Shown here piece after piece: positions 1 through 64,000 of a DNA stretch of 64,000 nucleotides. This DNA comes from a virus. Lineage: Duplodnaviria; Caudoviricetes. Made by a program: the position numbers and the translations under genes. Positions within the stretch are counted from its first letter, which is position 1. Each line of letters begins with the position of its first letter. The notes beneath the pieces are model-generated. The model ran no database searches. It had not been told where the DNA came from and was given only the letters and a program-made list of their open reading frames with translations. The stretch is taken from IMG/VR virus record IMGVR_UViG_2648501258_000001, positions 33,613 to 97,612 of that record. One strand, written 5' to 3'.

Positions 1-515
1 GCCCACATAGGCTTATGGCCCTTCTCAGCGTGGTTGGTTTCACGGATGTTGTATGGACGACCAACAACCTTAACCTTTTCGCCAGGGAGAGTGAACTCAC
101 CGTTCAACAGCATACGCAGAGGAAGCGGATTCGAGTTACCGAAGAACTGACCCTTGTCCACTTGAACTTGAGGGAAGTCAACCATTACTGCCAGTTGTTG
201 CACAGGCTTCTGAGGGTAGCATTTCAGACGGCAGGCTTTACCCTTATCGTCGAAACCATCCTTGAAGTATGTAGCAGCGCGTGCAGCAGTTTCAGCCAGT
301 TCGTCTTCTGCTGTACCGACGAATACGTGTTCAGCGTCGTCGAGATTCTGTTCACCGAGGTCGATCAGACCTGAGATGATACCGGGCAGAGAACGAGTCT
401 TGCCACCACCAGCAGCTTCAACCACGTGGGCATTCAGCTTATCCCATTCTACCACTGGACGATTGCCGCCTTCGGTAGTAGTGGTAGTAGTTGTTACGAA
501 AGTGAAACCAGTCAT
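1..515 (-). CDS. Hypothetical replication-region protein, possibly ssDNA-binding; runs off window edge
   Basis: Not in ORF track; read by eye: ATG at 515 after AGGAGA RBS, open frame MTGFTFVTTTTTTTEGGNRPVVEWDKLNAHV... to window edge. Confidence 0.7.
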   Translation of the reverse strand, partial: MTGFTFVTTTTTTTEGGNRPVVEWDKLNAHVVEAAGGGKTRSLPGIISGLIDLGEQNLDDAEHVFVGTAEDELAETAARAATYFKDGFDDKGKACRLKCYPQKPVQQLAVMVDFPQVQVDKGQFFGNSNPLPLRMLLNGEFTLPGEKVKVVGRPYNIRETNHAEKGHKPMW

Positions 516-587
516 TGTAAATCTCCTATCTAAAGGCCCTTCTTGGGCTTAAATGCGGGACACGTGCCCCGCGTTGGTTCGGAATCC

Positions 588-959
588 TTAACGGATTTCC
601 TTGAGTGGGGCATACGCCATAATGATGATGCCCTCTTTCTTGCCGCCCATTGCTGCTTTAATTTCACGGGCGTATTCTCGATCCTGTGTGCTGAGCCAAA
701 TATCGCCAGACGCGTCCACAACAGAATACAAATATCGTACACGAGCAGAAGTTGCTTGCTCTGCTGGAGCTACCGATTGCAGCTCTTCGTAGTCATCAGT
801 GGTTAGAAGTTGACTGTAGCCTCGCTCGCACTTGGCGTCAATACCAGCCACGCTGTGACCCTTGGATGGGGCGGTGGCTGTAACGACTTCACCTACACGG
901 AAAGAATGGCCCCAGATGTTTGGGGATTTAATAACTCGTACTTGACGTGGAAACTTCAT
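588..959 (-). CDS. Hypothetical protein
   Basis: MKFPRQ start with AAGGAG RBS. Confidence 0.7.
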   Translation of the reverse strand: MKFPRQVRVIKSPNIWGHSFRVGEVVTATAPSKGHSVAGIDAKCERGYSQLLTTDDYEELQSVAPAEQATSARVRYLYSVVDASGDIWLSTQDREYAREIKAAMGGKKEGIIIMAYAPLKEIR

Positions 960-1014
960 ATTTACTCCTTTGTAGAAATGAGAAGGCAGCATTTCTGCTG
1001 CCTAGATGGGTAGT

Positions 1015-1434
1015 TTAAACGCTAGGCTTCTGGTTGTCAAGCCAGTGACCAAGTTGTTTACGAATCTTTTTGACGTCTTCTGTTCGCAGACGAACGATCT
1101 GACCATCACCAGTACTACCTTCGCTCGTGGTGAAGTAGACGTATTCTTCACTGGACGCAGTATCCACTTCCAGATTGTCACCTTCGGAGTCTTCGTAGTG
1201 CGTCTCTTCGCCAACTTTAGGTGCTTTCACCTTGACCAGTTTCAGATCATCCACAACATAAGCATTGAAGATTTCCTCGCCCGGCCACTGGACTCGGATA
1301 GGAAAAGAAATTGAATCTCTGGTTGCGGTAATAGTACCCTCAACGTCTGCTGGGTTCATTGTTCGATGCTTACCGTAAAACTGGCTCGACTTACGAATTT
1401 TAACCTTGTCGCCTACTTTGAATTGCTTAGCCAT
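1015..1434 (-). CDS. Hypothetical protein with KOW/SH3-like N-terminus
   Basis: GGAGG RBS before MAKQFKVGDKVKI; upstream in-frame extension in the track is the tRNA-like RNA. Confidence 0.75.
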   Translation of the reverse strand: MAKQFKVGDKVKIRKSSQFYGKHRTMNPADVEGTITATRDSISFPIRVQWPGEEIFNAYVVDDLKLVKVKAPKVGEETHYEDSEGDNLEVDTASSEEYVYFTTSEGSTGDGQIVRLRTEDVKKIRKQLGHWLDNQKPSV

Positions 1435-1458
1435 TTTGTATCCTCCGTTATATGTTAA

Positions 1459-1607
1459 TGGGGGCGGGAGCAGGACTCGAACCTGCACGCTTTCGCTGTC
1501 CGTTTGGGGCCACTTGTAACCTGCTAAGCTACTCCACACCTCGATATGGAAAGCCTCATACTCTTGCAGACCCTTAGAACTTTGTCTACCGATTCCATCA
1601 TCCCGTC
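1459..1607 (-). ncRNA. tRNA-Leu-like scaffold RNA with large structured insert replacing the anticodon loop (149 nt)
   Basis: GACGGGA/TCCCGCC-C-CCA acceptor, Leu-type D loop GGAATCGGTAGAC, GC-GAAA-GC variable arm, GCAGG-TTCGAGT-CCTGC T arm; own promoter upstream. Confidence 0.75.
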
Positions 1608-1618
1608 TTGTTGGGGCC

Positions 1619-1646
1619 ATTCTACATGATCCTGACCCCGTGTCAA
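1619..1646 (-). promoter_or_regulatory. sigma70-type promoter
   Basis: TTGACA-N16-TAGAAT. Confidence 0.75.
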
Positions 1647-1658
1647 CAATTTATTTTA

Positions 1659-4271
1659 TTAGTGGCAGCCTGCCCACGATTTTTCAACAATGTACCCTGC
1701 TGTCAGGTCGATTGGCACAATCTCTGTGCTGTAGAACTGACCAGCCAACGATACAGCCTTCACAGCCAGCACGCCAGCTTCGCAGTAGGCCACGTACACG
1801 CCGTCACCCTTAGAAGCCTTGCTAATGTCAGACCACACCTTGCCAGTGGAAGCCTCTTCTGCATCCTTGAATGCCTGAGCCTCTTCCTTGGTTGCGAACC
1901 GCTTGAACTCGAACAGGGAAGCCGAGGCTTCGAGCTGTGCTTCGTCGTGGTACGCGATCATTTGCTGGCAAAACTTCTTGTTCTTCCAGTCGTCAAGGAA
2001 GAAGTCCACCGACAACCCTGCTTCCTTCAACAGAACATCGTGAATCACCATCGCACGCTTGGCACAGATAACCCCACCAGATTGGAACAAGCTGTTCAAG
2101 ATCGCATGTGCAGAACGTGTTGGCACACGACGACCGTCAATCCCGACAATGTACTTCTTACCATTAGCTTCCCACTCCCGTTGCAGTGTCTCTTTCAGCA
2201 TCTTGAGCGGGAAAGCAGCATCCCAGAAAGCCTCAAACACTTGGTTGCCTGTTGTCAAGTCAGAACCAATAGTCTTAGCTACCTTCGCAGCCTGGGCACC
2301 ATAGGTACAGCCATACTTCACGTTCTTAGCCGGACTACGACCAAACTCTCGCCCGATAATAGCACTAATGCTCTTAGCCATCATCGTGTGTACATCGAAC
2401 GGTTTATCCAGCATCAGAGACTTGCAATACGCCCGGTCTACAGCATCGTACTGATCGCAATAAGCGCTTTCAATCCGAGCTTCCAAGCTATCGAAGTCAT
2501 AACCGATCTGGAAGTAGCCATCAGAGACTCCAAACAGCGCTCTCAGCTCTTTGCCGTACAAGCTTGTAACACGAGGCACGTTCGCTACAGATCGGTGCTT
2601 AAATCGGCTTGTAGCGGCTCCACATGTATCTGCTGGGGTTGGGATTCGGCCATCCTCACGGACGTTCGAAATATAACCCTTCTCTGGCTCTTCGTCTGGA
2701 TCATCCCAATCAATACCCCCACCCAGGATCGAGTTACGGCGGTGCTTAAATGTCAGATACTCTACCACGTCCTTCGCAAATGGAAAGCTCTCAGAGATAC
2801 GTTCCAAGTCGGGACACATATCTTTGTCCTGCCCCTTCGTAAAGCTAGGGTTGCTCAGTACCTTTAGGCCACGGCCACCACGTTCCAACATAGCTTCAAC
2901 AAGATTACGATCTGCTGGACGACGGTTAGGCCATAGGTGGGCCAAGCGGTCATCACGGAATGCAGTGGTTAGCGTCTGTTCAACGTAACGTTCAATCGCT
3001 TCCTTGAATTTCTCAGGAGTCAGTTTAACCTTCTTGCTATCAACAGAAAGGTCTTTCTCTTTGTATTCACTTGGGTTCCAACCCAGAGACACAAGCCAGT
3101 TCTTGATATGCGTGGTGTCGTCAATCGTAGCATCCATCTCAGTGACCAGAGGCACACCAGCTTCTAGTGGCAGCGAATACACCTTGCCCAACATCTCAAC
3201 TGTACGAGTTTCAGGGTCATACACACCATCGTGCTTGACAATGAATTTCTCCATGTGAGCGGAGATTTCACCGTTCTTCTTGAACTGCGTCACTGGTGGA
3301 GTGTAGTTCTTCATGAACACTTGAGTTGCTGGTCGCTTAGGTAGAAGTGGTTCCACCTTAACGCGGCGCTCTTCCATCATTTTATCCAGCTCATCCAGGG
3401 CCTTATGTGCAAGCTCTCGATTGAAGTGGAAGCCACGGTGTTCTTGCCGTGTGATGATTTCAGCGATGTTGTGTTCAAGCTTAATTGCACTCACCCACTT
3501 CATCAGCTCAGCCCGATCATTCAGGTTAGGGCCAGCTGTCTTGTGGTCAATCTTGTTCTTGGTGCCGTCCATCAAACCGAAGAATACCTCAGTGTTGGAC
3601 TTAACGTCGAAAATACAGTAATAGAGCATATCCGCAGCAAAGTCACGGAATCGAATACTAACGTGCATGTGTTTACGGAAGGCGATCTTCTCGCTCATCC
3701 CACCAGACGCCAGCTTCTCTAGGGAGTGACCACCATAGCGGTCTGGGTTCAAACACTTACTCAGTGGGAGTGTGTCCCAGATTGCCAGCTTATTCCCACC
3801 CCATGTATCGCTGGTAAACGTTGTTAGACCACGATCCCGTACTTCATGACCAATTGTAAAATTGATGCCATAGGCCAGCTTGATAGCCATCAAGTCATAA
3901 CTGATTTGGTTATGAGCCACAAGACGACGAAACTTAGTCTTGAGGATGAAGTCTTTCAGCTCAGACATTTGACGGTGGGTGTACTCCAGTACCTCATACT
4001 CCCGCAAGAAGTAGGTCTCACCGTTGATTTCCTCGCAGTATTCCCGACCATCGAAAATATACTTCGGGCCATTGTGGAACGCGATGATTTCACCAGTGAA
4101 ATGGTTTTCAAAAACCACACAATGCATTGCGAAGTTGCCTTTCAGGCGATACGGGCTTGCCGTGTAGTCGATGGTGCGTTCGTTCAAGAGGTCGTTAGCC
4201 TCAATGTCCCAGGTCCAGTCGTCTGGATGTGCAAACTTGTTTGGTGCAAATGGTGGTTTAATCAGATTCAT
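1659..4271 (-). CDS. DNA polymerase, family A, with 3'-5' exonuclease
   Basis: Exo motifs WDIE, AHN..YD; motif A YDFDSLEARI; motif B RSPAKNVKYGCTYG; motif C YHDE. Confidence 0.95.
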   Translation of the reverse strand: MNLIKPPFAPNKFAHPDDWTWDIEANDLLNERTIDYTASPYRLKGNFAMHCVVFENHFTGEIIAFHNGPKYIFDGREYCEEINGETYFLREYEVLEYTHRQMSELKDFILKTKFRRLVAHNQISYDLMAIKLAYGINFTIGHEVRDRGLTTFTSDTWGGNKLAIWDTLPLSKCLNPDRYGGHSLEKLASGGMSEKIAFRKHMHVSIRFRDFAADMLYYCIFDVKSNTEVFFGLMDGTKNKIDHKTAGPNLNDRAELMKWVSAIKLEHNIAEIITRQEHRGFHFNRELAHKALDELDKMMEERRVKVEPLLPKRPATQVFMKNYTPPVTQFKKNGEISAHMEKFIVKHDGVYDPETRTVEMLGKVYSLPLEAGVPLVTEMDATIDDTTHIKNWLVSLGWNPSEYKEKDLSVDSKKVKLTPEKFKEAIERYVEQTLTTAFRDDRLAHLWPNRRPADRNLVEAMLERGGRGLKVLSNPSFTKGQDKDMCPDLERISESFPFAKDVVEYLTFKHRRNSILGGGIDWDDPDEEPEKGYISNVREDGRIPTPADTCGAATSRFKHRSVANVPRVTSLYGKELRALFGVSDGYFQIGYDFDSLEARIESAYCDQYDAVDRAYCKSLMLDKPFDVHTMMAKSISAIIGREFGRSPAKNVKYGCTYGAQAAKVAKTIGSDLTTGNQVFEAFWDAAFPLKMLKETLQREWEANGKKYIVGIDGRRVPTRSAHAILNSLFQSGGVICAKRAMVIHDVLLKEAGLSVDFFLDDWKNKKFCQQMIAYHDEAQLEASASLFEFKRFATKEEAQAFKDAEEASTGKVWSDISKASKGDGVYVAYCEAGVLAVKAVSLAGQFYSTEIVPIDLTAGYIVEKSWAGCH

Positions 4272-4343
4272 TTCTCTCTCCTTTAATTTCGGTTGTCTCT
4301 AAACGACGAAAAGGAGCTTACTCGCGTAAGCCCCCGTTGTCAA

Positions 4344-6290
4344 TCAGTATTGTGATTCACCGCCGTAGTCTACCCAGCCACGCTCAGATAGTCCACGACG
4401 CGTACCACGGTCGTCATCACTTTTAGCAGCTTGGCTGGCAGCATACTCAGCTGCTGCCGCTGGGTTTCTGTTGAGGTAGTCTTCCAAATCATACAAGGTG
4501 TGCTCCTTGTTGTTGTAGAAGTATTCCCCAGCTTTAGGCCCTGTGTTTCCTGTCCAACGACACTTGGTCATCTTCATGAACGTGATGTTACGTTCAATCT
4601 CGCACTCAGCTTCCTTGTTACGGGTGAACAGAAGGTTGCACGCACCAGATTTGAAGATCGAAGAACTACCTTGGAAGTCTTCTTCAAACAGATCAGCACC
4701 AGCAGAGTTCTGCTTTCCGCCCTGCCCACTCTTACGGACGTGGTTGATGTTGATGAATGTGACCTTGTGGCTCTTCACAAGCCCTTTCTGCCAACGCATG
4801 AAGACAGCCTGCTCTTCGTTGCTCATACCGTCCAGAATGTCCTGTAGAGGGTCGAGGATGATAACTTTACAATCACACGAGATGATCAGTTCCATCACCT
4901 TCTCTTTCAAGTCGTCCAGACCACCATCACGCTCATCCAGCAAGTGCCAACGGTGACTGCCATCAGGATTGTAGGTCAGCTCGTGAACAGCCGCTTCAAA
5001 CTCCGGCGTATTCATCAGGTCGATCTTGTATTGCATATCCTCGATAAGCTCAAGCTTCTGACCAATGTGACGTGAAGCCATCTTAATGCCGTACTCTGCA
5101 CAATCAGATTCTAGCGATACAACCCCAACCTTATGTGGCGAATGGAAAATCCAGAAATACACCATCTCATCCACAATGGTTGACTTACCTGTACCAGACG
5201 CAGAGCCAAGGTTGACAATTCTGCCGAGTGGAATACCACCCGCCATCATCTTCTGTACCTTGTGCATGAACGCAGGAAGAGGAATCTTTGGAACTACAGC
5301 AGCAGCTTTCATCAATCCCAACAGAGAGCCAGAACCGACGATGCCATTTGGGGTGTAAGGTTGTGATGCATAGAACTCGGTAATGAACTGACCCTGCTTG
5401 TTTACAGCTGTGTCCTTATCCTTGTCCCAGATGTAGCTGTTGGGGTCTTTGAGGCTCATCTGCATGATGTATGCCTTACCCTTCGGAAGTGCCTTGGCGA
5501 TCTTCTCAGCAGCCTCACGGCCAGCTTTGTCGTTATCCATACAGATGATAACTTTATCGAATCGGTTGAAGAACTCATACTGGCCTACAATTTGCTTGTG
5601 GGCTCCACTCTCCCCGATGGTTGGTGACACTACGAATGTAGAATCGAAATCTTGACCTTTCTTGGCGTTCTCCCTTGCTCGAAAGTCTGACAACATTTGA
5701 TAGGCTGATAGCTGGTCAACTTCCCCACCTACGATCAGAATATCTCGACTACGCTTTTTAAGGAATCGCCACTGTCCGAACAAATGACAATCTTTACCAG
5801 TCTCTCCAATCCCTGCAAAATCTTTAGGGATCATACGCTTCTTGTAGCCCGTCAGCTCAAACCCCATATCGTTCTCAGCTTCTTGCGTTGCTGGATAGAG
5901 TTGTGCAGAGACCTTACCTGTGGCACCGTCAATCTCGTGACGTACTCCAAAGAAGGTTGTAGTCTCTTTACGGATACCTCGGAAGCCGAAACTATCATTT
6001 GTCGTTTGCTCCTTCAAGCGCTCATGAATCTCTGCGTTAAACAAGCTACCCACTAGTTCATACTCCTTTTCTACTACAACACCATTGTCTTCGAGCCATT
6101 CTTCTGATGGAATGGTAAAACCACCACAACCACCGAAACAGTGGGCTCCCTTGTGGCGTCCCTCGCGGTCTACACCATAGACCATTAAGTTATCGCCACT
6201 GTTATCCATGCCCTGTGAAACACACTTGGGACATGCGACCTTACCTTCGGTATACAAGTCAATACCGTACTTCTCAGCTACATCTGACAC
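4344..6290 (-). CDS. DNA primase-helicase (T7 gp4-like)
   Basis: N-terminal Zn ribbon CPKC...HCFGGC, TOPRIM MDND, Walker A SASGTGKS, IILDPL, INHVRK SF4 motifs. Confidence 0.93.
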   Translation of the reverse strand: MSDVAEKYGIDLYTEGKVACPKCVSQGMDNSGDNLMVYGVDREGRHKGAHCFGGCGGFTIPSEEWLEDNGVVVEKEYELVGSLFNAEIHERLKEQTTNDSFGFRGIRKETTTFFGVRHEIDGATGKVSAQLYPATQEAENDMGFELTGYKKRMIPKDFAGIGETGKDCHLFGQWRFLKKRSRDILIVGGEVDQLSAYQMLSDFRARENAKKGQDFDSTFVVSPTIGESGAHKQIVGQYEFFNRFDKVIICMDNDKAGREAAEKIAKALPKGKAYIMQMSLKDPNSYIWDKDKDTAVNKQGQFITEFYASQPYTPNGIVGSGSLLGLMKAAAVVPKIPLPAFMHKVQKMMAGGIPLGRIVNLGSASGTGKSTIVDEMVYFWIFHSPHKVGVVSLESDCAEYGIKMASRHIGQKLELIEDMQYKIDLMNTPEFEAAVHELTYNPDGSHRWHLLDERDGGLDDLKEKVMELIISCDCKVIILDPLQDILDGMSNEEQAVFMRWQKGLVKSHKVTFININHVRKSGQGGKQNSAGADLFEEDFQGSSSIFKSGACNLLFTRNKEAECEIERNITFMKMTKCRWTGNTGPKAGEYFYNNKEHTLYDLEDYLNRNPAAAAEYAASQAAKSDDDRGTRRGLSERGWVDYGGESQY

Positions 6291-6299
6291 GAGGTCTCC

Positions 6300-6557
6300 T
6301 TATGCTACCATTGGACCCGGACCATCACCTTCTGGTTCCGGCTCTTGTGTTTTCAGCTTATTCTCTGCCGCTTTCCGTGCGTACAGCCATTTATATTCCA
6401 ATCGCTCTTCTGGAGAAAGTGGATGGGAGAGTTGATAGTGATCGCCCTCATCGGACACACTGAAAGGGATGAGATGCTCACCCATAGCCGCCGTGACCAG
6501 ACTAGAGAGATTCGGGTGCTTGAGAATGAGGATATGACCTCGCAAATCTTTAATCAT
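6300..6557 (-). CDS. Hypothetical protein
   Basis: GGAGG RBS, coupled to neighbours. Confidence 0.6.
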   Translation of the reverse strand: MIKDLRGHILILKHPNLSSLVTAAMGEHLIPFSVSDEGDHYQLSHPLSPEERLEYKWLYARKAAENKLKTQEPEPEGDGPGPMVA

Positions 6558-6733
6558 GCAACACCTCCCAGAATCTTAGTTGTTACGGAAAATCCAGCAG
6601 CACAGTAGTGTTGTCGGATACTCTCTCCTGCTACACGAGCAGCGTCCGTATCAACGAACTTAATCACGTCACTTGTCATGACGTATTCTCCACGACTCAG
6701 GTAGCGAAGTACAACCAACAATGCAACTTCCAT
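6554..6733 (-). CDS. Small hypothetical protein (59 aa)
   Basis: MEVALLVVLRY... after AAGGAGA RBS; ATGA overlap with next gene. Confidence 0.6.
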   Translation of the reverse strand: MEVALLVVLRYLSRGEYVMTSDVIKFVDTDAARVAGESIRQHYCAAGFSVTTKILGGVA

Positions 6734-6744
6734 TATTCTTCTCC

Positions 6745-6843
6745 TTATCCAAGTATTAGTTTAAAGAAGCACGCACAACATACGGCAATGACGATACCTT
6801 TAAATATGAAGTTGAGCATGATTTGCATCTCATTCGAGTCCAT
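6745..6843 (-). CDS. Small membrane peptide (32 aa)
   Basis: MDSNEMQIMLNFIFKGIVIAVCCACFFKLILG; TGATG coupling. Confidence 0.5.
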   Translation of the reverse strand: MDSNEMQIMLNFIFKGIVIAVCCACFFKLILG

Positions 6844-6956
6844 CAATCATCCCTCTTGTGTTTGTGCTTTTTCTTGCGACGGTACTTTGTACGATCCGGT
6901 TCAATCTTCGGAACGTTCACGCGTCGATTAGGTGCAGCCAGGGGATTACGAGCCAA
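6843..6956 (-). CDS. Small basic protein, ArfA-like motif (37 aa)
   Basis: TTG start, MARNPLAAPNRRVNVPKIEPDRTKYRRKKKHKHKRDD; coupled on both sides. Confidence 0.55.
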   Translation of the reverse strand: MARNPLAAPNRRVNVPKIEPDRTKYRRKKKHKHKRDD

Positions 6957-7155
6957 GGACACGAATCCACTGCCAACCTTCGTTAAATTCAACATCATAC
7001 ACATCCTTTTCGTGAAGATTTTCGATTGTCACACGCCACATCACTGGCCCAGTCGGGACAGCAGACACATCGTAGCCCAGGGGATCAGTCTTGTCAAACA
7101 ATTTCTGGACGAACTCTTGCATCATGTTGTTTGCTACGCTTTGGGATGTACGCAT
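6946..7155 (-). CDS. Hypothetical protein
   Basis: ORF in co-directional array. Confidence 0.55.
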   Translation of the reverse strand: MRTSQSVANNMMQEFVQKLFDKTDPLGYDVSAVPTGPVMWRVTIENLHEKDVYDVEFNEGWQWIRVLGS

Positions 7156-7325
7156 CTCATCTCTCCAATAGATTCTGTGAGGTAGGATTGTAGCTGTATG
7201 GCTTGCTCCATGTCAAGCATTATCGTTTCTTGACTGCCATGCACACCATCCACAGCAATGAATATACGATTGTCCAGTGTGTGGACGACTTCAATGCGTC
7301 GGTCATCTTGAGTGTCGATAATCAT
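7134..7325 (-). CDS. Hypothetical protein
   Basis: AAGGAGA RBS. Confidence 0.6.
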   Translation of the reverse strand: MIIDTQDDRRIEVVHTLDNRIFIAVDGVHGSQETIMLDMEQAIQLQSYLTESIGEMRCVHPKA

Positions 7326-7351
7326 TAACGTCTCCTTTTCTTTTGGGTGTT

Positions 7352-7379
7352 AAAAAGCCCCGCTGCATAAGCACGGGGC
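7352..7379 (-). terminator. Intrinsic terminator
   Basis: GCCCCG...CGGGGC hairpin followed by TTTTT on minus strand. Confidence 0.8.
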
Positions 7380-7388
7380 AATTCAATT

Positions 7389-7581
7389 CAGAGCAACATC
7401 GTAGACTGGCTCACTATGAGCGACTCCACTCTCCACGAGTGGCAAGCTAAGCCTCATTTGAATTTACTAGTCAGGAAGTTCGCGACCCTCCATTCGTTCA
7501 ACTCAAACTACGCAATCCTTCACACCATCTAGATTGGTCGTTTACGGATTTCACTGCTCTACAGTCTACGATGTTGCTCTG
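7389..7581 (-). ncRNA. Stand-alone structured RNA closed by perfect 20-bp helix
   Basis: IR 7389-7408/7562-7581, three internal arms, between promoter and terminator, no credible ORF. Confidence 0.75.
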
Positions 7582-7592
7582 TTTATCGGGCC

Positions 7593-7620
7593 ATTCTACA
7601 CTAGAACAGCCCCTTGTCAA
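7593..7620 (-). promoter_or_regulatory. sigma70-type promoter
   Basis: TTGACA-N16-TAGAAT. Confidence 0.8.
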
Positions 7621-7623
7621 GTA

Positions 7624-7854
7624 TTAAATCAAGACAAGTTTCATTGGTTGAGTGTGTACCATCAGATCACCATCGTAAATCTCAACACGAGAGTCCGCAT
7701 AGTTCAGGTGCAGTACATACCCATCGAATCGACTAAGGCCAGAGAAGACCTTGAAATCACAATTACAAAATTGCACGCCAACGTCGGTCTCATCCCAGCC
7801 CTCATAGCTATTCAAAACGAAACTTTCAATGCCCAGGACACGTACACGACTCAT
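7624..7854 (-). CDS. Hypothetical protein
   Basis: RBS, coupled start. Confidence 0.6.
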   Translation of the reverse strand: MSRVRVLGIESFVLNSYEGWDETDVGVQFCNCDFKVFSGLSRFDGYVLHLNYADSRVEIYDGDLMVHTQPMKLVLI

Positions 7855-8153
7855 TATTTCTCTCCCTTGGTAATTAAACGGTAAATTGTGTTGCGTGTCT
7901 CAATGAAGTGTTCGCCATCCACAGAGAACATCTGCTTGACTGCCGATGTACGGACCGGCTCACCATCAGCGAAGATACCACGGCTGTCGTTGTAAATGTA
8001 ACCATGAGCTACAGTGTGTCCTGGAAACATCTCACTGTCAAGCGAGCGGAACACCATCTGAGCAACAAACTTGTCTGCTGGCAGTGCGTCCAGTGGCAGA
8101 ATACGCCATTGGCTACCCTCCAACATCTCCTTCACATGGTTCTGTGGGTTCAC
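7854..8153 (-). CDS. Conserved phage hypothetical protein
   Basis: G.IYND.RG.F.DG..VRTS...IETRNTIY motif common in phages. Confidence 0.7.
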   Translation of the reverse strand: MNPQNHVKEMLEGSQWRILPLDALPADKFVAQMVFRSLDSEMFPGHTVAHGYIYNDSRGIFADGEPVRTSAVKQMFSVDGEHFIETRNTIYRLITKGEK

Positions 8154-8506
8154 TGTGCAGTCTCCAGGCCATCCAGACGGGCATTCAGCTCATCGGTGAA
8201 GTAGGTCTTACCGAACAGAAGAGTCTTTGGACGCTCTGGTACAGGACGCAGAGTTGCTACCAGCAATTGCTCAAAGTCAATGAAGACTTCCTTGCAATAT
8301 TTATTCTCGGTACGGTATGGAGTCATATCGGCGCTGGGAGTCATCAGACCTGTGCTGTCTACGAAAGTGCAGAGGCCATAGGTCGGTTCAACCCGAGTAC
8401 TACCGGCAAACCAAGTACAGCCATTCGAGAACAGCAGCTTTTGTACTGCAACGAGTTCTTCTTTGTTGGTCGCACGAATCTTAATGTTACGGAATTGTTG
8501 AGTCAT
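8150..8506 (-). CDS. Hypothetical protein
   Basis: AAGGAGAG RBS. Confidence 0.65.
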   Translation of the reverse strand: MTQQFRNIKIRATNKEELVAVQKLLFSNGCTWFAGSTRVEPTYGLCTFVDSTGLMTPSADMTPYRTENKYCKEVFIDFEQLLVATLRPVPERPKTLLFGKTYFTDELNARLDGLETAQ

Positions 8507-8518
8507 TTTTGCTCTCCT

Positions 8519-8929
8519 TTATTGAATTGATCGTGGCCCGGTTTGAAACACTGGACCCTTATCTTTGTTCGGTGCATCGTTCAAGATTGCAAATGGGTTG
8601 TCGTCAATCCAGATGGAGACGTTGATCCCTTGTGCAGCCATGAACTCTTTCTTGGCTTGGAGGCTAGTGTAGAAGATTCTATAGCCCTTGTCAACAAGAA
8701 ATTGCAAATCTTCTGGGTACGTTTCTGGTGTTCTCCATGTACAGATCACAACATGATACCCGATCTTCTCCAGAAGATCAAGCACTTTAACCCAGCCAGT
8801 TTCATTGTCGCTGATTGTCTCATCGAAATCAACAGCAACAACCTTCGGTTCCTGCATCAGAAACTCCGTTCTAGCCCATGGGTCACATGAACGTACAGCG
8901 GGAGATACAATTTCCAGCTTATGTTCCAT
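8519..8929 (-). CDS. HAD-superfamily hydrolase-like protein
   Basis: VDFDETI motif I, ICTWR, WIDDNP motif IV. Confidence 0.75.
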   Translation of the reverse strand: MEHKLEIVSPAVRSCDPWARTEFLMQEPKVVAVDFDETISDNETGWVKVLDLLEKIGYHVVICTWRTPETYPEDLQFLVDKGYRIFYTSLQAKKEFMAAQGINVSIWIDDNPFAILNDAPNKDKGPVFQTGPRSIQ

Positions 8930-8940
8930 ACATCCTCCTG

Positions 8941-9138
8941 TTATTTAAATTGAAGCAGCTCTTGCTCCAGTTCTCGAATCTTACCATCACCCTCCACTTT
9001 ACGCAAGAAGCGAATAGCATATTGTGAATTGGTCTCTTGAATGCCTTGACCTCCAAGGAGAATTCCAAGCTCGACACGTAGACGCTCAATATCAGAAGGC
9101 CGTAGAGTCTTCAAGGCTGTACGCAGAGAGGCATTCAT
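8941..9138 (-). CDS. Hypothetical protein
   Basis: Coupled ORF. Confidence 0.55.
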   Translation of the reverse strand: MNASLRTALKTLRPSDIERLRVELGILLGGQGIQETNSQYAIRFLRKVEGDGKIRELEQELLQFK

Positions 9139-9365
9139 TTCACCACCACAGCGTTAAAAAATGCATTAGTTGTCCTGTCGTAGTTGTATCGAATACCTGA
9201 CACGGTGCAATAGCTGGTAAGAATAACGCCATCTCGGTCGGTTCCAGTTGTAAACTCACCTCCAACTTTATAGCAAGCCGCCTTGGAAGCTTCAACTTCT
9301 TCCATACTGTAAGAGCAACCTACCAGAGCCAGGGATAAAACTGCGAGTGCAATCATCTTTTTCAT
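9135..9365 (-). CDS. Putative lipoprotein
   Basis: Signal peptide with LVGC lipobox. Confidence 0.7.
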   Translation of the reverse strand: MKKMIALAVLSLALVGCSYSMEEVEASKAACYKVGGEFTTGTDRDGVILTSYCTVSGIRYNYDRTTNAFFNAVVVK

Positions 9366-9583
9366 TGGAATCTCCCATTCTTATACTTCAAGATTTTGTG
9401 CATTCGCATACACTTGTATGTTTCGGTGTTAAGACTAGCATACCCTCCAGCCTTGTTGCAAGCTATTCTTACATCTTCTTGTTTATCCGTTGTACTTATC
9501 AGGATAAAATTGAACAGGATAAACCCTGTAAGCAGTTTGCACCATCCTGCGAGGCTTGTGGGAATGATCATATATGACTCCAT
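9362..9583 (-). CDS. Putative small membrane protein
   Basis: Hydrophobic segment then C.KAGG...C as in neighbour; 5' part overlaps upstream ORF. Confidence 0.4.
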   Translation of the reverse strand: MESYMIIPTSLAGWCKLLTGFILFNFILISTTDKQEDVRIACNKAGGYASLNTETYKCMRMHKILKYKNGRFQ

Positions 9584-9920
9584 CTATTACGGCAAGAGCA
9601 TGTCCACGAACAAACACCCAATATCTTCCGACAGGGTGAGCGGTGCAGAACTTCTCAAGTGAGATGCGCTTCTCTTTCGTGTAAGGACCAGCTCGCATTA
9701 TTGTCTTAGGGCATAGCCGCATTGCCATATCCCTTCCAGTTTTCGTAGGAACGCCCTTCCTGGGCTTACGCTTGAACTGTGTACGCATATGGTTATGAGC
9801 AGACTCATAGGAAGCAGCCCACACTGTAGCGAAGCTCACAACCATGCAGTCATTAGTCTCACGGTACTTCGCACGTATCTCCTTGTGTTGTTCCCAATTG
9901 TCTATCCAATCAGTGACCAT
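9483..9920 (-). CDS. Papain-like (Cys-His-Asp) peptidase-type phage protein
   Basis: NDCMVVSFA ... GHALAVIDGVIYD. Confidence 0.55.
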   Translation of the reverse strand: MVTDWIDNWEQHKEIRAKYRETNDCMVVSFATVWAASYESAHNHMRTQFKRKPRKGVPTKTGRDMAMRLCPKTIMRAGPYTKEKRISLEKFCTAHPVGRYWVFVRGHALAVIDGVIYDHSHKPRRMVQTAYRVYPVQFYPDKYNG

Positions 9921-10479
9921 AGTTGCACCCAATGTCAAACTGCATCTCATCAATGGTGACACGCTCAGCGTATCTTTCTGCGATGTGTTGGCAGATTGTA
10001 TCGGAGTATCCGGCAGAACGCAACTCTTCTGCGATAATTTGTGAACGATTGAACTTGAATGTTCTCCAAGCTGCGTGTGCAACCCCTACATTGTCGAATG
10101 TCCCGAGGTAGGTCGAGTCTGCATACGCCTTGTATCTTGTTCCGCTCCTGTTCATGGAAACACCGAGAGGTAGCTCAGACTTGTCCTTCTTTCTATTATC
10201 CTGCATCCAACCGTTTACACAGCGTGGCAGGAAGCAGCAATTCTCGGGAGAGTAAACAGAACCTCCGAAAAGGTCTTTATCTAGCTCGTTTCCTTCCCAC
10301 GCTTGACTCTCCATCCATGCCTTGAATGTACTGAATGTCAACCATTCTCTTGCAATTGGAGTACCAAGTCTCCTGTTTCTGTCCAGCATTCCTTTCCACG
10401 TACTGTAGAAGGGACAGATGATCCGCTTACCATCGTGTGTCTTGTATGTTGCATCATTTATTCCAATTCCGTATAACAA
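9910..10479 (-). CDS. HNH homing endonuclease with AP2-like C-terminus
   Basis: YGIGIND, W.GML.R, ELDKD..YSPENCCF....N, YLGTF...AH.AW. Confidence 0.85.
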   Translation of the reverse strand: MLYGIGINDATYKTHDGKRIICPFYSTWKGMLDRNRRLGTPIAREWLTFSTFKAWMESQAWEGNELDKDLFGGSVYSPENCCFLPRCVNGWMQDNRKKDKSELPLGVSMNRSGTRYKAYADSTYLGTFDNVGVAHAAWRTFKFNRSQIIAEELRSAGYSDTICQHIAERYAERVTIDEMQFDIGCNYGH

Positions 10480-10495
10480 GGGCTTCTCCTATGCT

Positions 10496-10774
10496 GATAG
10501 ATTCGTAGTGGAGGCAAACCTCTCCCAAGGCTCGCCATACAGACTATTGCCTGCCTTCGACGTGCCGTTGGGTTCACCTCCGTGCGTACTCATGCTGATG
10601 AGTTCGTGAGCGGGCAGCATGTGCTGCAAGCGGCTGAGAGCCTTCCTACATATAGTAGTCGTCGCCAGACTGTTCTCTCATTCAACCTCAGTTGCCCCTC
10701 TGGCAATCCTCTTCATGGGGCGTGTATCATCGAGCCGGTGAGGGAGGGCGTTGCCCCGACATGTCTCTCTCAAT
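10496..10774 (-). ncRNA. Multi-domain structured RNA, copy A
   Basis: Shares motifs and covarying helices with 47004-47294; starts just after promoter. Confidence 0.75.
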
Positions 10775-10782
10775 GCATGCGT

Positions 10783-10843
10783 ATTGTTGCACAGAAAATT
10801 AATTTGTCAATGGGGTTGACATGGTTCATAGAATCAGTAGAAT
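10783..10843. promoter_or_regulatory. Back-to-back divergent promoters
   Basis: Minus TTGACA-N16-AACAAT (10810-10783); plus TTGACA-N16-TAGAAT (10816-10843). Confidence 0.7.
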
Positions 10844-10879
10844 GGGCCACAACGGCTCAACTAGAAAAGGAGAAATACA

Positions 10880-11209
10880 ATGGCTTCTACTCACGTCACA
10901 TCTGGTCACAACACCTTGGAAATTACCGACTCGTTTGGTGACTCTGCCCAGTTTCAAATCGGTGCCACAGGCATCTATCTTGTGATTGGACACAAGCACG
11001 CCAACCCTGATCGTACCATTTCCATTGCTATCACCGAGGAATCTTCCATAGCGCTGCGAGATGCCCTTATTCGCTCCTTTCCATTGACAGCCTCCAAGCC
11101 GTCTGTCAAGGTCGATACTGTGGGCGAGCTGTCCAGCTTCGAAGTGGTTGGCGGGAGCGTCGTAATCAACGCTAGTGCTAATTCCACTGTAATCATTAAC
11201 AACAAATAA
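10880..11209 (+). CDS. Hypothetical protein
   Basis: AAGGAGA RBS, first gene after promoter. Confidence 0.7.
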   Translation: MASTHVTSGHNTLEITDSFGDSAQFQIGATGIYLVIGHKHANPDRTISIAITEESSIALRDALIRSFPLTASKPSVKVDTVGELSSFEVVGGSVVINASANSTVIINNK

Positions 11210-11220
11210 GGAGATTCAAA

Positions 11221-11619
11221 ATGACACATCAATACAAAGTAGGTGATCGCGTTAAACTGGTTACGAATGGTAGCTATCCCCACTACAAGCCAGGGATGGA
11301 AGGTACTGTAGTCGGCAAGTCCCGGCACGTAGGTGACGTAGTTGAGGTTGCTGTGGACGGGGATGCTAGATACCCAGAAGGCTTGAACTTCTATCTCCGT
11401 GAAATCACTCCACTCGTAACGGACGAACTCTCAGACGTTGGAATTTTCTTCCTTATCCGTCAAAAGAAAGACGATCCTTCAAAAGTGAAGGTTTGCTGGG
11501 CAGAGTCAACCGTGTCCCGGATGTTCACTAGTCGGGAACGTGCAGAGATTGTTGCTAATCGTCAAAATTTAAACTACCCGGAGTGGAACTACTTCGTTGT
11601 TGCAAAGGAGAGTGTATAA
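11221..11619 (+). CDS. Hypothetical protein, KOW/SH3-like N-terminus
   Basis: YKVGDRVKL; AAGGAG RBS. Confidence 0.7.
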   Translation: MTHQYKVGDRVKLVTNGSYPHYKPGMEGTVVGKSRHVGDVVEVAVDGDARYPEGLNFYLREITPLVTDELSDVGIFFLIRQKKDDPSKVKVCWAESTVSRMFTSRERAEIVANRQNLNYPEWNYFVVAKESV

Positions 11620-12752
11620 TGGTTGAACATACTGAACGTAAACTGGCACGTATCGTCCTGATCGACTCCCTGCACCCAATCGAAGGTGCTGACCGTATCG
11701 AACTAGCAATGGTTGGTGGCTGGCAGGTTGTTGTGCAGAAAGGCTTGTATGTTCCCGGCAGTAAGGCTGTCTACTTCGAAGTAGATTCGTTGCTTCCATT
11801 GGATCGCCCATGCTTTGCGTCTCTGTCGGGTATCAGCTCGAAGCTGCAATTCGTCATCGACGGCCACCAGTATGCTCGCATAAAGACCATGAAACTGCGT
11901 AAGCAGCTCTCTCAGGGCTTCTGTGTGCCTGCAAGCGAAGTGGTAGCCAGCCATTTGGATGTTGATACCGACATGACCAAAGCTCTCGGTGTGATCAAGT
12001 ATGAGAGTGCTGGCGAGAAAGGTATGAATGGTACTCCTGGCATGAAGACTGGTTCTTCTGTGCTTGGCTTCCCGAAATTTATCCCGAAGACTGATCAAAC
12101 TCGTTTGCAAAATATCCCTGTCCAGTTTGCACAGGCTCGGGACTCTGGTGAGCTGTTCGAGAAGACCTTCAAGCTTGATGGCTCTAGCCTCACTGCGTTC
12201 ATTAAGGACGGCACCCTGGGAGTTGCATCTCGTAACGTTGGATTCCGGGTCAAGGATGAAATAATCCCACTGGTCACTGCCGTTAAGAGATTCTTGCAGG
12301 GTAAAGGCTGGAAGCGTGTAATCAAGGCAGATGATAATGCTTTCATTCAAATGGCAGAGAAGGCTGGCCTGCTGTCTGTACTGTCTCGGAAAGAAGTGGG
12401 GCTAGGTAATATTGCAATTCAAGGTGAAATGGTCGGCCCTTCCATTCAGAAAAACTTTGAAGGTGTTGCAGAGAACGAGTTCTACTGCTACGATATTTAC
12501 TTGATTGATGAGCAGCGCTACATGCTCCCTAAAGAGCGTCAGGAATTCTGTAATAAGTATTACATCAGTCACGTTCCTCTGGCTTCTAACCACGCTGTGA
12601 CTCTGCCTGTGGATGTTGCATCTGCTATTGCTGACGCGGACGGTCCTAGCGGCCTGAAAGGTAAATACCGTGAAGGTTTTGTCTACAAGTCGATGACTCG
12701 TGACTTCTCGTTCAAGGTGATCAGTAACGCCTACTTGCTCAAGGAGGAATAA
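11619..12752 (+). CDS. RNA ligase, DRB0094/Rnl5 family
   Basis: RKLARIV..I..I.GADRIE N-domain, PKTDQTR, KLDGSS, QGEMVG, REGFVYK, SFKVISN.YLL. Confidence 0.9.
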   Translation: MVEHTERKLARIVLIDSLHPIEGADRIELAMVGGWQVVVQKGLYVPGSKAVYFEVDSLLPLDRPCFASLSGISSKLQFVIDGHQYARIKTMKLRKQLSQGFCVPASEVVASHLDVDTDMTKALGVIKYESAGEKGMNGTPGMKTGSSVLGFPKFIPKTDQTRLQNIPVQFAQARDSGELFEKTFKLDGSSLTAFIKDGTLGVASRNVGFRVKDEIIPLVTAVKRFLQGKGWKRVIKADDNAFIQMAEKAGLLSVLSRKEVGLGNIAIQGEMVGPSIQKNFEGVAENEFYCYDIYLIDEQRYMLPKERQEFCNKYYISHVPLASNHAVTLPVDVASAIADADGPSGLKGKYREGFVYKSMTRDFSFKVISNAYLLKEE

Positions 12753-12851
12753 ATGAGTAGTTTCTGTATGTTCAAGACATGCATACACTGCGGGACAGTG
12801 CAATACTACCAAGGCATCTGCACTCGTTGCGGTAAACATTGTTTGCGATGA
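12753..12851 (+). CDS. Tiny Zn-ribbon peptide (32 aa)
   Basis: AAGGAGG RBS; MSSFCMFKTCIHCG...CTRCGKHCLR. Confidence 0.55.
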   Translation: MSSFCMFKTCIHCGTVQYYQGICTRCGKHCLR

Positions 12852-12878
12852 ACTGATAGGCACAAAGAAGCCCAGCCG

Positions 12879-13202
12879 TCACCGACGCTGGGCTCTTAGT
12901 CTTTCTCGAAGATCATCCTGTTCTCTCTTAATCCTTTTCATATCATCATCCAACAAATCATATCGCTTATTCGCAACGAATTGGAGGGTGTTGATTTGCT
13001 CCTGCAAGTTGTTGACCTTCTGCTCATATTTCCTTTCAACAGATTCAATACGTCTATTGAAATCTTGCTTGGCTACTTCAAGTTCTACTTGGCTTGTTTT
13101 ATTATTGTAGGCGGGGAAAGCCAAGAGGCTAATGCAGACAAGGAGAGCAATAAGAAGAGCCCCGATAGCCGAAACCATCGACCAATCTTGTGTCCTTGTC
13201 AT
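12879..13202 (-). CDS. Membrane-anchored coiled-coil protein (lysis region)
   Basis: N-terminal TM, heptad C-terminus. Confidence 0.7.
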   Translation of the reverse strand: MTRTQDWSMVSAIGALLIALLVCISLLAFPAYNNKTSQVELEVAKQDFNRRIESVERKYEQKVNNLQEQINTLQFVANKRYDLLDDDMKRIKREQDDLRERLRAQRR

Positions 13203-13214
13203 AGTATGTTCCCC

Positions 13215-13511
13215 TTATTTCTTACTTGAAGTGGACTCCAACCTATCCATTAGACGCTCAAGCCACTTGTTAGTAACTTGTTGTTCGTTCTTGAGAGATG
13301 TGATCTTAGAATCCATTGAAGATTCTAGTCTATTGATTGCGGAGTTTAGTTTATCTTCTGTTACTGTAGTAGCTTGTAGTGTATAGATTCTATCGTCTAG
13401 TTTGCCAATCTGCGTCTGCTGGTATCCAACGACACCCACACAGATCATCAGTAGTGCTCCGGCAACATATCCTAGAACCGACTTGACCATACTGGTTGTT
13501 TCGTCGCTCAT
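13215..13511 (-). CDS. Membrane-anchored coiled-coil protein (lysis region)
   Basis: N-terminal TM, heptad C-terminus. Confidence 0.7.
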   Translation of the reverse strand: MSDETTSMVKSVLGYVAGALLMICVGVVGYQQTQIGKLDDRIYTLQATTVTEDKLNSAINRLESSMDSKITSLKNEQQVTNKWLERLMDRLESTSSKK

Positions 13512-14014
13512 TTAAGAAGTTCCTGTTTTAGTACGTTAAGGAATTCACTAAAGTCTTCTACGGTCGTATTTGATCGTCCAAGATTAGCGAAAGTTGAAGT
13601 AATCACTACATTCTCCCTAACGTAGCCTCTACTGTTGTCGAGTCTGTCCAATGAGGGTTTGAGCGGGTGCCTGTCAGGGAGCCCATTACTTTCATCCAGA
13701 GCAATACCTAGCCAATAACACTTCCCATTTTGAGATTCCCATATAGATTGTATATCTTCGACTGATATGGAGTGCTCTAGTTTTCGAGTATTTGCACTCG
13801 ATTTAGAACCTCTTTGCAGTCGAACAGTCCAGTGGAGCCTGTTTCTAGAAGCTATTGCAGATTGGTTTGCTTTTGCTCGTCGTGTAGCTCTGTACTCACG
13901 CGCATAGATTTTATTGCAATCCTTGCATCGGTAGTCCAGACCATCTTCATTGGAAGCTCTTTTACCAAAATCCTCTTTGGGTTTAGTCAGTTTGCATTTT
14001 GAACAAGCTTTCAT
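13508..14014 (-). CDS. HNH-type homing endonuclease
   Basis: CSKC..CKDC Zn finger, GKCYWLG, PSLDRLD..RGYVRENV....AN. Confidence 0.8.
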   Translation of the reverse strand: MKACSKCKLTKPKEDFGKRASNEDGLDYRCKDCNKIYAREYRATRRAKANQSAIASRNRLHWTVRLQRGSKSSANTRKLEHSISVEDIQSIWESQNGKCYWLGIALDESNGLPDRHPLKPSLDRLDNSRGYVRENVVITSTFANLGRSNTTVEDFSEFLNVLKQELLK

Positions 14015-14301
14015 TTGTATAACTTCTTCTGCTCTTCAATCCAAGTCTTTATTGACTCGATTCGAGTGTTACAGCGGTATACTTCATATGTGTTGACCAC
14101 GTAACCGTGAGCCAATGCACGAACAGTGTCTTCCTTAACACGCTCTGGTATGCACACTTGCAGAAGATTATCTGGAGGTGCAATAAGGATCGTCTTTGTT
14201 TCCACTACAGTATGCGTTGTCGAGCAAGCGCATAGTGTCAGGAGAAATACGGACGTCATCAGGGTATCTCTTAGGAGCCTCTGTAGGCTTCGTAGTGCCA
14301 T
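14011..14301 (-). CDS. o-spanin (Rz1-like lipoprotein)
   Basis: LTLCAC lipobox, Pro-rich APPDNLL..C, overlaps i-spanin. Confidence 0.75.
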   Translation of the reverse strand: MALRSLQRLLRDTLMTSVFLLTLCACSTTHTVVETKTILIAPPDNLLQVCIPERVKEDTVRALAHGYVVNTYEVYRCNTRIESIKTWIEEQKKLYK

Positions 14302-14611
14302 TTACTTCAATCTCCGGTAGGGTGATGTGGGGGATGGAGTTTAAAGCGTCCAGATCGCCTGTACGGGACTCGTTGAGGCTGTCTATAGCCTTCTGCGTGC
14401 CCTGTATCAAGGAAAGAGACGCTGCACAGCTTTCGCCTGCAACTCTCACAGCCTCTGCGTTGGCATTAGCCACACCTTGCAGCTGTGTAATACTACCTTC
14501 CGCTACAGCAACCTTCCCGATTAGATGGTATGTTGACCAACTCAGGGAGAGGGTTGCAATAAGAAGGACTGCAATAAGGTAATTCTTTATTGAATCAAAT
14601 ATGTTAAGCAC
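14168..14611 (-). CDS. i-spanin (Rz-like)
   Basis: N-terminal TM plus helical region, after holin. Confidence 0.75.
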   Translation of the reverse strand: MLNIFDSIKNYLIAVLLIATLSLSWSTYHLIGKVAVAEGSITQLQGVANANAEAVRVAGESCAASLSLIQGTQKAIDSLNESRTGDLDALNSIPHITLPEIEVNGTTKPTEAPKRYPDDVRISPDTMRLLDNAYCSGNKDDPYCTSR

Positions 14612-14822
14612 TCTCTTCTACCTTCTCGGGTTCGTCATCCACAACATCCGCTGTCATGTAGTACGCTAGTCCAGCTCGAATACACGCACATACTGTTGCG
14701 ATAGCTGCATAGGAACCGGGTGGAAGAAGAGGTTGCCATAACATCATCAAAGGCTCTGCTGCAAGGAATATCGCAGCTAGTGTCCCTAGAGCGAATCTAG
14801 TTCTACTCATCTTCTTTGACAT
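14604..14822 (-). CDS. Holin (class II, 2 TM)
   Basis: 72 aa, two TM segments, charged C-tail, MSKKM dual-start-like N-terminus. Confidence 0.7.
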   Translation of the reverse strand: MSKKMSRTRFALGTLAAIFLAAEPLMMLWQPLLPPGSYAAIATVCACIRAGLAYYMTADVVDDEPEKVEESA

Positions 14823-14838
14823 GTCAACCTCCGTCGTT

Positions 14839-15360
14839 TTATTTAAAGCTTGCGTAAGCCGCAGCTAGTTTAGTATCGTGTAGGAACTCTCTGAATTCCG
14901 ATTCAGTGCATTCTGATCTGCCCATGTTTGCAAAGGAAGATGAAAGCACAACGTTACCCTTGACATAACCTTTCGACGGGTCAATTCGATCAAGGGATGG
15001 TTTACTTGGATGCCTGTTCGACAGTGTAGAACTATCGCCAAGCTTGATCCCAAGCCAGTAACACCTACCTTCTTGTATGTGCCACAAGTATTTAAGGTGT
15101 TCCGCTGTGATTGCGTGTTCAAGGTTGCGAGCCTTGGCACTGCTCTTAGAGCCATAGATCAAATTATCAGCCCAATGACGAGCTTTATATCTACCTCGAC
15201 CACTGGCTCTCCGTGTATCAGCGTTCTTACCATAAGACTCTGCGTGCTTGACTTTGAAACAAGGCTTACAGTAATTTGCAAGCCCGTCCTTGGTTCTGGC
15301 ATTCTTCCCAAAGTTTTCATGAGCCAAAGATTCGCAACACTTTGGGCATCGCTTATACAA
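14839..15360 (-). CDS. HNH-type homing endonuclease, paralog of 13508-14014
   Basis: CPKC..CKPC, GRCYWLG, RHPSKPSLDRID..KGYVKGNV; start uncertain. Confidence 0.8.
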   Translation of the reverse strand: MYKRCPKCCESLAHENFGKNARTKDGLANYCKPCFKVKHAESYGKNADTRRASGRGRYKARHWADNLIYGSKSSAKARNLEHAITAEHLKYLWHIQEGRCYWLGIKLGDSSTLSNRHPSKPSLDRIDPSKGYVKGNVVLSSSFANMGRSECTESEFREFLHDTKLAAAYASFK

Positions 15361-15910
15361 AACTTGCATATGCTTCAGCCAAACGGGAATCGTAGTTGTT
15401 CTTAGCGTAGTCAGGCCCATTATACAGCCTAGCAAACTTAGCCCAGTCTTTTTGTTTGAGTGCTTGGTGCATTCCCGGATTGATCTTGATAAACTTCACA
15501 AATGTGTCAAGTTGTCCAGCTTCACTTTTGTATTGAACATTAATGAAGTCTTGGACGCTTGTATATCCAAGAGCCTTCCAGTGAAATCCCATGATCTGGA
15601 ACAATCCCCAAGAGGCGCTTTGAAGCGCACATTCTCTGTCTATTGCGACAGCAGTAGCTAGTCTCGCATGTTCTGCAACTCCACCCTTGTACCCCCCAGC
15701 CTTTGGATTACAAACTTCGTTAACTACAGGCTCCTTGCCTGTCTTAGCCTTCAACAGTTTATACATCCAATGACGTTCGAATAGGATTACAGGCTCACCA
15801 GAAGCAAGAAAGCCGCTCCCGCGACTCTCCACTTTGGTAACTGCTTGAACACATGCAACTTCAACTCCCAGCTCGATGGCCGCAGCTTTGTAGTCCTCTA
15901 GTGTCAGCAT
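15353..15910 (-). CDS. Endolysin, N-acetylmuramidase (DUF3380-type)
   Basis: AV.KVES.GSGF, ILFERH, SASWGLFQIMGFH, FARLYNGP.Y..N.YD. Confidence 0.92.
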   Translation of the reverse strand: MLTLEDYKAAAIELGVEVACVQAVTKVESRGSGFLASGEPVILFERHWMYKLLKAKTGKEPVVNEVCNPKAGGYKGGVAEHARLATAVAIDRECALQSASWGLFQIMGFHWKALGYTSVQDFINVQYKSEAGQLDTFVKFIKINPGMHQALKQKDWAKFARLYNGPDYAKNNYDSRLAEAYASFV

Positions 15911-15911
15911 G

Positions 15912-17384
15912 TTAAACTCCAATTGCCCACCAGCGGATAATCCCACCGATGTTAGTTGTATTACTTTCCCAGATTCTAGCTGTAAACCCACTGTTAGTCA
16001 GGTTAATGGCGTTGATTGAGCAAGCTTGCAGTCCGCCCTCTGTAGCTGTAACTGTGAACACCTGAGCAAAAGGAACCGCAAATGTGACAGGGTAGTCAGT
16101 AACTACAGCAATATCGTTGTGACCTGTGTTGCCCCACTGGAGCAAGAGTCCATTTGGAAGTCTAGAGCTTCCGTTTGCTGAAAGTACCGCAGTGAAGTCT
16201 AAAGATGTTGCCCCATAGACGTTCATTGTCGCAGCTGACCCTAGTCCGAGGTTGTTACGAGCTGCTTGGCTGTTGGTTAGATCAGACAAGTTGCTAGTAC
16301 GAGCTAGCCAAGTTGTACTCGGGTAGACTGCTGCATCTCCTAGCCCTAGGTTTGCTCTAGCGACTGCAATGTTTGCAATGCCTGCAAGGTTTGCAGATTT
16401 GAATAGAACATCCGCAGAAGGCGTAACAGCCATATCCGCAAGGCCAAGATTGGTTCTTGCAGCAGAAGGACTGGTCAGCTCTGAGAGATTATTACCTGTT
16501 TGCAAGAATGACCCAACAGATTGTGTAGCAATCGAACCAAGTCCGAGGTTGTTGCGTGCGACAGCCGCGTTTGTAATCTCGGCAAGGTTGTTGGTAGCCC
16601 GCAGGAACGACGTTGATGCCTGGGTTGCAATATCCCCTAGGCCAAGGTTAGAACGTGCCGTAGCGACGTTACCAAGCCCTGCAAGGTTCCCAGACTTCTT
16701 CAAGTACACTGTGCTGGCTTTCAACGGGGTGATAGCCTTAGTGTCATTTGTTCCGGTTTCAGTCTCTCCTACTGTAGCCAGAGAGATTTGACCAACAGTA
16801 GATTCTGTGGCAGACAACAGTAGGCTGCTCAATTGCCCCAACGGCACAGCATGGTTTGCACCAACAGCAGTTCCAACGTTAAACTGTTGGCTAGCATTTC
16901 CGTTCAATGCGGCAAAACGAAGGTCACTCTCTGACTTACTGTACACTGACAAGTTTGTACGAGCAGCTACTGGGTTTGTGATTCCAGATAGAGTTGCATA
17001 GTTATTCAAGTGAACTGTCAACTGGTTTTGAACAACAGCTACAGAGCCATAGACTTCGAATGCTCTAGCCCAGTAAGGAGAGTTAAGCGGGTTCACAGGG
17101 TTGAAGTTTGTGTTTGTTGCAACGCACTTATAGATTAAACCGTCAGACCCTTGAGTATAACTCAAGTTACCCTGGTACTCTGTCTCATTGTCCCACTCTG
17201 GAATACCATGTTGGTTAATGTGTGCAATAAATGTATCTTGTCTGTTATCGAGCCAGTTCTGGTATTGGTAAGGTGGAAGTTCAACCACCCAACCAATATT
17301 CAGCTTCTGTAGGCCCGGATCGACTTTAGTACCACCAGCAGCCCATAGTTGGTTAATGCCGGATGGTTTGACGATGTTAGCCAT
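15912..17384 (-). CDS. Tail fiber protein
   Basis: NNLSDL...ARNNLGLG repeats; C-terminal LPNGLLLQWG. Confidence 0.88.
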   Translation of the reverse strand: MANIVKPSGINQLWAAGGTKVDPGLQKLNIGWVVELPPYQYQNWLDNRQDTFIAHINQHGIPEWDNETEYQGNLSYTQGSDGLIYKCVATNTNFNPVNPLNSPYWARAFEVYGSVAVVQNQLTVHLNNYATLSGITNPVAARTNLSVYSKSESDLRFAALNGNASQQFNVGTAVGANHAVPLGQLSSLLLSATESTVGQISLATVGETETGTNDTKAITPLKASTVYLKKSGNLAGLGNVATARSNLGLGDIATQASTSFLRATNNLAEITNAAVARNNLGLGSIATQSVGSFLQTGNNLSELTSPSAARTNLGLADMAVTPSADVLFKSANLAGIANIAVARANLGLGDAAVYPSTTWLARTSNLSDLTNSQAARNNLGLGSAATMNVYGATSLDFTAVLSANGSSRLPNGLLLQWGNTGHNDIAVVTDYPVTFAVPFAQVFTVTATEGGLQACSINAINLTNSGFTARIWESNTTNIGGIIRWWAIGV

Positions 17385-17395
17385 GTTATGTCCTC

Positions 17396-17776
17396 TTAGA
17401 TTGTATCAGGAGCGATAGGACGGTGTTTATTGTCTGGGAACTTGGCATGGTCAGGCCATGCTCTCAGCGCCACACGATACTTACGCCAGTCACTTGGGAG
17501 TCCAACACCATCCCCATCCTCAGATTTCAATAGGGAGATATCAGCACGAGCGAGTTCAGTATTACGCCATTGTCTTTCTAGGTCTGGCAAGTCCGAGGCA
17601 GGAATAACAAAGTCTTTTAGGACAATCTTATTCCGCAGAACTGATAGCACTTTACCGTTATTTCTTGCTTCCAAAAGCTCTGCGTGATATTCATCAGACA
17701 GAGCAATCAGGTTCTTATCTTTAGGGTCTTCATCATACCAATCGAATCCCAGTGTTGTTTTGTTTAGAAAATTCAT
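17396..17776 (-). CDS. Tail fiber assembly chaperone
   Basis: ERQWRN.EL...D, WRKYRVALRAWP...FP....RP.AP. Confidence 0.85.
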   Translation of the reverse strand: MNFLNKTTLGFDWYDEDPKDKNLIALSDEYHAELLEARNNGKVLSVLRNKIVLKDFVIPASDLPDLERQWRNTELARADISLLKSEDGDGVGLPSDWRKYRVALRAWPDHAKFPDNKHRPIAPDTI

Positions 17777-17785
17777 GATTTCTCC

Positions 17786-20194
17786 TTAGTAGCCAGTAGC
17801 AATAACGTAAGCCACACCATTACCAACGTAGTTACCACCGTGGACAGTGATGAACTTGGTGTTATCTACGATTCTCATGTTCAGACCATAACTTGCAGCA
17901 TCTCCCATTGCAGCCGCATCAATACAGCAAGATACACTTGTGCAAGCTGTTGGGAATGAGCGTGGGAAGAATTTGAAGTCTGACCCAGACGCACTTGAAG
18001 TCACTTTCATCCATTGAATGATTGCCCCGCCAGGAAGCATGGCCCAACCATTAGCTGCTTGCGATTGTGGAACAGCTGCAATGTTAGCATGTTGGATGTT
18101 TGTGATACTCGAACCGCTACCAATGAATCCACCTTGAGCTTGAATAGCAGAGTCGCAAAGGAATCCCTTGTTACCGTATACTCTAACCCATGTTGAGTCT
18201 GTCTGGTAAATACCACCACCGTAGGTGTTGTTAACCCACCCGCTCTGTCCAGTAGAACCGAACCAATTTCCAGTTACAAAACTACCTGTAGAGAGTACTG
18301 TTCTTGCAATCAAGTTAATAACGCCAGTACCGTCACCAGCGTTGGCGTAGTTCTCAACTTGGATACGAGTATCGTAATTGACTCCAGTGCTACCAGCACC
18401 TCGCATAGACCACATCCCCGGCCCTGAAATATTCTCTCCTGTAGAGAAGATAGACGGGATGGTTACGTTCGCTGTTCCATCAAAAGAAACTCCATTGATT
18501 GTTCTAGCTGTTGCAAGTCTTGTAGCTGTCGGAGCCACAGCATTACCATCTGTTCTTACCCACGCAGTCCAGACGTTAGAAATGCAACTACGCATGTAGC
18601 TACGCGCTGGGCCAGAGGGGTTATATTCGATAGCTGTTTGAGCTTTCCCGCCTGTAGATTTGTTCAAGTAGAACATCGTATTGATGAACCAGTATCTTGA
18701 AGCGTCAGGGGTATTTGCATGGGTAAGCAGCGCCCAAGGAATTGTCAATCCATCAGGATCAGTCCCTTCTGTTGGACCACTAGTTACATTAACTGTGGCA
18801 ACATCTTGCTTCAAAGCAAGTTGAGCGTTGACCTGTGCAATAACTCCAGCAGTTACAATGTCTGTCAATTGTTGAACGTTACCAGTATGGTACAGCTCTA
18901 CCCATGGGGTTCCAGTAGCGTTACTCTTCAAGATCGAGCGGAAGAAGGCCCTGTTGTTACCAATTTCTTGTGCAAACTGTGCCATCCATCCTGTGTTGTC
19001 TCCACCCCAATCTTGAGATGACATTTGCAGAGCAGCAGCAGGGGTGTTAGAACCTCCATTGAACGCATAAGCACCAGAAGCTCGTGCAGTGTTAGCATTA
19101 GTATCTAAGATTGACGGACCACCATATCCCAGGTCTCCAATCTTAGATACTCGACCGATAGTTGAATCTGTATTACCCGATGTCAGAGTGAAGCTTCTGC
19201 TGGTGTAGTTTTCAGCCCAGCCGCTCCAAACTCCAGCTACGATTGTACGAACATAGTATCGCTCAATTCCTGGACTCCCTGCAAAGTTACCAACTGCGTA
19301 TTGTGTTGCGTATCCTACTGCGTTTCCATGACTGATATGGTGAATTCTTGTCCAGCCCGGAGTAGGTCTTGCAGTCCAAGTTACAGACGGCTCTACATCG
19401 TAGTATCCAGTTGGACGGAATGCAACGTCAGGGTCCGTGATAGAGATAGCGTTTCCGCCTAGCCCAAAGGCCCCCACCAAGAGAACACGGTTTGCAGTAG
19501 CGTCTACCGCAGACCCTTGCACTGTGTAGTCTGCTGCGTTACCAAGTCCTAGCAGTGTTTTAACAGCCGCAGCGTTGCTTGTGGCGATCAGGCTCCGACC
19601 GAATGCTGTAAGTGATGTTGTGCCTGCTGTGGTCGTACCAGTGAAGTATGGTAGAGCGTTTGTTGCAGCGACGATGCCAGATAGCGCCGTGAGGTTAACG
19701 TTAGCCTGCTGAGCATCTAGGAATCCACGTGCCTGCGATGCAGTGGTAGAGGCCAAGACTTGTTGTCCAAGCCCACCATAAGGCAAATAGGCTGCAACAC
19801 TGCTACCATTGAAGGCAGGAATGCTCATAGCCTGAACACCCAATCCTTTCACAGCTTCCAAGAATGGAGTAGAATCACTGAATGCTTTAATCCAGTTGGC
19901 TGGAGTTGTAGCTGGGTCTTTATTGACTCCAGTTAGAATGCACTTATAGACAATGTTGTTGCGTTGTACATAAGATTTGTTTGTCAGGTATTCAGTGAAT
20001 TGATCCCACTCTGGAATACCCTTTTGTAGCATGTATGCAATGTTTGTATCTTGGCGGTTTTCAAACCAGTTCCACCATTGGCGAGGTACAGCTTCGATAG
20101 CCCACCCTGCACGAACCTTAGCACTATCAGGAGCAACTACGTCACCCGCGACAGCCCAAATGTCCGTCATATCCTGCTTAATAATGTCAACCAT
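17786..20194 (-). CDS. Tail fiber protein
   Basis: N-terminus paralogous to 15912-17384; ATRLATARTINGVSFDGTANV; C-terminal LPGGAIIQW. Confidence 0.9.
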   Translation of the reverse strand: MVDIIKQDMTDIWAVAGDVVAPDSAKVRAGWAIEAVPRQWWNWFENRQDTNIAYMLQKGIPEWDQFTEYLTNKSYVQRNNIVYKCILTGVNKDPATTPANWIKAFSDSTPFLEAVKGLGVQAMSIPAFNGSSVAAYLPYGGLGQQVLASTTASQARGFLDAQQANVNLTALSGIVAATNALPYFTGTTTAGTTSLTAFGRSLIATSNAAAVKTLLGLGNAADYTVQGSAVDATANRVLLVGAFGLGGNAISITDPDVAFRPTGYYDVEPSVTWTARPTPGWTRIHHISHGNAVGYATQYAVGNFAGSPGIERYYVRTIVAGVWSGWAENYTSRSFTLTSGNTDSTIGRVSKIGDLGYGGPSILDTNANTARASGAYAFNGGSNTPAAALQMSSQDWGGDNTGWMAQFAQEIGNNRAFFRSILKSNATGTPWVELYHTGNVQQLTDIVTAGVIAQVNAQLALKQDVATVNVTSGPTEGTDPDGLTIPWALLTHANTPDASRYWFINTMFYLNKSTGGKAQTAIEYNPSGPARSYMRSCISNVWTAWVRTDGNAVAPTATRLATARTINGVSFDGTANVTIPSIFSTGENISGPGMWSMRGAGSTGVNYDTRIQVENYANAGDGTGVINLIARTVLSTGSFVTGNWFGSTGQSGWVNNTYGGGIYQTDSTWVRVYGNKGFLCDSAIQAQGGFIGSGSSITNIQHANIAAVPQSQAANGWAMLPGGAIIQWMKVTSSASGSDFKFFPRSFPTACTSVSCCIDAAAMGDAASYGLNMRIVDNTKFITVHGGNYVGNGVAYVIATGY

Positions 20195-20210
20195 TTGTAG
20201 TTCCTCTTGA

Positions 20211-20942
20211 TTATGTGATTAGGTTGGAAAGGATGCCGCCTGATGATGGATCATTCAGATCGCCAGTACCAACTCCACCGGGGAATCCCTCTGTCGCGAA
20301 TACGCGGTTAGATTGGAATTCACTATATGTATATTCAACACCAACTGTCTTTGGAAGTAGTGTTCCTGCACCAGCAAGATCAAAGAGAAGACCACGTTCA
20401 ACTGATGACAGGATTTTACCGATGCCGATACGCACAGAGGCGTGTCCAAGCTCGGTGATTGTTACTTGAGAGGCACCAAACAAGAATTTGTATGCTTCGA
20501 TAATATCTTCTGGACGGGATAGTGTCCTGTTCTTAATGATCTTCGCTTTGAGAATCAGTCGGTATTCTTCGTCACTCGGTGGACGGGCTCTCTGTGTTGG
20601 AGCCCCAATAGAGTACCAGGGGGCTCCCACGGATGGGTCCGTTAACGATCCAAAGCTGCCTGCGTTGGATGCACCGTCAAACCCGAAGTATGTGAAAATC
20701 TCCGCAGATACTAGCCCACGAGGACGTCCAACAATAATACCGATAACGTCCAACTGTGCCCCAACTGCTGTATCAATTGAGCGTAGAGTCATTACATCTT
20801 CCATCACAACTTGTAAATCCAACTTGCCCTGGAGCATAAGTTGGAGGTACTTGTCCATGATAGGCTTACCTTTAAACTGGTCTGTAATACGCGCTCTAGC
20901 TACATCTAAGAACGGCTCAACTACGAACTCGTTGACGGCCAT
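20211..20942 (-). CDS. Baseplate wedge protein (DUF2612-like)
   Basis: TAVGAQLDVIG.IVG, YFGF, SDEEYR..LKAKI. Confidence 0.8.
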   Translation of the reverse strand: MAVNEFVVEPFLDVARARITDQFKGKPIMDKYLQLMLQGKLDLQVVMEDVMTLRSIDTAVGAQLDVIGIIVGRPRGLVSAEIFTYFGFDGASNAGSFGSLTDPSVGAPWYSIGAPTQRARPPSDEEYRLILKAKIIKNRTLSRPEDIIEAYKFLFGASQVTITELGHASVRIGIGKILSSVERGLLFDLAGAGTLLPKTVGVEYTYSEFQSNRVFATEGFPGGVGTGDLNDPSSGGILSNLIT

Positions 20943-20957
20943 GTGGTGTCTCCTATA

Positions 20958-22412
20958 TTATGATTGTGTCACAATAACATTTGCTGGGAGGAAGGTAGCA
21001 ACTTGATCAAACCCAATGGTGATGTTTGTCATGCCAGTTGGAGATGGCGATGTGCCAATTGTCAAACTATTTACCATGTGCCCCGGTACTGCGTTAATTG
21101 GAGTGTAGAAACGAGAGTAGATAACATCGTCTCCAATGAAGCATGTGCTGTCTCCGTAATCCACGACATTCTGTCTGATAGTTGCAGGAGCATCACCAGC
21201 TAGCTCGCCAGTACTTGAAATGTCAATTGTGATGTAGATTGGAACCTCTGTTGGCCGCTTGTACGAGATAGGGTGGACGAACCCTAGGCTGTCCACAATT
21301 TGCACAGTTGTGTCTCCAGTAGAGGAAATTCCTGTAGGCTTGTTTGTCCAGATAGCGTTTCCAATATCTGTAGGCAGCCCGCCCAATACGATAGGCATGA
21401 AACTCTTCGGAGGCACACCTTGTAGGTTAACTACGTCCGTGTCGTTCTCATATACCTTAACGTCTGTAACGCCTGCAACGTTCGTTAGGGCATCAATTAG
21501 GGATTCGAGGATGTTGGCAGACTGTACAAACTTGCTGTTACGGAATCGTTCTCGAAGCTCAGTATCTGTCTCTTGCAATCTACCAGTCGTGGCAGCTACT
21601 GGGTTGATAATGCTATCCCAGCCTGCGATAGGAACAGAGATTGTGTCAATAGACATAACAGGCTGTTCGAATGGGCCTACGATATCATCTTGGGCGATGC
21701 CCAGCTTGATGACCTTCTGGATAGCAAGATTCACAGATACTTCGAAAGTAACAATCTGGAAAGGATCAGTACGTGATACGAATAGTCTACCATCTTGATA
21801 GTAAGTTGTAAAGGCCCCAGCGAATAAAGAATCAATTTCAGCCTTCAATTGTGCTAGGATACTTTGTCCTGTAGCTCCGGCGCCAGAAGTGACCTGTGCT
21901 TCTACGAAGTTAACACCATCTGATGAGTATTTAAACACGTACACTGTGCTAGGTTGGACGTTAACAACATCAATGCCAACGCCCGATGCGTTCTGTGGAC
22001 TTAGGACTACAGGATTGAGGATAGAGAACACACGCTGTGTAGTCGAGCTGTAGGCTTTTCCAAGTGGAGAGCTGATGACTGTATTGATAGTGCCTTCCAG
22101 TAGTACCTGCGCTCTTGTAGGCATCGCCACAAGACGATTAATGCCCGACAGGGCGATGATATTATCCAGAGCCACACCAACTGCTGTGTTAGGGTTGAAG
22201 CTGTTGTAGATTTGTTGCAGTGCTTCCCACAGAGATGCCTCTGATGGAGCCATGACCCCGATCATACGACCAAGGGCAGAGTTGTCACTGACGTCTACAA
22301 TGTCGCCAGCAGGTACAAGGTCAGCAAAGATATCTGCTGCACGAGTACGGCTGTCATTGAGAACGTCGTCAATTGTTTTGATTTCCAGTCCTGTGTATGA
22401 AAGGCCCGCCAT
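20958..22412 (-). CDS. Baseplate J-like protein
   Basis: A.GVALD, G..ETD.ELRERF, VYENDT. Confidence 0.85.
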   Translation of the reverse strand: MAGLSYTGLEIKTIDDVLNDSRTRAADIFADLVPAGDIVDVSDNSALGRMIGVMAPSEASLWEALQQIYNSFNPNTAVGVALDNIIALSGINRLVAMPTRAQVLLEGTINTVISSPLGKAYSSTTQRVFSILNPVVLSPQNASGVGIDVVNVQPSTVYVFKYSSDGVNFVEAQVTSGAGATGQSILAQLKAEIDSLFAGAFTTYYQDGRLFVSRTDPFQIVTFEVSVNLAIQKVIKLGIAQDDIVGPFEQPVMSIDTISVPIAGWDSIINPVAATTGRLQETDTELRERFRNSKFVQSANILESLIDALTNVAGVTDVKVYENDTDVVNLQGVPPKSFMPIVLGGLPTDIGNAIWTNKPTGISSTGDTTVQIVDSLGFVHPISYKRPTEVPIYITIDISSTGELAGDAPATIRQNVVDYGDSTCFIGDDVIYSRFYTPINAVPGHMVNSLTIGTSPSPTGMTNITIGFDQVATFLPANVIVTQS

Positions 22413-22413
22413 G

Positions 22414-22782
22414 TTAAACTCCTACTTCGATTGTAATTGGAAGCGATGCTGTGTTATCTGCAACTCTCACTTGGAAAGTCATACTGTACCCACGACCGCT
22501 AGATGAAATGGTAGATTCGAATGTTAAGATTTCGATAACATCCGGGTCAGCAGAAATAATCCGTTGGAAGATCAGATCGACTGTTGCTTTACTTCGAATC
22601 TTACCGAAGATTTGTTGGAAGTATGGAACTCCGATTGTAGTATCAAGGAACCATTCCCCCAGGAATGTATAGAGTGTGACCTTTAAACGTTGAACAACAA
22701 TATCCGTCAGTAATTGAGTTACTGGGCATTTACCGTTGACGAACACAAGATCATTTGTGTCTGTATTTAGTAGCAAATCCAT
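22414..22782 (-). CDS. Baseplate wedge subunit (gp25-like)
   Basis: FLGEWFLDTTIGVPY. Confidence 0.8.
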   Translation of the reverse strand: MDLLLNTDTNDLVFVNGKCPVTQLLTDIVVQRLKVTLYTFLGEWFLDTTIGVPYFQQIFGKIRSKATVDLIFQRIISADPDVIEILTFESTISSSGRGYSMTFQVRVADNTASLPITIEVGV

Positions 22783-22791
22783 CTTGTATCC

Positions 22792-23553
22792 TTACCCAGC
22801 AACTGGGCCAGAAGTACCACTGCCCGGAGTAACTCCAGAGTGGACGTGAGTATCAAACAAGACGCCATTGAATCTAGCTTGTCCTGTGCCTGTATAGTTC
22901 CCAGTGTGGATCACATTGCCTGTCCAGTTGGTAGTAGATGCGTTCACATTTAGAACTGGAGTGTTGATTGTGTAGGACTCAGTGGCGTTCATCTCACCAG
23001 TCTTACAGTTCACAATCGTCTTACCTTCTGTGTTGATAATCAGATCGCCATTCTGCTTCAACTGGATCATAACTTCTGTCCCAGAAGCGATATTATGTGC
23101 GATAACCAGATCAGTCTTAGGGTTGTGGGGATATTTACGGATGCCTGGACGATTCACACTCTTCGAGAATGGAACCAACCCAGGAATGGCCACAGCATCT
23201 TGATCAGAGAACTTACGATAGTCGTTAGGGACTGTAGGTTGCCCGTTACCAATCTTGAAATTATCCATAGAGCGCTGGGAGAAGATACACATTACCGTGT
23301 CTCCTACGCTCACTGGGAAGCTCACAAGGCTATTGGCTGATCCAGGCAGAAGCACAGGAACCCCTAGAATCTGAGTATGCTCATCGCTGCTGCCATCTTT
23401 ATATAAGGTGTTGATGCTCGGTTGCACATCAACTCGTTGTGAATCAAAGGAGCCAACTACGTTAGTCACAATGCATGGGAGGGCTGTGTAAACCTCTGCC
23501 ATGTTGATTTGGAATTGTGTCTGAATGTAGTCGCTCAAGAGAGCTTCCATCAT
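22792..23553 (-). CDS. Baseplate central spike
   Basis: Gp138-like N-domain, C-terminal HVHSGV..G...SGP. Confidence 0.85.
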   Translation of the reverse strand: MMEALLSDYIQTQFQINMAEVYTALPCIVTNVVGSFDSQRVDVQPSINTLYKDGSSDEHTQILGVPVLLPGSANSLVSFPVSVGDTVMCIFSQRSMDNFKIGNGQPTVPNDYRKFSDQDAVAIPGLVPFSKSVNRPGIRKYPHNPKTDLVIAHNIASGTEVMIQLKQNGDLIINTEGKTIVNCKTGEMNATESYTINTPVLNVNASTTNWTGNVIHTGNYTGTGQARFNGVLFDTHVHSGVTPGSGTSGPVAG

Positions 23554-24470
23554 AGTAAATCTTGTGCCTCCACTTCGGATGTGAAACATTCTACATACCA
23601 ATCATTACCACGGAAATCTCCAGAGAATCTTGTGGAATTGATACGGTAGTACCCGGTGATAAAGTCTGACTCTAGTCTGACAATACGCCCTGGAACACAC
23701 TCTGTGTTCAACAGTGCCTTGAACTGGACACCTCGACGGCGCTTCTTGTCTCCCTTCATCTTGCGTCCCTGTTCAGTTGTATGGAAGGGACTATCAATCA
23801 TCCCCGTTTGTTCGCTGATTACAGGAGCCAGTACTGTGTCTTTTGTGTACAGTCCGTTTTCGTCTGATACGTTAAGAACACCACCTGATACTGAATACTC
23901 CATGTTATGAGCTTCGCAGAGCTTGCGTAGCATCTGTGCAGGAGAGCCATTAAGAGTCCATCCGAACACAATGGGGTTGTTCAGGTTAGTACCAACGTAT
24001 GCACCACGAGCTACACTTGGCATCTGTTTACGAATTTCTTCAATAACAGATTCAACTGTGGAGCCAGGGGATACCAGACTCTTCAATTTCTCGTGATTAA
24101 GATCAGAGTAGCCTTCACCCATTCTCACCTGTGTGATGAACTCGGTTCCACGCTTAACTGTTTTAACTTCAACAACATTCCCCTCAGCAACTACTCTAGC
24201 ACCATCATCCTCGTATCCGACAGAGAATGTGCATTGTAAGTATTCACCTTGAAGAAGCTCGATACTGGAACGAGACAGGTTGTAGATTTCGATTGTGGCT
24301 GAATTGCCGTTGGTACGTTTAGCGTCTGCTGTCTTTGAAATATCGAAAGTGATTTGAAGTCCTGTGTTTACGGCTCCATTAGCATCTGGAATACCGCCAG
24401 TAATTCGAATTCCGTTACCAGTCTTGTAGTCTCCAACAATCAAGTCGTACACTCTGTTTCGCTGTGTCAT
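23550..24470 (-). CDS. Baseplate hub protein
   Basis: ITFDI.K, IYNLS, TGMI.SP; synteny. Confidence 0.75.
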   Translation of the reverse strand: MTQRNRVYDLIVGDYKTGNGIRITGGIPDANGAVNTGLQITFDISKTADAKRTNGNSATIEIYNLSRSSIELLQGEYLQCTFSVGYEDDGARVVAEGNVVEVKTVKRGTEFITQVRMGEGYSDLNHEKLKSLVSPGSTVESVIEEIRKQMPSVARGAYVGTNLNNPIVFGWTLNGSPAQMLRKLCEAHNMEYSVSGGVLNVSDENGLYTKDTVLAPVISEQTGMIDSPFHTTEQGRKMKGDKKRRRGVQFKALLNTECVPGRIVRLESDFITGYYRINSTRFSGDFRGNDWYVECFTSEVEAQDLL

Positions 24471-24815
24471 TTAAACCTCCGAGATATAGACGTAAAAGAG
24501 TTTAAAAAACTCCGGCACGACACTGGAGTTCTCTGTGATTTGTGAATCAATGGCAGAGTTAACTGGCATCAATAGGAAGTAGCCAGAGAGTCCCTGCTCT
24601 TCGATGTTATAGTCAACCAGCATGGGATACTGGGCTACCATTGCGACACCAAGGACAAGCGGAGTCTGATCTTCGCGTCTAATGTCCATGTGCCACTGAG
24701 CAGCTCTGCCATTCCAGTAGAATGTAAATTGCCACGACACACCTTCCAGGGAAATACCGTAGCGATACTTCTCATCAGTGTACAGTGGCATTTCAACGTA
24801 TACAGTATTGGTCAT
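24471..24815 (-). CDS. Virion structural (baseplate) protein
   Basis: F..YWN.R...W..DI; synteny. Confidence 0.7.
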   Translation of the reverse strand: MTNTVYVEMPLYTDEKYRYGISLEGVSWQFTFYWNGRAAQWHMDIRREDQTPLVLGVAMVAQYPMLVDYNIEEQGLSGYFLLMPVNSAIDSQITENSSVVPEFFKLFYVYISEV

Positions 24816-25606
24816 TGTGAAGCTCCTGCATCATCTGCAATTTTCGCAGCGCTGGACTTCTTAGCATTAGCCGTTGGTTGACTAGCTGCATCATCTCCAG
24901 GCTTAGTTTCTGTCTTTGTCGTAGTCCCAGTCTTACGTCCCTTGTTAGGAGTCGTTCTAATCTTAATCGCAACATTCTCTACGTCTGTGTAAGTTGCTTG
25001 CTCCATTTGAATACTAGGGAACAATCCTAGCCCGCTATCTGCATCTTCTGCGAAAGACAGAGAAGTCATGGAGATGTTGGACCAAGAGCGGGCAATTAGA
25101 TTACCGTTATACTCTACGAGAGTGAAAGACTCTTTCTTCTCGTACATGTCGATTAGATCGAATCGTACAGCTTGAGCTGTCTTGACCTTAGTCTGTGCTG
25201 TTACAATTACAGTAGGGATAGTGCTGGCTGTAAACTGAGCTACAACCTCTGGTAAGAAGCTACGCCACTTAGCGCCTTCACTTACAATCTTCACTGGCAC
25301 CGTAGTCTCTGTGTCGTTTGTAAACTGCTTCCGCGACCCAGTTGGAAATGTCACTGTCTCTTGTTTCAGGCCAATCGTATCAAGAGTTGTACTGTAACTT
25401 CTATCTGGTCTACTATAATTGAAGTCTGCGTCTGACAAGATCGCCTTTAAACTAAACTTCTTGTTATCTGTTGTAGTGTGATCCGAGATGTATGATCCAC
25501 TAGACAACGGGTGCTTTGTGATTTGGGCGGTGTACGTTTCCTCGATATTCGTAATAGCATCGAAGTAAAGCACATCGCCGTTTGCACGGCGAATAGCGTA
25601 AGTCAT
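24812..25606 (-). CDS. Baseplate/tail-tube initiator protein
   Basis: FDA......ITKHP..SG..ISDH; follows tape measure. Confidence 0.7.
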   Translation of the reverse strand: MTYAIRRANGDVLYFDAITNIEETYTAQITKHPLSSGSYISDHTTTDNKKFSLKAILSDADFNYSRPDRSYSTTLDTIGLKQETVTFPTGSRKQFTNDTETTVPVKIVSEGAKWRSFLPEVVAQFTASTIPTVIVTAQTKVKTAQAVRFDLIDMYEKKESFTLVEYNGNLIARSWSNISMTSLSFAEDADSGLGLFPSIQMEQATYTDVENVAIKIRTTPNKGRKTGTTTKTETKPGDDAASQPTANAKKSSAAKIADDAGASQ

Positions 25607-27951
25607 TACTTAGACTCCTTGGTGTTAATCATTGCGTCTCGTAGAACATCTTTGAAAGCGTCCTTAACCATCCCAGGCATAAGAGCAATATTGTCTGCTG
25701 TGATACTTCCACCGCCTCCACCGCCAATTGTAACTGGCATGTTGACTTCGATTGGTGGCAGCTTCATACCATCTGCTGTCATGAATGTCTGTTTAAGTTC
25801 TTCTAGTTTTTCAAGAAGCCCTGCACTATCGAAAGATTGTCTTTGAACGTCTGCTTGATTTGGAATAGATGCCATAGACTCTGCTGTATACTTCTGAGTC
25901 AGTTGAGCATTAACCCAATCTGGTCCCATCACAGTAGCCAACATGTTACGTGCGTTAGCTTCGACAGTAGTACCAGAGTTGTTTGTCTGCTTAGCATACT
26001 GTCCAGCAGCAACGAAACGATCCACAGATGAGTTGAATAGCGCCATGAGAGCTGTCAGCTCTTTCATCGTTGCTACCAGCATTTCAGGGAAGCTAAGCCC
26101 ATCAAGTCCACCTGCCAACTCTAGAGTCTGGTCAAGTGCAAACTTCATGTTATCCCCGAACGTCTTGGCCTGTGCTGCTAGCTCTGTTAGAGCTTGTGTT
26201 GCAGCGGGAGAAGAAGCCAACCAACGTCCAAACAGGCTGTCTCCACCTTCGGCGTATGTGATCAGATCATCTAGAGCTAGGACGATTAAACCAATAGCGG
26301 ATGCAACACCTCCGAATGGAAGCATTACCAATCCAGCTGTTACACCAAGAGCGGCAAGCTGTCCACCAGTGAGCCCAAACAAAGCAGCAATCTGTGGTAG
26401 CATCCCGAGGACAGTACCACCAACATTAATGAAAGCATTAACTGGTTCAATCAGCAAGTTGAACGCTTCACCTAGAGCTTTAACTCCCGGCTCGGCATCC
26501 TTCATACCGTCAGCCATTGCCTTGAAGAACTTACCCATACCCTTGTCAAACCCAGCAGCAGAGAACACTCCAACTGCATCAGAGAATGCGTTATTCATAC
26601 GAGCTTGTTGTGCAGCTGTAGACTCCATAGACTTCTCAAGCGCTCCACCTGATCTTGCACGTTCTGCAAGAATCTTAGCGAACTTCTCAAGTACGGCTGT
26701 AGATTTGACTGTGCCATTTTTCATGGCGTCCATCAACTTAGCTACACCTTTCTCATCTGTACCGAACCCAGCAGCTTCTGCCATTGCTGACATTGCTCCA
26801 GGCATACGTTCCGCCAACTGCCCTTTCAGTTCTTCGGACATTACTTGGCCCTTGTTCATCATCTGTTCGATAGCTCGCATAGAGCCCTTCATAGATTCAG
26901 AATCAAGTCCCATTGTACGTCCATACTCTGAAACACCTTGGAAGATGTTTTGAACAGACTCAGTGGACATTCCAGAAGTTTGTCCAGAAGCTAGCATCTT
27001 GTTGTAAGATGGCGCTACTTGGCGATAGTCCATACCAATTGTATTGGAAAGATTCTTAACCCAAGCACTCTGTTCTTGCCCTGCTGACTCGCTTCCCATC
27101 ACAGCTGTCATCGCAAGCTGTTGTGCCTGCATTTGCTGGTTGATCTTGTTGAGTTGGCTAAATGCAAAAGCTGCTCCTAGTCCCGGAATAGCTCCACGCA
27201 TGAAGCCCATACCAGCACCAGCGATACCGCCGCCTAGGGCACCCTCTCTGGTCGTTCTAGTACGTGACCCGCCACTACCCCCTGTGCTGCTCACTCGCGT
27301 GCGTACAGTGAACTCGTGCTGGCTAATAGCTGCTCTGATCTGGGCTCTGAGGGCGGCTTGGTCTACATGAAGTTTCAGCTTAGGGTCTTTTAGGTCGATG
27401 GTCATTGCACCGATCTTACCCTTAGCTGCCATCAAGCTCTTACGGACATTTGAAATGAACTTGGCTTGACTGATATCAGCATCAATCTTTAATTTGTATT
27501 TAGACTCAGTACCTGTTTTCCAAGTGCGGAGCTGTTTCTCTGCTTCTTTCAAACTGATAGTGACAGGAAGTTTTACTTGCATCTGTCCAAGCAGTGTGCG
27601 AATGAATCTCTTCTGAGCTACAAGATCAGCAACATCCACTTTGATATTATTCAAACGGATGGGAGTCTTATCTAGTCTATCGCAGATTTTCTTCGACACG
27701 ACCATCAGAGCTTCTTCGCTAACGTTGAAGTTTCTGAAAGTGATCTTAGCGTTAGTAGCCTTTTCTAGTTGGGCACGGAGCGTTCTTGAGTCGAGGCTTA
27801 CCTTGATGTTGAATTTCTTATTGGCTGCTGTTCCAAACTGTTGCAGCATTCCAGTGACTTTTTCTAGCCTTTTCTCAAAGGCTGCAAGAGGTCGAGCGTC
27901 TACGTTAAACTTCAACGTGCCCGTTAGTCTTGCAATTTCTTCTTGGATCAT
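25606..27951 (-). CDS. Tape measure protein
   Basis: AIEQMMNKGQVMSEELKGQLAERMPGA; TM segments. Confidence 0.92.
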   Translation of the reverse strand: MIQEEIARLTGTLKFNVDARPLAAFEKRLEKVTGMLQQFGTAANKKFNIKVSLDSRTLRAQLEKATNAKITFRNFNVSEEALMVVSKKICDRLDKTPIRLNNIKVDVADLVAQKRFIRTLLGQMQVKLPVTISLKEAEKQLRTWKTGTESKYKLKIDADISQAKFISNVRKSLMAAKGKIGAMTIDLKDPKLKLHVDQAALRAQIRAAISQHEFTVRTRVSSTGGSGGSRTRTTREGALGGGIAGAGMGFMRGAIPGLGAAFAFSQLNKINQQMQAQQLAMTAVMGSESAGQEQSAWVKNLSNTIGMDYRQVAPSYNKMLASGQTSGMSTESVQNIFQGVSEYGRTMGLDSESMKGSMRAIEQMMNKGQVMSEELKGQLAERMPGAMSAMAEAAGFGTDEKGVAKLMDAMKNGTVKSTAVLEKFAKILAERARSGGALEKSMESTAAQQARMNNAFSDAVGVFSAAGFDKGMGKFFKAMADGMKDAEPGVKALGEAFNLLIEPVNAFINVGGTVLGMLPQIAALFGLTGGQLAALGVTAGLVMLPFGGVASAIGLIVLALDDLITYAEGGDSLFGRWLASSPAATQALTELAAQAKTFGDNMKFALDQTLELAGGLDGLSFPEMLVATMKELTALMALFNSSVDRFVAAGQYAKQTNNSGTTVEANARNMLATVMGPDWVNAQLTQKYTAESMASIPNQADVQRQSFDSAGLLEKLEELKQTFMTADGMKLPPIEVNMPVTIGGGGGGSITADNIALMPGMVKDAFKDVLRDAMINTKESK

Positions 27952-27969
27952 CTGATGAGCCTCGCTTGA

Positions 27970-28233
27970 TTATTTCTGTGCCGCTCTATCCTGTTCTGCT
28001 TTGATGCGAGCTAGTTCATCAAACTCCATCTTAACTTCAAGGATTTCAAGCATGTTGTGTAGGTCTTCTACGTTGCAAACTGTATCAAGCTCTACATATG
28101 TAGCCATAGGATTATCCGCAGTTAGGACAAGGTAGATTTCCCAGTCTTGCCCGAACCGCTCCTGTAGCTTCTGTACGCGAGGGTGAACAGCTTGGGGTTC
28201 CCCGCTACTTACACGGCGGAACCGAGTAGAGTA
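27970..28233 (-). CDS. Tail assembly chaperone frameshift extension (T part)
   Basis: -1 frame open from slippery G GTT TTT (28239-28233) to TAA at 27970. Confidence 0.65.
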   Translation of the reverse strand, partial: YSTRFRRVSSGEPQAVHPRVQKLQERFGQDWEIYLVLTADNPMATYVELDTVCNVEDLHNMLEILEVKMEFDELARIKAEQDRAAQK

Positions 28234-28571
28234 AAAACCGAACCGAAGTTGAATTCGATTACCTCCCGAACCAACAGGAACAATTTGTCGTACTCACCAG
28301 CAAACTCCATGTCGAAGTTAATGCCAACAGAACCCTTAGAGCATGTAGATACTAGTTCAACAATCAACTGCTCAACGCCTTGGTCTAGGTTCTCGAACAG
28401 AGCATTCATTGCATTGCCGATCTTGTCTTGACCATCACCTTGCATTTGAACAAGGGCTGGACCAAGAATCTTCGTCAGTTGTTTTAGGACACGTGTGCCA
28501 CGCATGGCAGGGAAGTGTGTGATCAGGTATTCAGTACCCAAGATAGTAACTTGCTTTTGGCCGATTGCCAT
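28209..28571 (-). CDS. Tail assembly chaperone
   Basis: Position between tube genes and tape measure; F..EFAG.Y..LF. Confidence 0.75.
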   Translation of the reverse strand: MAIGQKQVTILGTEYLITHFPAMRGTRVLKQLTKILGPALVQMQGDGQDKIGNAMNALFENLDQGVEQLIVELVSTCSKGSVGINFDMEFAGEYDKLFLLVREVIEFNFGSVFTLLGSAV

Positions 28572-28586
28572 AATTTGTTTCTCCTA

Positions 28587-29099
28587 TTAGAACGAGTTGA
28601 TGAACTCCGACCCTTTCCCAGAGATGTAGTCAATAGCGCCATTAGCAGAATCGAACAGGTCAAATCCTTGTCTAGCGTTACCACCAACACCACCGTCAAT
28701 AAAGTCGAGGCATTCGATTTCCCACTTATATGTTCCCAGTTCCCCGGACAATCCAATATCAGGATATGCACCAAGGAAGCACTCTGTAGATTGATAGAAG
28801 GTTGTACCACTCTTATCGTTCACAGAGAATTCAAGTCGTGCAGATTGATTACGTCTATCTTGCACTAGCGTTGAGGTAAAGATATCGTTTGTGATTGAAG
28901 TTTGTAGAACTTCTACAGTCACAGTTGCATAGAGGTCGGGGTTGAATACACGAGTGTGTTTCCCACGGATGCCACGGCGGACTGTGAAAGGGCGAGCGCC
29001 CTTCCATTGAAGAGTAACGGATACGATACCCGTAAGAATATAACCGCAAAGGATGAGTTTAACATCCGAAGGGCTGTACGTCAAGACGTCAGAAGCCAT
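28587..29099 (-). CDS. Tail tube-like protein
   Basis: TYSPSDV, LQTS..N. Confidence 0.7.
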   Translation of the reverse strand: MASDVLTYSPSDVKLILCGYILTGIVSVTLQWKGARPFTVRRGIRGKHTRVFNPDLYATVTVEVLQTSITNDIFTSTLVQDRRNQSARLEFSVNDKSGTTFYQSTECFLGAYPDIGLSGELGTYKWEIECLDFIDGGVGGNARQGFDLFDSANGAIDYISGKGSEFINSF

Positions 29100-29109
29100 T
29101 TATTTCTCC

Positions 29110-29613
29110 TTAGAAAACGCCGAACTGTTTGAGAATCGGCAGGGTTGCACTACTGATCAACAGTGCGTCTTCGATCAGGCTTGTATCTTCGTTGCCACCG
29201 ATTGCCAAGATCACGTCAGAGCATCCAAACACCCATGTACGTTCTCCCATATCAGTGCCAAATGTAATCTCTGGAATCTGCTCAATCCAAGCTGTTCCAG
29301 CGAGGAATGTAGTCTGTCCACGTCCATCTTTAATGAACAGAGGGAATTTACCCATCTTTGTAACTGTATCCACATTGTGGATCATGTGTAGGACGTTGTT
29401 GCTCGAAGATGATTGCATCAACGTCAGTTCAACTTTGTATCCTGCATCGTCAAAGTACATACGGGCTTGCTCACCATCCATAGCTCTTACTTTGCTGAAC
29501 GGTTTCAAGTCTTTTGTGATTCGAACGAAAGTTCCATCAATGTACCCAGATACAGAATGCATTCCTGCAATTGTTACTGTTACATCAGATGGAGAGTATG
29601 TCGAGAGTCCCAT
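29110..29613 (-). CDS. Tail tube-like protein (DUF3277-like)
   Basis: TYSPSDV, LMQSSSSN, IKD..G. Confidence 0.75.
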   Translation of the reverse strand: MGLSTYSPSDVTVTIAGMHSVSGYIDGTFVRITKDLKPFSKVRAMDGEQARMYFDDAGYKVELTLMQSSSSNNVLHMIHNVDTVTKMGKFPLFIKDGRGQTTFLAGTAWIEQIPEITFGTDMGERTWVFGCSDVILAIGGNEDTSLIEDALLISSATLPILKQFGVF

Positions 29614-29677
29614 GTGATTTCTCCTACAGTAGAAATGAAAAAGGGGCCGCCATCGTTAGATGGAAGCCCCAGCGATG

Positions 29678-30205
29678 TTATCCAACCCACTTAGCGTCGA
29701 TTGATCTACCCAGTACCGTAATAACGTCTTGGTCTTCTGGTGAGAGAACCGCGTTACCACCGATGTAGGTGTCAAGGTTGTGAGCGTGCAATACCCAGTC
29801 ACGTGTCTGCATCGAGTTAGCGAATGCAGAGTTTGGAACTACTCCAACATAAGCATCATCACTAAAGAATCGGCTACGTCCAGAGGCGTCAGAGATTTGC
29901 AGAGCAAACAAACCAGAGCTGTTACGGCTAGCCGCGTCGTTTGCATACAGCAAAGACAGGATATCGTTAGAGGCAGAAGTTTGTTGCAAGCTCAGAGTGA
30001 TTGTTGCACTCTTATTTGCGTTGTAAATTCGAGTAGATGTATTGTCTGCACCAGTGTACATGGTGAATGTTTCAGCAACACGTTCAATGTTGACAATACT
30101 ATCTTCGCTATATCCACTCACAATGTGAGCAATACCCGAAGAGCGTTGAGTGATAACGACGTTCACGTCATTTGGAGCGAACGTTGCTAGACGTTGAGTA
30201 GCCAT
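29678..30205 (-). CDS. Tail tube protein (DUF3277-like)
   Basis: GAD, LQQTSASN; follows sheath; terminator downstream at ~29638-29670. Confidence 0.82.
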   Translation of the reverse strand: MATQRLATFAPNDVNVVITQRSSGIAHIVSGYSEDSIVNIERVAETFTMYTGADNTSTRIYNANKSATITLSLQQTSASNDILSLLYANDAASRNSSGLFALQISDASGRSRFFSDDAYVGVVPNSAFANSMQTRDWVLHAHNLDTYIGGNAVLSPEDQDVITVLGRSIDAKWVG

Positions 30206-30237
30206 TGATTATCTCCTAGTTGGGGATGTAACCGTAA

Positions 30238-31524
30238 TTAAACGGTTACAGTTCCACGAATTTTGACGAAGTGGATAGCGCCAGCCAGACGAGCTTCGAA
30301 TGTGATGCCTTCAAAGATACGTTGGGCACGCAGGTTAGCTGCTACAGACAATACATCTGGGACAGTAACAATTGGAGCTGGGCTCTCTGCTAGACCACCG
30401 GCACGGATACCATCATTCAATTGGGCACGAATTTCAGCCTCAATGATTGCAGCACCAGCAGATGTGTAAGGGATTTTCTTACTGTTCGCCATACGGAACC
30501 AGAGACGTTCTTTCATACGCTGCTCTAGCCAGTCTACAAACACCATAACGTCGATCCATTCACCACCGAACATCTTACCGCCGATAGTTGTGTTAAGCCC
30601 ACCAACAGTCTCGTAGGTGTTCCCACTCTTAGCTTGGATGTTCTTCGACTCTGTGTCAGACAGTCTGCTCACTGCAAACCCTTGTAGAGTCTTGTAAGCC
30701 CAGGTGTTGGAGCCCGGTTGTTCTTGCAGCTGGTATCCTACCCACGCACACTCTGGGTAATTTGTATCAGCATCCGCAGACCACAACCCGAAAGTACGCT
30801 GGTAGCTAAGAGCTTTCAACTGGCTGAACAGGTCAGTAGTTCCAGTAGACTTGATATCCAGGGCAGACGATGAAGTTGCGAATACTTTCTTCTTGGCTTC
30901 GATGTTAGCAGCAACCGCCAATACATCCGCAGTTGTGTGAGATTCGATAGTCAATGCATACCAAGTGTCATCAGCGGCTTGAACTGCATCAACAGTGTTT
31001 GCCCACGATTCAGTAGCTGGTTGTGCAGCCACGGACATGTTGGTAGATACTTTCAGGGACCAATCAACAGTGGATGTGATAGTAGCAGTCCCGTCTGTGT
31101 TGTCCACAAATGTTACGCCAGCTACTGGAGCAACCTCGTAAGCTGTTTTAAGACCTTCGATAATGTCGATAGCAGTGTCAGCTGTTACAGTGGTGTAACT
31201 GATTGGAAGACCATTGATTGTCAGCACGTAGCTTGTTGCAATAACTACAGAAGCAACGTTAAGTGTTACTCCGGGAATCTGACGACGACCGATAACAATA
31301 TTAGCTGGTTTCAGTGTCTGTCCGAACAGCTTAGAAGCTGCGACATACGCTGAATCGGTAGCAGAAAAGTCCTCAGCTACAGCAAGCAGTGAGCTATATG
31401 TGCGGGCACGTTCAACAAAGTTAAGGTGCGAGGAAATGAATAGAGGGACGTTGAAATTAGTCTGAGCAACCGCAGCAGTTTCTCGGCTGATCTGAATATC
31501 AATAATGTCCGTAAGTTGAGTCAT
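30238..31524 (-). CDS. Tail sheath protein (DUF3383-like)
   Basis: PGS.TWAYK.L.G, WIDV....DWL, KIPYT..G, LAGAIH.V.I.GTV. Confidence 0.9.
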   Translation of the reverse strand: MTQLTDIIDIQISRETAAVAQTNFNVPLFISSHLNFVERARTYSSLLAVAEDFSATDSAYVAASKLFGQTLKPANIVIGRRQIPGVTLNVASVVIATSYVLTINGLPISYTTVTADTAIDIIEGLKTAYEVAPVAGVTFVDNTDGTATITSTVDWSLKVSTNMSVAAQPATESWANTVDAVQAADDTWYALTIESHTTADVLAVAANIEAKKKVFATSSSALDIKSTGTTDLFSQLKALSYQRTFGLWSADADTNYPECAWVGYQLQEQPGSNTWAYKTLQGFAVSRLSDTESKNIQAKSGNTYETVGGLNTTIGGKMFGGEWIDVMVFVDWLEQRMKERLWFRMANSKKIPYTSAGAAIIEAEIRAQLNDGIRAGGLAESPAPIVTVPDVLSVAANLRAQRIFEGITFEARLAGAIHFVKIRGTVTV

Positions 31525-31538
31525 GTTGGTACTCCTGA

Positions 31539-32114
31539 TTATGGATTGGGTGTTGTAATGTCGAAGTGAGTATTGATGATGTGGTCAGGTTCTCTTCCGG
31601 CGTCGTGGTAAATACCATTCACACCAGTAACAGCAATCCAATCAATATCATCTACAGTCATCGAGCAATATGCGAATGTCACGTCTAATTGGTAGACCAT
31701 GTACATATCAGTGTCGCGTTTTACTGGCAAACGTCTTGCAGACATTTTCTTATGAAGAGCCAGCCGGTTCAACTTCATCAGCTCAAACCCTTTAGGAGTT
31801 CTCATAGCTAGTTCAAGTTGGTGAGCCATTTCCGCAGTTGTTGTATTGTCGTCATACTTCCCGACGAATTCGAATCTGACCTGAGTCAAACTATCTTGAA
31901 TTGTTGTTGTAACAGATTCTCCAGTTAGGAGATTGACTTCTCCGAGGTGGGAAGTGTATTGCTGTCCAATCGTTTCAAGCTTTCTGACGTCAATCACCAT
32001 ATAAGGTGATACAGGGTCTTCATTGTTTGCATAAGCGAAGATGATAGTCCAGGCAGGGAACAACCCAATCACTAGATCATACAAACTGTCTTCAAGGTCT
32101 TTATAGATGTTCAT
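31539..32114 (-). CDS. Tail completion/neck protein
   Basis: Synteny upstream of sheath. Confidence 0.65.
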   Translation of the reverse strand: MNIYKDLEDSLYDLVIGLFPAWTIIFAYANNEDPVSPYMVIDVRKLETIGQQYTSHLGEVNLLTGESVTTTIQDSLTQVRFEFVGKYDDNTTTAEMAHQLELAMRTPKGFELMKLNRLALHKKMSARRLPVKRDTDMYMVYQLDVTFAYCSMTVDDIDWIAVTGVNGIYHDAGREPDHIINTHFDITTPNP

Positions 32115-32479
32115 GTCAGTTCCACTCGCATGCAGATTGCTTTGTAGTGGTTTAGCACTCCCATCTCGTAGTTGATGACCTTCATCACTTCATACAAGTC
32201 TCCTTGCCAAGTGAAGCGGTCAGCAGAGTGCCCAGAAGGGCCTTCCTTCAACGAACGCAGTGCAGCTCCATTCGTGTACACCTTGAGGCATGCTTTCGAT
32301 CTGTCAGCCTCTGGGAGCATAATGGTGTCGGATGATTTCAACACCGGCTGTACGTTGCATACAACCACAAGTGTAGACGTTGCACCAGGGACAGGACGTC
32401 CTCGATCCAGGGTTTGCTTCTCTCTGCGAGTTACAGTGAGGCTCACACGCCCAGTGGATAGTAATGGTGGATATAGCAT
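32111..32479 (-). CDS. Head-tail adaptor/closure protein
   Basis: NVQP, LPE..R, ADRF.WQG..YEV. Confidence 0.7.
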   Translation of the reverse strand: MLYPPLLSTGRVSLTVTRREKQTLDRGRPVPGATSTLVVVCNVQPVLKSSDTIMLPEADRSKACLKVYTNGAALRSLKEGPSGHSADRFTWQGDLYEVMKVINYEMGVLNHYKAICMRVELT

Positions 32480-32488
32480 ATTACCTCC

Positions 32489-32956
32489 TTATCGGCGGGT
32501 GATTTGAAACTTGACTGAATTCATCATGAACTCTGTGTCACGTAGGGGAGTATTCCTTCCTTCCTTCCTAGCAATAGTCTCTGGAGAGTTACTACCGGGA
32601 TAGTTCAGAATCATTACTTTCATTGACTCAGCAATATCATCGCCAAGCTCTTGCAGTAATCTGTCCACTGCTCTGCCGTTGGTCAATGCACTAAGAAAGA
32701 TAGCCTTAACCATCTTGCCCATGTGTGTTTGTGTCATGCCATCAGCGAATGTCTCTTCCATGAATGGTCGAGTTGGATTGTGTACAGTACCGAATTCGTT
32801 GTAATAGGCGACTTGAGCTACAGGGAGATTATCGTTCTCTGGTCCATACCTGTCTTCTTCAAAGAAGCCAACGTCGATATCAGTATTATTTAATTTGGCC
32901 AGCCGTTTTTGAAGGGCTGGGAGTTTTCGTGTTTCTACTTTAAAAGTAAAGCCCAT
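32489..32956 (-). CDS. Neck protein
   Basis: VA.YNEFGT...P.RPF, NSPETI.RK...PL.DT. Confidence 0.78.
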   Translation of the reverse strand: MGFTFKVETRKLPALQKRLAKLNNTDIDVGFFEEDRYGPENDNLPVAQVAYYNEFGTVHNPTRPFMEETFADGMTQTHMGKMVKAIFLSALTNGRAVDRLLQELGDDIAESMKVMILNYPGSNSPETIARKEGRNTPLRDTEFMMNSVKFQITRR

Positions 32957-33392
32957 AAGAGTCTCCACAATTACCTTCAAGAACACTATTACGTCTTTCG
33001 ATCTTATATAGACCAATCCCAATACGGAAGTTGTCTGGATCGCATCTGTTGGCTTGCATGTCTGACCTAGAAATACCACCAGCATAAGGAACAGCGAGGC
33101 TGATTGAAATGTTAGGGTCTTTCAGGATTAGTTGCAGAGCTTTCATGTAGTTGTTGAACCAATCACCACCGTAGACTTCAATGTCTCCAGTACGTTCTCG
33201 GGTCATACGTGTAAGTTTGAACAGGATGGCTCTTACAGCATCCATTGTCGCTCTTCTTTCATTCCCGTTGGCAGCGTCCAGGAAATACTGGTAATCTGCG
33301 TCAGCGAGCATTTCCATATCGTCCCAGATATCACCAACGTTTAGTCGGATACGGTCGATAGGATTGTTTGCGGGATCATTTTGATAGGGCAT
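32940..33392 (-). CDS. Head-tail connector protein
   Basis: DRIRL.VGD, PYAGGIS..D. Confidence 0.75.
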   Translation of the reverse strand: MPYQNDPANNPIDRIRLNVGDIWDDMEMLADADYQYFLDAANGNERRATMDAVRAILFKLTRMTRERTGDIEVYGGDWFNNYMKALQLILKDPNISISLAVPYAGGISRSDMQANRCDPDNFRIGIGLYKIERRNSVLEGNCGDSYGLYF

Positions 33393-33897
33393 TGTATCCT
33401 CTCTTGGTCGGAATACCTATTGTATCTCCTGCACGTGTTTCTTTCTGTGCCCAAGTCCTCAATGTCTTCTCAGAGAGTTGACTGAAAGGTTCAAGGGTTC
33501 TGATTTGATCACAAGAGCAGCCCATTATGTAAAGCACCACGGCTTGCCTAACTTCTTCGGCAGAGAACTTTGATTTGTGATTGTGTTGACCTTGTTTGGG
33601 TCTTCCGCCACCACCGCCGAGTTGGTGATTGGTCAGTCTTCCAGATTTATTATGTTGTTCGATCCAGTAGCGTTCCTTCTCTTCCCACTCTGACTCAGAG
33701 ACTTCCTCCAAGAGAATAATCTCTGGAAGTTTGCCATCCGCAATCAATGCTCGTATCCACTTGGCCTTGTGTCCAGCCTCCCCATGTTTGGAAGAGTATA
33801 CGTGTTGAGCTTTTCTTTTCGCGATGGACTTTCCAGTCTTTCCGACATATCGAATCTCTTGGGCATCTGGCGAAACAAGTGCATAAATGTACGGCAT
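33376..33897 (-). CDS. GIY-YIG homing endonuclease
   Basis: YIYAL..P...IRYVGKT....R, E..WI, LTN...GG. Confidence 0.85.
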   Translation of the reverse strand: MPYIYALVSPDAQEIRYVGKTGKSIAKRKAQHVYSSKHGEAGHKAKWIRALIADGKLPEIILLEEVSESEWEEKERYWIEQHNKSGRLTNHQLGGGGGRPKQGQHNHKSKFSAEEVRQAVVLYIMGCSCDQIRTLEPFSQLSEKTLRTWAQKETRAGDTIGIPTKRGYNALSK

Positions 33898-33941
33898 TGA
33901 AATCCCCTTCTGGAAAGCAAAGAAAGGGAGCATGAAGCTCC

Positions 33942-34229
33942 CTAGTTAAGATGGTCTTTATTCAAGTGTGTTTTCAACCGATGACAATTGGCACACAATG
34001 TTTGGAGATTGTCCGGTTCATTGTTTTGACGATTACCGTCGATATGATCAACATCTAACTGGCAAGGATGGACAGCCACGAATCCGCAGAACTCGCATCT
34101 GTCCATCTTGTATCTACGATACGAAAACCCTTGCCTGTTTTTGACCTTGCACGCTCGATTGCAGAACACCTTATCCTTTCTTTTCGCAATGAAATGGGAG
34201 CCACATGTACGACATTCTCTATTGTACAT
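33942..34229 (-). CDS. HNH endonuclease
   Basis: CEFCG, LDVDHIDGN..NN...NL..LCANCH. Confidence 0.88.
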   Translation of the reverse strand: MYNRECRTCGSHFIAKRKDKVFCNRACKVKNRQGFSYRRYKMDRCEFCGFVAVHPCQLDVDHIDGNRQNNEPDNLQTLCANCHRLKTHLNKDHLN

Positions 34230-34246
34230 TATAAGCTCCCCGTCAA

Positions 34247-35305
34247 TTAGGCACCAACGATACCTTTAACGATCAACTGTGGGCGACGTAGGACGCTCAA
34301 GAAGTTAGATTCGGTTTGGATTTCGATCAGTTGACCACGGTTATCACCGTATTCAAAGGCGTACATCTCTTGCCCTTGAGTGTTGATGAAGTCGAAGTGG
34401 TCTGCTGGAGCGTGGTAGGTAACGAAGTTATCGCTCGACCCTTGGTTGCTTGGCAAGAAGTAAACTTCGCCAGCAGGGATGTAACGAACACCATCTGGAC
34501 CCACACCACGGTATTCCACGTAAGTGATGCTACCGATTGTGAATTCACGGTAACGGTCATCGTAGCCAGAAGCTGTCAGACGATCACGTAGGATTTGTGG
34601 AGATTGCTGGTACGCAAGGTACAAAGCTTTCATTGTTGGGTGGCCGATCAACTTCGAGAAGAATTCTGGCGAAGCGATAGCGTAGATATCACCACGAACA
34701 GTTCCGTCCATTGCGTTGTCCTGAATAGCAGCGAAAACTTGTTCAGTCTTAGCGATGATATCAGTAGTAGCAGTGTTCAGTTCGAAGTCAACAGTTGTAC
34801 GTGTTGCACCAAACTGTGTGTACCAGTCATAAGTAACTGTACCGTTTGGAGCGTAGGCAGTACCAGTTGTAATGGTGTGCCAGATAGCTTTTTCTTTTGT
34901 AGCCGACCAGCTTTGACGGATGGTTTCCAGTTTACGGGCACGAACAGCGGCCAGAGTTTCCAGAACGTCAACACCGAAAGCACGCTTACCTTGGATATCA
35001 CGTGGAGTGATTGCATCGTCGAGTGTGAAGTGTGGAACAGCAAAGCTCATCATACGACGAGTGTGATCCATGCTTACTTGGTGACGCTGACCACGGTGTA
35101 CGTCAGTTACCAGACCGAAACCTTTAGTGATTTCTTCAAGAGTAATAGACTCTTGGTTGGTAGTGTCCATGTTGAAGATGCCGAGTTGTTGGCCCAGGCC
35201 CCAAATGTTGGGAACGATCATCAGTGGAGCTGTCAGGTCGGTGTATTCGTAGTTGTTGTTGGCAAAGCTACGAACAGCGGCCTTAGCGATTTGAACTTGA
35301 GACAT
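34247..35305 (-). CDS. Major capsid protein (phage major capsid E-like)
   Basis: VPHF..DD.I...DIQG.R.FG, EIQTESN.L....RP. Confidence 0.9.
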   Translation of the reverse strand: MSQVQIAKAAVRSFANNNYEYTDLTAPLMIVPNIWGLGQQLGIFNMDTTNQESITLEEITKGFGLVTDVHRGQRHQVSMDHTRRMMSFAVPHFTLDDAITPRDIQGKRAFGVDVLETLAAVRARKLETIRQSWSATKEKAIWHTITTGTAYAPNGTVTYDWYTQFGATRTTVDFELNTATTDIIAKTEQVFAAIQDNAMDGTVRGDIYAIASPEFFSKLIGHPTMKALYLAYQQSPQILRDRLTASGYDDRYREFTIGSITYVEYRGVGPDGVRYIPAGEVYFLPSNQGSSDNFVTYHAPADHFDFINTQGQEMYAFEYGDNRGQLIEIQTESNFLSVLRRPQLIVKGIVGA

Positions 35306-35321
35306 TTATATGCTCCTTGAA

Positions 35322-35708
35322 TTAGTTAACAGACACGTCGATTTGATCGACCGCGAAGATTTGCAGGGTAGCCAACTTAGTGAAGGCAGTTTGTTTCTGC
35401 ACGTCAGTTGTTACGTCAGCTCCGAAGATCAGAGCGCGTTTACCAACTTTAGCTTTACCACGAGCAAGAACCAATACCTTGGTAAACTCAGCAGCAGATG
35501 GACGGGTCAGGTCATCAATCAAAATGTAAGTAGCGTCAGCCAGAGTAGCTGCAACTACAAGTTGCCCAGTGCTGTCTAGGACAGAACCAGTCAATGTTGC
35601 GTTTGTTGCTGATTTGTTCAACACTTCACGAGTTGTTCCGCTGTCTGGGAATTCTTCCCATTTCAGCCAGTTGCTCAGACGTTGCACATCAGATGCGTAA
35701 ATAGCCAT
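35322..35708 (-). CDS. Head decoration protein
   Basis: Position before MCP, VLARG...V motif. Confidence 0.7.
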   Translation of the reverse strand: MAIYASDVQRLSNWLKWEEFPDSGTTREVLNKSATNATLTGSVLDSTGQLVVAATLADATYILIDDLTRPSAAEFTKVLVLARGKAKVGKRALIFGADVTTDVQKQTAFTKLATLQIFAVDQIDVSVN

Positions 35709-35727
35709 TGTTTATTTCTCCGTAGAA

Positions 35728-36612
35728 TTATTTGCCGTATTTGGCTTTAAGGATTGCAGTTGTAGCGTCAACTTCGTCAGCGGTTTTAACGCCATCGCCA
35801 GCTACACCAGTTTCTTTGAACATATCTGATTGATCAGCTACAGCTTTTTGTACAGCCAGAGTTTCAACAACAGCGGTAAAGGCTTCTGCGTCCAATGGAG
35901 CAAGAGACTTCATCAGAGCTTCAACTTTGTCAGCAGGGACGCCAGCAGTTGCTAGGGACTCTTGACGGGCTTTTGTAACAGCAGCAACAGCAGCAGTTTC
36001 GAACTCAGCAAGTTTTTCTTCGGCAGCTTTCAGCACTACTGCTTGAGCATCTAGAGACTTCTGTACTTCTGCAACAGCCTCAGTTACGGCTTTGGTCACG
36101 AACTCTTCGTGAGCCGATTTCAGGATGGTTTCCAATTGAGTTTCCTCTTGTTTGATAGGTTGTTCTGGAAGAGCGGCAAAAGCTTTCTCCAGCATTTCTT
36201 GATCGGCCATGAGGGCCAGATGTTGTTCTGGAGTCAGAGCTGCAAGAGCCTTCTCCACGTCTTGGGCTTTGTACACCGATTTCATAATACCAATGGATTC
36301 TACGCGAGAGTCGATGTAATCTTTCTCGGTAGAGTCTGGATATTCAGTACGGCCATAACCCATAACAGCAGAAAGAACTTCTGCATCATCCCAGTAAAGT
36401 CCGAAGAACTTACGAAGGAATTCAGGGAACTGCATTGTCACAGTAACAGTCGAGGCTTTCTCGATTTGTTCTTGTGTAATTGTGTTTGTTGCTTTAGTGA
36501 TAAGAGTGGTGATCCCATTAGCTGGGCCACCTTGGTGCTTACCAACTAGAGCTACGTGAGCGCCTTCGTGTTCGAACTTAATGTCCGTAAGGCGACGTGT
36601 GGCTTTTGTCAT
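35728..36612 (-). CDS. Scaffold protein
   Basis: HVALV...QGGPANG N-terminus, Ala/Glu/Lys-rich coiled coil. Confidence 0.75.
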   Translation of the reverse strand: MTKATRRLTDIKFEHEGAHVALVGKHQGGPANGITTLITKATNTITQEQIEKASTVTVTMQFPEFLRKFFGLYWDDAEVLSAVMGYGRTEYPDSTEKDYIDSRVESIGIMKSVYKAQDVEKALAALTPEQHLALMADQEMLEKAFAALPEQPIKQEETQLETILKSAHEEFVTKAVTEAVAEVQKSLDAQAVVLKAAEEKLAEFETAAVAAVTKARQESLATAGVPADKVEALMKSLAPLDAEAFTAVVETLAVQKAVADQSDMFKETGVAGDGVKTADEVDATTAILKAKYGK

Positions 36613-37076
36613 TATGTAAGTTCCTCAACGGTTGCCAGAGCGTTAATAGAAACGCCATTAATATCACCACTCTTAACGCCGTCCCACAATGCATCACCAG
36701 TGTCAGTTTCAGGGAAGTAGTACCACTGGAGCCATGCTCCTTTCTTGATCACACGTCCATCATCTAGCTCGAATGAGGCAGGGGTAATGAATGATTGAAC
36801 AATCTGTGCTTCTTCTGTTTCAACTTGGTGGAAGATATTTGCAGTATTGCAGTGAGTGTTGAAGTTGTTGCAAGCTTTCTCGATTTCTTCGGCAGTGTAT
36901 GTATCACCGTGAAGATCGTCTGTTGTTGCACCATCTTGCGGTTCAAGGACAACAAACAACGCCATGCGCTTTTCTGTATCGAGAGCTTTAGTGATTTCTA
37001 CTTGAGGCTCATCTTTAGCTGATCCGCCAAAGTGCTTCTCAATGAGGGCTGCAAGGCCCTCAATAAGTGTGGTCAT
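36612..37076 (-). CDS. Prohead protease (XkdF-like serine protease)
   Basis: VLEP...D.HGD, KKGAW, W..VKSG.INGVSI. Confidence 0.8.
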   Translation of the reverse strand: MTTLIEGLAALIEKHFGGSAKDEPQVEITKALDTEKRMALFVVLEPQDGATTDDLHGDTYTAEEIEKACNNFNTHCNTANIFHQVETEEAQIVQSFITPASFELDDGRVIKKGAWLQWYYFPETDTGDALWDGVKSGDINGVSINALATVEELT

Positions 37077-37084
37077 GTTAACTC

Positions 37085-38527
37085 CTATGCGTTATTCGCG
37101 GCAGAGTTATCTCGGCCACTAGCTGTTTTGGATGCTCCGTTCCCAACGCCCGCTTGTCCAGCTTGGCTTTGGCCTCCCATGATTTCATCCTCTTTTACAG
37201 GGGCGTCATCTGGGCGACGAACAATCTTGAGTGCGTCACGAATCTTGTTCATAACAGGACGGTCACGTTCAAGACCACCAACACTACCAATACGTTGAAT
37301 GGCTTTGGAGAACTCATCAAGGTCAACTTCATCAAGATCACCATAGATTAGCTTAGGAAGCTTAACATCTGGTGCTACACCGTTCATTGCAAACAGTTGC
37401 TTAACTAGGTCGTTGTTGAGTACATCTTGGATTTCTTGGAGACGGGCTTCGATAGCCATCGCCATAATGTTTGTTTTTGCACCAGCTAGAGAGTAGCTAC
37501 CAACTTGGTCTTGGCCCATCTTCAACATATCAGCAAACAATACCATCAGGATTTTATTGTCCCAACGCTTAATGATTGCGTCTGTGTCGTACATCTTTCC
37601 ACCTTGTGTGGAAGTCAGTTCAAACTTGAAGAGAGGTTGACGACTGTCAGGGTCAAATGCTTGAGGAAGAATCAAACCACTTTGTTCGTTCATCTGGATA
37701 TTCCGAATGACGTTCTTGTAGTATTCGTAGATGGCTTTCTCAGCGTCTGAGGCATCAGCACTCATATAACGTGGAGGAAGATACAATGTAGGCATACCGT
37801 TCATGTCACGTGTGACACCAACTGCCTCTTGTTCTTCGATCAGTGTGCGATACTTCCAAGCGTGGTATGCAGCTCGAAGAGGACTATTGCCTTCCGGGTT
37901 GTCACGCTTTGCATCGACTCTGAATAGTAGGAATTTCTTACGTGGGATATCAACAGTTCCAGTCGCATTCAATAGCTTGGCATAACGATCTGTACCGTCT
38001 GTGATCGTCGCTAGGCTCTGCTGGACACCGATTAGGTCACGCCCGTCATCCGAGTATAGCCATTTGTTGATCGTGTCCTGGGAGCGAACTGGGAGCTTCT
38101 TGAAGCCCACCTTGTTGTCATTGTACGCAGAACCATTGTCCCATGTACGACGACGATATACTTTCTCGTTAATGCAATACCCATAAGTAAATGCACTGGT
38201 AACTTCTTGAATGAAGCTACGCCAACTTTGATCCATGTCGTTCATTACTTCTTCAAGGAACTTGGCGTTAGCTTTCATTTCAGGGGTTGGGTCAATACCC
38301 ATATCAACAATCCAATCTACACGACTCACCATCATTTCAAATAGTGAGAGGGCGCTAGCCACTGTAGCATCTTGTGCCATCGTGCGGAATGTTCTATTGG
38401 CTTCTGGGAAGCGAAGCTCTCTACGAGCTTCTTCTTGGATGCGACCACCGTGTTGTTTGAGTCCTACGACACCCATCTCACCAAGTCTAAGACGTGGGAT
38501 AGATGCCTTTTCAATTTCTTCGGTCAT
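37085..38527 (-). CDS. Portal protein
   Basis: Follows TerL; NPEG.SPLR, G..RD..G.P, GSYSLA. Confidence 0.88.
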   Translation of the reverse strand: MTEEIEKASIPRLRLGEMGVVGLKQHGGRIQEEARRELRFPEANRTFRTMAQDATVASALSLFEMMVSRVDWIVDMGIDPTPEMKANAKFLEEVMNDMDQSWRSFIQEVTSAFTYGYCINEKVYRRRTWDNGSAYNDNKVGFKKLPVRSQDTINKWLYSDDGRDLIGVQQSLATITDGTDRYAKLLNATGTVDIPRKKFLLFRVDAKRDNPEGNSPLRAAYHAWKYRTLIEEQEAVGVTRDMNGMPTLYLPPRYMSADASDAEKAIYEYYKNVIRNIQMNEQSGLILPQAFDPDSRQPLFKFELTSTQGGKMYDTDAIIKRWDNKILMVLFADMLKMGQDQVGSYSLAGAKTNIMAMAIEARLQEIQDVLNNDLVKQLFAMNGVAPDVKLPKLIYGDLDEVDLDEFSKAIQRIGSVGGLERDRPVMNKIRDALKIVRRPDDAPVKEDEIMGGQSQAGQAGVGNGASKTASGRDNSAANNA

Positions 38528-38536
38528 GGCCTCGCC

Positions 38537-40009
38537 TTAGTATAGTCTGAATGGATTAGCCTGCGTCATAGTTGGAACAGTGAAGTCAGGCAAGTGAATG
38601 TCAGTAGATAGATTGTTGAAAGCATCTGATGTGGCGTCAACCATGTCGTCTTTGATGTTACGTGAACCATCGAAACGAACTAGCTCTGCCAAGTAATCGC
38701 TGTTCCACTCTCCAACTACCATCTGCACACCACCAGCTTCTGCTACAGCAGCGAACGGGGCAAATCTAGTGACTTTGGATTTGTTAGTGGCTTTCATTCG
38801 AGCATAGAAACCGTAGTCTGCTAAGTCTCGAATTAGCTGAGCGGCATAAGCCTTACCAGCAGCACCAGGGTCTTGTGGGATAATGATTGTTACATCATCT
38901 CCATCTTGTTTGGCTGTTTCAAGGATGAGGTCGAATACTCCACCATGCCTACGTCTATCGCGGACACAGTGTTCAATGGTATACATTCCTGTACGGTCTT
39001 TCGACATTAGAACGCCTGCTGTCCAGTCTGGCTCAGGGTTTGTATCGGAAGGAACAGTACCACTGATATCCCAAGCCCTTACACGCTTACCAGCGCTAAG
39101 TGGTGGCATTGGAACTGTAGGAACCCACTCTTCTTTGAAGTAACCTGCACCCTCTTCACGAGCAAGCCAACTTCCGTGTAGGAGTCGAGCTTTCTCAACA
39201 CGTCCTAGACCTTCCAACCAGCCGACATAATCGGGGTCTGCTTCGCAGAGGATTGGGTTATCATAGACGTTTGCTGAGATGAATGTGAAGCTGATGGGTT
39301 TGATTTGATTCTTGTCGGTATCTGCTAGACCTTTCTTACCATAGAGTGCAATACACTCTGCTTTAGAGTCTGCCCAACGCATTTTGTCATCTTGTCTAAC
39401 GAACCAGCGAGTTCTACCGTCACGCTCTGGAATAGGAATTCCAGTATCAGGATCAAGCCACCATTCCAACCAATGACGCAAGAAGCTGTCATAGTCAGGG
39501 TTGCATGTGATCTTCATGTGCGGTGCAACTTTACACTTGGGGTTACGCATACGAGACATTAGGTATACAACCATCGCCTCTTCAAACTGCTGCCCTTCGT
39601 CAACAAGAAACTTCGTTACTTCCCAACCTTGGAAGTTATCCTTGGCTTTTAAATCTTGGAAGTGACGTAGGAAAACTTTAGCCCCACTGCTGAAAGCAAA
39701 GTGATCTTGCTTGTCACGCCAGCGGACTTTTGGATCAATCAATTGGAATAGTGCCAGGGCCTTCTCAAGAAGTCCTCCGGGTCCAGTCAATTGCGGAGTT
39801 GTACGGCGAACCATACATCCTCTAAAATCTGGGTCAAGCACATGTTTCAGGAAGTCCATCACGCCGAGGTGACTCTTACCTGCTCCAGCCGCTCCACCAA
39901 AGACAGTGATCTTTGCGTCAGCGTGCATGAAGTCATATTGCTTTGGTGACTTCGGGCCGATGATGTTCGGGTTCAAGTCGAATATCGGATAATTCTTTTG
40001 ATTACTCAT
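38537..40009 (-). CDS. terL: Terminase large subunit
   Basis: GGAAGAGKS Walker A, VDE Walker B, TCNPD, RAWD, DDMVDATS. Confidence 0.93.
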   Translation of the reverse strand: MSNQKNYPIFDLNPNIIGPKSPKQYDFMHADAKITVFGGAAGAGKSHLGVMDFLKHVLDPDFRGCMVRRTTPQLTGPGGLLEKALALFQLIDPKVRWRDKQDHFAFSSGAKVFLRHFQDLKAKDNFQGWEVTKFLVDEGQQFEEAMVVYLMSRMRNPKCKVAPHMKITCNPDYDSFLRHWLEWWLDPDTGIPIPERDGRTRWFVRQDDKMRWADSKAECIALYGKKGLADTDKNQIKPISFTFISANVYDNPILCEADPDYVGWLEGLGRVEKARLLHGSWLAREEGAGYFKEEWVPTVPMPPLSAGKRVRAWDISGTVPSDTNPEPDWTAGVLMSKDRTGMYTIEHCVRDRRRHGGVFDLILETAKQDGDDVTIIIPQDPGAAGKAYAAQLIRDLADYGFYARMKATNKSKVTRFAPFAAVAEAGGVQMVVGEWNSDYLAELVRFDGSRNIKDDMVDATSDAFNNLSTDIHLPDFTVPTMTQANPFRLY

Positions 40010-40058
40010 CGTGCCTCCAGTAGTAAAAGTTAATAGGAATGTGTCTCTATATGTGAGT

Positions 40059-40086
40059 AGTATAACCCGGAAGTTGAGATTGTCAA
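40059..40086 (-). promoter_or_regulatory. sigma70-type promoter for packaging/head genes
   Basis: TTGACA-N16-TATACT. Confidence 0.65.
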
Positions 40087-40118
40087 CCCCCGAGTGTAAC
40101 ATTTATCAAATCAGACTG

Positions 40119-40337
40119 TCAAGCCTTCAATGCTGCGATAATTGCATTAACTTTTACCTTCAAGGCGTTAGCCAGGGTAATCGCTGTTGCTTCGTCTGTA
40201 GCATCTGGAGTTGTCACAGCAGTCAGAGATGAGATAGCAGCAGAACTGTCTGGAGATGGTTGTAGCAATCCAGCCTTGATTCCTTCCAATAACCCAAGTT
40301 GTGCGACTAGTTTGTACTGTTCAGATGTTGTAGCCAT
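40119..40337 (-). CDS. Small head-fiber-like protein
   Basis: C-terminal L..KVNAIIAALKA coiled-coil motif. Confidence 0.6.
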   Translation of the reverse strand: MATTSEQYKLVAQLGLLEGIKAGLLQPSPDSSAAISSLTAVTTPDATDEATAITLANALKVKVNAIIAALKA

Positions 40338-40354
40338 TTCTGTATTTCCTTGTG

Positions 40355-41173
40355 TTATGGGCGCTCTTCCCAGATGAGAGAATAAACGCCAGTTGCGGCA
40401 CCATTGCCAATATTTTCAAGTCTTAGAAAGTATGTCCCAGCGGGAAGTCCACGCTCTGTCGATGCTGCACCGAGAACTGTCTGTTGTTGTGCTGTTGCAT
40501 TTGCAGCCACAACACGGAACAATTCAACAATACTACCGCCAGACGCAGTGCCACCAGATGCGACTGTACTTTGAGGGGAATAGAACGGGGCCTTACGAGA
40601 AGCCATTCTATTTTTACCGACCACAGGAAGTGTATTGGAGTATGTACCTCCCGCTGTTGCACCAGAGAGTGCAGTAAATCGGATACTTCCAGAGTCAAGT
40701 GTCAAACTCTGTTCGAAGATTATAAAATCTATGGGCGATGTGAATCGGATATATACGGATGTTGCTGTTGGGATATTCAATTCATAGAAAGTTCGAAACT
40801 CTCTGCCTTCGAAGAACCCTGTCTGTCCTACATCAACCCGTAGACGGCGAAACCCTTCCGTCCCTGATGTGTACAGGTCTGGTGAAAGATCGACACGGTC
40901 GAAGGTGCTTGAGCGGCTATCTACCAAAGTCTCACAGTGAATAGGGCCAGTAGAGCCCCTGACCCACAGCTTAGACGTTTTAGCAGAGAAGACATACTCA
41001 GCCCCTACAACAACATCAACGGAGCCTGTATCGCTTGTAGGGAGGGTAGGAGAGATTATCACATGCAACGTGGATGATGTTTCATTGCGAATGATGATTG
41101 ACTGTCCGGTAACAAATCCAGTAACTGCATGGACGTCATAGTATACCGTGGACGTGGGGAGGGTGATCTGCAT
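40355..41173 (-). CDS. Hypothetical beta-rich (possibly virion) protein
   Basis: 272 aa ORF with AAGGA RBS. Confidence 0.7.
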   Translation of the reverse strand: MQITLPTSTVYYDVHAVTGFVTGQSIIIRNETSSTLHVIISPTLPTSDTGSVDVVVGAEYVFSAKTSKLWVRGSTGPIHCETLVDSRSSTFDRVDLSPDLYTSGTEGFRRLRVDVGQTGFFEGREFRTFYELNIPTATSVYIRFTSPIDFIIFEQSLTLDSGSIRFTALSGATAGGTYSNTLPVVGKNRMASRKAPFYSPQSTVASGGTASGGSIVELFRVVAANATAQQQTVLGAASTERGLPAGTYFLRLENIGNGAATGVYSLIWEERP

Positions 41174-41204
41174 AATCCAATTCCTTGCTGGATTTTAGAA
41201 ACGA

Positions 41205-41226
41205 GAAAACCCACACAAGGTGGGTT
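41205..41226 (-). terminator. Terminator ending the tRNA cluster
   Basis: ACCCAC-CTTGT-GTGGGT-TTTC. Confidence 0.7.
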
Positions 41227-41293
41227 ATTCTGCACAAGACGTATCGGCTAAGGCAAGCTCTAGGCTGCAATGGTTGTCCCGATTGTCTATGTT

Positions 41294-41368
41294 TGGTGTC
41301 TTGTAAAGCTGTGCTTTCATCGTCTCAAAGGATCGTTATATGACACAGCCATCTACCAGATGCAAGAC
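41294..41368 (-). ncRNA. CCA-ended tRNA-like RNA lacking T arm
   Basis: GTCTTG/CAAGAC-A-CCA, CATC-TGGTA-GATG, GCTGTG/CACAGC. Confidence 0.6.
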
Positions 41369-41374
41369 ATTATT

Positions 41375-41448
41375 TGGTCGCCTCTGTGGAATCGAACCAC
41401 ATCCTCCGCAGCTAATCCACGGTACTCTCCCTGTTGAGCTATCGGGCG
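41375..41448 (-). pseudogene. Degenerate tRNA with TTA at the anticodon position
   Basis: D and T arms plus CCA; loop GATTAGC lacks U33; 3 acceptor mismatches. Confidence 0.6.
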
Positions 41449-41452
41449 TAAC

Positions 41453-41528
41453 TGGTGCATTCTCGTGGTTTCGATCCACGTCATCTGGGTTTTCAAGCCA
41501 GTGCTTCTACCAAGTTAGCTTAGAATGC
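41453..41528 (-). tRNA. tRNA-Phe(GAA)
   Basis: Loop TTGAAAA; cloverleaf; CCA. Confidence 0.85.
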
Positions 41529-41532
41529 AATT

Positions 41533-41606
41533 TGGTGCTTCATGATAGAATCGAACTACCGTAGCTGGCATGTAAGACCAGCGTTCTGCCATTGAACTAA
41601 TGAAGC
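41533..41606 (-). tRNA. tRNA-Val(TAC)
   Basis: Loop CTTACAT; cloverleaf; CCA. Confidence 0.9.
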
Positions 41607-41610
41607 AAAT

Positions 41611-41686
41611 TGGTGCGGGATTAGGGAGTCGAACCCTAGTTACTCGGGTGGAAGCCGAGAGTATTAGACCTCTATACGAATCACGC
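41611..41686 (-). tRNA. tRNA-Gly(TCC)
   Basis: Loop CTTCCAC; CCA; A73. Confidence 0.88.
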
Positions 41687-41691
41687 ATGTT

Positions 41692-41766
41692 TGGAGTATC
41701 TTACTGGAGTTGAACCAGTCTAAGTGGGTTTGCAATCCACTACCTCAGCCGCTCGGACAAAGACAC
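41692..41766 (-). tRNA. tRNA-Cys(GCA)
   Basis: Loop TTGCAAA; U73. Confidence 0.88.
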
Positions 41767-41773
41767 TTTAAAT

Positions 41774-41853
41774 TGGTGGAAGCTCCGAGGATTCGAACCC
41801 GGCTGCTGTTCTCAGTGCAAGTGAGATGACCACTCCTAGCAGTCCCAGCCCCC
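41774..41853 (-). tRNA. tRNA-Ala(TGC)
   Basis: Loop CTTGCAC; G3-U70. Confidence 0.85.
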
Positions 41854-41873
41854 ATAAATCGTTGTAACTAAAT

Positions 41874-41948
41874 TGGTGTGAGGTGGAGATTCGAACTCCA
41901 ACAATCGTTTCACAGACGAAAGTGTCAGCCAGTGACAACGGCCTCACC
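41874..41948 (-). tRNA. tRNA-His(GTG), atypical
   Basis: Loop CTGTGAA; A73 rather than C73. Confidence 0.75.
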
Positions 41949-41955
41949 ATTAAAT

Positions 41956-42030
41956 TGGTCACTCGGGGGTGGAGTCGAACCACCGCCACTTCGTTCCAAA
42001 CAAAGTACGCTACCGTAACGCTTCCGAGAG
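41956..42030 (-). tRNA. tRNA-Pro(TGG)
   Basis: Loop TTTGGAA; C1-G72, A73. Confidence 0.85.
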
Positions 42031-42053
42031 ATTGTCCTTACGGACTATAAAAC

Positions 42054-42127
42054 TGGTGGACCGCTGACTTCGCTCTTTACCAGAAGACTGTCGTCATTAA
42101 CCGCTAGCATCACGTGCAGAGCAGCCC
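42054..42127 (-). ncRNA. CCA-ended non-cloverleaf RNA (74 nt)
   Basis: GGGCTGCT/AGCGGTCC-A-CCA with G3-U; no T loop. Confidence 0.6.
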
Positions 42128-42133
42128 ATAAAT

Positions 42134-42218
42134 TGGTGGTTCATCTAGGACTCGAACCTAGGATGTATCGTTGTGCCGGGTTACAGCCGGTCGTCTTCGC
42201 CGCTCGACGCAATGAACC
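42134..42218 (-). tRNA. tRNA-Tyr(GTA)
   Basis: Loop CTGTAAC; long variable region. Confidence 0.88.
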
Positions 42219-42225
42219 ATGAATC

Positions 42226-42308
42226 ATCGAAGTAGCTCTACCGTCTGAGCTTACATTGAGGGGCGACCCCTAAAAGGTGGGACTCGAACCCACGCACACT
42301 TCTTCAAT
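42226..42308 (-). ncRNA. Circularly permuted tRNA mimic (YrlA-like architecture)
   Basis: Order T arm, capped acceptor-like hairpin, D arm; ends pair ATTGAAG/CTTCGAT. Confidence 0.7.
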
Positions 42309-42479
42309 TGGCGGCAAAGGAAGGGAATTGAACCCACCGCTACTAAGTCTCTTCACTTATCCTACTCTTCCGTGTATAGAGCGGTGTAAGCTATCATACG
42401 TTTCACTAGCCCCAGATACACATGAACTTTATGCCTACACGGGGGGCGTACTCATTCATGATCCACTTGGCTCAGAGCC
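42309..42479 (-). ncRNA. 171-nt CCA-ended tRNA-like RNA with kissing loop
   Basis: T loop TTCAATT, GCCA end, CCGTGTA/TACACGG loop complementarity. Confidence 0.7.
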
Positions 42480-42486
42480 TTTAAAT

Positions 42487-42572
42487 TGGCTGGCGCGGTA
42501 GGGCTCGAACCTACAAGACCTTTCGGAAGCTCCGTTAACAGCGGAGTGCAGTACCATTATGCTTACACGCCA
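42487..42572 (-). tRNA. tRNA-Asn(GTT) with long variable arm
   Basis: Loop CTGTTAA; G73; extra CC-GAAA-GG arm. Confidence 0.85.
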
Positions 42573-42573
42573 A

Positions 42574-42939
42574 TTATTCTTCTATCTTCAACCTGACATG
42601 TTCTTCGCGGTGGCAGTTAGCACACAGCATAACACATTTATCAAGTTCGATTTTAATCTTCTCAAAAGACTTCGTATGCCCATTCGCGGAGATACCAAAG
42701 TCCTTCTGTGTTGGATCAGTGTGATGGAACTCAAGAGCAGCAGAACATTTGTCATACCCGCAGCTTTCACACTTACCGCCTTTATATTCAATCGACAAAG
42801 CTTTCAGTTTCAATCGCCTACGCTGCACTGCTTCTGACAAGCACTTACAGCAACGATACTTCATGATCTTTGGATTGTCAAGTCGGAAGTTTGTCTCTCC
42901 GTGTTTCTGACAGGTTCGAACTACTTGTTCCCTTACCAC
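42574..42939 (-). CDS. HNH endonuclease in tRNA cluster
   Basis: KGGKC..CGY....ALEFHH.DP, KC..LCANCH...H; GTG start after GGAGG. Confidence 0.88.
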   Translation of the reverse strand: MVREQVVRTCQKHGETNFRLDNPKIMKYRCCKCLSEAVQRRRLKLKALSIEYKGGKCESCGYDKCSAALEFHHTDPTQKDFGISANGHTKSFEKIKIELDKCVMLCANCHREEHVRLKIEE

Positions 42940-43049
42940 ATTACCTCCATTAAGACCCACGCCCGGTGAGAACATTACCTATAAATCTGATAGAGACTAT
43001 ATTTAGACAGCACACTCTATCTGGCTGTATACGTGGGGAGCCACATATA

Positions 43050-43129
43050 TGGTTGCGAAAGGAGGAATCGAACCTCAAGCATCTGGTTATGAGCCAGTTA
43101 ACAGCACCAGCCGTCTTAGCGCTCTCGCA
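43050..43129 (-). tRNA. tRNA-Met(CAT)
   Basis: Loop CTCATAA; CCA; initiator/elongator/Ile2 status unresolved. Confidence 0.8.
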
Positions 43130-43243
43130 TTAAATTGGTTTGTTGTAAGCGCTTTCAAGCCTTCCCAGTATCCCAGACCAACTCAGTCGTCTCGGTGGGG
43201 CATTCATCGGGTCGCATATTTCAGCTTCTTTAAACCCTGAATC

Positions 43244-43317
43244 TGGTTGCTCGTGAGTGAATTGAACACCCCTAAGACGCTTATCAGGCGACTGCATTAC
43301 CACTATGCTAACGAGCA
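43244..43317 (-). tRNA. tRNA-Ile(GAT)
   Basis: Loop CTGATAA. Confidence 0.88.
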
Positions 43318-43323
43318 ATAATT

Positions 43324-43397
43324 TGGTGCCCCAGTAGAGAATCAAACTCCAATCCCCGGATTACAAAACCGGTGCATCATCATAATGCTTCAAGGGC
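43324..43397 (-). tRNA. tRNA-Thr(TGT)
   Basis: Loop TTTGTAA. Confidence 0.85.
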
Positions 43398-43570
43398 AAT
43401 GTGAGCAGTTCTACGACATGCTCAGGCCGGGCGTATTTGCATCATGCTTGAGCCTTACCACAGGCCCACTTTACCGCGTTGATGTTTGCGGGATAAGCCT
43501 ACCGAGATGGCTTTCTCATTGCGACAGACTACAGGATTTCAAACTGCATGTCTACCCTCGGGCAACAAAT

Positions 43571-43650
43571 TGGCGACCTATATGGGTAACGATCCCATCT
43601 GAACATCTCCCGTGACAGGGGAGCAACCACACCGTGCAGTACCATAAGTC
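43571..43650 (-). tRNA. tRNA-Asp(GTC)
   Basis: Loop CTGTCAC; G73; atypical T loop ATCGTTA. Confidence 0.82.
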
Positions 43651-43656
43651 ATTGTT

Positions 43657-43734
43657 TGGTTTGTCGAAGTAGGAACCGATTACCTACGCCATATCATTGC
43701 TTTCGCTCGGACAGCCAGTAAAGGCTTCAACAAA
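43657..43734 (-). ncRNA. CCA-ended RNA with 10-bp terminal helix
   Basis: TTTGTTGAAG/CTTCGACAAA-CCA. Confidence 0.6.
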
Positions 43735-43735
43735 T

Positions 43736-43812
43736 TGGTACACCATCGGGGACTCGAACCCCGTTCATGAGGGTGAAAACCTCATATCCTAAACCTCGTA
43801 GACGAATGGTGC
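43736..43812 (-). tRNA. tRNA-Glu(TTC)
   Basis: Loop TTTTCAC. Confidence 0.88.
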
Positions 43813-43821
43813 ATTAAATCT

Positions 43822-43953
43822 TTAGGCTGTTTCACCAGACACTGGGTGTTTGGTTTTCAGACCTTTGTTCGGGTGACGACCTTTCGACTCTTTCAAGCGA
43901 GTGGTCTTATCAACCGGAGCATGTTCTTTTGTAGCATCATATGGCTTTGCCAT
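43822..43953 (-). CDS. Small basic peptide (43 aa) in tRNA cluster
   Basis: AAAGGAGA RBS; MAKPYDATKEHAPVDK...VSGETA. Confidence 0.6.
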   Translation of the reverse strand: MAKPYDATKEHAPVDKTTRLKESKGRHPNKGLKTKHPVSGETA

Positions 43954-43980
43954 TTTCTTTCTCCTTTGTCGTTTCTAATT

Positions 43981-44058
43981 TGGTACACGGGACAGGGGTC
44001 GAACCTGCCTAAAACGCCTTCGTAGGGCGGTGCCTCAGTCCAATCGAGCCACCCGTGT
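43981..44058 (-). tRNA. tRNA-Arg(ACG)
   Basis: Loop CTACGAA. Confidence 0.88.
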
Positions 44059-44078
44059 ATGTCGTTGCTATATGGAGA

Positions 44079-44106
44079 AGTTTACACGACATTTACACAA
44101 TGTCAA
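44079..44106 (-). promoter_or_regulatory. Internal tRNA-cluster promoter
   Basis: TTGACA-N16-TAAACT. Confidence 0.65.
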
Positions 44107-44131
44107 GCGTTTATTTCAACATATTTTAAAT

Positions 44132-44206
44132 TGGTACTGGATGTTGGATTCGAACCAACCTAAAGAGGCTTAGAAGGCCCCTGCACATCCACTGTACCAA
44201 TCCAGT
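44132..44206 (-). tRNA. tRNA-Arg(TCT)
   Basis: Loop CTTCTAA. Confidence 0.9.
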
Positions 44207-44211
44207 ATGTT

Positions 44212-44379
44212 TGGTCGGTGCCCTCGGGGGATGATCCCGTAAGATGATGCTTTCCTCTTGCTTGGGTGGGCTACGCACGCCACTTGCACAAGTCTACTGA
44301 CACTTCTCCATGACCCACTTCCAGAATCCTTCCAGCCTGCGTAGTGGGCCTTTCAGATTCATCCAGTTGTCTTACACCG
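44212..44379 (-). ncRNA. 168-nt CCA-ended tRNA-like RNA with kissing loop
   Basis: CGGTGT/GCACCG-A-CCA, CTACGCA/TGCGTAG complementarity. Confidence 0.7.
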
Positions 44380-44389
44380 TTTATTAAAT

Positions 44390-44465
44390 TGGCGGGCTAC
44401 CGAGGATTCGAACCCCATCCGCATGGCTTTGGAGGCCAGCATGCATGCCATCACAATCGTAACCC
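44390..44465 (-). tRNA. tRNA-Trp(CCA)
   Basis: Loop CTCCAAA; G73. Confidence 0.85.
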
Positions 44466-44569
44466 TTAATTCGTAGGAGACATTTATAACACGCTGTCTC
44501 CTGAGCGTCAACACATAAGAGTTGGTTTCTTATGCTCCATCCCAAGGCGCTTGAACTCCCAGGTATGTC

Positions 44570-44645
44570 TGGAAGAGGATGCTGGAATCGAACCAGCTTA
44601 AACGGAGTCAAAGTCCGGTGCCTAATGCCAATCGGCCAATCCTCA
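44570..44645 (-). tRNA. tRNA-Gln(TTG)
   Basis: Loop CTTTGAC. Confidence 0.88.
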
Positions 44646-44770
44646 ATTGTTAGTACCGAGAGTCTTCTCCGGTTTCGAACCCTTTGTCAACTCTCTAGCT
44701 GCCTTCCCTATACGTCACCGCGAGCCGGTCAGGCTGGGAATCGAACCCGGCGTATAGGTATTTCAGTGTT

Positions 44771-44848
44771 TGGTAGGGCACCTCGGACTCGAACCGAGAA
44801 GCTCCTGATTCTAAATCAGGAAGGTAGACCAATTCCCTTCAATGCCCC
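44771..44848 (-). tRNA. tRNA-Leu(TAG), short variable arm
   Basis: Loop TTTAGAA; A73. Confidence 0.88.
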
Positions 44849-45291
44849 AATAGTCTTCTGCTGAATTGACTGTGACAATTGGGACACAAGAATCGTAGAT
44901 TCTCTGCTCTATCGTCTAGCCAGTTTTCATTTATATGATCAACATCTAAAGTCAATGGACTACCCATCCACTCTGGCTCTTGACCACATTTACTGCATTC
45001 GTGTTTAGTTCCCGACTCAATCAACGCCCTGACAAGGTGATGGGACTTTGCTCGTCTACCTTCTGTGCGGAGAATCAGAATATCACCTGATGTTTTTCGC
45101 TGCCTACTTATCGAACCCTTTGCATGAGCTTGACCTGTAAAGTGCGCTGTACAAATACCAATGCGACGTATCCTATTCGTGTAGTGCGAGTGACTGCCTC
45201 CCGCTTGCTTCAATCCAAGCTCTCGTAGGACTTCGTAAATACTGTAGCATCTACTGACAATGATTGCAAGCTGTTCATCTGTTACTTTCAT
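44839..45291 (-). CDS. HNH endonuclease in tRNA cluster
   Basis: CSKCG..W...L.LDVDHIN..W.D....NLRFLCPNCH. Confidence 0.88.
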   Translation of the reverse strand: MKVTDEQLAIIVSRCYSIYEVLRELGLKQAGGSHSHYTNRIRRIGICTAHFTGQAHAKGSISRQRKTSGDILILRTEGRRAKSHHLVRALIESGTKHECSKCGQEPEWMGSPLTLDVDHINENWLDDRAENLRFLCPNCHSQFSRRLLGH

Positions 45292-45307
45292 CGTCTCTCC
45301 TTTTGTT

Positions 45308-45384
45308 TGGTGGGCCTTCCCAGACTCGAACTGGGATCATCTTCATTTTGAGTGAAGCACGTCTGCCAATTGCATCAAAGGCCC
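45308..45384 (-). tRNA. tRNA-Leu(CAA), short variable arm
   Basis: Loop CTCAAAA; A73. Confidence 0.88.
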
Positions 45385-45461
45385 AAATTCGTACTGACGA
45401 CCAGAATCTCACTGGAGTAGGTCTCGGGACTTTATGTCAGTCATACCCAAAACACTTTATT

Positions 45462-45550
45462 TGGAGGCGGGTAAAGGAATCGAACCCTCACCGGCTACTA
45501 ACCAGTGGCGCAGTTTTCAAGACTGTGTACCGCCATCGGTGCTACCCGCC
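45462..45550 (-). tRNA. tRNA-Ser(TGA)
   Basis: Loop CTTGAAA; long variable arm. Confidence 0.88.
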
Positions 45551-45655
45551 GAAATTTAGACCAGCGTAATTGGGACTCTTACCCCATTTGTTTGAGAAAC
45601 CGCTCGCTGGCTCGACGGCTCAATGTTTGTCATATCAGGAGCGACCTGATCATTC

Positions 45656-45743
45656 TGGCAGAGCATGTAGGATTCGAACCTACGGAGCGTTTCCACTCTA
45701 TGGGTTAGCAACCCACTACCATCGGCCTCTCGGTCAATGCTCT
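45656..45743 (-). tRNA. tRNA-Ser(GCT)
   Basis: Loop TTGCTAA; long variable arm; G73. Confidence 0.9.
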
Positions 45744-45747
45744 ATAT

Positions 45748-45824
45748 TGGTTGGACGCCCCAGACTCGAACTGGGAACCTACCGGGTAAAAGCCGGTTAT
45801 TCTAAACCATTGAATTAGCGTCCA
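45748..45824 (-). tRNA. tRNA-Lys(TTT)
   Basis: Loop CTTTTAC. Confidence 0.9.
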
Positions 45825-46201
45825 ATAAATTCTACTGTCTGCCCTCTCGCGAGCTTCCAGTGTGTTTCTCTGTGGCAATTAGAGCATAGCAGAACACACT
45901 TGTCAATCTCTTCTAGAAGATTTTCTTTAGACATACTCCATCTCTTATTGATTTGGAAGTCCTTGTGTTCAGGATCTACGTGGTGAAACTCTAGGGCAGC
46001 TGTACAGGCGCTGTATCCACAAAGAATACACCCACCACCTTTCTGCGCTACAAGCCATCTTGACTTCTCTTCGTATCTTGCCATGTTTCTAGCATTAAAA
46101 CAAGCTTTACATTCACTCATTAGATTACCAGAAGTTTTCCTTCCCTTGGCGTAATACTCACTTTCTTGCTTTTCTAAGTTGCATTGTGAACAGATTTTCA
46201 T
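45815..46201 (-). CDS. HNH endonuclease in tRNA cluster
   Basis: KGGGC..CGY....ALEFHH.DP, KCVLLCSNCH...H. Confidence 0.88.
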   Translation of the reverse strand: MKICSQCNLEKQESEYYAKGRKTSGNLMSECKACFNARNMARYEEKSRWLVAQKGGGCILCGYSACTAALEFHHVDPEHKDFQINKRWSMSKENLLEEIDKCVLLCSNCHRETHWKLARGQTVEFIGR

Positions 46202-46207
46202 CCCCTG

Positions 46208-46531
46208 TCAAGCACTTGTTGCATGAAGTTGAAAAATTGTTGCTGGTGGCTTATCTGTTTCATCAGGTTCTTCTGTCTCACCACGAGCTAGAGCCTTCAA
46301 AGCCTTATCTGCCCGTAGCATCGCCATGTACATATTAGCGATATCCTGGGCCATCTTGAATTGTTTCTCTGGTGTCAGCTTGGAATCTGTAGCTGCCTCG
46401 ACCATTCTATTCAGTGCGGGACCAAAGGCTCTCTTGAGAATCCTCAGACCACCTTCCAGTTCGGACTTATCAGCAGACTTCGCTAGAGCTTCCTCTCGCG
46501 TCGGTCTACCACCCTTATTTGGCGTTGTCAT
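46208..46531 (-). CDS. Hypothetical helical protein, possible terminase small subunit
   Basis: N-terminal KGGRP, helical core; function inferred only. Confidence 0.55.
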   Translation of the reverse strand: MTTPNKGGRPTREEALAKSADKSELEGGLRILKRAFGPALNRMVEAATDSKLTPEKQFKMAQDIANMYMAMLRADKALKALARGETEEPDETDKPPATIFQLHATSA

Positions 46532-46651
46532 AATCTTTCCTTGTAGGATGTATCGTATTAGGTGTGATCCGTGGATTTACAGGACGAAAGGAGGAGAACA
46601 TCCAAACCCGGATCACATAAACTGTTAAGACATTTCAGTCTGTGTATGATG

Positions 46652-46680
46652 ATTATACCATCAGGTCTTGCACATGTCAA
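46652..46680 (-). promoter_or_regulatory. Consensus sigma70 promoter driving tRNA cluster
   Basis: TTGACA-N17-TATAAT. Confidence 0.85.
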
Positions 46681-46702
46681 TAACACAGAGTAAATATAAT
46701 TG

Positions 46703-46903
46703 TCAATAATCAGATGAAGAAGATTTCATTGCTGTCACACCGTCTGTGGGGTATCGTCCTCCAATGTACTCTCGCTCTGGCGAGGAATGTTTAGACATAT
46801 ACTGACAAGCAAAGCAGAAGTCTTCTTCTTGTTTTGTGTCTGGATTATATCGGGGGATTTCATGTTTAGTTAATGCGTTATTGCAGCACCTGCACCGGCT
46901 CAT
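46703..46903 (-). CDS. Small Zn-binding protein
   Basis: CRCC...CFAC; AAGGA RBS. Confidence 0.6.
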   Translation of the reverse strand: MSRCRCCNNALTKHEIPRYNPDTKQEEDFCFACQYMSKHSSPEREYIGGRYPTDGVTAMKSSSSDY

Positions 46904-47003
46904 TGATTGATTCCTTATATGGATTTCGTATGGTTGATAGTTATTTCATATAATCTCCTAAGTGATTGATTCATAGATTATATGTATTTGATAACGCCTT
47001 TAA

Positions 47004-47294
47004 AGATGAGTTTCGTATTGGAAGGTAGACCAACCCTAGGGAAAGCCATACGAATTTAATCGCCTAAGACTTACCTACGGTCTCCCTTCCACACAGTCCC
47101 TTAAAGATTGAGATCGTGATTGGCTCACATGGGTGAGAGAGATGCTTACACATCTCAGGTTCTGTTCATTCCACCCGAAGGCGTCAACGCTACGCTATAA
47201 ACAGATTAGACTCAGCTTGGGCAGTAGCAACCTCTTCATACCCATACACTCGTTGGCCGGTGAGCGTGCTTTCGCAGACATATCTCTCCAACGA
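47004..47294 (-). ncRNA. Multi-domain structured RNA, copy B
   Basis: Homologous to 10496-10774 with compensatory changes. Confidence 0.75.
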
Positions 47295-47302
47295 CAATCA
47301 CG

Positions 47303-47383
47303 ACTATAACGTGACATATTTAAAATGTCAAGCAATAAAATCTCCAAGCGGGGATTGACTTCTCCGATATGCAATGTTACTAT
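47303..47383. promoter_or_regulatory. Back-to-back divergent promoters
   Basis: Minus TTGACA-N17-TATAGT (47331-47303); plus TTGACT-N17-TACTAT (47355-47383). Confidence 0.72.
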
Positions 47384-47412
47384 CGGGATTCAATTCGCAG
47401 AAGGAGATTCAC

Positions 47413-47826
47413 ATGACTAATTACGTTGATGTAGTAGAAGTCAATCCACTGGTGTTTGTCAACAAAATTGTTGAGCAGATTCGGAATGGATTCTACGTGC
47501 AGAACTCGATCCCAGGTTATCCCCTAGTTGGCCTACCGTATCAAATCAGACTGTTTGAGACTGACGCCCCAGCTATTCGCAATGAGCTACACAGTGATAT
47601 CCACACCGTAGTTGTTGAGGGCTACGATATCATGCAGTGGCTGCTAGATGTGCAAGACGTGGCCCTACAGGGCTTTACAATGAACATGACAGGGGCCTCG
47701 GTAGATAACTACAAGAGTGTCACGATGTTCAAGCCAGAACCTGTTAAGTTCGACCTCGCACCAGAGCCAGCTAAGCCTAAACGTGCTACAAAAGCAAAAC
47801 CAACCACAACCCAAGAAGGAGAGTAA
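47413..47826 (+). CDS. Hypothetical protein
   Basis: AAGGAG RBS. Confidence 0.7.
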   Translation: MTNYVDVVEVNPLVFVNKIVEQIRNGFYVQNSIPGYPLVGLPYQIRLFETDAPAIRNELHSDIHTVVVEGYDIMQWLLDVQDVALQGFTMNMTGASVDNYKSVTMFKPEPVKFDLAPEPAKPKRATKAKPTTTQEGE

Positions 47827-47828
47827 TA

Positions 47829-48236
47829 ATGACTGAACAAACTGCCCCAGTAAAACTGAACAAGGCTCAACGCGAGTTCTTCGGTACATTCGCAACGAAC
47901 GCTGTTGAGAATATCCTCGGCCCTGTGCTGGAGTTCAAAGGTGTTGAAATCACCGCCGCACAAGTTGCCGAAGTTGTTAAAACTTTGGACCTGACAGAGC
48001 TTACCAACGCCATTGGCCGTGCCTTCATCGAACGTGTAGACTTCAAGACCATCGTCAAAGTTGACAAGTTCATGAAGGGCGAAGAGTTCACCAGCGTTGT
48101 TCTAGCATCGAGCGAAGTTAATGCCTTGGTGCAGAGTGAGCTGGTGCAGATCGTTGCCCCTCTGATCCCGCAGGACGCTCCTGAACAACTTGAGCTTGAG
48201 CTGCAACCTGATGAACTGGCTGATCTGGCCTCGTAA
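47829..48236 (+). CDS. Hypothetical protein
   Basis: AAGGAG RBS; hairpin terminator 48244-48263. Confidence 0.72.
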   Translation: MTEQTAPVKLNKAQREFFGTFATNAVENILGPVLEFKGVEITAAQVAEVVKTLDLTELTNAIGRAFIERVDFKTIVKVDKFMKGEEFTSVVLASSEVNALVQSELVQIVAPLIPQDAPEQLELELQPDELADLAS

Positions 48237-48277
48237 TTCCACTGGGGAGCTTTTGCTCCCCTTCGCATGGAGGTGTC

Positions 48278-49036
48278 ATGAAACGTAATCAACAACAAGT
48301 AAAAACTAAACGTGCATCCGTGAAAGAAGCAACTGGCCGGACGGTTAAGCCTAAGTTTGTAGAAGCCCGAGAGGAAGGCAGAACAAGTGCCAACACAAAG
48401 CCTCTAGTGCCCCGAAACGAAAAGCAAGCCCGCTACATCCAGTCCATCAACGAGAACCCTCTCACAATCGCCACAGGCTACGCTGGCACATCTAAGACCT
48501 ACATCCCCACAGTAATGGCTTGCGATGCTTACCTCAAAGGTGAGATTGATAAGATTGTGTTTGTTCGTCCTAACGTTTCCAACTCAAAAAGCCTTGGCAT
48601 GTTTAAAGGGTCTGCTGTTGAGAAGATGGAAATGTGGTTGATGCCTGTAATCAACATTCTCCGTGACCGCCTAACTACTGGTGGACTTGAAACAGCAATT
48701 GAGAATGGCAACATTCAGTATGTTCCTCTGGAAGTCATCAAGGGTTTCAGTGCTGAGAACTGTTTCTTCATTGTAGACGAAGGCGAAGACATTACCATCG
48801 AAGAGGCTATCAAGATCGTTACTCGCCAGGGCAAGGGTTGCAAGATGGTAATCTCTGGCGACGTTGGACAATCAGAGTTGAAAGAACGTAGTGGTCTAAA
48901 ATTCATCACGCACATGGTGCAAAAGCACAGCAACTTGAAGGCTGGCTTTATTGACTTCAACCACGTAAATGACATTGAACGTGATGATTCCTGCAAACAA
49001 TGGATCATCGCACTAGCTAAGGAGGGAGTACAATGA
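48278..49036 (+). CDS. phoH: PhoH-like ATPase
   Basis: PRNEKQ, G.AGTSKT, VRP, IVDE.E, TRQG, SGD..QS. Confidence 0.9.
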   Translation: MKRNQQQVKTKRASVKEATGRTVKPKFVEAREEGRTSANTKPLVPRNEKQARYIQSINENPLTIATGYAGTSKTYIPTVMACDAYLKGEIDKIVFVRPNVSNSKSLGMFKGSAVEKMEMWLMPVINILRDRLTTGGLETAIENGNIQYVPLEVIKGFSAENCFFIVDEGEDITIEEAIKIVTRQGKGCKMVISGDVGQSELKERSGLKFITHMVQKHSNLKAGFIDFNHVNDIERDDSCKQWIIALAKEGVQ

Positions 49037-49611
49037 GTGCTGAGTCACCTAATAGAATCTTGGTCAAAGAAGATGTAGCACGGACTTACATCATCCGTAT
49101 GTCCCGTGATGTTTCACTGGCAGATGATTTTGAAGATGAATTCCAAGTTCTGGCTGCTGCTGGTCCTAATGATCTGGTTAAGATTCTGATCAATTCTGAC
49201 GGCGGTAATCTGGCATCAGCCCAACTGATTTGCAAGGCTATCCGAGAATGCGAAGCTCACACTGTGGCATTCATCGGTATGTTTTGTGCCTCGGCGGCTA
49301 CAGCTATTGCACTGGCCTGCGATGAGTGGGAGATTGATGACAACAGTAGCTTCATGATCCACACAGCCACATACGGCTTGTACGGTAAAGCTCCAGAGGT
49401 TGCTGCACAGCACCGTCACATGGAACGAGCAGTGAGCCGATTCTGTGTAAATACTTACACCGGATTCTTGACACCAGAGGAAATTCAAGCTGTAATCGAC
49501 GGCAAGGATTACTGGTTTGACGGTGAAGAGCTTGCAGCACGTCTGACTTCCTATGCTGAATTCCGTGAAGCAGTCTACGCAGCGGTTGACAGTCCAGAAG
49601 AACCTGAGTAA
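49033..49611 (+). CDS. ClpP-like protease
   Basis: INS.GG, CASAAT.I.LA, FMIH. Confidence 0.85.
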   Translation: MSAESPNRILVKEDVARTYIIRMSRDVSLADDFEDEFQVLAAAGPNDLVKILINSDGGNLASAQLICKAIRECEAHTVAFIGMFCASAATAIALACDEWEIDDNSSFMIHTATYGLYGKAPEVAAQHRHMERAVSRFCVNTYTGFLTPEEIQAVIDGKDYWFDGEELAARLTSYAEFREAVYAAVDSPEEPE

Positions 49612-49678
49612 GATGTGTCCCATAGGCAGTTACCTTGCGTAGCTGCCTACTTTTTCATCTGTAGTAAAGGAGAATAGA

Positions 49679-50005
49679 ATGACAGAGCGACAAGTGTTGT
49701 GTACAATCATCGACCCGGAGCCAAAAGAAAAGACCAAGGGTAAGCAGAAGATCACCACGGTCTCGTTCGATGAGTTCGCCAATTATGAGTTCATCCCTCC
49801 AGCGACATTCTTCATTCAGAACGCGATGGGAGAGTACATTTTCATCCACACTGCCAACCGTGCAACAGCCCAATTCTGGGTAGATGAGAACTACGGTAAA
49901 GGTCGATACACTGTGAAGGCTTCAAAGCTCCAGAAAGGGAAAGAACTTGGTGAGGGCAGCAAGCCTGCTTTCGGAACAGCAACTCGAAAAGGTCAACGAA
50001 AATGA
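49679..50005 (+). CDS. Hypothetical protein
   Basis: AAGGAGA RBS. Confidence 0.7.
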   Translation: MTERQVLCTIIDPEPKEKTKGKQKITTVSFDEFANYEFIPPATFFIQNAMGEYIFIHTANRATAQFWVDENYGKGRYTVKASKLQKGKELGEGSKPAFGTATRKGQRK

Positions 50006-50469
50006 CGCATGGGATGTATAGAACTCCCACGCACAATACGTGGAGAAGTATGCGTGACCGCCTACGTCCGTGGCATAAGAGTTATGGGTATTACAAGGAC
50101 GTGGACATTGATCCAAGATGGGAGGTTTGTTTTCAGGCATTTCTCTCCGACATGGGAGAGCGGCCAGAAGGTATGACACTGGACAGGAAGGACGTTACAA
50201 AGGGATACTGGAAATCTAACTGCCGTTGGGCAACAGACTCTCAGCAACAGCAAAACAAACCTCCATCGAAACGGAATGTAACTGGGTACGCTGGAGTCAC
50301 CTTCGGGAATAACAGGTACACGGCGAGAATCCGCTATGAAGGTAGGAAGGTTTACGTGGGCTGCTACAAAACAGCACTCGAAGCTGCTCTCGCATACGAA
50401 GCCAAAGGTCTTGAATTATTCGGTGAAGAGTGGGTATCTCAATTTAACAAAAGAGGGCAGAAGAAATGA
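50002..50469 (+). CDS. HNH homing endonuclease with AP2 domain
   Basis: FL.DMGERPEG.TLDR.D..KGY..SNCRWAT..QQ..N, TGY.GV, AA.AY. Confidence 0.88.
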   Translation: MTHGMYRTPTHNTWRSMRDRLRPWHKSYGYYKDVDIDPRWEVCFQAFLSDMGERPEGMTLDRKDVTKGYWKSNCRWATDSQQQQNKPPSKRNVTGYAGVTFGNNRYTARIRYEGRKVYVGCYKTALEAALAYEAKGLELFGEEWVSQFNKRGQKK

Positions 50470-50627
50470 GTGAATCATGCAAATATGGGTTCCACCAGTA
50501 CAACGAAGCTGGTAAATGTAATCAGTGCTTAGCGGTGATCCTGCTGGCAAGCTCTGAGCAATACAAAGCGGGGCAGCACTGCTCTACTACAGAATTGAAG
50601 GAACGCCTTGCGGAGAAATTCAAATGA
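50466..50627 (+). CDS. Small hypothetical protein
   Basis: MSESCKYGFH...C..C; ATGA coupling both ends. Confidence 0.55.
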   Translation: MSESCKYGFHQYNEAGKCNQCLAVILLASSEQYKAGQHCSTTELKERLAEKFK

Positions 50628-50962
50628 AGATCAAGACTGAAATTCAAGAGACTTTCACGGTTGTAGATGGCGTCCCAAAGGCTACATACCGGGCAGTCGT
50701 ATCCTACATTGGATTTGATTTGCCGATGTGGTGTTATCGCTCTAGTGCATTGCGTATGCTAGAAGAATTAGACCCTCGCGTATATCATATGAGCATTCAT
50801 TCCTGGGATAAATACCTAGGTTATCCTCCAGTAGGCTCTATCCAGCGGGCACAGAAGATCATCGACCTGCTGCTGGAACAAGTGGCTGCTCGTAACGAGG
50901 CGAAGCGTATTGCGAAGCAAAAGAAGAAATCCAAGCAAATCGCATATATCAAATACCCATAA
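50624..50962 (+). CDS. Hypothetical protein
   Basis: Coupled ORF. Confidence 0.65.
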   Translation: MKIKTEIQETFTVVDGVPKATYRAVVSYIGFDLPMWCYRSSALRMLEELDPRVYHMSIHSWDKYLGYPPVGSIQRAQKIIDLLLEQVAARNEAKRIAKQKKKSKQIAYIKYP

Positions 50963-50974
50963 GGAGGTTATAAA

Positions 50975-51181
50975 ATGCTGGCTAGTAAATTCTTAGAACA
51001 AATTCAAGCCCTGATTGATGAGCATGGTGATAAACATATCATCCTGCAAGGCGATCAAGAGGGCAACTATTACTCCGAGTTGGCAGGCATTGAGCGTACC
51101 TTCTACGAGGATGATTGTACTGCTGATTGCAGGGAAGAGGCTGGGGAAGATGCCCAGGAAGTATTTGTGGTCTACCCATAA
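50975..51181 (+). CDS. Hypothetical protein
   Basis: AAGGAGG RBS; D.EGN.Y motif. Confidence 0.7.
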   Translation: MLASKFLEQIQALIDEHGDKHIILQGDQEGNYYSELAGIERTFYEDDCTADCREEAGEDAQEVFVVYP

Positions 51182-51378
51182 TGTGGATCGCCCAACATCC
51201 GTGTGGCACTTGGTGTGCATACAAAGAGAAGCCACGCGAGAAGATGGGTGGCTGGGACGGTGAGGTGTACTCTGAGCTGATAATTCAGAGTCACATCATG
51301 AGCTGGAGACAAACACTCTGTGAATTAACATTCAAGGAGTACCAAGATAAGTATCGGCACAAGGAGATACGGAGGTGA
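51181..51378 (+). CDS. Hypothetical protein
   Basis: MWIAQ start coupled to upstream stop. Confidence 0.55.
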   Translation: MWIAQHPCGTWCAYKEKPREKMGGWDGEVYSELIIQSHIMSWRQTLCELTFKEYQDKYRHKEIRR

Positions 51379-51776
51379 AGTATGATAGAATGTACATGGG
51401 CATTGCAGAGAAAGCTGCCGAAGAGTCTCACTGCCCTCGCACGCAGGTTGGGTGTGCTGTGGTACTGGAGAGCGGAGTCATTGCACCGGGCCTCAACGGG
51501 CACGCTTCCGGTGGGCCTAACGATTGGGTATACTCGCCGGACGGAAACCCCGAAGTCGTGCATGCGGAGCTTAATGCTCTGGGGAAGTGCCTTGAAGAAG
51601 GACTTTCAGCCAAGGGCAGTACAGTGTACGTTACTCTCAGCCCCTGTCTTGAATGTGCAAAGCTGCTGGTCAGGTCGCGGGTAAGGCGAGTCGTTTATCG
51701 AGATGAGTATCGCTTGACAACTGGCCTGGATTATCTTAGAAAATATAACGTGGAGGTAGAAAAGTATGAGCAGTGA
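51375..51776 (+). CDS. dCMP deaminase
   Basis: VG.V, HAELNA, TLSPC.EC. Confidence 0.9.
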   Translation: MKYDRMYMGIAEKAAEESHCPRTQVGCAVVLESGVIAPGLNGHASGGPNDWVYSPDGNPEVVHAELNALGKCLEEGLSAKGSTVYVTLSPCLECAKLLVRSRVRRVVYRDEYRLTTGLDYLRKYNVEVEKYEQ

Positions 51777-52302
51777 ATTGAGTCTAGCTGAACGCTGGGA
51801 GGCAATGTCTGGTGCAGAGCAAGATGCTGTCAGGGCGCTACATCAAGTTTTGCTGGGCGCTAAGGCGTTTCCTCAGCAGTACTCTGATCCCGTACAAGTC
51901 ATTGAAGATATTGAATTCACACTTCAAGGTCTTTGGAAGTTTGATCGAAGCAGGGACCACCACACCCACTGGATTGACATTAAAGGCTGCACTTGCCCTA
52001 AAATTGACAACGAAGGAAGCTGGGGTATGGCTGGGCGGATCGTCGCAATCGGTTGCAAGTGGCATTGGAAAGAACCGGAGCCAAAAACTTATGCTGTCGC
52101 ACTGGTCTCGGAGTCCTGCGACCACTACCTCGACGCTTTCAAGGCTCACTCGGTAGAAGACCTTGTGCAGCAAATGAAGGATGCCTATGGTGATGAGTTC
52201 TATTACATGGACCGGGTTGACATTACCTCACCAGATGGCGGACAAGGTGAGCTTGCAGAACGTGCTGTTAGACAAGCAATTGAAGAAGGAGAAGACGAAT
52301 GA
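51766..52302 (+). CDS. Hypothetical protein
   Basis: E..LQ.LW.F......H.HW....C.CPK.DN....C..H conserved phage motif. Confidence 0.7.
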   Translation: MSSELSLAERWEAMSGAEQDAVRALHQVLLGAKAFPQQYSDPVQVIEDIEFTLQGLWKFDRSRDHHTHWIDIKGCTCPKIDNEGSWGMAGRIVAIGCKWHWKEPEPKTYAVALVSESCDHYLDAFKAHSVEDLVQQMKDAYGDEFYYMDRVDITSPDGGQGELAERAVRQAIEEGEDE

Positions 52303-53507
52303 TGCTCGTAGAACTATTCGGTAAAGACAAAGGCGGCAAGTACAAGGTGTGGGCTATCGGGACAACCGAGAGCGGCGACCTGACCATTGCCCACGGGCAA
52401 GAGGGCGGTAAGATGACCGTCAAGATGGAAAAGGTCTCCCCAAAGAACGTTGGTCGTGCAAACGAGACAACACCTGAACAACAGGCAGATATCGAAGCTC
52501 ATGGCCGCATCAAGAAGCAACTTGACAAGGGCTATCGTCAGACCAAAGAAGAGCTGGACAGTCTCCCAGTGCTTCCAATGCTCGCTGGCGATTACAACAA
52601 GATCGGGCATCGCATCAACTACAAGAAAGGCGTGTATCTGTCGGACAAGCTCGACGGTGTTCGGATGATGGCGAAGTGCCTGAAAGATGGTACGATCACT
52701 CTGGAGAGCCGTACAGGTCAACCGTATAGCTTACCCCATATTGCGGAAGAGCTTAAATGGATCATGCAACCGGGGGATATCCTTGACGGTGAAGCTTATC
52801 TGCATGGGCACGCTCTACAAGATATCACGTCTGCTGTGAAGCGAACTGATCCTGAAAAGAAGGTAGCGGCTGCTCGCAAGAAGGTGGAAAAGGCTTGCGG
52901 TGGGGATCAGGTCAAGTTTGTAGAAGCTCAGGCAGAATACGCCGAAGCAATCATGATCGAAGAGCTTCGTCCTAAGCTTCAATTCGTAATCTTCGCCGTA
53001 ATTGAGAGTGAGACTGTTTCTCAAGACATGCCGTTTAGTGAAGTGGTTATTAAAACCTACGGGTATCGCAACTACCGTGCGATGGGTAACGAGTTCATCA
53101 AGTTCATCCACTATGAGCTGGCACATAGCGAAGAAGAGATGAAGGTGGCTCACAAGAACTCTGTTCGTCGTGGCTTCGAGGGCATCATGATCCGCAACGC
53201 AGACGGCGTTAACGAAAGTGGCAAGCGTTCGGCTGACTTGCAGAAGTATAAAGAGTTTGTTGACTCTGAGTTCTTGATTCTGGATGTTCTGCCAGCTAAA
53301 GACGATGGCTCGACATTCCTTGTGCAAAACGACTTGAACGGTGAGACGTTCTCGGTTACACTGGGTTCAATGGCTCAACGAGCTGAGTTCCTGGCGAACA
53401 AAGAGCTTTACATTGGCAAGCTGATCACTGTACAATATCAGTCTCGCTACAAAGATACGCTTCTGCCTCAGTTCCCGACAGGCAAAGCAATCCGTGATTA
53501 CGAATAA
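52299..53507 (+). CDS. ATP-dependent DNA ligase
   Basis: PMLA, KLDGVR, LDGE.Y, FEGIMIR, KYK.F, PQFP. Confidence 0.92.
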   Translation: MMLVELFGKDKGGKYKVWAIGTTESGDLTIAHGQEGGKMTVKMEKVSPKNVGRANETTPEQQADIEAHGRIKKQLDKGYRQTKEELDSLPVLPMLAGDYNKIGHRINYKKGVYLSDKLDGVRMMAKCLKDGTITLESRTGQPYSLPHIAEELKWIMQPGDILDGEAYLHGHALQDITSAVKRTDPEKKVAAARKKVEKACGGDQVKFVEAQAEYAEAIMIEELRPKLQFVIFAVIESETVSQDMPFSEVVIKTYGYRNYRAMGNEFIKFIHYELAHSEEEMKVAHKNSVRRGFEGIMIRNADGVNESGKRSADLQKYKEFVDSEFLILDVLPAKDDGSTFLVQNDLNGETFSVTLGSMAQRAEFLANKELYIGKLITVQYQSRYKDTLLPQFPTGKAIRDYE

Positions 53508-53517
53508 GGAGATAGAG

Positions 53518-53946
53518 ATGACTAAAGAATTTACTAAGCTGGATACCACGATTGTACAAGCACGTTCCCTGCTTAACTTCATGTACGCCCTTGGCTACAC
53601 TCTTGATGAAGACTGCAAGACTGGTCGATTTGTCACAAAGTCCAAGGTCCATCAAGGTAACAAGTACTTGAGTGCTGCAACTGCAATCAAGATGCACAAC
53701 CTGAAAGATAGCCAGTGGGAAGTCCACACCACATTCCCGAACGGGAGTGAAGTCGTATTCCCATCTGGTGCAGTTAAACTCAGCAACGGTTTTACCGGCC
53801 TGGGTGTTCGTCTTGCTATGGCAAGTAAGTTGGTCGCTGAGGTCAAACTCAGTGTAACTCGCACTGGACAGCTTGTCACTCAGGATGTTATGATCAAGCC
53901 ACTGAACGAAGATGTACGCCAAATGGTGGAACCTTCTGAGGACTGA
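53518..53946 (+). CDS. Hypothetical protein
   Basis: AAGGAG RBS; hairpin TGCCCGCC/GGCGGGCA downstream. Confidence 0.7.
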   Translation: MTKEFTKLDTTIVQARSLLNFMYALGYTLDEDCKTGRFVTKSKVHQGNKYLSAATAIKMHNLKDSQWEVHTTFPNGSEVVFPSGAVKLSNGFTGLGVRLAMASKLVAEVKLSVTRTGQLVTQDVMIKPLNEDVRQMVEPSED

Positions 53947-54003
53947 CATGTCTGCCCGCCCACAAGGCGGGCATTCTATTGCCTGTAGAAAAGGAGCTAT
54001 GAT

Positions 54004-54459
54004 ATGATCGAACTAACCCCAGAAGTGGTCCTCGAAGCCAAAGCAAAACGCTTTGCGGCTGAGAAGCACATCAAGCAACGCTACGGTGACAAGCCATACG
54101 TGTACCACCTACGACAAGTTGTAGACAATGTGAAGCTTCGCATGGAGGGCAACCCACTTCTCTCTACATACGTCGCTGTGGCTTGGTTACATGATGTAAT
54201 GGAAGATTGTGGTGTAACTTACGAAGAACTCGAAAAAGAGTTCGGGGTTGCAATTGCATATGCTGTATTGCAGTTGACCAAGTATTCCACTCAGAGCTAC
54301 GAGTCGTACATCCAAGGTTGCATCAACTGCGCCATTGCACGAGAAGTGAAAATCTGCGACACTATGGCGAATCTGATGGAAAGCTTTAAGACTGGCAATG
54401 CCAAAGGGCTTGCGAAGTATCCAAAACAACTACACATGCTAATTGAAGGAGTAGTATGA
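54004..54459 (+). CDS. HD-domain hydrolase (Mesh1/SAH-like)
   Basis: H..Q....PY..HL..V, AWLHDV.ED, LT, VK..D...NL. Confidence 0.85.
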   Translation: MIELTPEVVLEAKAKRFAAEKHIKQRYGDKPYVYHLRQVVDNVKLRMEGNPLLSTYVAVAWLHDVMEDCGVTYEELEKEFGVAIAYAVLQLTKYSTQSYESYIQGCINCAIAREVKICDTMANLMESFKTGNAKGLAKYPKQLHMLIEGVV

Positions 54460-54644
54460 TGCCGAGTCCGAGGATTGAGATTCTGGAAGATACGATTCAC
54501 AAATTACAATGCGTCAAGCAAGCCCTTGAAAAAGAGTTGCACTACGACTACTCTGTGACGGATGAAGTCGAAGGGATCATTGAAGCCCTGATGTTTGACC
54601 TTGGTGAAACTGAACAACGAGATAAGGAGAGAGGCTGTGAGTGA
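54456..54644 (+). CDS. Hypothetical protein
   Basis: Coupled ORF. Confidence 0.55.
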   Translation: MMPSPRIEILEDTIHKLQCVKQALEKELHYDYSVTDEVEGIIEALMFDLGETEQRDKERGCE

Positions 54645-55153
54645 GTAAAGTAGAATACAAGTGCGACATCTGCCCGGCCAGCTATTTCAAGTGGCCGAGT
54701 CAAGTACGTGGAGAGAGAAAGTATTGTTCTCTCGATTGTAAGAGAGTCGGACAGTCTATACACTCTACTGGAGCTGCAAATTCAAATTACAAGTCCGGGG
54801 CACATTGCGAGGATTCTATTTGTGAGTGTGGCGGAGTAAAAGACTACAGAGCTAGACAATGTAGTGGCTGCAAATCAAATCTCGAAGCAAAGATTCCAGA
54901 CTTCTTCAAAATCGGAACTCCGCGAAGAAACGCAACACTGTGGAGATACATAAAGAGTCTAGATTTGATTCCTTGGGAGGCTTGTGTTGACTGCGGACAA
55001 GGATGGGAGCACAATGGAAAATATCTTTCGCTCCATTTGGACCATATAAATGGCGAAAGCAGTGATAATAGACTTGAAAATCTGAGAGTTCTATGTCCTA
55101 ATTGCCACACTCAGACGCCGACGTATGCGGCAAAGAACAGGAGAAAGAAATGA
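54641..55153 (+). CDS. HNH endonuclease
   Basis: LHLDHING...DNRLENLRVLCPNCHTQT. Confidence 0.88.
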   Translation: MSKVEYKCDICPASYFKWPSQVRGERKYCSLDCKRVGQSIHSTGAANSNYKSGAHCEDSICECGGVKDYRARQCSGCKSNLEAKIPDFFKIGTPRRNATLWRYIKSLDLIPWEACVDCGQGWEHNGKYLSLHLDHINGESSDNRLENLRVLCPNCHTQTPTYAAKNRRKK

Positions 55154-55719
55154 CACAGGTATTTTTTACATCGGATTTGCACGTCGATCATCGCAACATC
55201 GTCGAATACTCGAATCGTCCGTGGACCTTCGAAGAACAACGTGAAGAAATCATCACCCGCTGGAATAGCCGTGTCGGCCTGATGGACGATGTGTACCACT
55301 TGGGCGATTTCGTATTCACTGGTTCCAAGGGCTTCCAGAAAACCATCGACTTGATTAAAGAGTTGAATGGTAATATCACGTTCATCAAGGGGAATCACTG
55401 TCAAGATAATCTCTGGCAGATGATCGAGGATGCAAACCTGCCGCATATTCAGGAGATTTGCCACTACAAGGAAATCACTGTTGAACGTACAAAGATCGTG
55501 ATGTGCCATTATCCTTTCGAGACGTGGAACAAGGCACACCACGGTGCATGGCACTTGCACGGGCACTGCCACGGTAGTCTGCCACCAAGAGGAAAAAGAT
55601 TGGATGTTGGTATTGACAACCACCCTGATCACCAAGTATTCTCCTTGGCAGAAGTTAAGATTCACATGGCGAAACAAGAGTTCGTCGTAAATGACCACCA
55701 CACGGGAGAAAGAGAATGA
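55150..55719 (+). CDS. Calcineurin-like metallophosphoesterase
   Basis: SDLH, LGD, GNH, CHYP, HGHCH. Confidence 0.9.
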   Translation: MTQVFFTSDLHVDHRNIVEYSNRPWTFEEQREEIITRWNSRVGLMDDVYHLGDFVFTGSKGFQKTIDLIKELNGNITFIKGNHCQDNLWQMIEDANLPHIQEICHYKEITVERTKIVMCHYPFETWNKAHHGAWHLHGHCHGSLPPRGKRLDVGIDNHPDHQVFSLAEVKIHMAKQEFVVNDHHTGERE

Positions 55720-55910
55720 CTGAGTACGTCTACGTTGTAACTAGTCTTGAAATGGGCTGGGATTGTGTTTGCGGGGTTTACAAGACTTCCGAATCCGCGT
55801 ATCGTAGCTGCTTCGAACATGACAGCGGTCTTACCCTAGAAGAGATGACTGCTCAGGTCGAAGACGGCGACACTTCCTATGTTATCTCCACTAAACTACT
55901 GAGGGCTTAA
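55716..55910 (+). CDS. Hypothetical protein
   Basis: Coupled ORF; GWDCV.GVY. Confidence 0.65.
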   Translation: MTEYVYVVTSLEMGWDCVCGVYKTSESAYRSCFEHDSGLTLEEMTAQVEDGDTSYVISTKLLRA

Positions 55911-55912
55911 AA

Positions 55913-56326
55913 ATGAAAGTTTCGAAATCATCTTGGCATTACCGCTTCAATGACTACTTCCAGAACAACTTTTCCTATCGTGCTTCCCGGTCCACTTTCA
56001 CAACCTGCACCTACATTCGTACAACCATTCGCACATTCTTGCAGGCGTCGGTGACTATCTTGTTCTTGGGGGGCATCCTGGGTGTGGTCTTAGGTAGTGC
56101 AATCTACTGGCCTGTTGCTGTGATCTTCGGTCTGACACTTGCGAAGTTTACGATCCCATTCGCAATTATTACTTACGCAGCGGTGATTGCGGTTGCCGCT
56201 GGTATCCTGTACGATAAGAAGCTGAAACCTAAGCTGGAAGCTCGACGCGAGAGGAAGCTGAGCCTCTTACGGCAAGCTGTAATTGACCGTAAAGAAGGCA
56301 TCTGCACTATTGTGCGATTCGATTAA
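55913..56326 (+). CDS. Membrane protein
   Basis: SWHY N-motif, TM segments. Confidence 0.7.
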   Translation: MKVSKSSWHYRFNDYFQNNFSYRASRSTFTTCTYIRTTIRTFLQASVTILFLGGILGVVLGSAIYWPVAVIFGLTLAKFTIPFAIITYAAVIAVAAGILYDKKLKPKLEARRERKLSLLRQAVIDRKEGICTIVRFD

Positions 56327-56337
56327 AGGAGAACGAC

Positions 56338-57177
56338 ATGACTGATTTCAACGAAGACCTGTACCACACTACCGACAAGGCTCCACGTGGCCGAATCTCC
56401 ACCCGTCAGTTTCTGTTCCCTGGCGGTGAGGTGGGCATCAATGTTAACGTGTTGGAACCAGACTATGGTGTCAGTCATGTCAAGCTCTTTGCACGTGCAA
56501 AGAATTCAGATAATCTGATGGCTGTTTTCATGGCGACTGATGCCCTGGAGCGTGTGTATCCAAACGCACGGATTAGTCTGAGCCTTCCCTATATTCCGTA
56601 TGCCCGCCAGGACCGCGTATGCAACCCTGGAGAGGCTCTGAGCATCAAGGCTGTAGCTCGGCTCATCAACGCACAGAACTACGCCACAGTGCGTGTTGTA
56701 GACCCTCACAGCCCCGTCAGCGTGGCACTGATCGACCGTGTTATGGTGACTGATCAATACGAAGTGTTTGGACGTATCAAACAAAACTGGTCGGATTGGA
56801 CTATTGTTGCTCCAGATATGGGAGCTTCCAAGAAGGTAGAAGACTTCGCTAAGCGAGTAGGCGCTAAGGGTGTTATCACGTTCAACAAGACTCGTGAGCT
56901 GTCTACTGGGAAGATCACAGGCATGCATTGCCTCGATCCTATCGACCCCAATGGGAAGTTCTTGGTTTTGGATGATATCTGCGATGGTGGTCGCACATTC
57001 ATCGAGCTGGCACAGCACTTCATGCGAGGGGTACACACCCTGGAGTTGGCAGTGACTCACGGCATCTTCTCGAAGGGCGTGGAATGCGTCACTCAGCAGT
57101 TTGATATGGTCCACACAACCGATTCGTTCCACAGTGGCTTGCTTGAGAAAGCTGGCCTAAACATCATTAAAGTATAA
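56338..57177 (+). CDS. PRPP-synthetase-like protein (NARP1 Adps-type)
   Basis: FPGGE, PY.PYARQDR, DPHS, PD.GA, DDICDGG.TF, THGIFS. Confidence 0.9.
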   Translation: MTDFNEDLYHTTDKAPRGRISTRQFLFPGGEVGINVNVLEPDYGVSHVKLFARAKNSDNLMAVFMATDALERVYPNARISLSLPYIPYARQDRVCNPGEALSIKAVARLINAQNYATVRVVDPHSPVSVALIDRVMVTDQYEVFGRIKQNWSDWTIVAPDMGASKKVEDFAKRVGAKGVITFNKTRELSTGKITGMHCLDPIDPNGKFLVLDDICDGGRTFIELAQHFMRGVHTLELAVTHGIFSKGVECVTQQFDMVHTTDSFHSGLLEKAGLNIIKV

Positions 57178-57187
57178 GGAGAGTAAA

Positions 57188-57679
57188 ATGTTGATCGAAG
57201 GTATTATCGTATCAGGGATTCTAGTATTTGCACTGCTTGTGTTGTATGTCATGAAAAGGGTAATGACTCCTGAGGATGTGCAGGAAGCGCCAGTCCAGCT
57301 ACCAGAAGCTATGGCAGCTGTAGCACCAGAGCGTGGCCCAATGGAGCCTGTTGTCCGTCGTCCCTCCACGGATGTGAAATTTAAAGAGGCTCGGAAGGCT
57401 GGCAGTTCTCGTGCTTACGAGGCTCCCTATGGACAAGAACATGTGAGCGTCCAGCACGTGGACCCCTACGTCAGCCCGTTGGGTGGCATTGTTACTGCCG
57501 CAGCCGCTATCATCGTAGCTGATACTATTTACGATTCTGTTGTTGACACGAGTTACACATCTGAGTATAGTTCTCCCACACCGAGCTACAGCGAAAGTAG
57601 TGGTAGCAGTTGGGGCGGTGATAGCTCAAGTTCTTCAAGCTCAAGCGACAGCAGCTCTTCGAGCAGCTGGTCTGACTAA
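57188..57679 (+). CDS. Membrane-anchored protein with Ser-rich tail
   Basis: N-terminal TM; C-terminal poly-Ser ending WSD. Confidence 0.75.
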   Translation: MLIEGIIVSGILVFALLVLYVMKRVMTPEDVQEAPVQLPEAMAAVAPERGPMEPVVRRPSTDVKFKEARKAGSSRAYEAPYGQEHVSVQHVDPYVSPLGGIVTAAAAIIVADTIYDSVVDTSYTSEYSSPTPSYSESSGSSWGGDSSSSSSSSDSSSSSSWSD

Positions 57680-57698
57680 TTAATACAGGAGAAACAAA

Positions 57699-58439
57699 AT
57701 GTTCAAACGTACCGCACTGATTGCCCTGATTGCTGCTTTTGCGGGCTATACGGCACTACCACAGAATGCAGAGGCAGCAGGGTATAAGAGCGGGCGTTCG
57801 AGCAGCTATAGCAGCTCCCGCAGTTATAGCCGCCCAAGTCCTGCGTACAGCCGCCCGAAGGCAACCGCCCCACGTAGTGCAACACCGTATACCCGACCTA
57901 ATGTACAGCGATCTGCGAATGGTTCACCTTCCCGTCCACAGTCGTCTATCCGTCCGTCTGCCCAGCGAGGTTCGACCCCATACAGCAACCGCAGTACAAA
58001 CAGTTATCGTCCACCAGCTCGACAGGTGAGCAGCCCAATCTCTAGCCGGAGTTCTGCATCACGTAGTTCTTACGGTAACAACCGAGGCTACGGCAGCAAC
58101 AATTACGGTGGCGGTTATAATCGTGGTCACTACGGCGGCATGGGCAACGGTGGTGGTATGAGCATGGGCAGTGCAATCCTGGCGGGTGCAGGTGGTGCTA
58201 TCCTGGGCAACATGCTCTACAATAACTTCTCCCACACTCCAAGCGGTGCAGCTACAACTCGTACCACGGACACTGTGCAAGAGATTCAACAAGAGCAACG
58301 TATCGAGGATAAGCTGGACCAAGTGAATGACAAGTTGGATGCACAGGCAGCGCCTGCTGGCCCACAAGGTTACTCTCTGCCAGCTGACGCTCCACTGATG
58401 ATGGCGCCCTCGTTCTACCAACTCGGAAGTGGACAATGA
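57699..58439 (+). CDS. Exported S/R/G-rich low-complexity protein
   Basis: Signal peptide (AEA), S/R/Y-rich region, glycine-zipper GSAILAGAGGAILG. Confidence 0.75.
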   Translation: MFKRTALIALIAAFAGYTALPQNAEAAGYKSGRSSSYSSSRSYSRPSPAYSRPKATAPRSATPYTRPNVQRSANGSPSRPQSSIRPSAQRGSTPYSNRSTNSYRPPARQVSSPISSRSSASRSSYGNNRGYGSNNYGGGYNRGHYGGMGNGGGMSMGSAILAGAGGAILGNMLYNNFSHTPSGAATTRTTDTVQEIQQEQRIEDKLDQVNDKLDAQAAPAGPQGYSLPADAPLMMAPSFYQLGSGQ

Positions 58440-58612
58440 TTATTCCCACAGGGTTGCGTGGTTTGACTGAGAGCGCAGAGATTGAAGTGAAAAACTATAG
58501 CGGCGACCCAAAGTACATTTCACTTTGGCAAGACTCTGATCTAATTATCGTCTATCGTGATCAAGTGGATGCCCTAATCGCTGAGCTGCAAAAGCTCAAA
58601 GAAAACGATTGA
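58436..58612 (+). CDS. Small hypothetical protein (58 aa)
   Basis: ATGA coupling; MIIPTGLRGL... Confidence 0.55.
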   Translation: MIIPTGLRGLTESAEIEVKNYSGDPKYISLWQDSDLIIVYRDQVDALIAELQKLKEND

Positions 58613-58636
58613 CTCAACGGGCCACTCTGATAAGAT
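58609..58636 (+). promoter_or_regulatory. sigma70-type promoter
   Basis: TTGACT-N16-TAAGAT. Confidence 0.6.
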
Positions 58637-58666
58637 GCCCCCCACACAAACACAAAGGAGAACACA

Positions 58667-60457
58667 ATGAAGCCATTTGCACCCCACATGGTTGACGTTT
58701 ACAAGATTGGTCACGCTGACATGTACACCGAAGGCACTGACTTCCTGTACAGCAACCTGACTCCACGTTCGGATAAATACTTCCGTAATTCTGGCGTATC
58801 GAAGATGTATGACGGCAAGATGGTCGTATTCGGCACCCAAGGTTCGATCATGGAAATCGTCGAAGATTGGAACGACTCGTTCTTCTCTAAGCCGAAAGAA
58901 GATGTGATCCGTCGCTATCGCCGTCGCGTTAATGGCGTAATCGGTAAGGGCAAGGTGTCTACCTCTCGTATGGAAGCTCTGCACGACCTCGGCTATCTGC
59001 CGCTGGAAATCAAGACCATCGACGAAGGCGCTCGCATTGGCATGAAAGTCCCAATGCTGACCATCAAGAACACCGTACCTGAATTCTTCTGGCTGGTGAA
59101 CTACCTGGAAACTGCACTGTCTGACCAAATCTGGCAGTTGGCAACCAACGCGACTATCGCCTACGAGTACAAGCGTATTCTGACGGCAGCAGCTCTGCGT
59201 ACTGGTGCTGCTGTAGAAGCTGTAGCTTTCCAAGGTCACGATTTCTCCATGCGTGGCATGCCGGGTTACATCGCAGCCTCTCGCTCTGGTTCGGGCCACT
59301 TGGCATCGTTCTCAGGCACTGACACTGTTGGTGCAATCGACTACATTGAGGACTACTACGGCCAGGGTCTGGACTTGGACGCATACTTCATTGCTGGCTC
59401 CATTCCTGCGACTGAACACGCTGTTAGTTCGAGCAACATCCTGACTCGTGCTGCTGAATTTCAAAAGCGCTACCCTGAGATGACAGAAGAAGACGCTCGG
59501 CTTCGTGGTGAAGTGGCGTTTTTAATGCACTACATCACACGATTGAACCCCAACGGATTTTGCTCGTATGTTGCAGATACTTACGACTACTGGGCTGTAT
59601 TGACTCAAATTCTAACTTTGGAATCTGTTAGAGCTGAAATCCTGGCACGTGATGGCCGTCTGGTGATCCGCCCCGATTCTGGTGATCCACTGACCGTTAT
59701 CTGTGGTAGCATTGACAAGGTGTATAAGACTCTGGAAGAAGCTCTCGACGCAGAGCGTGACGCTCACTACGAAGAAGCTGCGGAAGACTGCGAAGGCTCG
59801 CACAACATTGGGGCTGATTACTACGATACTCTGGTGTATATCACAGAAGAGTCGAAGTATTACATTATCAAGACCAAGTTCGAGTACAACCGCCACGACA
59901 AGCAATACTACTACATCGACAACTATAGTTCCGATTGTGGTGAGCCTGTTGCGACAGAAGTACAACCTTCGGCTGAGATGAAAGGCTCGATCCAGCTGCT
60001 GTGGGAGACCTTTGGCGGTACTGTAAACGCTGCTGGCTTCAAAGAGCTTGACTCGCACATTGGTCTGATCTATGGTGACTCGATCACCCTGGGCCGTGCC
60101 CAAGCGATCACGGATCGTCTGGAAAAGCTAGGCTTCGCATCGACCAACGTAGTGTTCGGGATCGGTAGCTACACCTACCAGTGCAACACCCGTGACACCT
60201 TCGGCACTGCGATGAAGGCAACTGGTACTGGCGTAGACGGAGAGTTCTTTGAAATCTACAAAGACCCTGCCACTGGTGACAAGCTGAAACAGTCTGCACG
60301 TGGTCTGCTGCGTGTTGATCTGGTGGATGGCGAGTACGTTCTGACTGATAAAGTCACTACGGAGCAAGAGGCTGGTGGTGAGTTGAAGGTCCGTTTCCGT
60401 AACGGGGAATTCTTCAATGTAGTAAACATTGACACCATCCGCCAACGTTTGGCATAA
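58667..60457 (+). CDS. Nicotinamide phosphoribosyltransferase-like protein (NARP1 Namat-type)
   Basis: D.YK..H, HDFSMRG, GTDT, SIPATEH, DTYD, IRPDSGDP, GLIYGDSIT, TRDT. Confidence 0.92.
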   Translation: MKPFAPHMVDVYKIGHADMYTEGTDFLYSNLTPRSDKYFRNSGVSKMYDGKMVVFGTQGSIMEIVEDWNDSFFSKPKEDVIRRYRRRVNGVIGKGKVSTSRMEALHDLGYLPLEIKTIDEGARIGMKVPMLTIKNTVPEFFWLVNYLETALSDQIWQLATNATIAYEYKRILTAAALRTGAAVEAVAFQGHDFSMRGMPGYIAASRSGSGHLASFSGTDTVGAIDYIEDYYGQGLDLDAYFIAGSIPATEHAVSSSNILTRAAEFQKRYPEMTEEDARLRGEVAFLMHYITRLNPNGFCSYVADTYDYWAVLTQILTLESVRAEILARDGRLVIRPDSGDPLTVICGSIDKVYKTLEEALDAERDAHYEEAAEDCEGSHNIGADYYDTLVYITEESKYYIIKTKFEYNRHDKQYYYIDNYSSDCGEPVATEVQPSAEMKGSIQLLWETFGGTVNAAGFKELDSHIGLIYGDSITLGRAQAITDRLEKLGFASTNVVFGIGSYTYQCNTRDTFGTAMKATGTGVDGEFFEIYKDPATGDKLKQSARGLLRVDLVDGEYVLTDKVTTEQEAGGELKVRFRNGEFFNVVNIDTIRQRLA

Positions 60458-60463
60458 TAGAAC

Positions 60464-60489
60464 TGCCCGCCCACGAGGCGGGCTTTCTT
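60464..60489 (+). terminator. Intrinsic terminator
   Basis: GCCCGCC-CACGA-GGCGGGC-TTTCTT. Confidence 0.75.
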
Positions 60490-60513
60490 ACCCCCTAAAT
60501 AAAGGAGAGCATC

Positions 60514-60741
60514 ATGTCTGAATTGAAATCCCGTGTAAAAGTTAAGGTAACTGGTTTTGGCCTTTCCCACTCTTGTGTGATCCTCGGTCAAGTGAAGATT
60601 AGATTCTTCTACGAGACTGTGTACCAGCGAGAAGTTATCCGTGGCGGCACAGAGCTTGAAACCATCATCGAAAGGGCAAAAGAAGCCATTGCTGCCTTCA
60701 AGGCCGCAGGGTTCAACGAGCAAGGGGAAATCGCCCTGTGA
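60514..60741 (+). CDS. Hypothetical protein
   Basis: AAGGAGAG RBS. Confidence 0.65.
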   Translation: MSELKSRVKVKVTGFGLSHSCVILGQVKIRFFYETVYQREVIRGGTELETIIERAKEAIAAFKAAGFNEQGEIAL

Positions 60742-61211
60742 CAATCACTTATAAGGCAGGCTGCCTGATTGCAGCATTGGACGCTGGCGAAGTGGGAGCT
60801 ATTGCACACCAAGCCAACTGCCAAAATACCATGAAGAGTGGTGTGGCTAAGGCGCTCGTGGAGCGTTGGCCTGCGGTTGCCGAGGCGGATCAGGCAACTA
60901 CGAAGGGAGACCCCGATAAGCTCGGCTCTCTGAGCTTCACGCCAGTGTACTGCAATGACAGCGAAGTTCGACTAGTGTTCAACCTCTATGGTCAGTACAC
61001 CTACGGACGTGAGAAAGGCGTTGTGTACACAGAAGTGAAAGCCTTGGGAAATGCAATGGCCCAGATGAAACTTTTCCTTGACAGCCTAGGCATTAAGAGC
61101 GTAGGATTACCGAAGTTGGGAGCAGGGCTGGGTGGTGCGAAGTGGGAGGATATTGAATCCGTCATCATCACCGAACTTGCTGGTCTCGATGTAACCATCT
61201 ATTCTAAATAA
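60738..61211 (+). CDS. Macrodomain protein
   Basis: IAHQANC...M.SGVA, NLYGQ, PKLGAGLGG..W. Confidence 0.9.
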   Translation: MTITYKAGCLIAALDAGEVGAIAHQANCQNTMKSGVAKALVERWPAVAEADQATTKGDPDKLGSLSFTPVYCNDSEVRLVFNLYGQYTYGREKGVVYTEVKALGNAMAQMKLFLDSLGIKSVGLPKLGAGLGGAKWEDIESVIITELAGLDVTIYSK

Positions 61212-61222
61212 AGGAGAACACC

Positions 61223-61588
61223 ATGAATCTGCAAGCCATTCAAAAACGTCTGCAAGAGCTGTCTGCCGAGGCGCTGACACTGAGCAATGCTCTGGAATTC
61301 CTGATCAAAGGTGATGTAACTGAAAGCCCTCTGGATAAACTCCACCTCCAAGTATCTCACTTCACATGTGTGAGCGAGGGAGATGTTCTACAATTCACAG
61401 AACCATTCAATCACATTGATGATGGTGCCGCTCTGCCAGCAGGTAACTATAAGGTTATCCAAATCGAAGAAGAAGACTACGAAGGCATTTGGTCAGTAAT
61501 GATCGTGTTGGAGGGTGGCGGTAACACTTGGATCAACTTCAACAGGATCGCCCAAGACTCTATCGTGTACAAGGTGCAGGCAATCTGA
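61223..61588 (+). CDS. Hypothetical protein
   Basis: AAGGAGA RBS. Confidence 0.7.
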   Translation: MNLQAIQKRLQELSAEALTLSNALEFLIKGDVTESPLDKLHLQVSHFTCVSEGDVLQFTEPFNHIDDGAALPAGNYKVIQIEEEDYEGIWSVMIVLEGGGNTWINFNRIAQDSIVYKVQAI

Positions 61589-61590
61589 GA

Positions 61591-62166
61591 ATGAAACTGA
61601 AAAACACTCTTGGCTTGGCGATGGCCGCAATCATCGCAATGGGTTTGATGGGCTGTGACTCTGAGAACCCAGAAGAGACTGCAAAGGACGAAGCGGACAT
61701 TGATGCCAATACTCGTGCAGCCATGAACAAAGATGATGCGGAGCTGAAAGAAGAGCTTGCGAAAGCTCAGGCCAAAGACCCATCCATCAAGGACATGTAC
61801 TACGGCGTAGACGATGATGGCAATAAAGTTTTGCATGTTATCCGAGAAGTCAAAGACCCCGCTACTGGTCAGATGCAAGCACAGCAAACAAGCTCCATGA
61901 TGAATGGGATGGTGCTGGGCATGCTGATGGGGCACATGATGTCAAATAACTTCAACGGTGGTGGCATGTCAAACCGTAGCTATCCTTCCAGTGAGAGTCG
62001 TAACTACCGTAACCAAGCTACAAGCCGTTACAGTAGCGCTACACGCTCAACAATGGCACGCTCGTATGTCTCTGCACGGCCTAGCTCAGCCTACAGCACT
62101 CGTTCTGCTGGTGCGTTGTCTAGCGGCAGTTCTGCCCGTGCTGGCGGCTACTCGGCAGGAGGTTAA
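61591..62166 (+). CDS. DUF1190/YgiB-like lipoprotein
   Basis: LMGC lipobox, GM.LG..MG segment, S/R-rich tail ending RAGGYSAGG. Confidence 0.7.
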   Translation: MKLKNTLGLAMAAIIAMGLMGCDSENPEETAKDEADIDANTRAAMNKDDAELKEELAKAQAKDPSIKDMYYGVDDDGNKVLHVIREVKDPATGQMQAQQTSSMMNGMVLGMLMGHMMSNNFNGGGMSNRSYPSSESRNYRNQATSRYSSATRSTMARSYVSARPSSAYSTRSAGALSSGSSARAGGYSAGG

Positions 62167-62168
62167 TA

Positions 62169-62261
62169 ATGTCTTGGTTGTTCTTGAGTTACCTTGCAAT
62201 CATCGGAGTACCTATACTGGTAGCCACAGTAGATTGGAAGAAAATTTTAACTTCCAATTGA
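62169..62261 (+). CDS. Small membrane peptide (30 aa)
   Basis: AGGAGG RBS; MSWLFLSYLAIIGVPILVATVDWKK. Confidence 0.55.
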   Translation: MSWLFLSYLAIIGVPILVATVDWKKILTSN

Positions 62262-62286
62262 CATTAATCCAGGGATTCAGTAGAAT
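62258..62286 (+). promoter_or_regulatory. sigma70-type promoter
   Basis: TTGACA-N17-TAGAAT. Confidence 0.75.
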
Positions 62287-62310
62287 CCCTCACACACAAG
62301 GAGACAAGAT

Positions 62311-62364
62311 ATGACTTTTGGTACTTTTCTGATCATTCTTCTCATCATCGTCCTTCTCTCGTAA
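62311..62364 (+). CDS. 17-aa hydrophobic micropeptide
   Basis: AAGGAG RBS; MTFGTFLIILLIIVLLS. Confidence 0.5.
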   Translation: MTFGTFLIILLIIVLLS

Positions 62365-62377
62365 TAGGAGTCAGTAA

Positions 62378-63661
62378 ATGCAAGTAGTGAATAAGCCAAT
62401 CGAATTTGATCTGGAAACTGTGGTAGCGGAGGAAGTTCCATTCCTGTCCACGTTCTATCGCTATAAGGGCGAACTGAACCAAGACGTTTGCGATCTACTT
62501 GCATTTCCTGTGGCGAATAAGTCAGCGATGCCGTTCTACACCATCAAGGAATCGACGACATACAAACTGAACACTCAGTTTGAAGACTATTACAAGATGA
62601 TGGTAGCTGCCCTCAAGATTGCTTTCGATGACCGAGAACTGATGGATCGGTTCTTTGACTGCCACTTCTGGCGTGAGCATGGTGATCGTTTCCTGCCATA
62701 TGCCAAGGCTACCTTCGAACGTAAACATCCAGCCCTGTATGGCCGATATGATGCTTGCTTTGACCCTGAGACTGAACAGCTGAAAGGGATTTACGAGTTC
62801 AACGGCGATACTCCGGTAATGCTGTTCGAATCCGTCAACCTTCAAGCTCGCCTCTCCAAGCAACTTGGAACGGACCAGTATAATAACTGGTGGGAAGTCT
62901 TCGAGCATAAGTTTGCACATGGCTATAAGAATGTAGCTGTTGCTTGTGGAACAGACTATGTAGAAGACATGGCAACCTGTGAAACCGTGGCACAAGCTTT
63001 TGGCTCTGCAAGGAGTGACCGAAACGTCAGCTTCCTGGATTTGAAAGAACTAGACTATGACCACATGAACCTGTCAAAGCCTTGGATTGCACGTGATAGC
63101 TTTAAGCCGCTGGACGCGATTTACATCTTGAGTCCGTGGGAAGAGATGATTGAAACATTCCCAACTATGCTTGATCACTGGGAACGTTGGATCGACAATG
63201 TGCATTTGTTCGAGCCTGCGTGGCGTTGGTTCTTGGCTCACAAGGGTATGACTGCTCTGTGTACTTACCTGTGTGATAGCGAAGAGGACTTCTGGCTAGA
63301 ACACTACAGTGCCACTCGGATTCTACTTCCCACTTATCTGGAAAGCGAAGTTAAGGCTGGCCCTGACGTCCGTTTCACTGGCAAGTGGGTTGAGAAACCT
63401 GTTGTAGGTCGCCTGTCGAACAATATTAAAATCTGGAATGAAGGTAAGCTGGAAAGTGATACTGGTGGTTTCTACAGCGACGAGAACACTGTATTCCAGT
63501 TGTACACTCCACCTAAGAAGGTGGAAGGTCGTAATAACTTCATTCTTGGGATGTGGATGTGTGGCGAGTACTCTGGTAGTCTATGTGCCCGTGAGTTTGA
63601 CAGTGAAGTGCTGTCTATCTCGAATGAGCGGTGGATTCCGCATATCGTAGTGGAGGGCTAA
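62378..63661 (+). CDS. Glutathionylspermidine synthetase-like ATP-grasp ligase (YgiC/YjfC-like)
   Basis: LYGRYD, YEFNGDTP..L.ES, PWE.M, EPAW....HKG, KP..GR...NI. Confidence 0.88.
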   Translation: MQVVNKPIEFDLETVVAEEVPFLSTFYRYKGELNQDVCDLLAFPVANKSAMPFYTIKESTTYKLNTQFEDYYKMMVAALKIAFDDRELMDRFFDCHFWREHGDRFLPYAKATFERKHPALYGRYDACFDPETEQLKGIYEFNGDTPVMLFESVNLQARLSKQLGTDQYNNWWEVFEHKFAHGYKNVAVACGTDYVEDMATCETVAQAFGSARSDRNVSFLDLKELDYDHMNLSKPWIARDSFKPLDAIYILSPWEEMIETFPTMLDHWERWIDNVHLFEPAWRWFLAHKGMTALCTYLCDSEEDFWLEHYSATRILLPTYLESEVKAGPDVRFTGKWVEKPVVGRLSNNIKIWNEGKLESDTGGFYSDENTVFQLYTPPKKVEGRNNFILGMWMCGEYSGSLCAREFDSEVLSISNERWIPHIVVEG

Positions 63662-63662
63662 C

Positions 63663-63815
63663 ATGTACCATAACGCTGTGAAATACAAGGACGGTTGGTT
63701 GGCTCCAGGCTCCCATGCAATGGAACTATACCAAGCAAAGAAATTTAAAGAGCTAGATGAGCATTGAAAGATGCTGCATGAGAAGTGGCTAAAACTGGAG
63801 GGGAGGAAGGGATGA
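63663..63815 (+). pseudogene. Small ORF interrupted by in-frame TGA
   Basis: TGA at 63765, frame continues to TGA overlapping next ATG. Confidence 0.5.
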
Positions 63816-64000
63816 AATTCTACACTGGCGTTGGGAGTCGTGAGACTCCCGCTGATATCGTCCTCGTGATGAATGCCTTGGGCAAGAAGCTTGCGGATCA
63901 GCACTGGATTCTTCGAACAGGTGCTGCTGTTGGCGCTGACCAAGCATTCGAGCTTGGCTGGGTGCAACACGTTGCTGTAACTCAGGACCGAGACTTCACT
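63812..64000 (+). CDS. SLOG/DprA-like nucleotide-binding protein (runs off window edge)
   Basis: YTGVGSRETP...LRTGAA.GAD.AFE. Confidence 0.8.
   Translation, partial: MKFYTGVGSRETPADIVLVMNALGKKLADQHWILRTGAAVGADQAFELGWVQHVAVTQDRDFT

Follow-up and report, generated by a model that had tools for sequence, protein, structure and literature searches.

A perfect inverted-repeat element, probably transcribed and probably a lineage-specific insertion, in the shell of an early transcription unit of a lytic phage

The Correia elements of Neisseria are co-transcribed MITEs (miniature inverted-repeat elements) that fold via their terminal inverted repeats, are present in many copies and carry a TA duplication. 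The early transcripts of phages T7 and lambda carry RNase III processing hairpins, which are compact, irregular and conserved within a phage group, and a duplex of about 20 bp is of the size that host RNase III cuts. Perfect inverted repeats are also found in invertons of the fimS type, where they flank an invertible promoter segment of 150-300 bp, and small RNAs of the Hfq type end in a 3' module composed of an A/U-rich stretch, a terminator hairpin and a U-tail. We know of no described phage RNA that acts as a decoy of retrons. MITEs are documented, if rarely, in phage genomes, including those of Pseudomonas phages (surveyed in PMC11602168).

The element described here lies in a 64,000-nt stretch of DNA (the window), which is part of a 97.6-kb virus record; the nearest named relatives of this phage are Pseudomonas phages ventosus and Bitten, and its nearest metagenomic relative is a locus, L006, with a primase 91% identical. 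An earlier note on the window had described a self-contained ncRNA gene closed by a perfect 20-bp helix, running from a near-consensus promoter to a terminator. The promoter, the inverted repeat and the terminator were all found to be real and all on the minus strand, with the following features.

7624..7854, minus strand: upstream neighbour, a 76-aa protein (phrog_4551), also the neighbour in relatives.
7620-7593, minus strand: sigma-70-type promoter TTGACA-N16-TAGAAT (boxes TTGACA 7620-7615 and TAGAAT 7598-7593, spacer 16 nt), matching 11/12 of the consensus and orthologous to the promoter of the gene p204 in relatives.
7582..7586, minus strand: predicted transcript start (about 7586) and short 5' leader, placed by spacing from the -10 box.
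7584, minus strand: junction base at which homology to a p204-bearing sister phage breaks; contigs of two public runs (X2 and X3) diverge there, on both sides.
7562..7581, minus strand: 5' arm of the inverted repeat, CAGAGCAACAUCGUAGACUG / CAGAGCAACATCGTAGACTG, perfect over 20 bp.
7409..7561, minus strand: interior of 153 nt, with no homologue, no ORF with relatives and hairpins not above shuffled stability.
7389..7408, minus strand: 3' arm of the inverted repeat, the exact reverse complement; homology to L006 restarts right after it, at 7388.
7380..7388, minus strand: A/U-rich linker AAUUGAAUU (DNA AATTGAATT) between helix and terminator; the relatives L004 (ventosus) and L006 have AATTGAAT.
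7379-7357 with 7356-7352, minus strand: intrinsic terminator, a hairpin followed by U5, orthologous to the terminator behind the relatives' structured RNA.
7134..7325, minus strand: downstream neighbour, a 63-aa protein, whose start lies 27 nt past the terminator.
4344-6290, minus strand: primase/helicase gene, with the element 1.1 kb upstream of it.

The promoter scored highest among nine promoter-like sites in 6000-9500. The terminator reads GCCCCGUGC-UUAU-GCAGCGGGGC followed by U5, a G+C-rich hairpin that also forms in the minimum free energy (MFE) fold, and about 36-37 nt of the terminator region were found at 97% identity in ventosus and L006; a simple terminator scan did not list the hairpin at 7379-7352. 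Between these signals, the whole element measures 193 bp and is closed by its 20-bp arms, in which 20/20 pairs are Watson-Crick, without G-U pairs or mismatches; the two arms are separated by 153 nt, as the earlier note's estimate of about 150 nt implied. Such a repeat greatly exceeds what chance would give: even when up to 3 mismatches are tolerated, the arm 20-mer occurs in only two places in the 64 kb (chance expectation 0.01; two sites in 0/100 shuffles). No other inverted repeat within 600 nt is as long anywhere in the 97.6-kb genome; the second and third longest measure 15 and 14 nt, and the longest in shuffled genomes (n = 5) was 12-15 nt. A promoter, a hairpin-closed non-coding stretch and a terminator predict a short non-coding transcript, and because of this the reading as an ncRNA gene was a fair one; as set out below, the stretch now looks like a lineage-specific insertion and not a conserved RNA gene.

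Six-frame translation of the element gave short frames only, none of them credible, in agreement with the earlier note; a coding reading was rejected, as a search of GenBank phages with the longest open frame (49 codons, plus strand) gave no relative (best E 5).

The predicted 234-nt RNA folded at -97.8 kcal/mol, with a z-score of -9.05 relative to shuffles, because of its closing helix and terminator, whereas the 153-nt interior alone reached -43.0 kcal/mol (z -1.54), which was equalled by 11/200 shuffles; the opposite strand gave a z-score of -0.99. The 20-bp duplex was retained in both the MFE and the centroid fold, so that the predicted fold offers 20/20 continuous pairs, the length (about 20 bp or more of continuous dsRNA) of an RNase III substrate; no RNase III is encoded by the phage. 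Three interior arms forming a four-way junction had been proposed. Most of them appeared in the MFE fold (AAUCC/GGAUU, UUUGAGUU/AAUUCAAA and CCACUC/GAGUGG), but GGCUUA/UGAGCC was missing, with a local GCUCA/UGAGC hairpin in its place. The four-way junction is thus a possible fold in the model, one not distinguishable from chance.

A retron-like msr-msd RNA, or a decoy for a host's RT-based defence with the reverse transcriptase supplied by the host, had been suggested by the layout, in which a long terminal repeat closes a structured RNA and UAG lies directly 3' of the 5' arm. This layout shares with retron msr-msd the a1/a2-like terminal repeats that close a structured RNA and a promoter of its own, a repeat form that is not by itself specific. 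The element is unlike msr-msd in having no reverse transcriptase beside it or in the genome (PF00078, 0 matches in the window, as the earlier note had said, and in the whole 97.6-kb genome, with control genomes positive), no conserved msr or msd features shown and no match in Rfam. Its interior is not significantly structured, and its place in a sister phage is simply that of a 3'UTR insertion downstream of a different RNA. We regard the retron-like reading as scarcely credible; beyond the a1/a2-like repeat, nothing was found behind it.

The Rfam search that had been proposed as a check matched no family to the element; its best hit was a Tetrahymena snoRNA (21.5 bits against a threshold of 100; E 0.18). 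Across the whole window only tRNAs passed the gathering threshold of Rfam 15, and permissive thresholds applied to the element, the window, L004, L005 (Bitten) and another related locus, L010, returned nothing relevant. The tRNAs form a dense cluster on the minus strand at 41456-45824 of the window, with 19 genes called by ARAGORN and 17 tRNA matches in Rfam, of which the match at 41456-41528 is missing from the ARAGORN list. A relation to Y RNA and Ro was also considered and rejected, no TROVE (Ro) protein being found in the phage.

The homologue search, likewise suggested earlier, found no other copy in collections of viruses, metagenomes, genomes, plasmids and GenBank phages, from which records very close to the window may be missing. 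The exact 20-mer arm had 0 matches in viral contigs, in metagenome contigs and in one genome per GTDB species; a gapped pattern of the outer 13+13 nt at the right spacing had 0 matches in genomes, and an exact scan with an inner 20-mer had 0 matches. An inner 19-mer matched two viral contigs whose surroundings are unrelated, and these were taken as chance. Blastn against plasmids gave no match, GenBank phages gave no match beyond the element's flanks, and when 56 related loci were searched with the element by BLAST and nhmmer, the promoter and terminator alone were recovered. The element was not found in the genomes of five complete relatives and is single-copy in its own. Scans with the conserved terminator recovered the L006 contig only, as did a protein-based search with the 63-aa neighbour.

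In L004, L005 and L006 the same promoter and the same terminator enclose p204 and a non-coding tail of about 300-400 nt behind it, and p204 with its tail was present in 17 related loci. The distance from promoter to terminator is about 920-1,060 bp in relatives versus 240 bp in the window. The term 'self-contained' was therefore misleading, the promoter and terminator belonging to an older transcription unit. p204 is a 204-aa gene (phrog_1491, labelled 'tail fiber protein', no Pfam family). Its family counts 306 members at E <= 0.001, almost all of them encoded on contigs of phage size (about 95-110 kb), and close variants, 90-94% identical, form the clusters P0002-P0004 in other public assemblies. 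It is absent from the window's genome, in which an nhmmer profile of the tail likewise gave no match (best E 5.9).

The tail was found to be a structured RNA. An alignment of 14 non-identical tails gave a consensus of 42 pairs, including three nested long-range helices that join both ends, with 95.9% of cells paired and compensatory changes at 24/42 pairs. Double-change pairs numbered 24, compared with 13.4 +/- 2.1 in shuffled alignments (0/500 reached 24), and sliding the partners by 1-3 columns left 2-10 such pairs. The RNA (2705-2983 in L006, 2728-3057 in L010 and 2201-2500 in L004) is rich in conserved A-rich single-stranded stretches. It had no Rfam match, and its identity as a tmRNA was rejected, ARAGORN finding nothing. 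It was present in 48 GenBank phage records, mostly unannotated, 47/48 of them Pseudomonas phages, with carriers including VCM, KIL1-5, Kremar, PE09 and UNO-G1W1, the last classed as an otagovirus in PMC11256812. Among the literature matches listed for Pseudomonas phage ventosus and Otagovirus, as excerpted, none concerned non-coding RNA. The tail RNA is a candidate new structured phage RNA family.

Two further observations were made at these loci. Between the p204 stop and the tail RNA, ventosus (2108-2200) and locus L032 (2308-2395), and these only, carry an extra module of about 90 nt; the two copies differ, and several helices still pair by eye (GGCC/GGCC versus GGCGT/ACGCC). The module may be a further small structured RNA, judging from these pairings; Rfam on L004 at E <= 1 gave no match. 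In Bitten (PV037721.1), an annotated 1,089-nt CDS (JDPFHZWO_CDS0026, 1080-2168), on the strand opposite to its neighbours, overlaps both the promoter and the p204 homologue (81% identical, 1566-2177, plus strand of the locus), and is probably a mis-call.

A derivation of the element's interior from the relatives' tail RNA was tried and rejected, as local alignment was not significant and the nhmmer profile gave no match. One stretch, window 7532-7548, matches 2858-2874 of the L006 tail RNA at 15/17 positions (CGTAAACGACCAATCTA versus CGTCAACGACTAATCTA), a score equalled by 10/300 shuffles, uncorrected for six tests. Such a match may reflect either a partial derivation or chance.

Contigs of four public runs (X1-X4) were compared with the window over 6900-8100, and the comparison suggests, at the level of assembled sequence, three states of the locus: gene and RNA without the insert, gene and RNA with the insert, and insert only. 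The contigs of X3 and X4 do not extend over the element. The first state is that of the relatives. Homology between the window and L006 extends down to 7572 and restarts exactly at 7388, and in a second X1 contig the terminator and the upstream gene lie 1,351 nt apart, a spacing that, estimated from the L006 distances, fits p204 and its tail without the insert. The second state, with the insert just before the terminator, was seen in X2 alone. In this RNA-seq library, one contig follows the window from the promoter up to 7584, where it turns into a 5'UTR, a Shine-Dalgarno sequence and ATGACGCA, the start of p204; an 843-nt contig passes from the 3' strand of the closing helix of the tail RNA (...CCCCGAGCTGCCGGTGACA...) into 7584-7496 of the element, within which the X2 copy departs from the window at 4 places; and a third covers 7499-6987. 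The insert therefore coexists with p204 and its tail in a sister phage, in the order promoter, p204, tail RNA, insert, terminator, and the window's phage has this same order with p204 and the tail taken out. Viral contigs gave 0 matches to a 24-nt word spanning the junction in X2.

The third state was seen in the window and in a diverged contig of X1, a DNA run. This contig of 5,510 nt spans the whole stretch in the window's arrangement, with 29 differences over 1,201 nt; among the 27 of these that are listed, none falls in 7352-7656 and 20 fall in 7657-7807. The contig is a mosaic, being nearly identical to the window in 7082-7341 as well, and an unchanged insert is therefore poor evidence of selection.

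The junction at 7584 lies in A/C-rich sequence, and ACAAACA is present both in the 5'UTR and in the flank preceding the insert of X2. In L006, the 9-mer GACAAACAA occurs in the 5'UTR of p204 (2056-2066) and just past the tail RNA (2973-2981), a direct repeat flanking the cassette of p204 and RNA, so that loss of the cassette could be favoured. Because the window junction is 2 nt away from the simple repeat-mediated product, we call the loss of p204 and its tail an illegitimate deletion with little microhomology.

The minus-strand neighbours are kept in relatives, with genes for 99-aa and 76-aa proteins upstream and for 63-aa, 69-aa and 85-aa proteins and the primase/helicase downstream. No promoter was found between the terminator and the start of the 63-aa gene, which therefore probably depends on read-through. 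In seven related loci (L012, L014, L015, L016, L017, L032 and L050), a further promoter of a recurring type, TTGACAA...GGTGTAGAATG, stands right behind the terminator of the tail RNA; the window, L006, ventosus and Bitten have no such promoter behind the terminator, and their downstream genes therefore probably need terminator read-through.

The position of the element upstream of the primase/helicase gene, together with a repeat that is perfect at the DNA level, would suit a cis-acting replication or recombination signal that works as a hairpin or cruciform. The element is, however, absent from all 17 p204-bearing loci with the same primase, and GC skew showed no turning point here, which makes such a signal very unlikely. 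Perfect repeats around a segment of this size are also the anatomy of an inverton, in which a site-specific recombinase would flip the 153-bp segment between the 20-bp repeats, recombination sites being ones that need identity. The element shares with fimS-type invertons the perfect repeats around about 150 bp but lacks a recombinase (neither a serine, PF00239, nor a tyrosine, PF00589, recombinase was found in the phage), an internal promoter (no promoter-like site in the segment, on either strand) and a second orientation. No strand-changing or inverted joint was seen in the contigs of the four runs, which is weak evidence, as contigs drop rare forms. We consider flipping of the segment highly improbable.

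We give about even chances to the reading that the element is a MITE-like or foldback insertion, passively transcribed as a panhandle RNA of about 235 nt. A DNA-level origin is favoured because the repeat is perfect, the interior has no significant structure and all relatives except one lack the element. In the phage group the slot is an early transcription unit composed of the promoter, p204, the covarying RNA of about 300 nt and the terminator, and in the sister phage the insert stands between the structured RNA and the terminator. In this scheme, a deletion of about 1 kb would have removed p204 and the structured RNA from the window's phage, fusing the promoter to the insert at 7584. The promoter would now transcribe the insert alone, from about 7586 to 7352, into an RNA of about 235 nt whose ends pair as the perfect 20-bp duplex, with AAUUGAAUU and the terminator behind it. 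The duplex would be open to cutting by host RNase III, and read-through transcripts would carry the insert as a 5' leader of the 63-aa gene. In our judgement such an RNA would arise incidentally and would, at most, influence RNA stability or processing in cis; we do not see it as a dedicated trans-acting molecule. Going by the sequence comparisons, the element is not an anciently conserved RNA gene.

Several properties of MITEs are present. The terminal repeats measure 20 bp (at least 10 bp in MITEs), the element is small and non-coding (193 bp, in the range 50-800 bp), and it shows presence/absence polymorphism, being absent in L006 and 16 other loci and present in X2, X1 and the window. The earlier note had named a match to a mobile miniature inverted-repeat element without RNA covariation as evidence against its ncRNA gene, and the data favour something close to this through the presence and absence among close relatives, although a single readable copy was found. 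Copy number counts against a MITE, as a true one should be multi-copy somewhere: the element has one copy in its own genome and 0 exact-word matches in the viral, metagenome and GTDB collections. There is also no clear target duplication; the insert is flanked by AAA and AAT, with a shared 2-nt AA (the empty site of L006 is ACAAAC-AA-TTGAAT), too short to count as a target-site duplication. Against a mere passenger, the deletion stopped 3 nt short of the insert and two diverged genomes have the insert-only form; both observations would fit selection on the RNA as well.

Selection of this kind would make the element a stand-alone phage sRNA, an abundant early RNA trimmed by RNase III to a stable core of about 150 nt that acts in trans, as a base-pairing regulator, a protein sponge or a decoy for host defence. 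A near-consensus promoter and a strong terminator that enclose the element alone, its survival of a deletion ending 3 nt away and its recurrence as insert only in two diverged genomes speak for such an RNA; but a promoter would be required anyway if the downstream genes use read-through. The X1 contig has no listed difference inside the insert when its flanks differ by up to 13%, but the same contig is a mosaic with 7082-7341 near-identical too. In relatives, a genuine structured RNA occupies this transcript slot, and the A/U-rich stretch, terminator hairpin and U-tail resemble the 3' module of Hfq-type sRNAs. Set against these are an interior no more stable than shuffles (z -1.54), the lack of an Rfam match, the lack of a homologue, by which covariation is not assessable, and flat depth (about 7-10) over the insert and its flanks in the sole RNA library, X2, where DNA carry-over is possible. 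We consider a selected sRNA a possible but rather unlikely explanation. We consider it improbable that the panhandle is an early RNA under selection, retained when the phage lost the widely conserved p204-RNA module, which RNase III would release to act on a host factor as a sponge or decoy (a defence that senses dsRNA or structured RNA, for example), and which would so replace or compensate for that module.

The element is thus real, non-random, hairpin-closed and probably transcribed, and is probably an insertion specific to one lineage, left behind between the promoter and terminator of a deleted operon; it is not demonstrably a four-way-junction RNA or a relative of retrons. Alone it is a modest curiosity, a rare and well-resolved inverted-repeat insertion in a lytic phage with three evolutionary states, through which an early operon appears to have become a miniature gene for an RNA hairpin. 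The case also cautions that a promoter, a hairpin and a terminator in a row may be what is left of a deleted operon and not a purpose-built RNA gene. The by-product of more value is the unannotated, covarying RNA of about 300 nt behind p204, which has no match in Rfam, and the window's phage shows that p204 and its tail RNA can go missing as a pair.

Among known systems, bacterial MITEs are likewise small and non-coding with terminal inverted repeats, lie in the non-coding part of a transcription unit and are polymorphic for presence and absence. The element is unlike them in being a single copy with no relative, in lacking a clear target duplication and in having no known transposase with matching ends. 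Co-transcribed MITEs fold through their terminal repeats, and the transcript of the element would likewise form a long hairpin of the size cut by RNase III. Unlike the RNase III hairpins of T7 and lambda, the element has a perfect duplex around 153 nt of interior, and 17 related loci lack it; what it shares with them is about two helical turns of dsRNA in an early transcript of a lytic phage.

What the first reader, a model, noticed from the sequence alone, without database searches (positions are those of the whole stretch)
10496..10843. Copy A of a duplicated ~285-nt covarying RNA at a divergent strand switch
Seen: on the minus strand this ORF-free region and 47004-47294 share, in order, AGAGAYATGTC, CTCACCGG, ATGAAGAGG(A)TTGC, CTGAG, CTCAC, AGGC, GTATGGC, CCT.GGG and CCA.TACGAA. 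The helices between them differ but still pair: ATTGAG/CTCGAT vs TCGTTGG/CCAACGA; GCCCC/GGGGC vs TGGGTA/TGCCCA; GCAGCA/TGCTGC vs GAGATG/CATCTC; GGAGGTGAACC/GGTTTGCCTCC vs GGAAGGGAGACC/GGTCTACCTTCC. The 3' domain is pseudoknotted. Both copies begin at the predicted +1 of a promoter that is back-to-back with a rightward promoter, and these are the only two divergent switches in 64 kb. Conserved loops with compensatory stems indicate a functional RNA that I do not recognise. Inference: origin primer/R-loop RNA, ribozyme or protein-binding RNA. Best candidate in the window for an undescribed system.
Basis: partly seen in the sequence, partly recalled or inferred. Interest (0 to 1): 0.92.

Follow-up and report, generated by a model that had tools for sequence, protein, structure and literature searches.

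The report
Uncatalogued twin-hairpin phage leader RNA
This is a real, roughly 290-base folded RNA that no database lists, present twice in this Pseudomonas phage at the start of its two long leftward gene blocks, and its job is still unknown.

Summary
Window 10488-10776 (-) and 46997-47296 (-) are two diverged copies (A, B) of one structured RNA. Each starts a few bases after a near-consensus sigma-70 promoter that is back-to-back with a rightward promoter.

- **Structure.** On 42 distinct homologues, 97% of cells in the 5' domain pair, against 32-40% when partners are slid. This includes a pseudoknot that was not in the model. The 3' domain also covaries.
- **Databases.** Rfam 15 has no match. 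The PAK_P4, C11 and phiMK records carry no RNA feature there.
- **Distribution.** The family is phage-only: 152 Pseudomonas phage records. Copy number is two in Pakpunavirus-like genomes, one in remoter phages and none in PAK_P3.
The pseudoknot lies in the 5' domain, not the 3' domain. One helix pair was mismatched.
- **Oddest feature.** An 8-13-nt core is repeated on both sides of the long 3' hairpin. It is identical within each RNA and differs between phages and between copies A and B. No partner was found.
- **Function.** Not shown. My best guess is a cis-acting operon leader, like HK022 put or lambda nut.

This scan reached the same reading on two other genomes (AI notes, not independent evidence).

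The parts
10783..10810 (-). Promoter of RNA copy A (TTGACA, 16 nt, AACAAT with TG before it)
   Evidence: 10 of 12 consensus matches. A promoter stands in the same place in the homologues printed.
10816..10843 (+). Back-to-back rightward promoter (TTGACA, 16 nt, TAGAAT). It drives three genes ending in an RNA ligase (11583-12752).
   Evidence: 11 of 12 matches; Pfam PHA02142 plus RNA_ligase on 11583-12752
10488..10776 (-). RNA copy A, whole (predicted +1 near 10776; ends with X2)
   Evidence: nhmmer and CM matches; helix coordinates
10632..10781 (-). 5' domain of A. P1 10769-10774/10729-10734; P2 10717-10721/10694-10698; pseudoknot PK1 10699-10704/10664-10669; P3 10675-10680/10635-10640; hairpin P3a 10646-10658. 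Invariant joints: AGAGAYATGTC, CTCACCGG, ATGAAGAGG.
   Evidence: CM R1 match 108.6 bits; pair counts; coordinates
10614..10627 (-). Hairpin P5 of A (GCAGC-ACAT-GCTGC)
   Evidence: 5 of 5 pairs show double changes across 33 sequences
10588..10603 (-). X1 of A: stable hairpin presenting the core ATCAGCAT
   Evidence: fold -6.7 kcal/mol for the 28-nt stretch
10510..10581 (-). Long 3' hairpin domain of A. P7 10571-10581/10510-10520; inner hairpin P8 10539-10555; conserved GTATGGC and CCTTGGGA.
   Evidence: P7 88.6% and P8 93.5% of cells paired; G-U kept in 33 of 33 at one P8 pair
10488..10501 (-). X2 of A: the same core ATCAGCAT, 101 nt after X1. Its 3' end runs into the Shine-Dalgarno AGGAG (10477-10490 holds SD plus the TTG start of the HNH gene 9910-10479).
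   Evidence: HNH assignment from PHROGs phrog_953
47303..47331 (-). Promoter of RNA copy B (TTGACA, 17 nt, TATAGT)
   Evidence: 11 of 12 matches. The same element is annotated 'putative promoter_11' in phage PAK_P4.
46997..47296 (-). RNA copy B, whole. 5' domain 47158-47300 (PK1 47224-47228/47189-47193); P4 47139-47156; P5 47124-47137; X1 47097-47113; P7 47079-47090/47020-47031; X2 46997-47011 (core ATCTTTAA).
   Evidence: CM R1 135.4 bits
46941..46959 (-). Strong SD plus a two-codon mini-ORF (ATG AAA TAA) in the G-poor spacer after copy B, ahead of the 66-aa zinc-ribbon-like ORF 46703-46903
   Evidence: ORF family phrog_10364, function unknown

Best explanation
A new family of phage RNAs of about 290 nt, made by host sigma-70 RNA polymerase as the very first part of a transcript.

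Shown:
- The RNA has two domains. The first is a 146-position 5' domain (P1, P2, P3, P3a plus a pseudoknot between the P2 loop and the P3 internal loop) with about 40 invariant bases at the joints.
- The second is a 3' domain made of a small hairpin (P5), a stable hairpin X1, a long irregular hairpin (P7-P8) and a second copy of the X core (X2).
- Copy B heads the block with a small zinc-ribbon-like ORF, the tRNA cluster and the long leftward run that follows it.
- Copy A is a derived paralogue. It heads the leftward block that, in PAK_P4, runs into the primase/helicase gene.

Inferred:
- The RNA acts in cis as an operon leader. It folds on the emerging transcript and changes what happens to that transcript: read-through of pauses or terminators by RNA polymerase in the manner of HK022 put or lambda nut, and/or access to the first ribosome-binding site, which X2 touches in A-type copies.
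- The conserved 5' core would contact a host machine that is the same in all these phages.
- The twin X loops, private to each locus, would be the address read by a locus-specific partner that has not been found.
For: Real, strand-specific RNA:
- 97.0% of 1056 cells pair in 42 distinct sequences, against 32-40% when partners are slid and 0 of 500 shuffles.
- The pseudoknot was not part of the model, yet it is 100% paired with double changes in 5 of 5 pairs.
- G-U pairs are kept: U-G in 36 of 42 at one P2 pair and G-U in 33 of 33 at one P8 pair.

Leader position:
- A promoter lies directly upstream in both copies and in the homologues printed.
- PAK_P4 authors annotated that promoter.
- There are 0 terminator-like sites on the RNA strand within 10200-11000 or 46600-47500.
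- Genes follow on the same strand in every context seen: window, C11, PAK_P4, vB_PpS_SYP.
- X2 abuts the SD of the first gene in winA, L031, L127, L137 and L130/L043/L087 and in G006-A and G007-A.

Operon heads:
- tRNA clusters lie downstream of B-type copies on the same strand in the window, L101, L132, L009 and PAK_P4.
- The A-type copy precedes gp041-gp053 and the primase/helicase gene in PAK_P4.

Copy number and descent:
- There are 2 copies in the own genome and in 5 of 5 related records, and 1 copy in 4 remoter records.
- A-type copies form one clade (99/99 support) nested among B-like sequences.
Against: - No expression, end-mapping or functional data were available.
- In the three distinct Pakpunavirus A-type sequences (L060, L024, L006) a second consensus promoter follows X2 by 17 nt. 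Downstream genes there can be transcribed without the RNA.
- A 12-of-12 consensus promoter also lies about 300 nt downstream of X2 in copy B, at 46652-46680.
- The sister phage PAK_P3 has no copy in 88,097 bases searched, so the RNA is dispensable for this life style.
- No intrinsic terminator that would need to be overcome was shown.
- At about 290 nt with a pseudoknot, the RNA is far larger than put (about 70 nt, two stem-loops; PMC9378689, Introduction read).
- The identity of X1 and X2 is not explained by any known leader mechanism.
- A stand-alone RNA that is merely followed by genes is not excluded.
Confidence: 0.42

Rival explanations
1. A stand-alone, trans-acting RNA: a scaffold, sponge or ribonucleoprotein part. 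It would be made in bulk from a strong promoter and act on a host machine. The genes behind it would be served mainly by their own promoters.
For: - A second consensus promoter follows X2 directly in 3 of 3 distinct Pakpunavirus A-type sequences, and another lies about 300 nt behind copy B.
- The RNA is large and two-domain, with about 40 invariant positions out of 146 in the 5' domain, as in RNAs that bind a conserved partner.
- Two paralogues are kept in most genomes.
Against: - There is no terminator-like site after X2 on the RNA strand.
- X2 overlaps the SD of the next gene in A-type copies.
- The RNA is always at the head of a gene block, never isolated.
- No stable RNA is annotated here in the RNA-seq-based PAK_P4 record.
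Confidence: 0.25
2. A riboswitch-like or protein-operated translational leader. The 5' domain would sense a ligand or factor, and the 3' domain (purine-rich P7 5' strand, CCUCC-like 3' strand, X2 next to the SD) would be the expression platform for the first gene.
For: - The joints are invariant while the helices vary.
- X2 abuts the SD in A-type and in the single-copy L043 group.
- The P7 strands resemble SD and anti-SD sequences (sequence).
Against: - The first genes differ between copies: HNH or a DUF4326-like gene (my reading) after A, a zinc-ribbon-like ORF after B.
- In B-type copies the first start codon lies 40-110 nt beyond X2.
- No known riboswitch class matched.
- The need for X1 is not explained.
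Confidence: 0.17
3. A replication-origin transcript. The RNA made between divergent promoters would form an R-loop and prime DNA synthesis, giving one origin per copy.
For: - Both copies sit at divergent promoter pairs, as does the copy in vB_PpS_SYP.
- Copy B coincides with the global minimum of cumulative GC skew, at genome position 80-81 kb.
- Copy A sits where the skew slope changes, next to the block that leads to the replication genes in PAK_P4.
- An AT-rich stretch follows copy B.
Against: - The skew pattern follows gene orientation and peaks at about 5.5 kb rather than opposite copy B, so it does not single out an origin.
- Conserved loops, a pseudoknot and kept G-U pairs point to a folded free RNA, not a hybrid.
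- PAK_P3 replicates without the RNA.
- An X1 RNA has no pairing advantage over the nascent X2 RNA on the template strand (reasoning only).
Confidence: 0.08
4. A self-cleaving or self-processing RNA. It would cut at or near X1 and X2, or be cut there by one nuclease, and so release the P7 domain as a unit of about 100 nt. The architecture would resemble a processed repeat array.
For: - Identical cores flank a conserved structured unit at a spacing of 94-116 nt.
- An RNA ligase gene lies on the divergent arm next to A-type copies in the window and in PAK_P4.
Against: - No ribozyme family matched.
- There is no guide sequence complementary to X in the RNA (and inspection).
- A host nuclease would not require cores that differ between phages.
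- PAK_P3 keeps the ligase without the RNA.
Confidence: 0.05

Closest known systems
HK022 putL / putR RNAs (cis-acting anti-termination; PMC9378689, abstract and Introduction read)
   Same: Both are phage RNAs present as two paralogous copies per genome. Each lies just downstream of a host-type promoter at the head of a long operon. Both have conserved structure and need no adjacent dedicated gene.
   Different: - put is about 70 nt with two stem-loops. This RNA is about 290 nt with at least nine helices and a pseudoknot.
- I saw no sequence likeness.
- put action on RNA polymerase is proven. Here nothing is tested.
- put has no twin identical motif flanking a third domain.
Lambda-type nut sites (boxA/boxB read by N protein; recalled knowledge, no call)
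   Same: Both have short hairpins in operon leaders whose sequence is phage-specific, and both occur at the heads of two operons.
   Different: - Here the two identical hairpin cores sit in one RNA and differ between the two operons of one genome (G000, G005, G006, G007).
- No N-like protein was identified.
- A large conserved RNA core accompanies the hairpins.
C4 antisense RNA of phages P1/P7 (short repeats a1b1 and a2b2 flank the RNA, a2b2 at a ribosome-binding site; recalled knowledge, no call)
   Same: Both have a structured RNA domain flanked by direct repeats, with the downstream repeat touching the ribosome-binding site of the first gene (A-type copies).
   Different: - C4 carries sequences complementary to its flanking repeats. 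No such complement exists in the P7 domain or elsewhere in this RNA (inspection).
- There is no Rfam C4 match.
Origin transcripts (ColE1 RNA II; T4 oriF/oriG R-loops; recalled knowledge, no call)
   Same: Both are promoter-proximal RNAs in a region of divergent transcription, next to replication genes (copy A).
   Different: Conserved loops, a pseudoknot and G-U pairs argue for a folded RNA. No origin data exist. The sister phage PAK_P3 lacks the RNA.
Large phage-associated structured RNAs of unknown role in Rfam, such as GOLLD, ROOL and HEARO (names recalled; models are in the Rfam copy searched)
   Same: Both are large, intricately folded, found in phage DNA and often near tRNA genes, with unknown function.
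   Different: None of them matched, even at E<=10. The size, motifs and promoter-proximal position also differ.

Membership tests
Any of the 4227 Rfam 15 families (including HDV-like, HEARO, ARRPOF, C4, riboswitches, ribozymes) | Covariance-model score at or above the family's gathering score | tested here: not met
   17 matches in the window, all tRNA, none at either locus. at E<=10 gave 3 and 5 weak matches (best 15.8-20.7 bits against cut-offs of 37-100), all implausible families.
HK022 put RNA | Two paralogous copies, each shortly downstream of a phage promoter used by host RNA polymerase | tested here: met
   two copies per genome; promoters directly upstream
HK022 put RNA | About 70 nt, made of two stem-loops (PMC9378689, Introduction) | tested here: not met
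   About 290 nt. The 5' domain alone has 146 model positions with 4 helices plus a pseudoknot. The 3' domain adds P5, X1, P7 and P8.
HK022 put RNA | Suppresses pausing and termination by binding the beta' zinc-binding domain of the elongating polymerase | not testable with these tools
   Needs in vitro transcription or reporter read-through assays.
P1/P7 C4-type antisense RNA | Direct repeats flank the RNA, the downstream one at a ribosome-binding site | tested here: met
   an identical core of 7-13 nt in 32 of 33 sequences, and 5 nt in L104, which has one mismatch. X2 abuts the SD in A-type copies.
P1/P7 C4-type antisense RNA | The RNA between the repeats carries sequences complementary to them | tested here: not met
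   No complement of 8 nt or more to either X core in the RNAs or at a shared place in five whole genomes. Shorter matches to the P8 loop hold only in copy B (inspection).
Origin primer / R-loop RNA | Coincides with a replication origin | tested here: inconclusive
   the global cumulative GC-skew minimum is at copy B, but this is also a strand switch, and the maximum is not opposite it.
Riboswitch | Conserved aptamer that binds a small ligand and controls an adjacent expression platform | not testable with these tools
   The conservation pattern is compatible. There is no ligand clue from the downstream genes.

The most novel reading that the evidence does not exclude
This could be a new class of large phage ribo-regulator. 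A conserved pseudoknotted core would dock on a host machine, most likely the elongating RNA polymerase. Two identical, fast-evolving hairpin loops would form a private 'address' for each operon and each phage. A locus-specific partner would read that address, so that related co-infecting phages, and the two operons of one phage, are controlled separately.

The concerted change of both loops even among close relatives (GCGTC, GTGTC, GCTTC) would then be specificity evolution of a kind not described for any RNA leader.
Probability: 0.15. Interest if true: 0.9.

Novelty: new variant of a known kind. Interest (0 to 1): 0.72.

Why it matters
The family is present in at least 152 sequenced Pseudomonas phages, among them Pakpunavirus phages whose infection cycle has been studied in detail (PAK_P4, C11). 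Yet it is missing from their annotation and from Rfam.

It marks the starts of the two large gene blocks (replication; tRNAs and late genes). It is therefore a strong candidate for a timing or elongation control element in phages that otherwise rely wholly on host RNA polymerase.

Its covariation is strong enough for an Rfam entry now. The twin identical loops give a simple genetic handle: change X1, change X2, or change both.

If the RNA does act on RNA polymerase, it would be a second, much larger kind of put-like element, and a useful part for engineering Pseudomonas phages.

Tried and rejected
1. **Known RNA family.** Rfam at gathering score and at E<=10 found nothing.

2. **Published PAK_P3 RNAs.** I considered ncRNA1/2 at 85.2-86.4 kb and the leader before gp49 (PMC10914365, passages read). 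PAK_P3 has no match to model R1 in 88,097 bases, and the motifs are absent from the parts I held.

3. **Literature.**
   - Searches found no description of this RNA.
   - I read passages of PMC10914365, PMC5563952, PMC12197685 and PMC5945682.

4. **Expression.** The look-up of sequencing runs with a Pakpunavirus B-type locus listed no RNA holder. I did not lay reads, because contigs cannot show ends or strand.

5. **Complement to the X core in cis (C4-like model).** None was found (inspection).

6. **A trans target.**
   - Window 27474-27492 (+) holds the A core and the B core side by side, inside the 781-aa minus-strand ORF.
   - No equivalent co-occurrence exists in G006 or G007, so I treat this as chance.

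7. **3'-domain pseudoknot TTCGTAT/ATACGAA.** It holds only in copy B.

8. **Thermodynamic support.** MFE z-scores are -0.80 and -1.73, not significant.

9. **GC skew as an origin marker.** It is confounded by gene orientation.

10. **Spread into bacteria.**
    - The genome contigs pattern scan gave 22 stretches.
    - Nineteen are one conserved coding stretch with a constant 79-nt span. I read it by eye as a Clp-type ATPase motif and did not test this.
    - Two are other chance hits, and one (L177) is a true member on a phage-like contig filed under an archaeal bin.
    - The metagenome scan gave 40 stretches: 24 true, 13 of the same coding stretch and 3 other chance hits.

11. **SrpA-site likeness (PMC5945682).** The published palindrome type does not fit X.

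12. **An X1 RNA : X2 DNA hybrid model.** I dropped this on reasoning, because the nascent X2 RNA is equally complementary to the template.

Full report
**What is there**

On the minus strand, window 10488-10776 (copy A) and 46997-47296 (copy B) align over their whole length.

Each copy starts a few bases after a near-consensus sigma-70-type promoter:
- Copy A: TTGACA, 16 nt, AACAAT with an upstream TG.
- Copy B: TTGACA, 17 nt, TATAGT.

Each promoter is back-to-back with a rightward promoter.

The window is part of a 97,612-bp virus record, and that genome holds exactly these two copies. A crude ORF map gives divergent switches only at these two places in the window.

**Family and distribution**

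blastn against 50,697 phage records gave these counts:
- Copy A matched 152 records, all Pseudomonas phages, at 260 places.
- Copy B matched 61 records: 60 Pseudomonas and 1 Pectobacterium phage, Bobbio.

A strict three-motif pattern found 25 stretches in IMG/VR. A related pattern found 24 true members among 40 metagenome stretches. In one-genome-per-species bacterial and archaeal contigs it found only 1 true member among 22 stretches, on a phage-like contig. The other hits are a conserved coding stretch or plain chance.

With covariance model R1:
- Two copies were found in PAK_P4, C11 and three IMG/VR genomes (5 of 5 records).
- One copy was found in four remoter phage genomes of 67-104 kb.
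- None was found in PAK_P3, genus Nankokuvirus.

A remote member also lies at a divergent switch in the 107-kb phage vB_PpS_SYP, where it is annotated as a hypothetical protein.

A tree of 44 distinct sequences puts all A-type copies in one clade (99/99 support), nested among B-like sequences. The single-copy forms branch outside. Copy A therefore looks like a later duplicate of a B-like ancestor. The root is a midpoint root only.

**Structure**

I aligned 35 sequences of the 5' domain and wrote the helices by hand:
- 94.8% of 902 cells pair, against 32-41% when partners are slid by 1-3 columns.
- 0 of 500 shuffles reach the observed pairing.

After realignment of 46 matches (42 distinct) to the model:
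- 97.0% of 1056 cells pair.
- P1 is 100% paired, P3 99.6% and P3a 99.3%, with double changes at almost every pair.

The pseudoknot joins the P2 loop to the P3 internal loop (GCCAGA/TCTGGC in A, GCTAC/GTAGC in B). It was not in the model, so it is not fitted. It is 100% paired, with double changes in 5 of 5 pairs.

The 3' domain was counted on a plain MAFFT alignment of 33 sequences. It pairs in 81.4% of cells, against 32-45% when slid. P5, P7 and P8 all covary.

Kept G-U pairs show that the constraint is on this strand as RNA:
- U-G in 36 of 42 sequences at one P2 pair.
- G-U in 33 of 33 sequences at one P8 pair.

Single-sequence folding energies are not unusual (z -0.80 and -1.73).

The covarying pseudoknot is in the 5' domain, not the 3' domain. 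Copy A's GCAGCA hairpin matches copy B's CTCAC hairpin (P5), not B's GAGATG hairpin (P4), which copy A lacks.

**The twin X motif**

Just before and just after the long P7 hairpin stand two similar stretches of about 20 nt, X1 and X2. Their core is identical within an RNA:
- Copy A: ATCAGCAT.
- Copy B: ATCTTTAA.
- In both copies X1 and X2 are 101 nt apart.

In 33 aligned sequences the longest shared word at these two places averages 9.3 nt (range 5-13). X1 of one sequence against X2 of another averages 5.4 nt. There are 26 distinct cores.

Close relatives differ by single bases that change in both places together: AGCGTCATG, AGTGTCATG, AGCTTCATG. A CTCA-to-CTGA change also occurs in both places in L136 and L137.

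The flanks of X1 and X2 differ from each other in a conserved way, so simple gene conversion is unlikely.

X1 is the loop and 3' arm of a stable hairpin (-5 to -8 kcal/mol in most sequences). X2 is weakly structured.

The cores of copies A and B differ within the own genome, G005, G006 and G007. They are the same (ATCTGCAT) in the P. aeruginosa phages.

I found no complementary sequence in the RNA and no shared trans site in five whole genomes. One suggestive site in the window, at 27474-27492, has no counterpart in relatives, and I take it as chance.

**Context**

Copy A:
- On its divergent arm are three genes ending in an RNA ligase.
- Downstream on its own strand is an HNH endonuclease gene whose SD overlaps X2, then small genes.
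- In PAK_P4 the same position leads through gp041-gp053 to the primase/helicase gene.
- In relatives the first gene reads to me as a DUF4326-like gene (not tested), again with X2 touching its SD.
- In Pakpunavirus A-type copies a second consensus promoter follows X2.

Copy B:
- It is followed by a G-poor, A-rich spacer and a strong SD with a two-codon mini-ORF.
- Next come a 66-aa zinc-ribbon-like ORF (phrog_10364, function unknown) and a 107-aa ORF (phrog_3900).
- Then come 19 tRNA genes (ARAGORN count) and the long leftward run down to about 12.9 kb.

No terminator-like site lies on the RNA strand near either copy.

**Reading**

The evidence establishes a genuine, strand-specific, conserved RNA family at the 5' end of two operons. 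What it does is inference.

I favour a cis-acting leader, working like put or nut on elongation and/or on access to the first ribosome-binding site. The reasons are:
- its fixed promoter-proximal position;
- the lack of a terminator after it;
- the contact between X2 and the SD;
- its presence at the heads of the two long blocks.

Against this stand the second promoter in Pakpunavirus A-type copies, the many internal promoters, its absence from PAK_P3 and the lack of any expression data. A stand-alone RNA, a riboswitch-like translational leader, an origin transcript and a processed or self-cleaving RNA remain possible, with the weights given above.

None of these readings explains why X1 and X2 must be identical. 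That is the most interesting open point.

**Novelty**

- No Rfam family matches.
- There is no RNA feature in the PAK_P4, C11 or phiMK records. PAK_P4 carries only 'putative promoter_11' at copy B.
- I found no mention in four literature searches or in the passages read. The closed supplements could hold TSS entries.

Two earlier follow-ups of this scan, on other genomes, describe the same family and the same twin-hairpin oddity and also name HK022 put as the closest analogue. These are AI notes, not independent evidence, but my tests agree with them.

Noticed in passing
window 46941-46959 (-), and the same place in 12 more B-type homologues: A strong SD (AAGGAG or AGGAG) is followed by a start codon, one sense codon and TAA (ATG AAA TAA here). 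L011 has four sense codons instead of one. The element sits in the G-poor spacer between RNA copy B and the zinc-ribbon-like ORF. It is absent from the P. aeruginosa B-type copies and from L108, L115, L132 and L177. L139 shows the SD and ATG, but its sequence ends before any stop codon.
   Followed up: partly
window 9910-10479 (-): An HNH endonuclease gene (phrog_953, E 3.6e-55) sits directly behind copy A and uses the SD that overlaps X2. In relatives this slot holds a gene I read as DUF4326-like (L031 8883-9203; not tested against Pfam). That suggests a homing-endonuclease insertion or replacement.
   Followed up: partly
window 27474-27492 (+), inside the 781-aa minus-strand ORF 25606-27951: The X core of copy A (TATCAGCAT) and that of copy B (TCAATCTTTAA) stand side by side. 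The late mRNA would therefore carry complements of both. There is no counterpart in G006 or G007, so this is probably chance.
   Followed up: yes
L006 and L102 (Pakpunavirus A-type copies from IMG/VR): The X1 hairpin is lengthened by an internal repeat, so the core ATCTGCAT occurs three times in one RNA.
   Followed up: no
L224 3938-4183 (vB_PpS_SYP gene 113); also 'hypothetical protein' under the matches in phages Bitten, psageK4 and others: Several GenBank records annotate short hypothetical proteins across this RNA. Given the covariation, these are probably false gene calls.
   Followed up: no
L177 (contig filed as a Thaumarchaeota MAG, genome contigs): This contig carries a true B-like copy followed by the zinc-ribbon-like ORF and a tRNA-Ser. 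It looks like a Pseudomonas-type phage contig binned into an archaeal genome.
   Followed up: no
own genome about 5-6 kb (outside the window): The cumulative GC skew has its maximum here and its minimum at copy B (80-81 kb). The slope also changes at copy A, at about 44 kb.
   Followed up: no

Follow-up and report, generated by a model that had tools for sequence, protein, structure and literature searches.

The spacers between the tRNA genes of an Otagovirus-like Pseudomonas myophage probably form a mosaic rather than a single class (we put this reading at roughly 60%), in which co-transcribed processing or stability modules would stand beside stable by-products. The operon is predicted to contain a few conserved, folded non-tRNA RNAs outside the catalogued Rfam families. 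According to our sequence comparisons, S1, S3b, S4 and S16 are conserved putative RNA structures with compensatory changes and are unlike tRNAs. A preliminary description of this DNA was partly confirmed in its observation and partly supported in its interpretation.

The tRNA operon and its spacers

The operon extends on the minus strand from 45824 to 41205 of the window, the 64,000-nt stretch of phage DNA that was analyzed. ARAGORN at default settings identified 19 tRNAs, all on the minus strand, and with -ps90 exactly 23, the additional Phe, His, Met and Trp tRNAs completing the set for all 20 amino acids that had been described before. In order of transcription, the genes are Lys, Ser-GCU, Ser-UGA, Leu-CAA, Leu-UAG, Gln, Trp, Arg-UCU, Arg-ACG, Glu, Asp, Thr, Ile, Met, Asn, Tyr, Pro, His, Ala, Cys, Gly, Val and Phe. 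Rfam gave 17 tRNA matches at the gathering score, including tRNA-Phe (41456-41528, 46.8 bits), which is absent from the 19 default ARAGORN calls. tRNA-Met (28.7 bits) and tRNA-Trp (23.1 bits) were matched only below threshold, by the tRNA-Sec model, and tRNA-His had no Rfam match at E ≤ 10. Relatives contain homologues of all four tRNAs found only at relaxed settings (His in 15 loci, Met in 7, Trp in 11, Phe in 15). An encoded CCA closes 21 of the 23 ARAGORN calls; those for Pro and His end early, with CCA 2-5 nt further on. A promoter scan placed a promoter-like site at 46211-46183, with the 128-aa ORF upstream of tRNA-Lys. All parts of the operon share one strand and are flanked by promoter-like sites and an intrinsic terminator, which points to the single polycistronic layout proposed earlier.

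The spacers were sorted into 16 (S1-S16, with S3 split into S3a and S3b; Table 1), and homologues were counted by nhmmer against 22 related loci unless otherwise given. In a check of the claim that almost every spacer folds into a discrete unit, folding of single sequences was weak (z from -0.04 to -2.50): only S7, S11 and S6, 3 of the 16, reached z ≤ -1.9, and S1, S4 and S16 were unremarkable (z = -0.55, -1.28 and -0.99, respectively). Taken as a set, the spacers had a mean z of -1.12; 48 coding segments of matched length averaged -0.39 (Mann-Whitney p = 0.0017). The previously suggested comparison of the spacers with Rfam families gave no match for any spacer at the gathering score, tRNA being the sole family found. 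S14, S8, S13, S15, S3a and S12 did not reach the tRNA model even at E ≤ 10, and S1 and S4 matched no pseudoknotted family at this cut-off. In public sequencing runs, at most 31% of the sampled words were present in any single run. The estimate of about a dozen structured non-tRNA RNAs proved too high, because one spacer holds a protein gene, one a promoter and one a motif, and several either lack conservation or represent tRNA fossils.

Table 1. Positions of operon features and spacers in the window, with the evidence for each.
Feature	Position	Strand	Evidence
Intrinsic terminator of operon	41208-41226	-	7-bp stem then T-run; stem covaries
S16, branched hairpin (~58 nt) directly ahead of terminator	41227-41291	-	nhmmer, covariation
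S15, unit closed by 7-bp stem, CCA immediately after	41292-41376	-	one homologue
S14, conserved tRNA-like RNA	41377-41452	-	nhmmer, 7-sequence alignment
Span of 23 tRNA genes	41453-45824	-	ARAGORN, Rfam
S13	42031-42133	-	nhmmer, consensus fold
S12, 268-nt insertion carrying a pair of fossil T-arms (CCA after one of them, at 42309)	42219-42486	-	identity, contigs
133-aa ORF, HNH-nuclease-like Cys and His motifs	42574-42975	-	sequence reading
S11, sequence-invariant core (~45 nt)	42976-43049	-	nhmmer, alignment
S10, two hairpins and single-stranded tail	43130-43243	-	nhmmer, 6-sequence comparison
S9, 173-nt spacer, unconserved filler	43398-43570	-	one homologue
S8	43651-43735	-	fold, no homologue
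S7, gene for basic conserved 43-aa protein, with ribosome-binding site	43822-43953	-	tblastn
S6, sigma-70-type promoter region	44059-44131	-	consensus scan, nhmmer
S5, 183-nt spacer	44207-44389	-	stem search, no homologue
S4, tRNA-Trp leader: HP-a, HP-b, H-type pseudoknot (44467-44513)	44466-44569	-	nhmmer, covariation
S3b, long conserved hairpin, 5′ leader of tRNA-Gln	44646-44698	-	nhmmer, covariation
S3a, fossil T-arm of lost tRNA within local hairpin	44699-44770	-	sequence identity, alignment
HNH homing-endonuclease ORF, 150 aa	44839-45291	-	Pfam HNH 26.5 bits (cut-off 21.4)
S2, 77-nt unconserved filler	45385-45461	-	no homologue
S1, pseudoknotted RNA (~105-120 nt), tRNA-Ser(GCU)/tRNA-Ser(UGA) gap	45551-45655	-	nhmmer, model R1, covariation
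128-aa ORF adjoining tRNA-Lys upstream, weakly HNH-like	45815-46201	-	Pfam HNH 20.0 bits (cut-off 21.4)

Conserved RNA structures and possible DNA-level signals

S1 was matched by nhmmer in 20 of the 22 loci, and a model built for it (R1) found it in all 21 relatives searched and additionally in L055. It consists of hairpins P1, P2 and P4 and one variable hairpin, and the P2 loop is predicted to pair with the 3′ tail. Of 300 alignment cells, 93.7% pair, and compensatory change affects 9 of the 15 pairs, which none of 500 shuffles matched; this control, used also for S3b, S4 and S16, makes no correction for kinship among the sequences, as its tool cautions. The loop-tail duplex was seen in 20 of 20 sequences (-9.6 to -13.0 kcal/mol), with means of -11.4 for cognate and -6.8 for non-cognate combinations; support for the pseudoknot comes from about four sequence variants, and the cognate tail ranks first among eight tails for only four of eight distinct loops. 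The end of S1 lies 3-11 nt ahead of the second tRNA-Ser in all eight annotated relatives checked. With the whole S3 spacer as query, 10 of the 22 loci were matched. In S3b, 91% of 100 cells pair, half of the 10 pairs are compensatory, and the covariation score was reached by 0/500 shuffles. S16 is present in 18/22 loci; when the terminator stem is counted in, pairing holds in 97.1% of 380 cells, with compensatory change in 9 of 20 pairs and again no equal among 500 shuffles.

S4 occurs in 20/22 loci. In the window and in the six relatives checked (L046 from annotation), its core ends 1-10 nt ahead of the homologue of tRNA-Trp. HP-b combines a variable stem with the conserved loop A(A/C)CCAAC, a motif that, in 11 of 21 sequences, occupies a hairpin loop carried by a wide variety of stems. 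In the pseudoknot all 231 cells pair, and compensatory change in 7 of 11 pairs was matched by none of 500 shuffles. The pseudoknot overlaps a promoter-like TTGACG-17-TATAAA, and the hexamers TTGACG and TATAA(A/G) are near-invariant. Conservation of the spacers might hence reflect signals at the DNA level, such as promoters, operators or homing-endonuclease targets, instead of RNA structure. Two other spacers fit this explanation. S6 carries a sigma-70-type promoter (TTGACA-16-TAAACT at 44106-44079) that agrees with the consensus in 10 of 12 positions and whose hexamers flank a small inverted repeat; S6 was found in 7/22 loci, and the -35 hexamer and TGTCGTGT are retained in all seven aligned sequences. 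S11 (14/22 loci, z = -2.2) has a mean column identity of 83%, 32 invariant columns and only one compensatory pair. It forms the tRNA-Asn leader in relatives; in the window, an HNH ORF inserted directly alongside separates it from tRNA-Asn. However, fully paired interleaved stems are impossible in duplex DNA, and in phage VCM (L039) both S4 hexamers are lost while both stems are kept via a compensatory A-U to U-A swap. Moreover, S1, S3b and S16 lack conserved promoter hexamers, the TTGACA of S3b being unconserved. We therefore consider DNA-level signals an unlikely general cause of the conservation. S4 is also not a generic promoter class, since all five whole genomes contain it in one copy.

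tRNA-like units, proposed decoys and possible debris

Each of the six CCA ends listed in the preliminary description (41294, 42054, 42309, 43136, 43657 and 44212) is indeed the A of a minus-strand CCA. Four tRNA-sized units in the spacers are closed by an acceptor-like stem of 7 bp followed by (N)CCA, compared to 0.31 expected, and 0/1000 shuffles reached four. A CCA located 4-8 nt ahead of the downstream tRNA was found in 3 of 12 abutting spacers versus 0.87 expected (P = 0.047). As judged by homology searches, S14, S13, S10 and S15 seem to occur in some relatives, and S8 and part of S5 seem unique to this phage.

S14 resembles a canonical tRNA in its cloverleaf shape, perfect T-arm, TTCGATT T-loop and ACCA, but its acceptor stem measures 4 bp and its anticodon loop 5 nt. 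Seven loci were found by nhmmer, one of them weak (E = 0.00055); this one was left out of the alignment, which comprised the window and six loci and revealed covariation in two D-stem pairs among the seven sequences. The central triplet of the anticodon loop is UUA in the window, UAA in five relatives and UAU in one, and ARAGORN recognized the copies in relatives as tRNA-Leu(UAA) only at relaxed settings. S8, S13 and S15 share with tRNAs the size, a 7-bp terminal stem and CCA, but have no T-loop. The S13 unit (42054-42127; 7-8-bp stem, A, then CCA) has homologues in 2/22 loci (L001 and L013, ~82% identity), and S15 (z = -1.5 and -1.7) only in L012 (96.6%). The cloverleaf-shaped 77-nt S8 unit (43657-43733; A and CCA after the stem) ends 6 nt ahead of tRNA-Asp; no homologue was present in the 22 loci, and an exact 21-nt pattern was not found in viral contigs. 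S5 (z = -0.22) ends with ACCA 5 nt ahead of tRNA-Arg and includes an inner 78-nt unit (44267-44344) with a perfect 7-bp stem and C-CCA. The conserved S10 tail ACAA(C/U)AAACCA ends 6 nt ahead of tRNA-Met; S10 occurs in 5/22 loci, and among six sequences compensatory change affects 5 of the 9 pairs predicted.

The spacer RNAs could be trans-acting decoys or effectors, freed by tRNA processing, that sequester or block host nucleases of tRNA-targeting defence systems, perhaps together with an RNA ligase. The window encodes a ligase with an N-terminal OB domain and an RNA_ligase domain whose best solved relative is the RNA ligase of Naegleria gruberi (E = 2.6e-53), which we take to be the Rnl5 prototype, in line with the earlier assignment as Rnl5-type. 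The enrichment of NCCA-ended tRNA-like units and the conserved S14, with its aberrant anticodon loop and variable central triplet, would agree with decoys, and evasion of anticodon nucleases has been proposed for phage tRNAs (PMC10264068). Yet nothing connects any spacer with a defence system, the ligase is encoded ~29 kb from the operon and nothing ties the spacers to it, the best-conserved elements S1, S3b, S4 and S16 do not resemble tRNAs, and the most tRNA-like unique units, S8 and S5, are missing from all 22 relatives. To this explanation we assign the lowest probability.

We regard it as quite improbable that the spacers are, in general, neutral debris, i.e., decayed tRNA genes, homing-endonuclease scars and filler without a function of their own. 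Parts of them do look like this. S3a and S12 contain exact T-arm fragments as in tRNA pseudogenes: 15 nt of S3a are identical to the tRNA-Lys and tRNA-Met T-arms of relatives and align with the T-arm of the tRNA preceding the S3 element there, and 17 nt of S12 are identical to the tRNA-Glu T-arm. S12, whose 5′ 123 nt are common to L044, is skipped by relatives' contigs at 42220-42482. Close environmental relatives lack both S12 and the second HNH ORF; their contigs run straight across the site of this 133-aa ORF, which had no Pfam match and whose motifs, as read from the sequence, suggest an HNH protein. For S2 (z = -0.88), neither nhmmer nor blast found a match in the 22 loci, and one environmental contig bridges it; S9 (z = -0.04) is shared only with L009 (92% over 96 nt). 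Furthermore, tRNA order and content vary among relatives. With no homologue of S2, S5 and S8 and one each of S9 and S15 among the 22 relatives, these five spacers may be neutral. As a general account, debris is already refuted by covariation: it leaves unexplained why S1, S3b, S4 and S16 are retained throughout the clade with compensatory changes, and why the D-stem of S14 covaries. The earlier caveat that the spacer RNAs might be unconserved in relatives thus applies to S2, S5 and S8 and, for the most part, to S9 and S12, but not to S1, S3b, S4 and S16.

Comparison with known systems and proposed roles

The previously drawn parallel to T4 is valid in layout. T4 rnaC (species 1) and rnaD (species 2) are likewise non-tRNA RNAs on the tRNA strand with a homing-endonuclease gene inside the operon, the order being tRNAs, endonuclease gene, rnaD and rnaC. 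PMC9697503 still describes them as "of yet unknown functions." They are located at the cluster end, whereas the elements described here are interleaved among the tRNAs, and a search of the T4 tRNA region with the S1 model alone detected no homology at E ≤ 1. T4 rnaC folds into a T-arm and a terminal stem; the best-conserved elements of the window are putative pseudoknots and hairpins and not tRNA-like. By topology, S4 and S1 can be read as similar to the H-type pseudoknots of small riboswitches and to viral tRNA-like structures: S4 interleaves a 5-bp helix with one of 6-7 bp, with a first loop of 2 nt and an A/U-rich last loop of 9 nt, and S1 has a hairpin loop paired with the 3′ tail beside a T-arm-like hairpin. 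In contrast to riboswitch pseudoknots, the long second stem of S4 looks stable without ligand, and in contrast to viral tRNA-like structures, S4 and S1 lack a terminal CCA. An IMG/VR survey of phage contigs (PMC10690425) lists 10,006 candidate structured RNAs; the candidates, predicted from covariation, similarly include tRNA-like and cis-regulatory RNAs.

From the observed sequence features, conservation and covariation, we infer transcription, cleavage, stability and function of a mosaic as follows. Much of the spacer content would be ordinary, i.e., the S6 promoter, the S11 motif, the HNH genes, tRNA fossils, filler and the gene for the 43-aa protein in S7, which tblastn found in 20/22 loci (58-92% identity; open for 40-44 aa, with length changes in whole codons) and for which several relatives carry a CDS annotation. 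S1, S3b, S4 and S16 appear to be under selection across the clade, each keeping one position with respect to a tRNA or the terminator (S1 as leader of tRNA-Ser(UGA)), and would be transcribed along with the tRNAs. Their positions alone suggest a role mainly in cis, in which they would punctuate and stabilize the polycistronic precursor; they might shield adjacent tRNAs during folding, set entry or stop points for endonucleases and guard 3′ ends. S4 appears to double as an internal promoter and as a pseudoknot of the read-through RNA. As its 3′ tail would be buried in the pseudoknot, S1 is the best candidate for a lasting free RNA; it could be freed when RNase P cuts the downstream tRNA and then persist as a stable RNA. 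A second class, presumably tRNA-derived, would comprise S14, S13, S15, S8 and part of S5, with S10 belonging to it by its tail only. These units would presumably be excised by tRNA-processing enzymes, as T4 RNA C and D are, and some of them seem to be kept in relatives, S14 most widely, while others are probably recent or decaying.

Organization of the tRNA operon

The window comprises bases 33613-97612 of the 97.6-kb virus record. Its 4.8-kb operon stretch matches the tRNA regions of Pseudomonas myophages that belong to the genus Otagovirus or are related to it, the closest matches being PPSC2 and Bitten (each about 32% query coverage and about 86% identity). All tRNA genes of the operon are located on the minus strand; PhoH-like and ClpP-like genes (48278-49611, +) lie on the opposite strand, as they do in relatives. 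ARAGORN identified 19 tRNAs with default settings and 23 with the option -ps90, the additional ones being those for Phe, His, Met and Trp. The 23 tRNAs cover 20 of 20 amino acids, in agreement with a preliminary description made from the sequence alone, which had counted 23 tRNAs serving every amino acid; the six positions at which it had placed CCA ends of spacers were likewise all found correct on the sequence (6/6). At the Rfam gathering score, which is 29 bits for the tRNA family RF00005, 17 tRNA matches were obtained in the window. The tRNA-Phe reached 46.8 bits, tRNA-Met, -Trp and -Ser-UGA matched only the tRNA-Sec model at scores below its cut-off, and tRNA-His gave no Rfam match. Homologues of all four additional tRNAs (Phe, His, Met, Trp) are present in relatives. 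CCA ends are encoded for 21 of the 23 ARAGORN calls, and the calls for Pro and His stop 2-5 nt short of CCA.

The 16 spacers of the operon are designated S1 to S16 in the order of transcription, S3 being split into S3a and S3b. Directly 3' of the core of S4, tRNA-Trp homologues were found that are unannotated in several GenBank records, e.g., in PPSC2 at 2900-2977. For this reason, the published tRNA counts of those relatives are probably too low.

Conserved RNA structures in the spacers

Each spacer was searched with nhmmer against 22 related loci, consisting of 19 GenBank phage records and three IMG/VR contigs (L011-L013); two of the 22 loci, L012 and L045, are incomplete. The matches and the coordinates of the features are listed in the table.

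Features of the tRNA operon region and nhmmer matches of the spacers in 22 related loci
Feature	Coordinates	Strand	Loci matched	Description
S1	45655-45551	-	20/22	occupies the gap from tRNA-Ser(GCU) to tRNA-Ser(UGA)
S3			10/22	
S3b	44698-44646	-		long hairpin, tRNA-Gln leader; 5/10 pairs compensatory
S4	44569-44466	-	20/22	always upstream of a tRNA-Trp homologue
S6			7/22	
S7	43822-43953	-	20/22	gene for a very basic 43-aa protein, between tRNA-Arg(ACG) and tRNA-Glu
S9			1/22	
S10			5/22	
S11			14/22	
S12 (5' part)			2/22, one weak	
S13			2/22	
S14	41377-41452	-	7/22, one weak	
S15			1/22	
S16	41291-41227	-	18/22	branched hairpin directly upstream of the terminator
S2, S5, S8			0/22	
Intrinsic terminator of the operon	41226-41208	-		GC-rich hairpin followed by a T-run; one stem pair covaries
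Clear HNH endonuclease ORF	44839-45291			Pfam HNH 26.5 bits
Weakly HNH-like ORF	45815-46201			Pfam HNH 20.0 bits, just under the cut-off
Third ORF	42574-42975			no Pfam match

Folded as single sequences, the 16 spacers are unremarkable, with z-scores from -0.04 to -2.50 and values ≤ -1.9 in only three; as a set they showed a mean z of -1.12 compared to -0.39 in 48 length-matched coding segments (p = 0.0017). Comparative evidence, not single folds, is decisive for judging the spacers. The preliminary description had proposed running cmscan on each spacer, and the Rfam run matched none of them to any family. No Rfam 15 family other than tRNA was found at its gathering score in the window, and at E ≤ 10 there was only noise, such as YrlA with 18 bits (E = 4.6) and mir-2232 with 21.7 bits (E = 0.68).

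With a covariance model of S1, R1, the element was recovered from each of the 21 relatives searched (21/21) and from one additional contig. In its three hairpins, 93.7% of cells are paired and both-side changes occur in 9 of 15 pairs, a score reached by 0 of 500 shuffles. All 20 sequences (20/20) show complementarity between the 3' tail and the loop of hairpin two, which takes about four sequence versions, and the loop-tail duplexes have a mean energy of -11.4 kcal/mol for cognate and -6.8 for non-cognate combinations. The resulting pseudoknot is plausible and less firmly supported than the hairpins, the evidence for its second helix being the duplex energies only. In all annotated relatives that were checked (8/8), the 3' end of S1 is located 3-11 nt upstream of the second tRNA-Ser. 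By reasoning, we dropped the assignment of S1 to an HDV-like or other self-cleaving ribozyme, as the helix order is without the needed inner helices and Rfam gave no match.

The 47-nt core of S4 represents an H-type pseudoknot with two interleaved helices, in which 231 of 231 cells pair. Compensatory change was found in 7 of its 11 pairs (both-side changes in 2 of 5 pairs of helix 1 and in 5 of 6 pairs of helix 2), and 0 of 500 shuffles matched this result. The core also contains the nearly invariant hexamers TTGACG and TATAA(A/G), 17 nt apart. This TTGACG-17-TATAAA arrangement was read by eye; the promoter scan demanded T at the last position, so that S4 was not listed by it. In phage VCM (4033-4079), both hexamers are altered and both stems are kept, one of them via an A-U to U-A swap. 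The core occurs in one copy per genome in 5 of 5 whole genomes searched and is therefore not a generic type of promoter, and the pattern TTGAC-N11-14-GTGNTA occurs in the window once, at S4. Upstream of the core, S4 has a hairpin whose conserved loop A(A/C)CCAAC is carried on many different stems. We infer that S4 might be an internal promoter overlaid by a pseudoknot that would form in read-through RNA. Two other assignments were dropped. A preQ1-like riboswitch has neither an Rfam match nor agreement with the second stem, which is long and stable, and a kissing interaction of the S4 HP-b loop with the S10 loop is based on a complementarity found in the window, not in the related loci L047 and L002. 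At the end of the operon, S16 together with the terminator stem has 97.1% of cells paired and 9 of 20 pairs compensatory, which was matched by 0 of 500 shuffles.

tRNA-like units and other spacer contents

Four tRNA-sized units closed by a 7-bp stem and (N)CCA were seen where 0.31 would be expected, and a count of four was reached in 0 of 1000 shuffles. A 7-bp acceptor stem, a discriminator base and CCA at tRNA size are present in S8, S13 and an internal unit of S5; S15 has a 7-bp stem and CCA with no discriminator, and the 7-bp acceptor stem is absent from S14 (4 bp) and S10 (single-stranded tail). No tRNA-clan Rfam match was obtained for S5, S8, S10, S13, S14 or S15 even at E ≤ 10. A 7-nt anticodon loop with U33 together with a T-loop was found in none of S8, S13, S14 and S15; S14 possesses a T-loop, and the other three have none.

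S14 is the clearest of the tRNA-like units. It folds as a cloverleaf, has a perfect T-arm and ends in ACCA, and its anticodon arm consists of a 6-bp stem and a 5-nt loop; if this is read as a 7-nt loop, position 33 is A. S14 aligns in six relatives and its D-stem covaries. In a comparison of the window with L001 (PPSC2), L002, L006, L012, L042 and L043, the central loop triplet was UUA in the window, whereas PPSC2 had UAU and the remaining five had UAA; outside this triplet the identity among the phages was 83-93%. The triplet UUA of the window would pair with the stop codon UAA.

Among the 22 loci compared, S13 is kept in two relatives and S15 in one, and S8 and the internal S5 unit were found in the window phage only. 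S10, shared with five relatives, has two hairpins, and its single-stranded tail, which is conserved, ends in CCA. Exact tRNA T-arm fragments are contained in S3a and S12, and S12 is wholly absent from close environmental relatives, which indicates that tRNA decay and turnover are ongoing in the operon. In contigs of relatives from four sequencing runs, three of them RNA libraries, S12, S2 and an HNH ORF were absent. None of the public sequencing runs contained more than 31% of the sampled words, and when metagenomes were scanned with the neighbouring 272-aa protein, nothing exceeded 70% amino-acid identity. The exact S13 pattern matched only one contig already in the comparison set and the exact S8 pattern gave no match; a 14-nt S1 pattern yielded mostly chance matches, R1 retaining 4 of 80 among the loci listed, 3 of these 4 being already known.

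Several spacers have ordinary contents. S6 is a predicted sigma-70-type promoter that agrees with 10 of 12 consensus positions (TTGACA and TATAAT with 16-18 nt spacing). In 20 of the 22 relatives, the reading frame of S7 stays open over 40-44 aa and its lengths differ by whole codons; the conserved product, 41-44 aa long, belongs to no Pfam family. The 45-nt core of S11 is hardly variable and has a single compensatory pair; this invariance and near-absence of covariation indicate a sequence signal. In phiK7A1 (2157-2265), the S11 core is repeated in tandem about three times. S2 and S9 show no or barely any conservation. For the ORFs of the operon region, the Pfam HNH cut-off of 21.4 bits was applied.

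Possible roles and comparison with phage T4

In the usual annotation, a phage tRNA cluster consists of tRNAs and of gaps that are left unexplained. To our knowledge, RNA C and RNA D of phage T4 are the only well-known non-tRNA products of such clusters, and we know of no function assigned to them in about fifty years. The T4 and the window operon have a layout of tRNAs and a homing endonuclease gene in common, followed in T4 by rnaD and rnaC. Like these two, the spacers of the window are encoded on the tRNA strand inside the tRNA operon. T4 rnaC folds into a T-arm and a terminal stem; S1, which alone was compared with the T4 tRNA region, gave no match there with model R1 at E ≤ 1. RNA C and RNA D are still described as being without known function (PMC9697503). 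Our literature search, whose scope did not extend to the candidate lists of PMC10690425, found no description of non-tRNA RNAs in Otagovirus tRNA clusters; that large survey of candidate phage RNAs may contain the elements of the window. A nick-motif paper is not applicable, as it deals with 45-kb phages and a different motif (PMC11780129).

The clade-wide elements might best be explained as co-transcribed modules that would punctuate and stabilise the precursor, and S1 and the NCCA-ended units would likely persist as free stable RNAs. It appears rather improbable that S1, perhaps together with S4 and S14, represents trans-acting RNAs of new fold that are excised by host tRNA-processing enzymes and then bind a host factor, which would be, e.g., an enzyme of RNA processing or a defence nuclease directed against tRNAs. 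If this were true, the tRNA operon would serve phages across the Otagovirus clade as a cassette that delivers small RNA effectors. The idea of a panel of decoys, put forward in the preliminary description, draws its support from the tRNA-like units and the encoded RNA ligase and from nothing beyond these. The ligase, described there as Rnl5-type, does possess an N-terminal OB domain and an RNA-ligase nucleotidyltransferase domain and resembles the RNA ligase of Naegleria gruberi, which we take to be the enzyme named Rnl5. Its ORF (11583-12752) is located about 29 kb from the tRNA operon, scored 83.2 bits for PHA02142 OB and 76.4 bits for RNA_ligase, and has the N. gruberi enzyme (5cot, E = 2.6e-53) as best solved relative. 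Another ORF (52299-53507) was rejected as an RNA ligase, since it encodes an ATP-dependent DNA ligase.

Further genes of the window include a ribose-phosphate pyrophosphokinase-like gene (56338-57177, +) and, nearby, a nicotinate/nicotinamide phosphoribosyltransferase-family gene (58667-60457, +), a pair that may serve phage-encoded NAD salvage. An ORF at 62378-63661 (+) has a glutathionylspermidine-synthase pre-ATP-grasp domain.

What appears new is a set of putative RNAs from phage tRNA operons whose folds are new and whose positions are fixed throughout a clade of cultured phages. Together they would provide a second phage group, unrelated to T4, with at least four non-tRNA elements that have defined structures under selection and fixed positions. 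S1, S4, S16 and S14 are candidate new RNA families for curation, and some of what passes for "gap" sequence in these phages consists of predicted promoters and a conserved gene for a micro-protein. About twenty phages that carry the elements are in culture, which opens them to deletion and probing, and the old question of whether such RNAs are processing aids, stable by-products or effectors is now testable.
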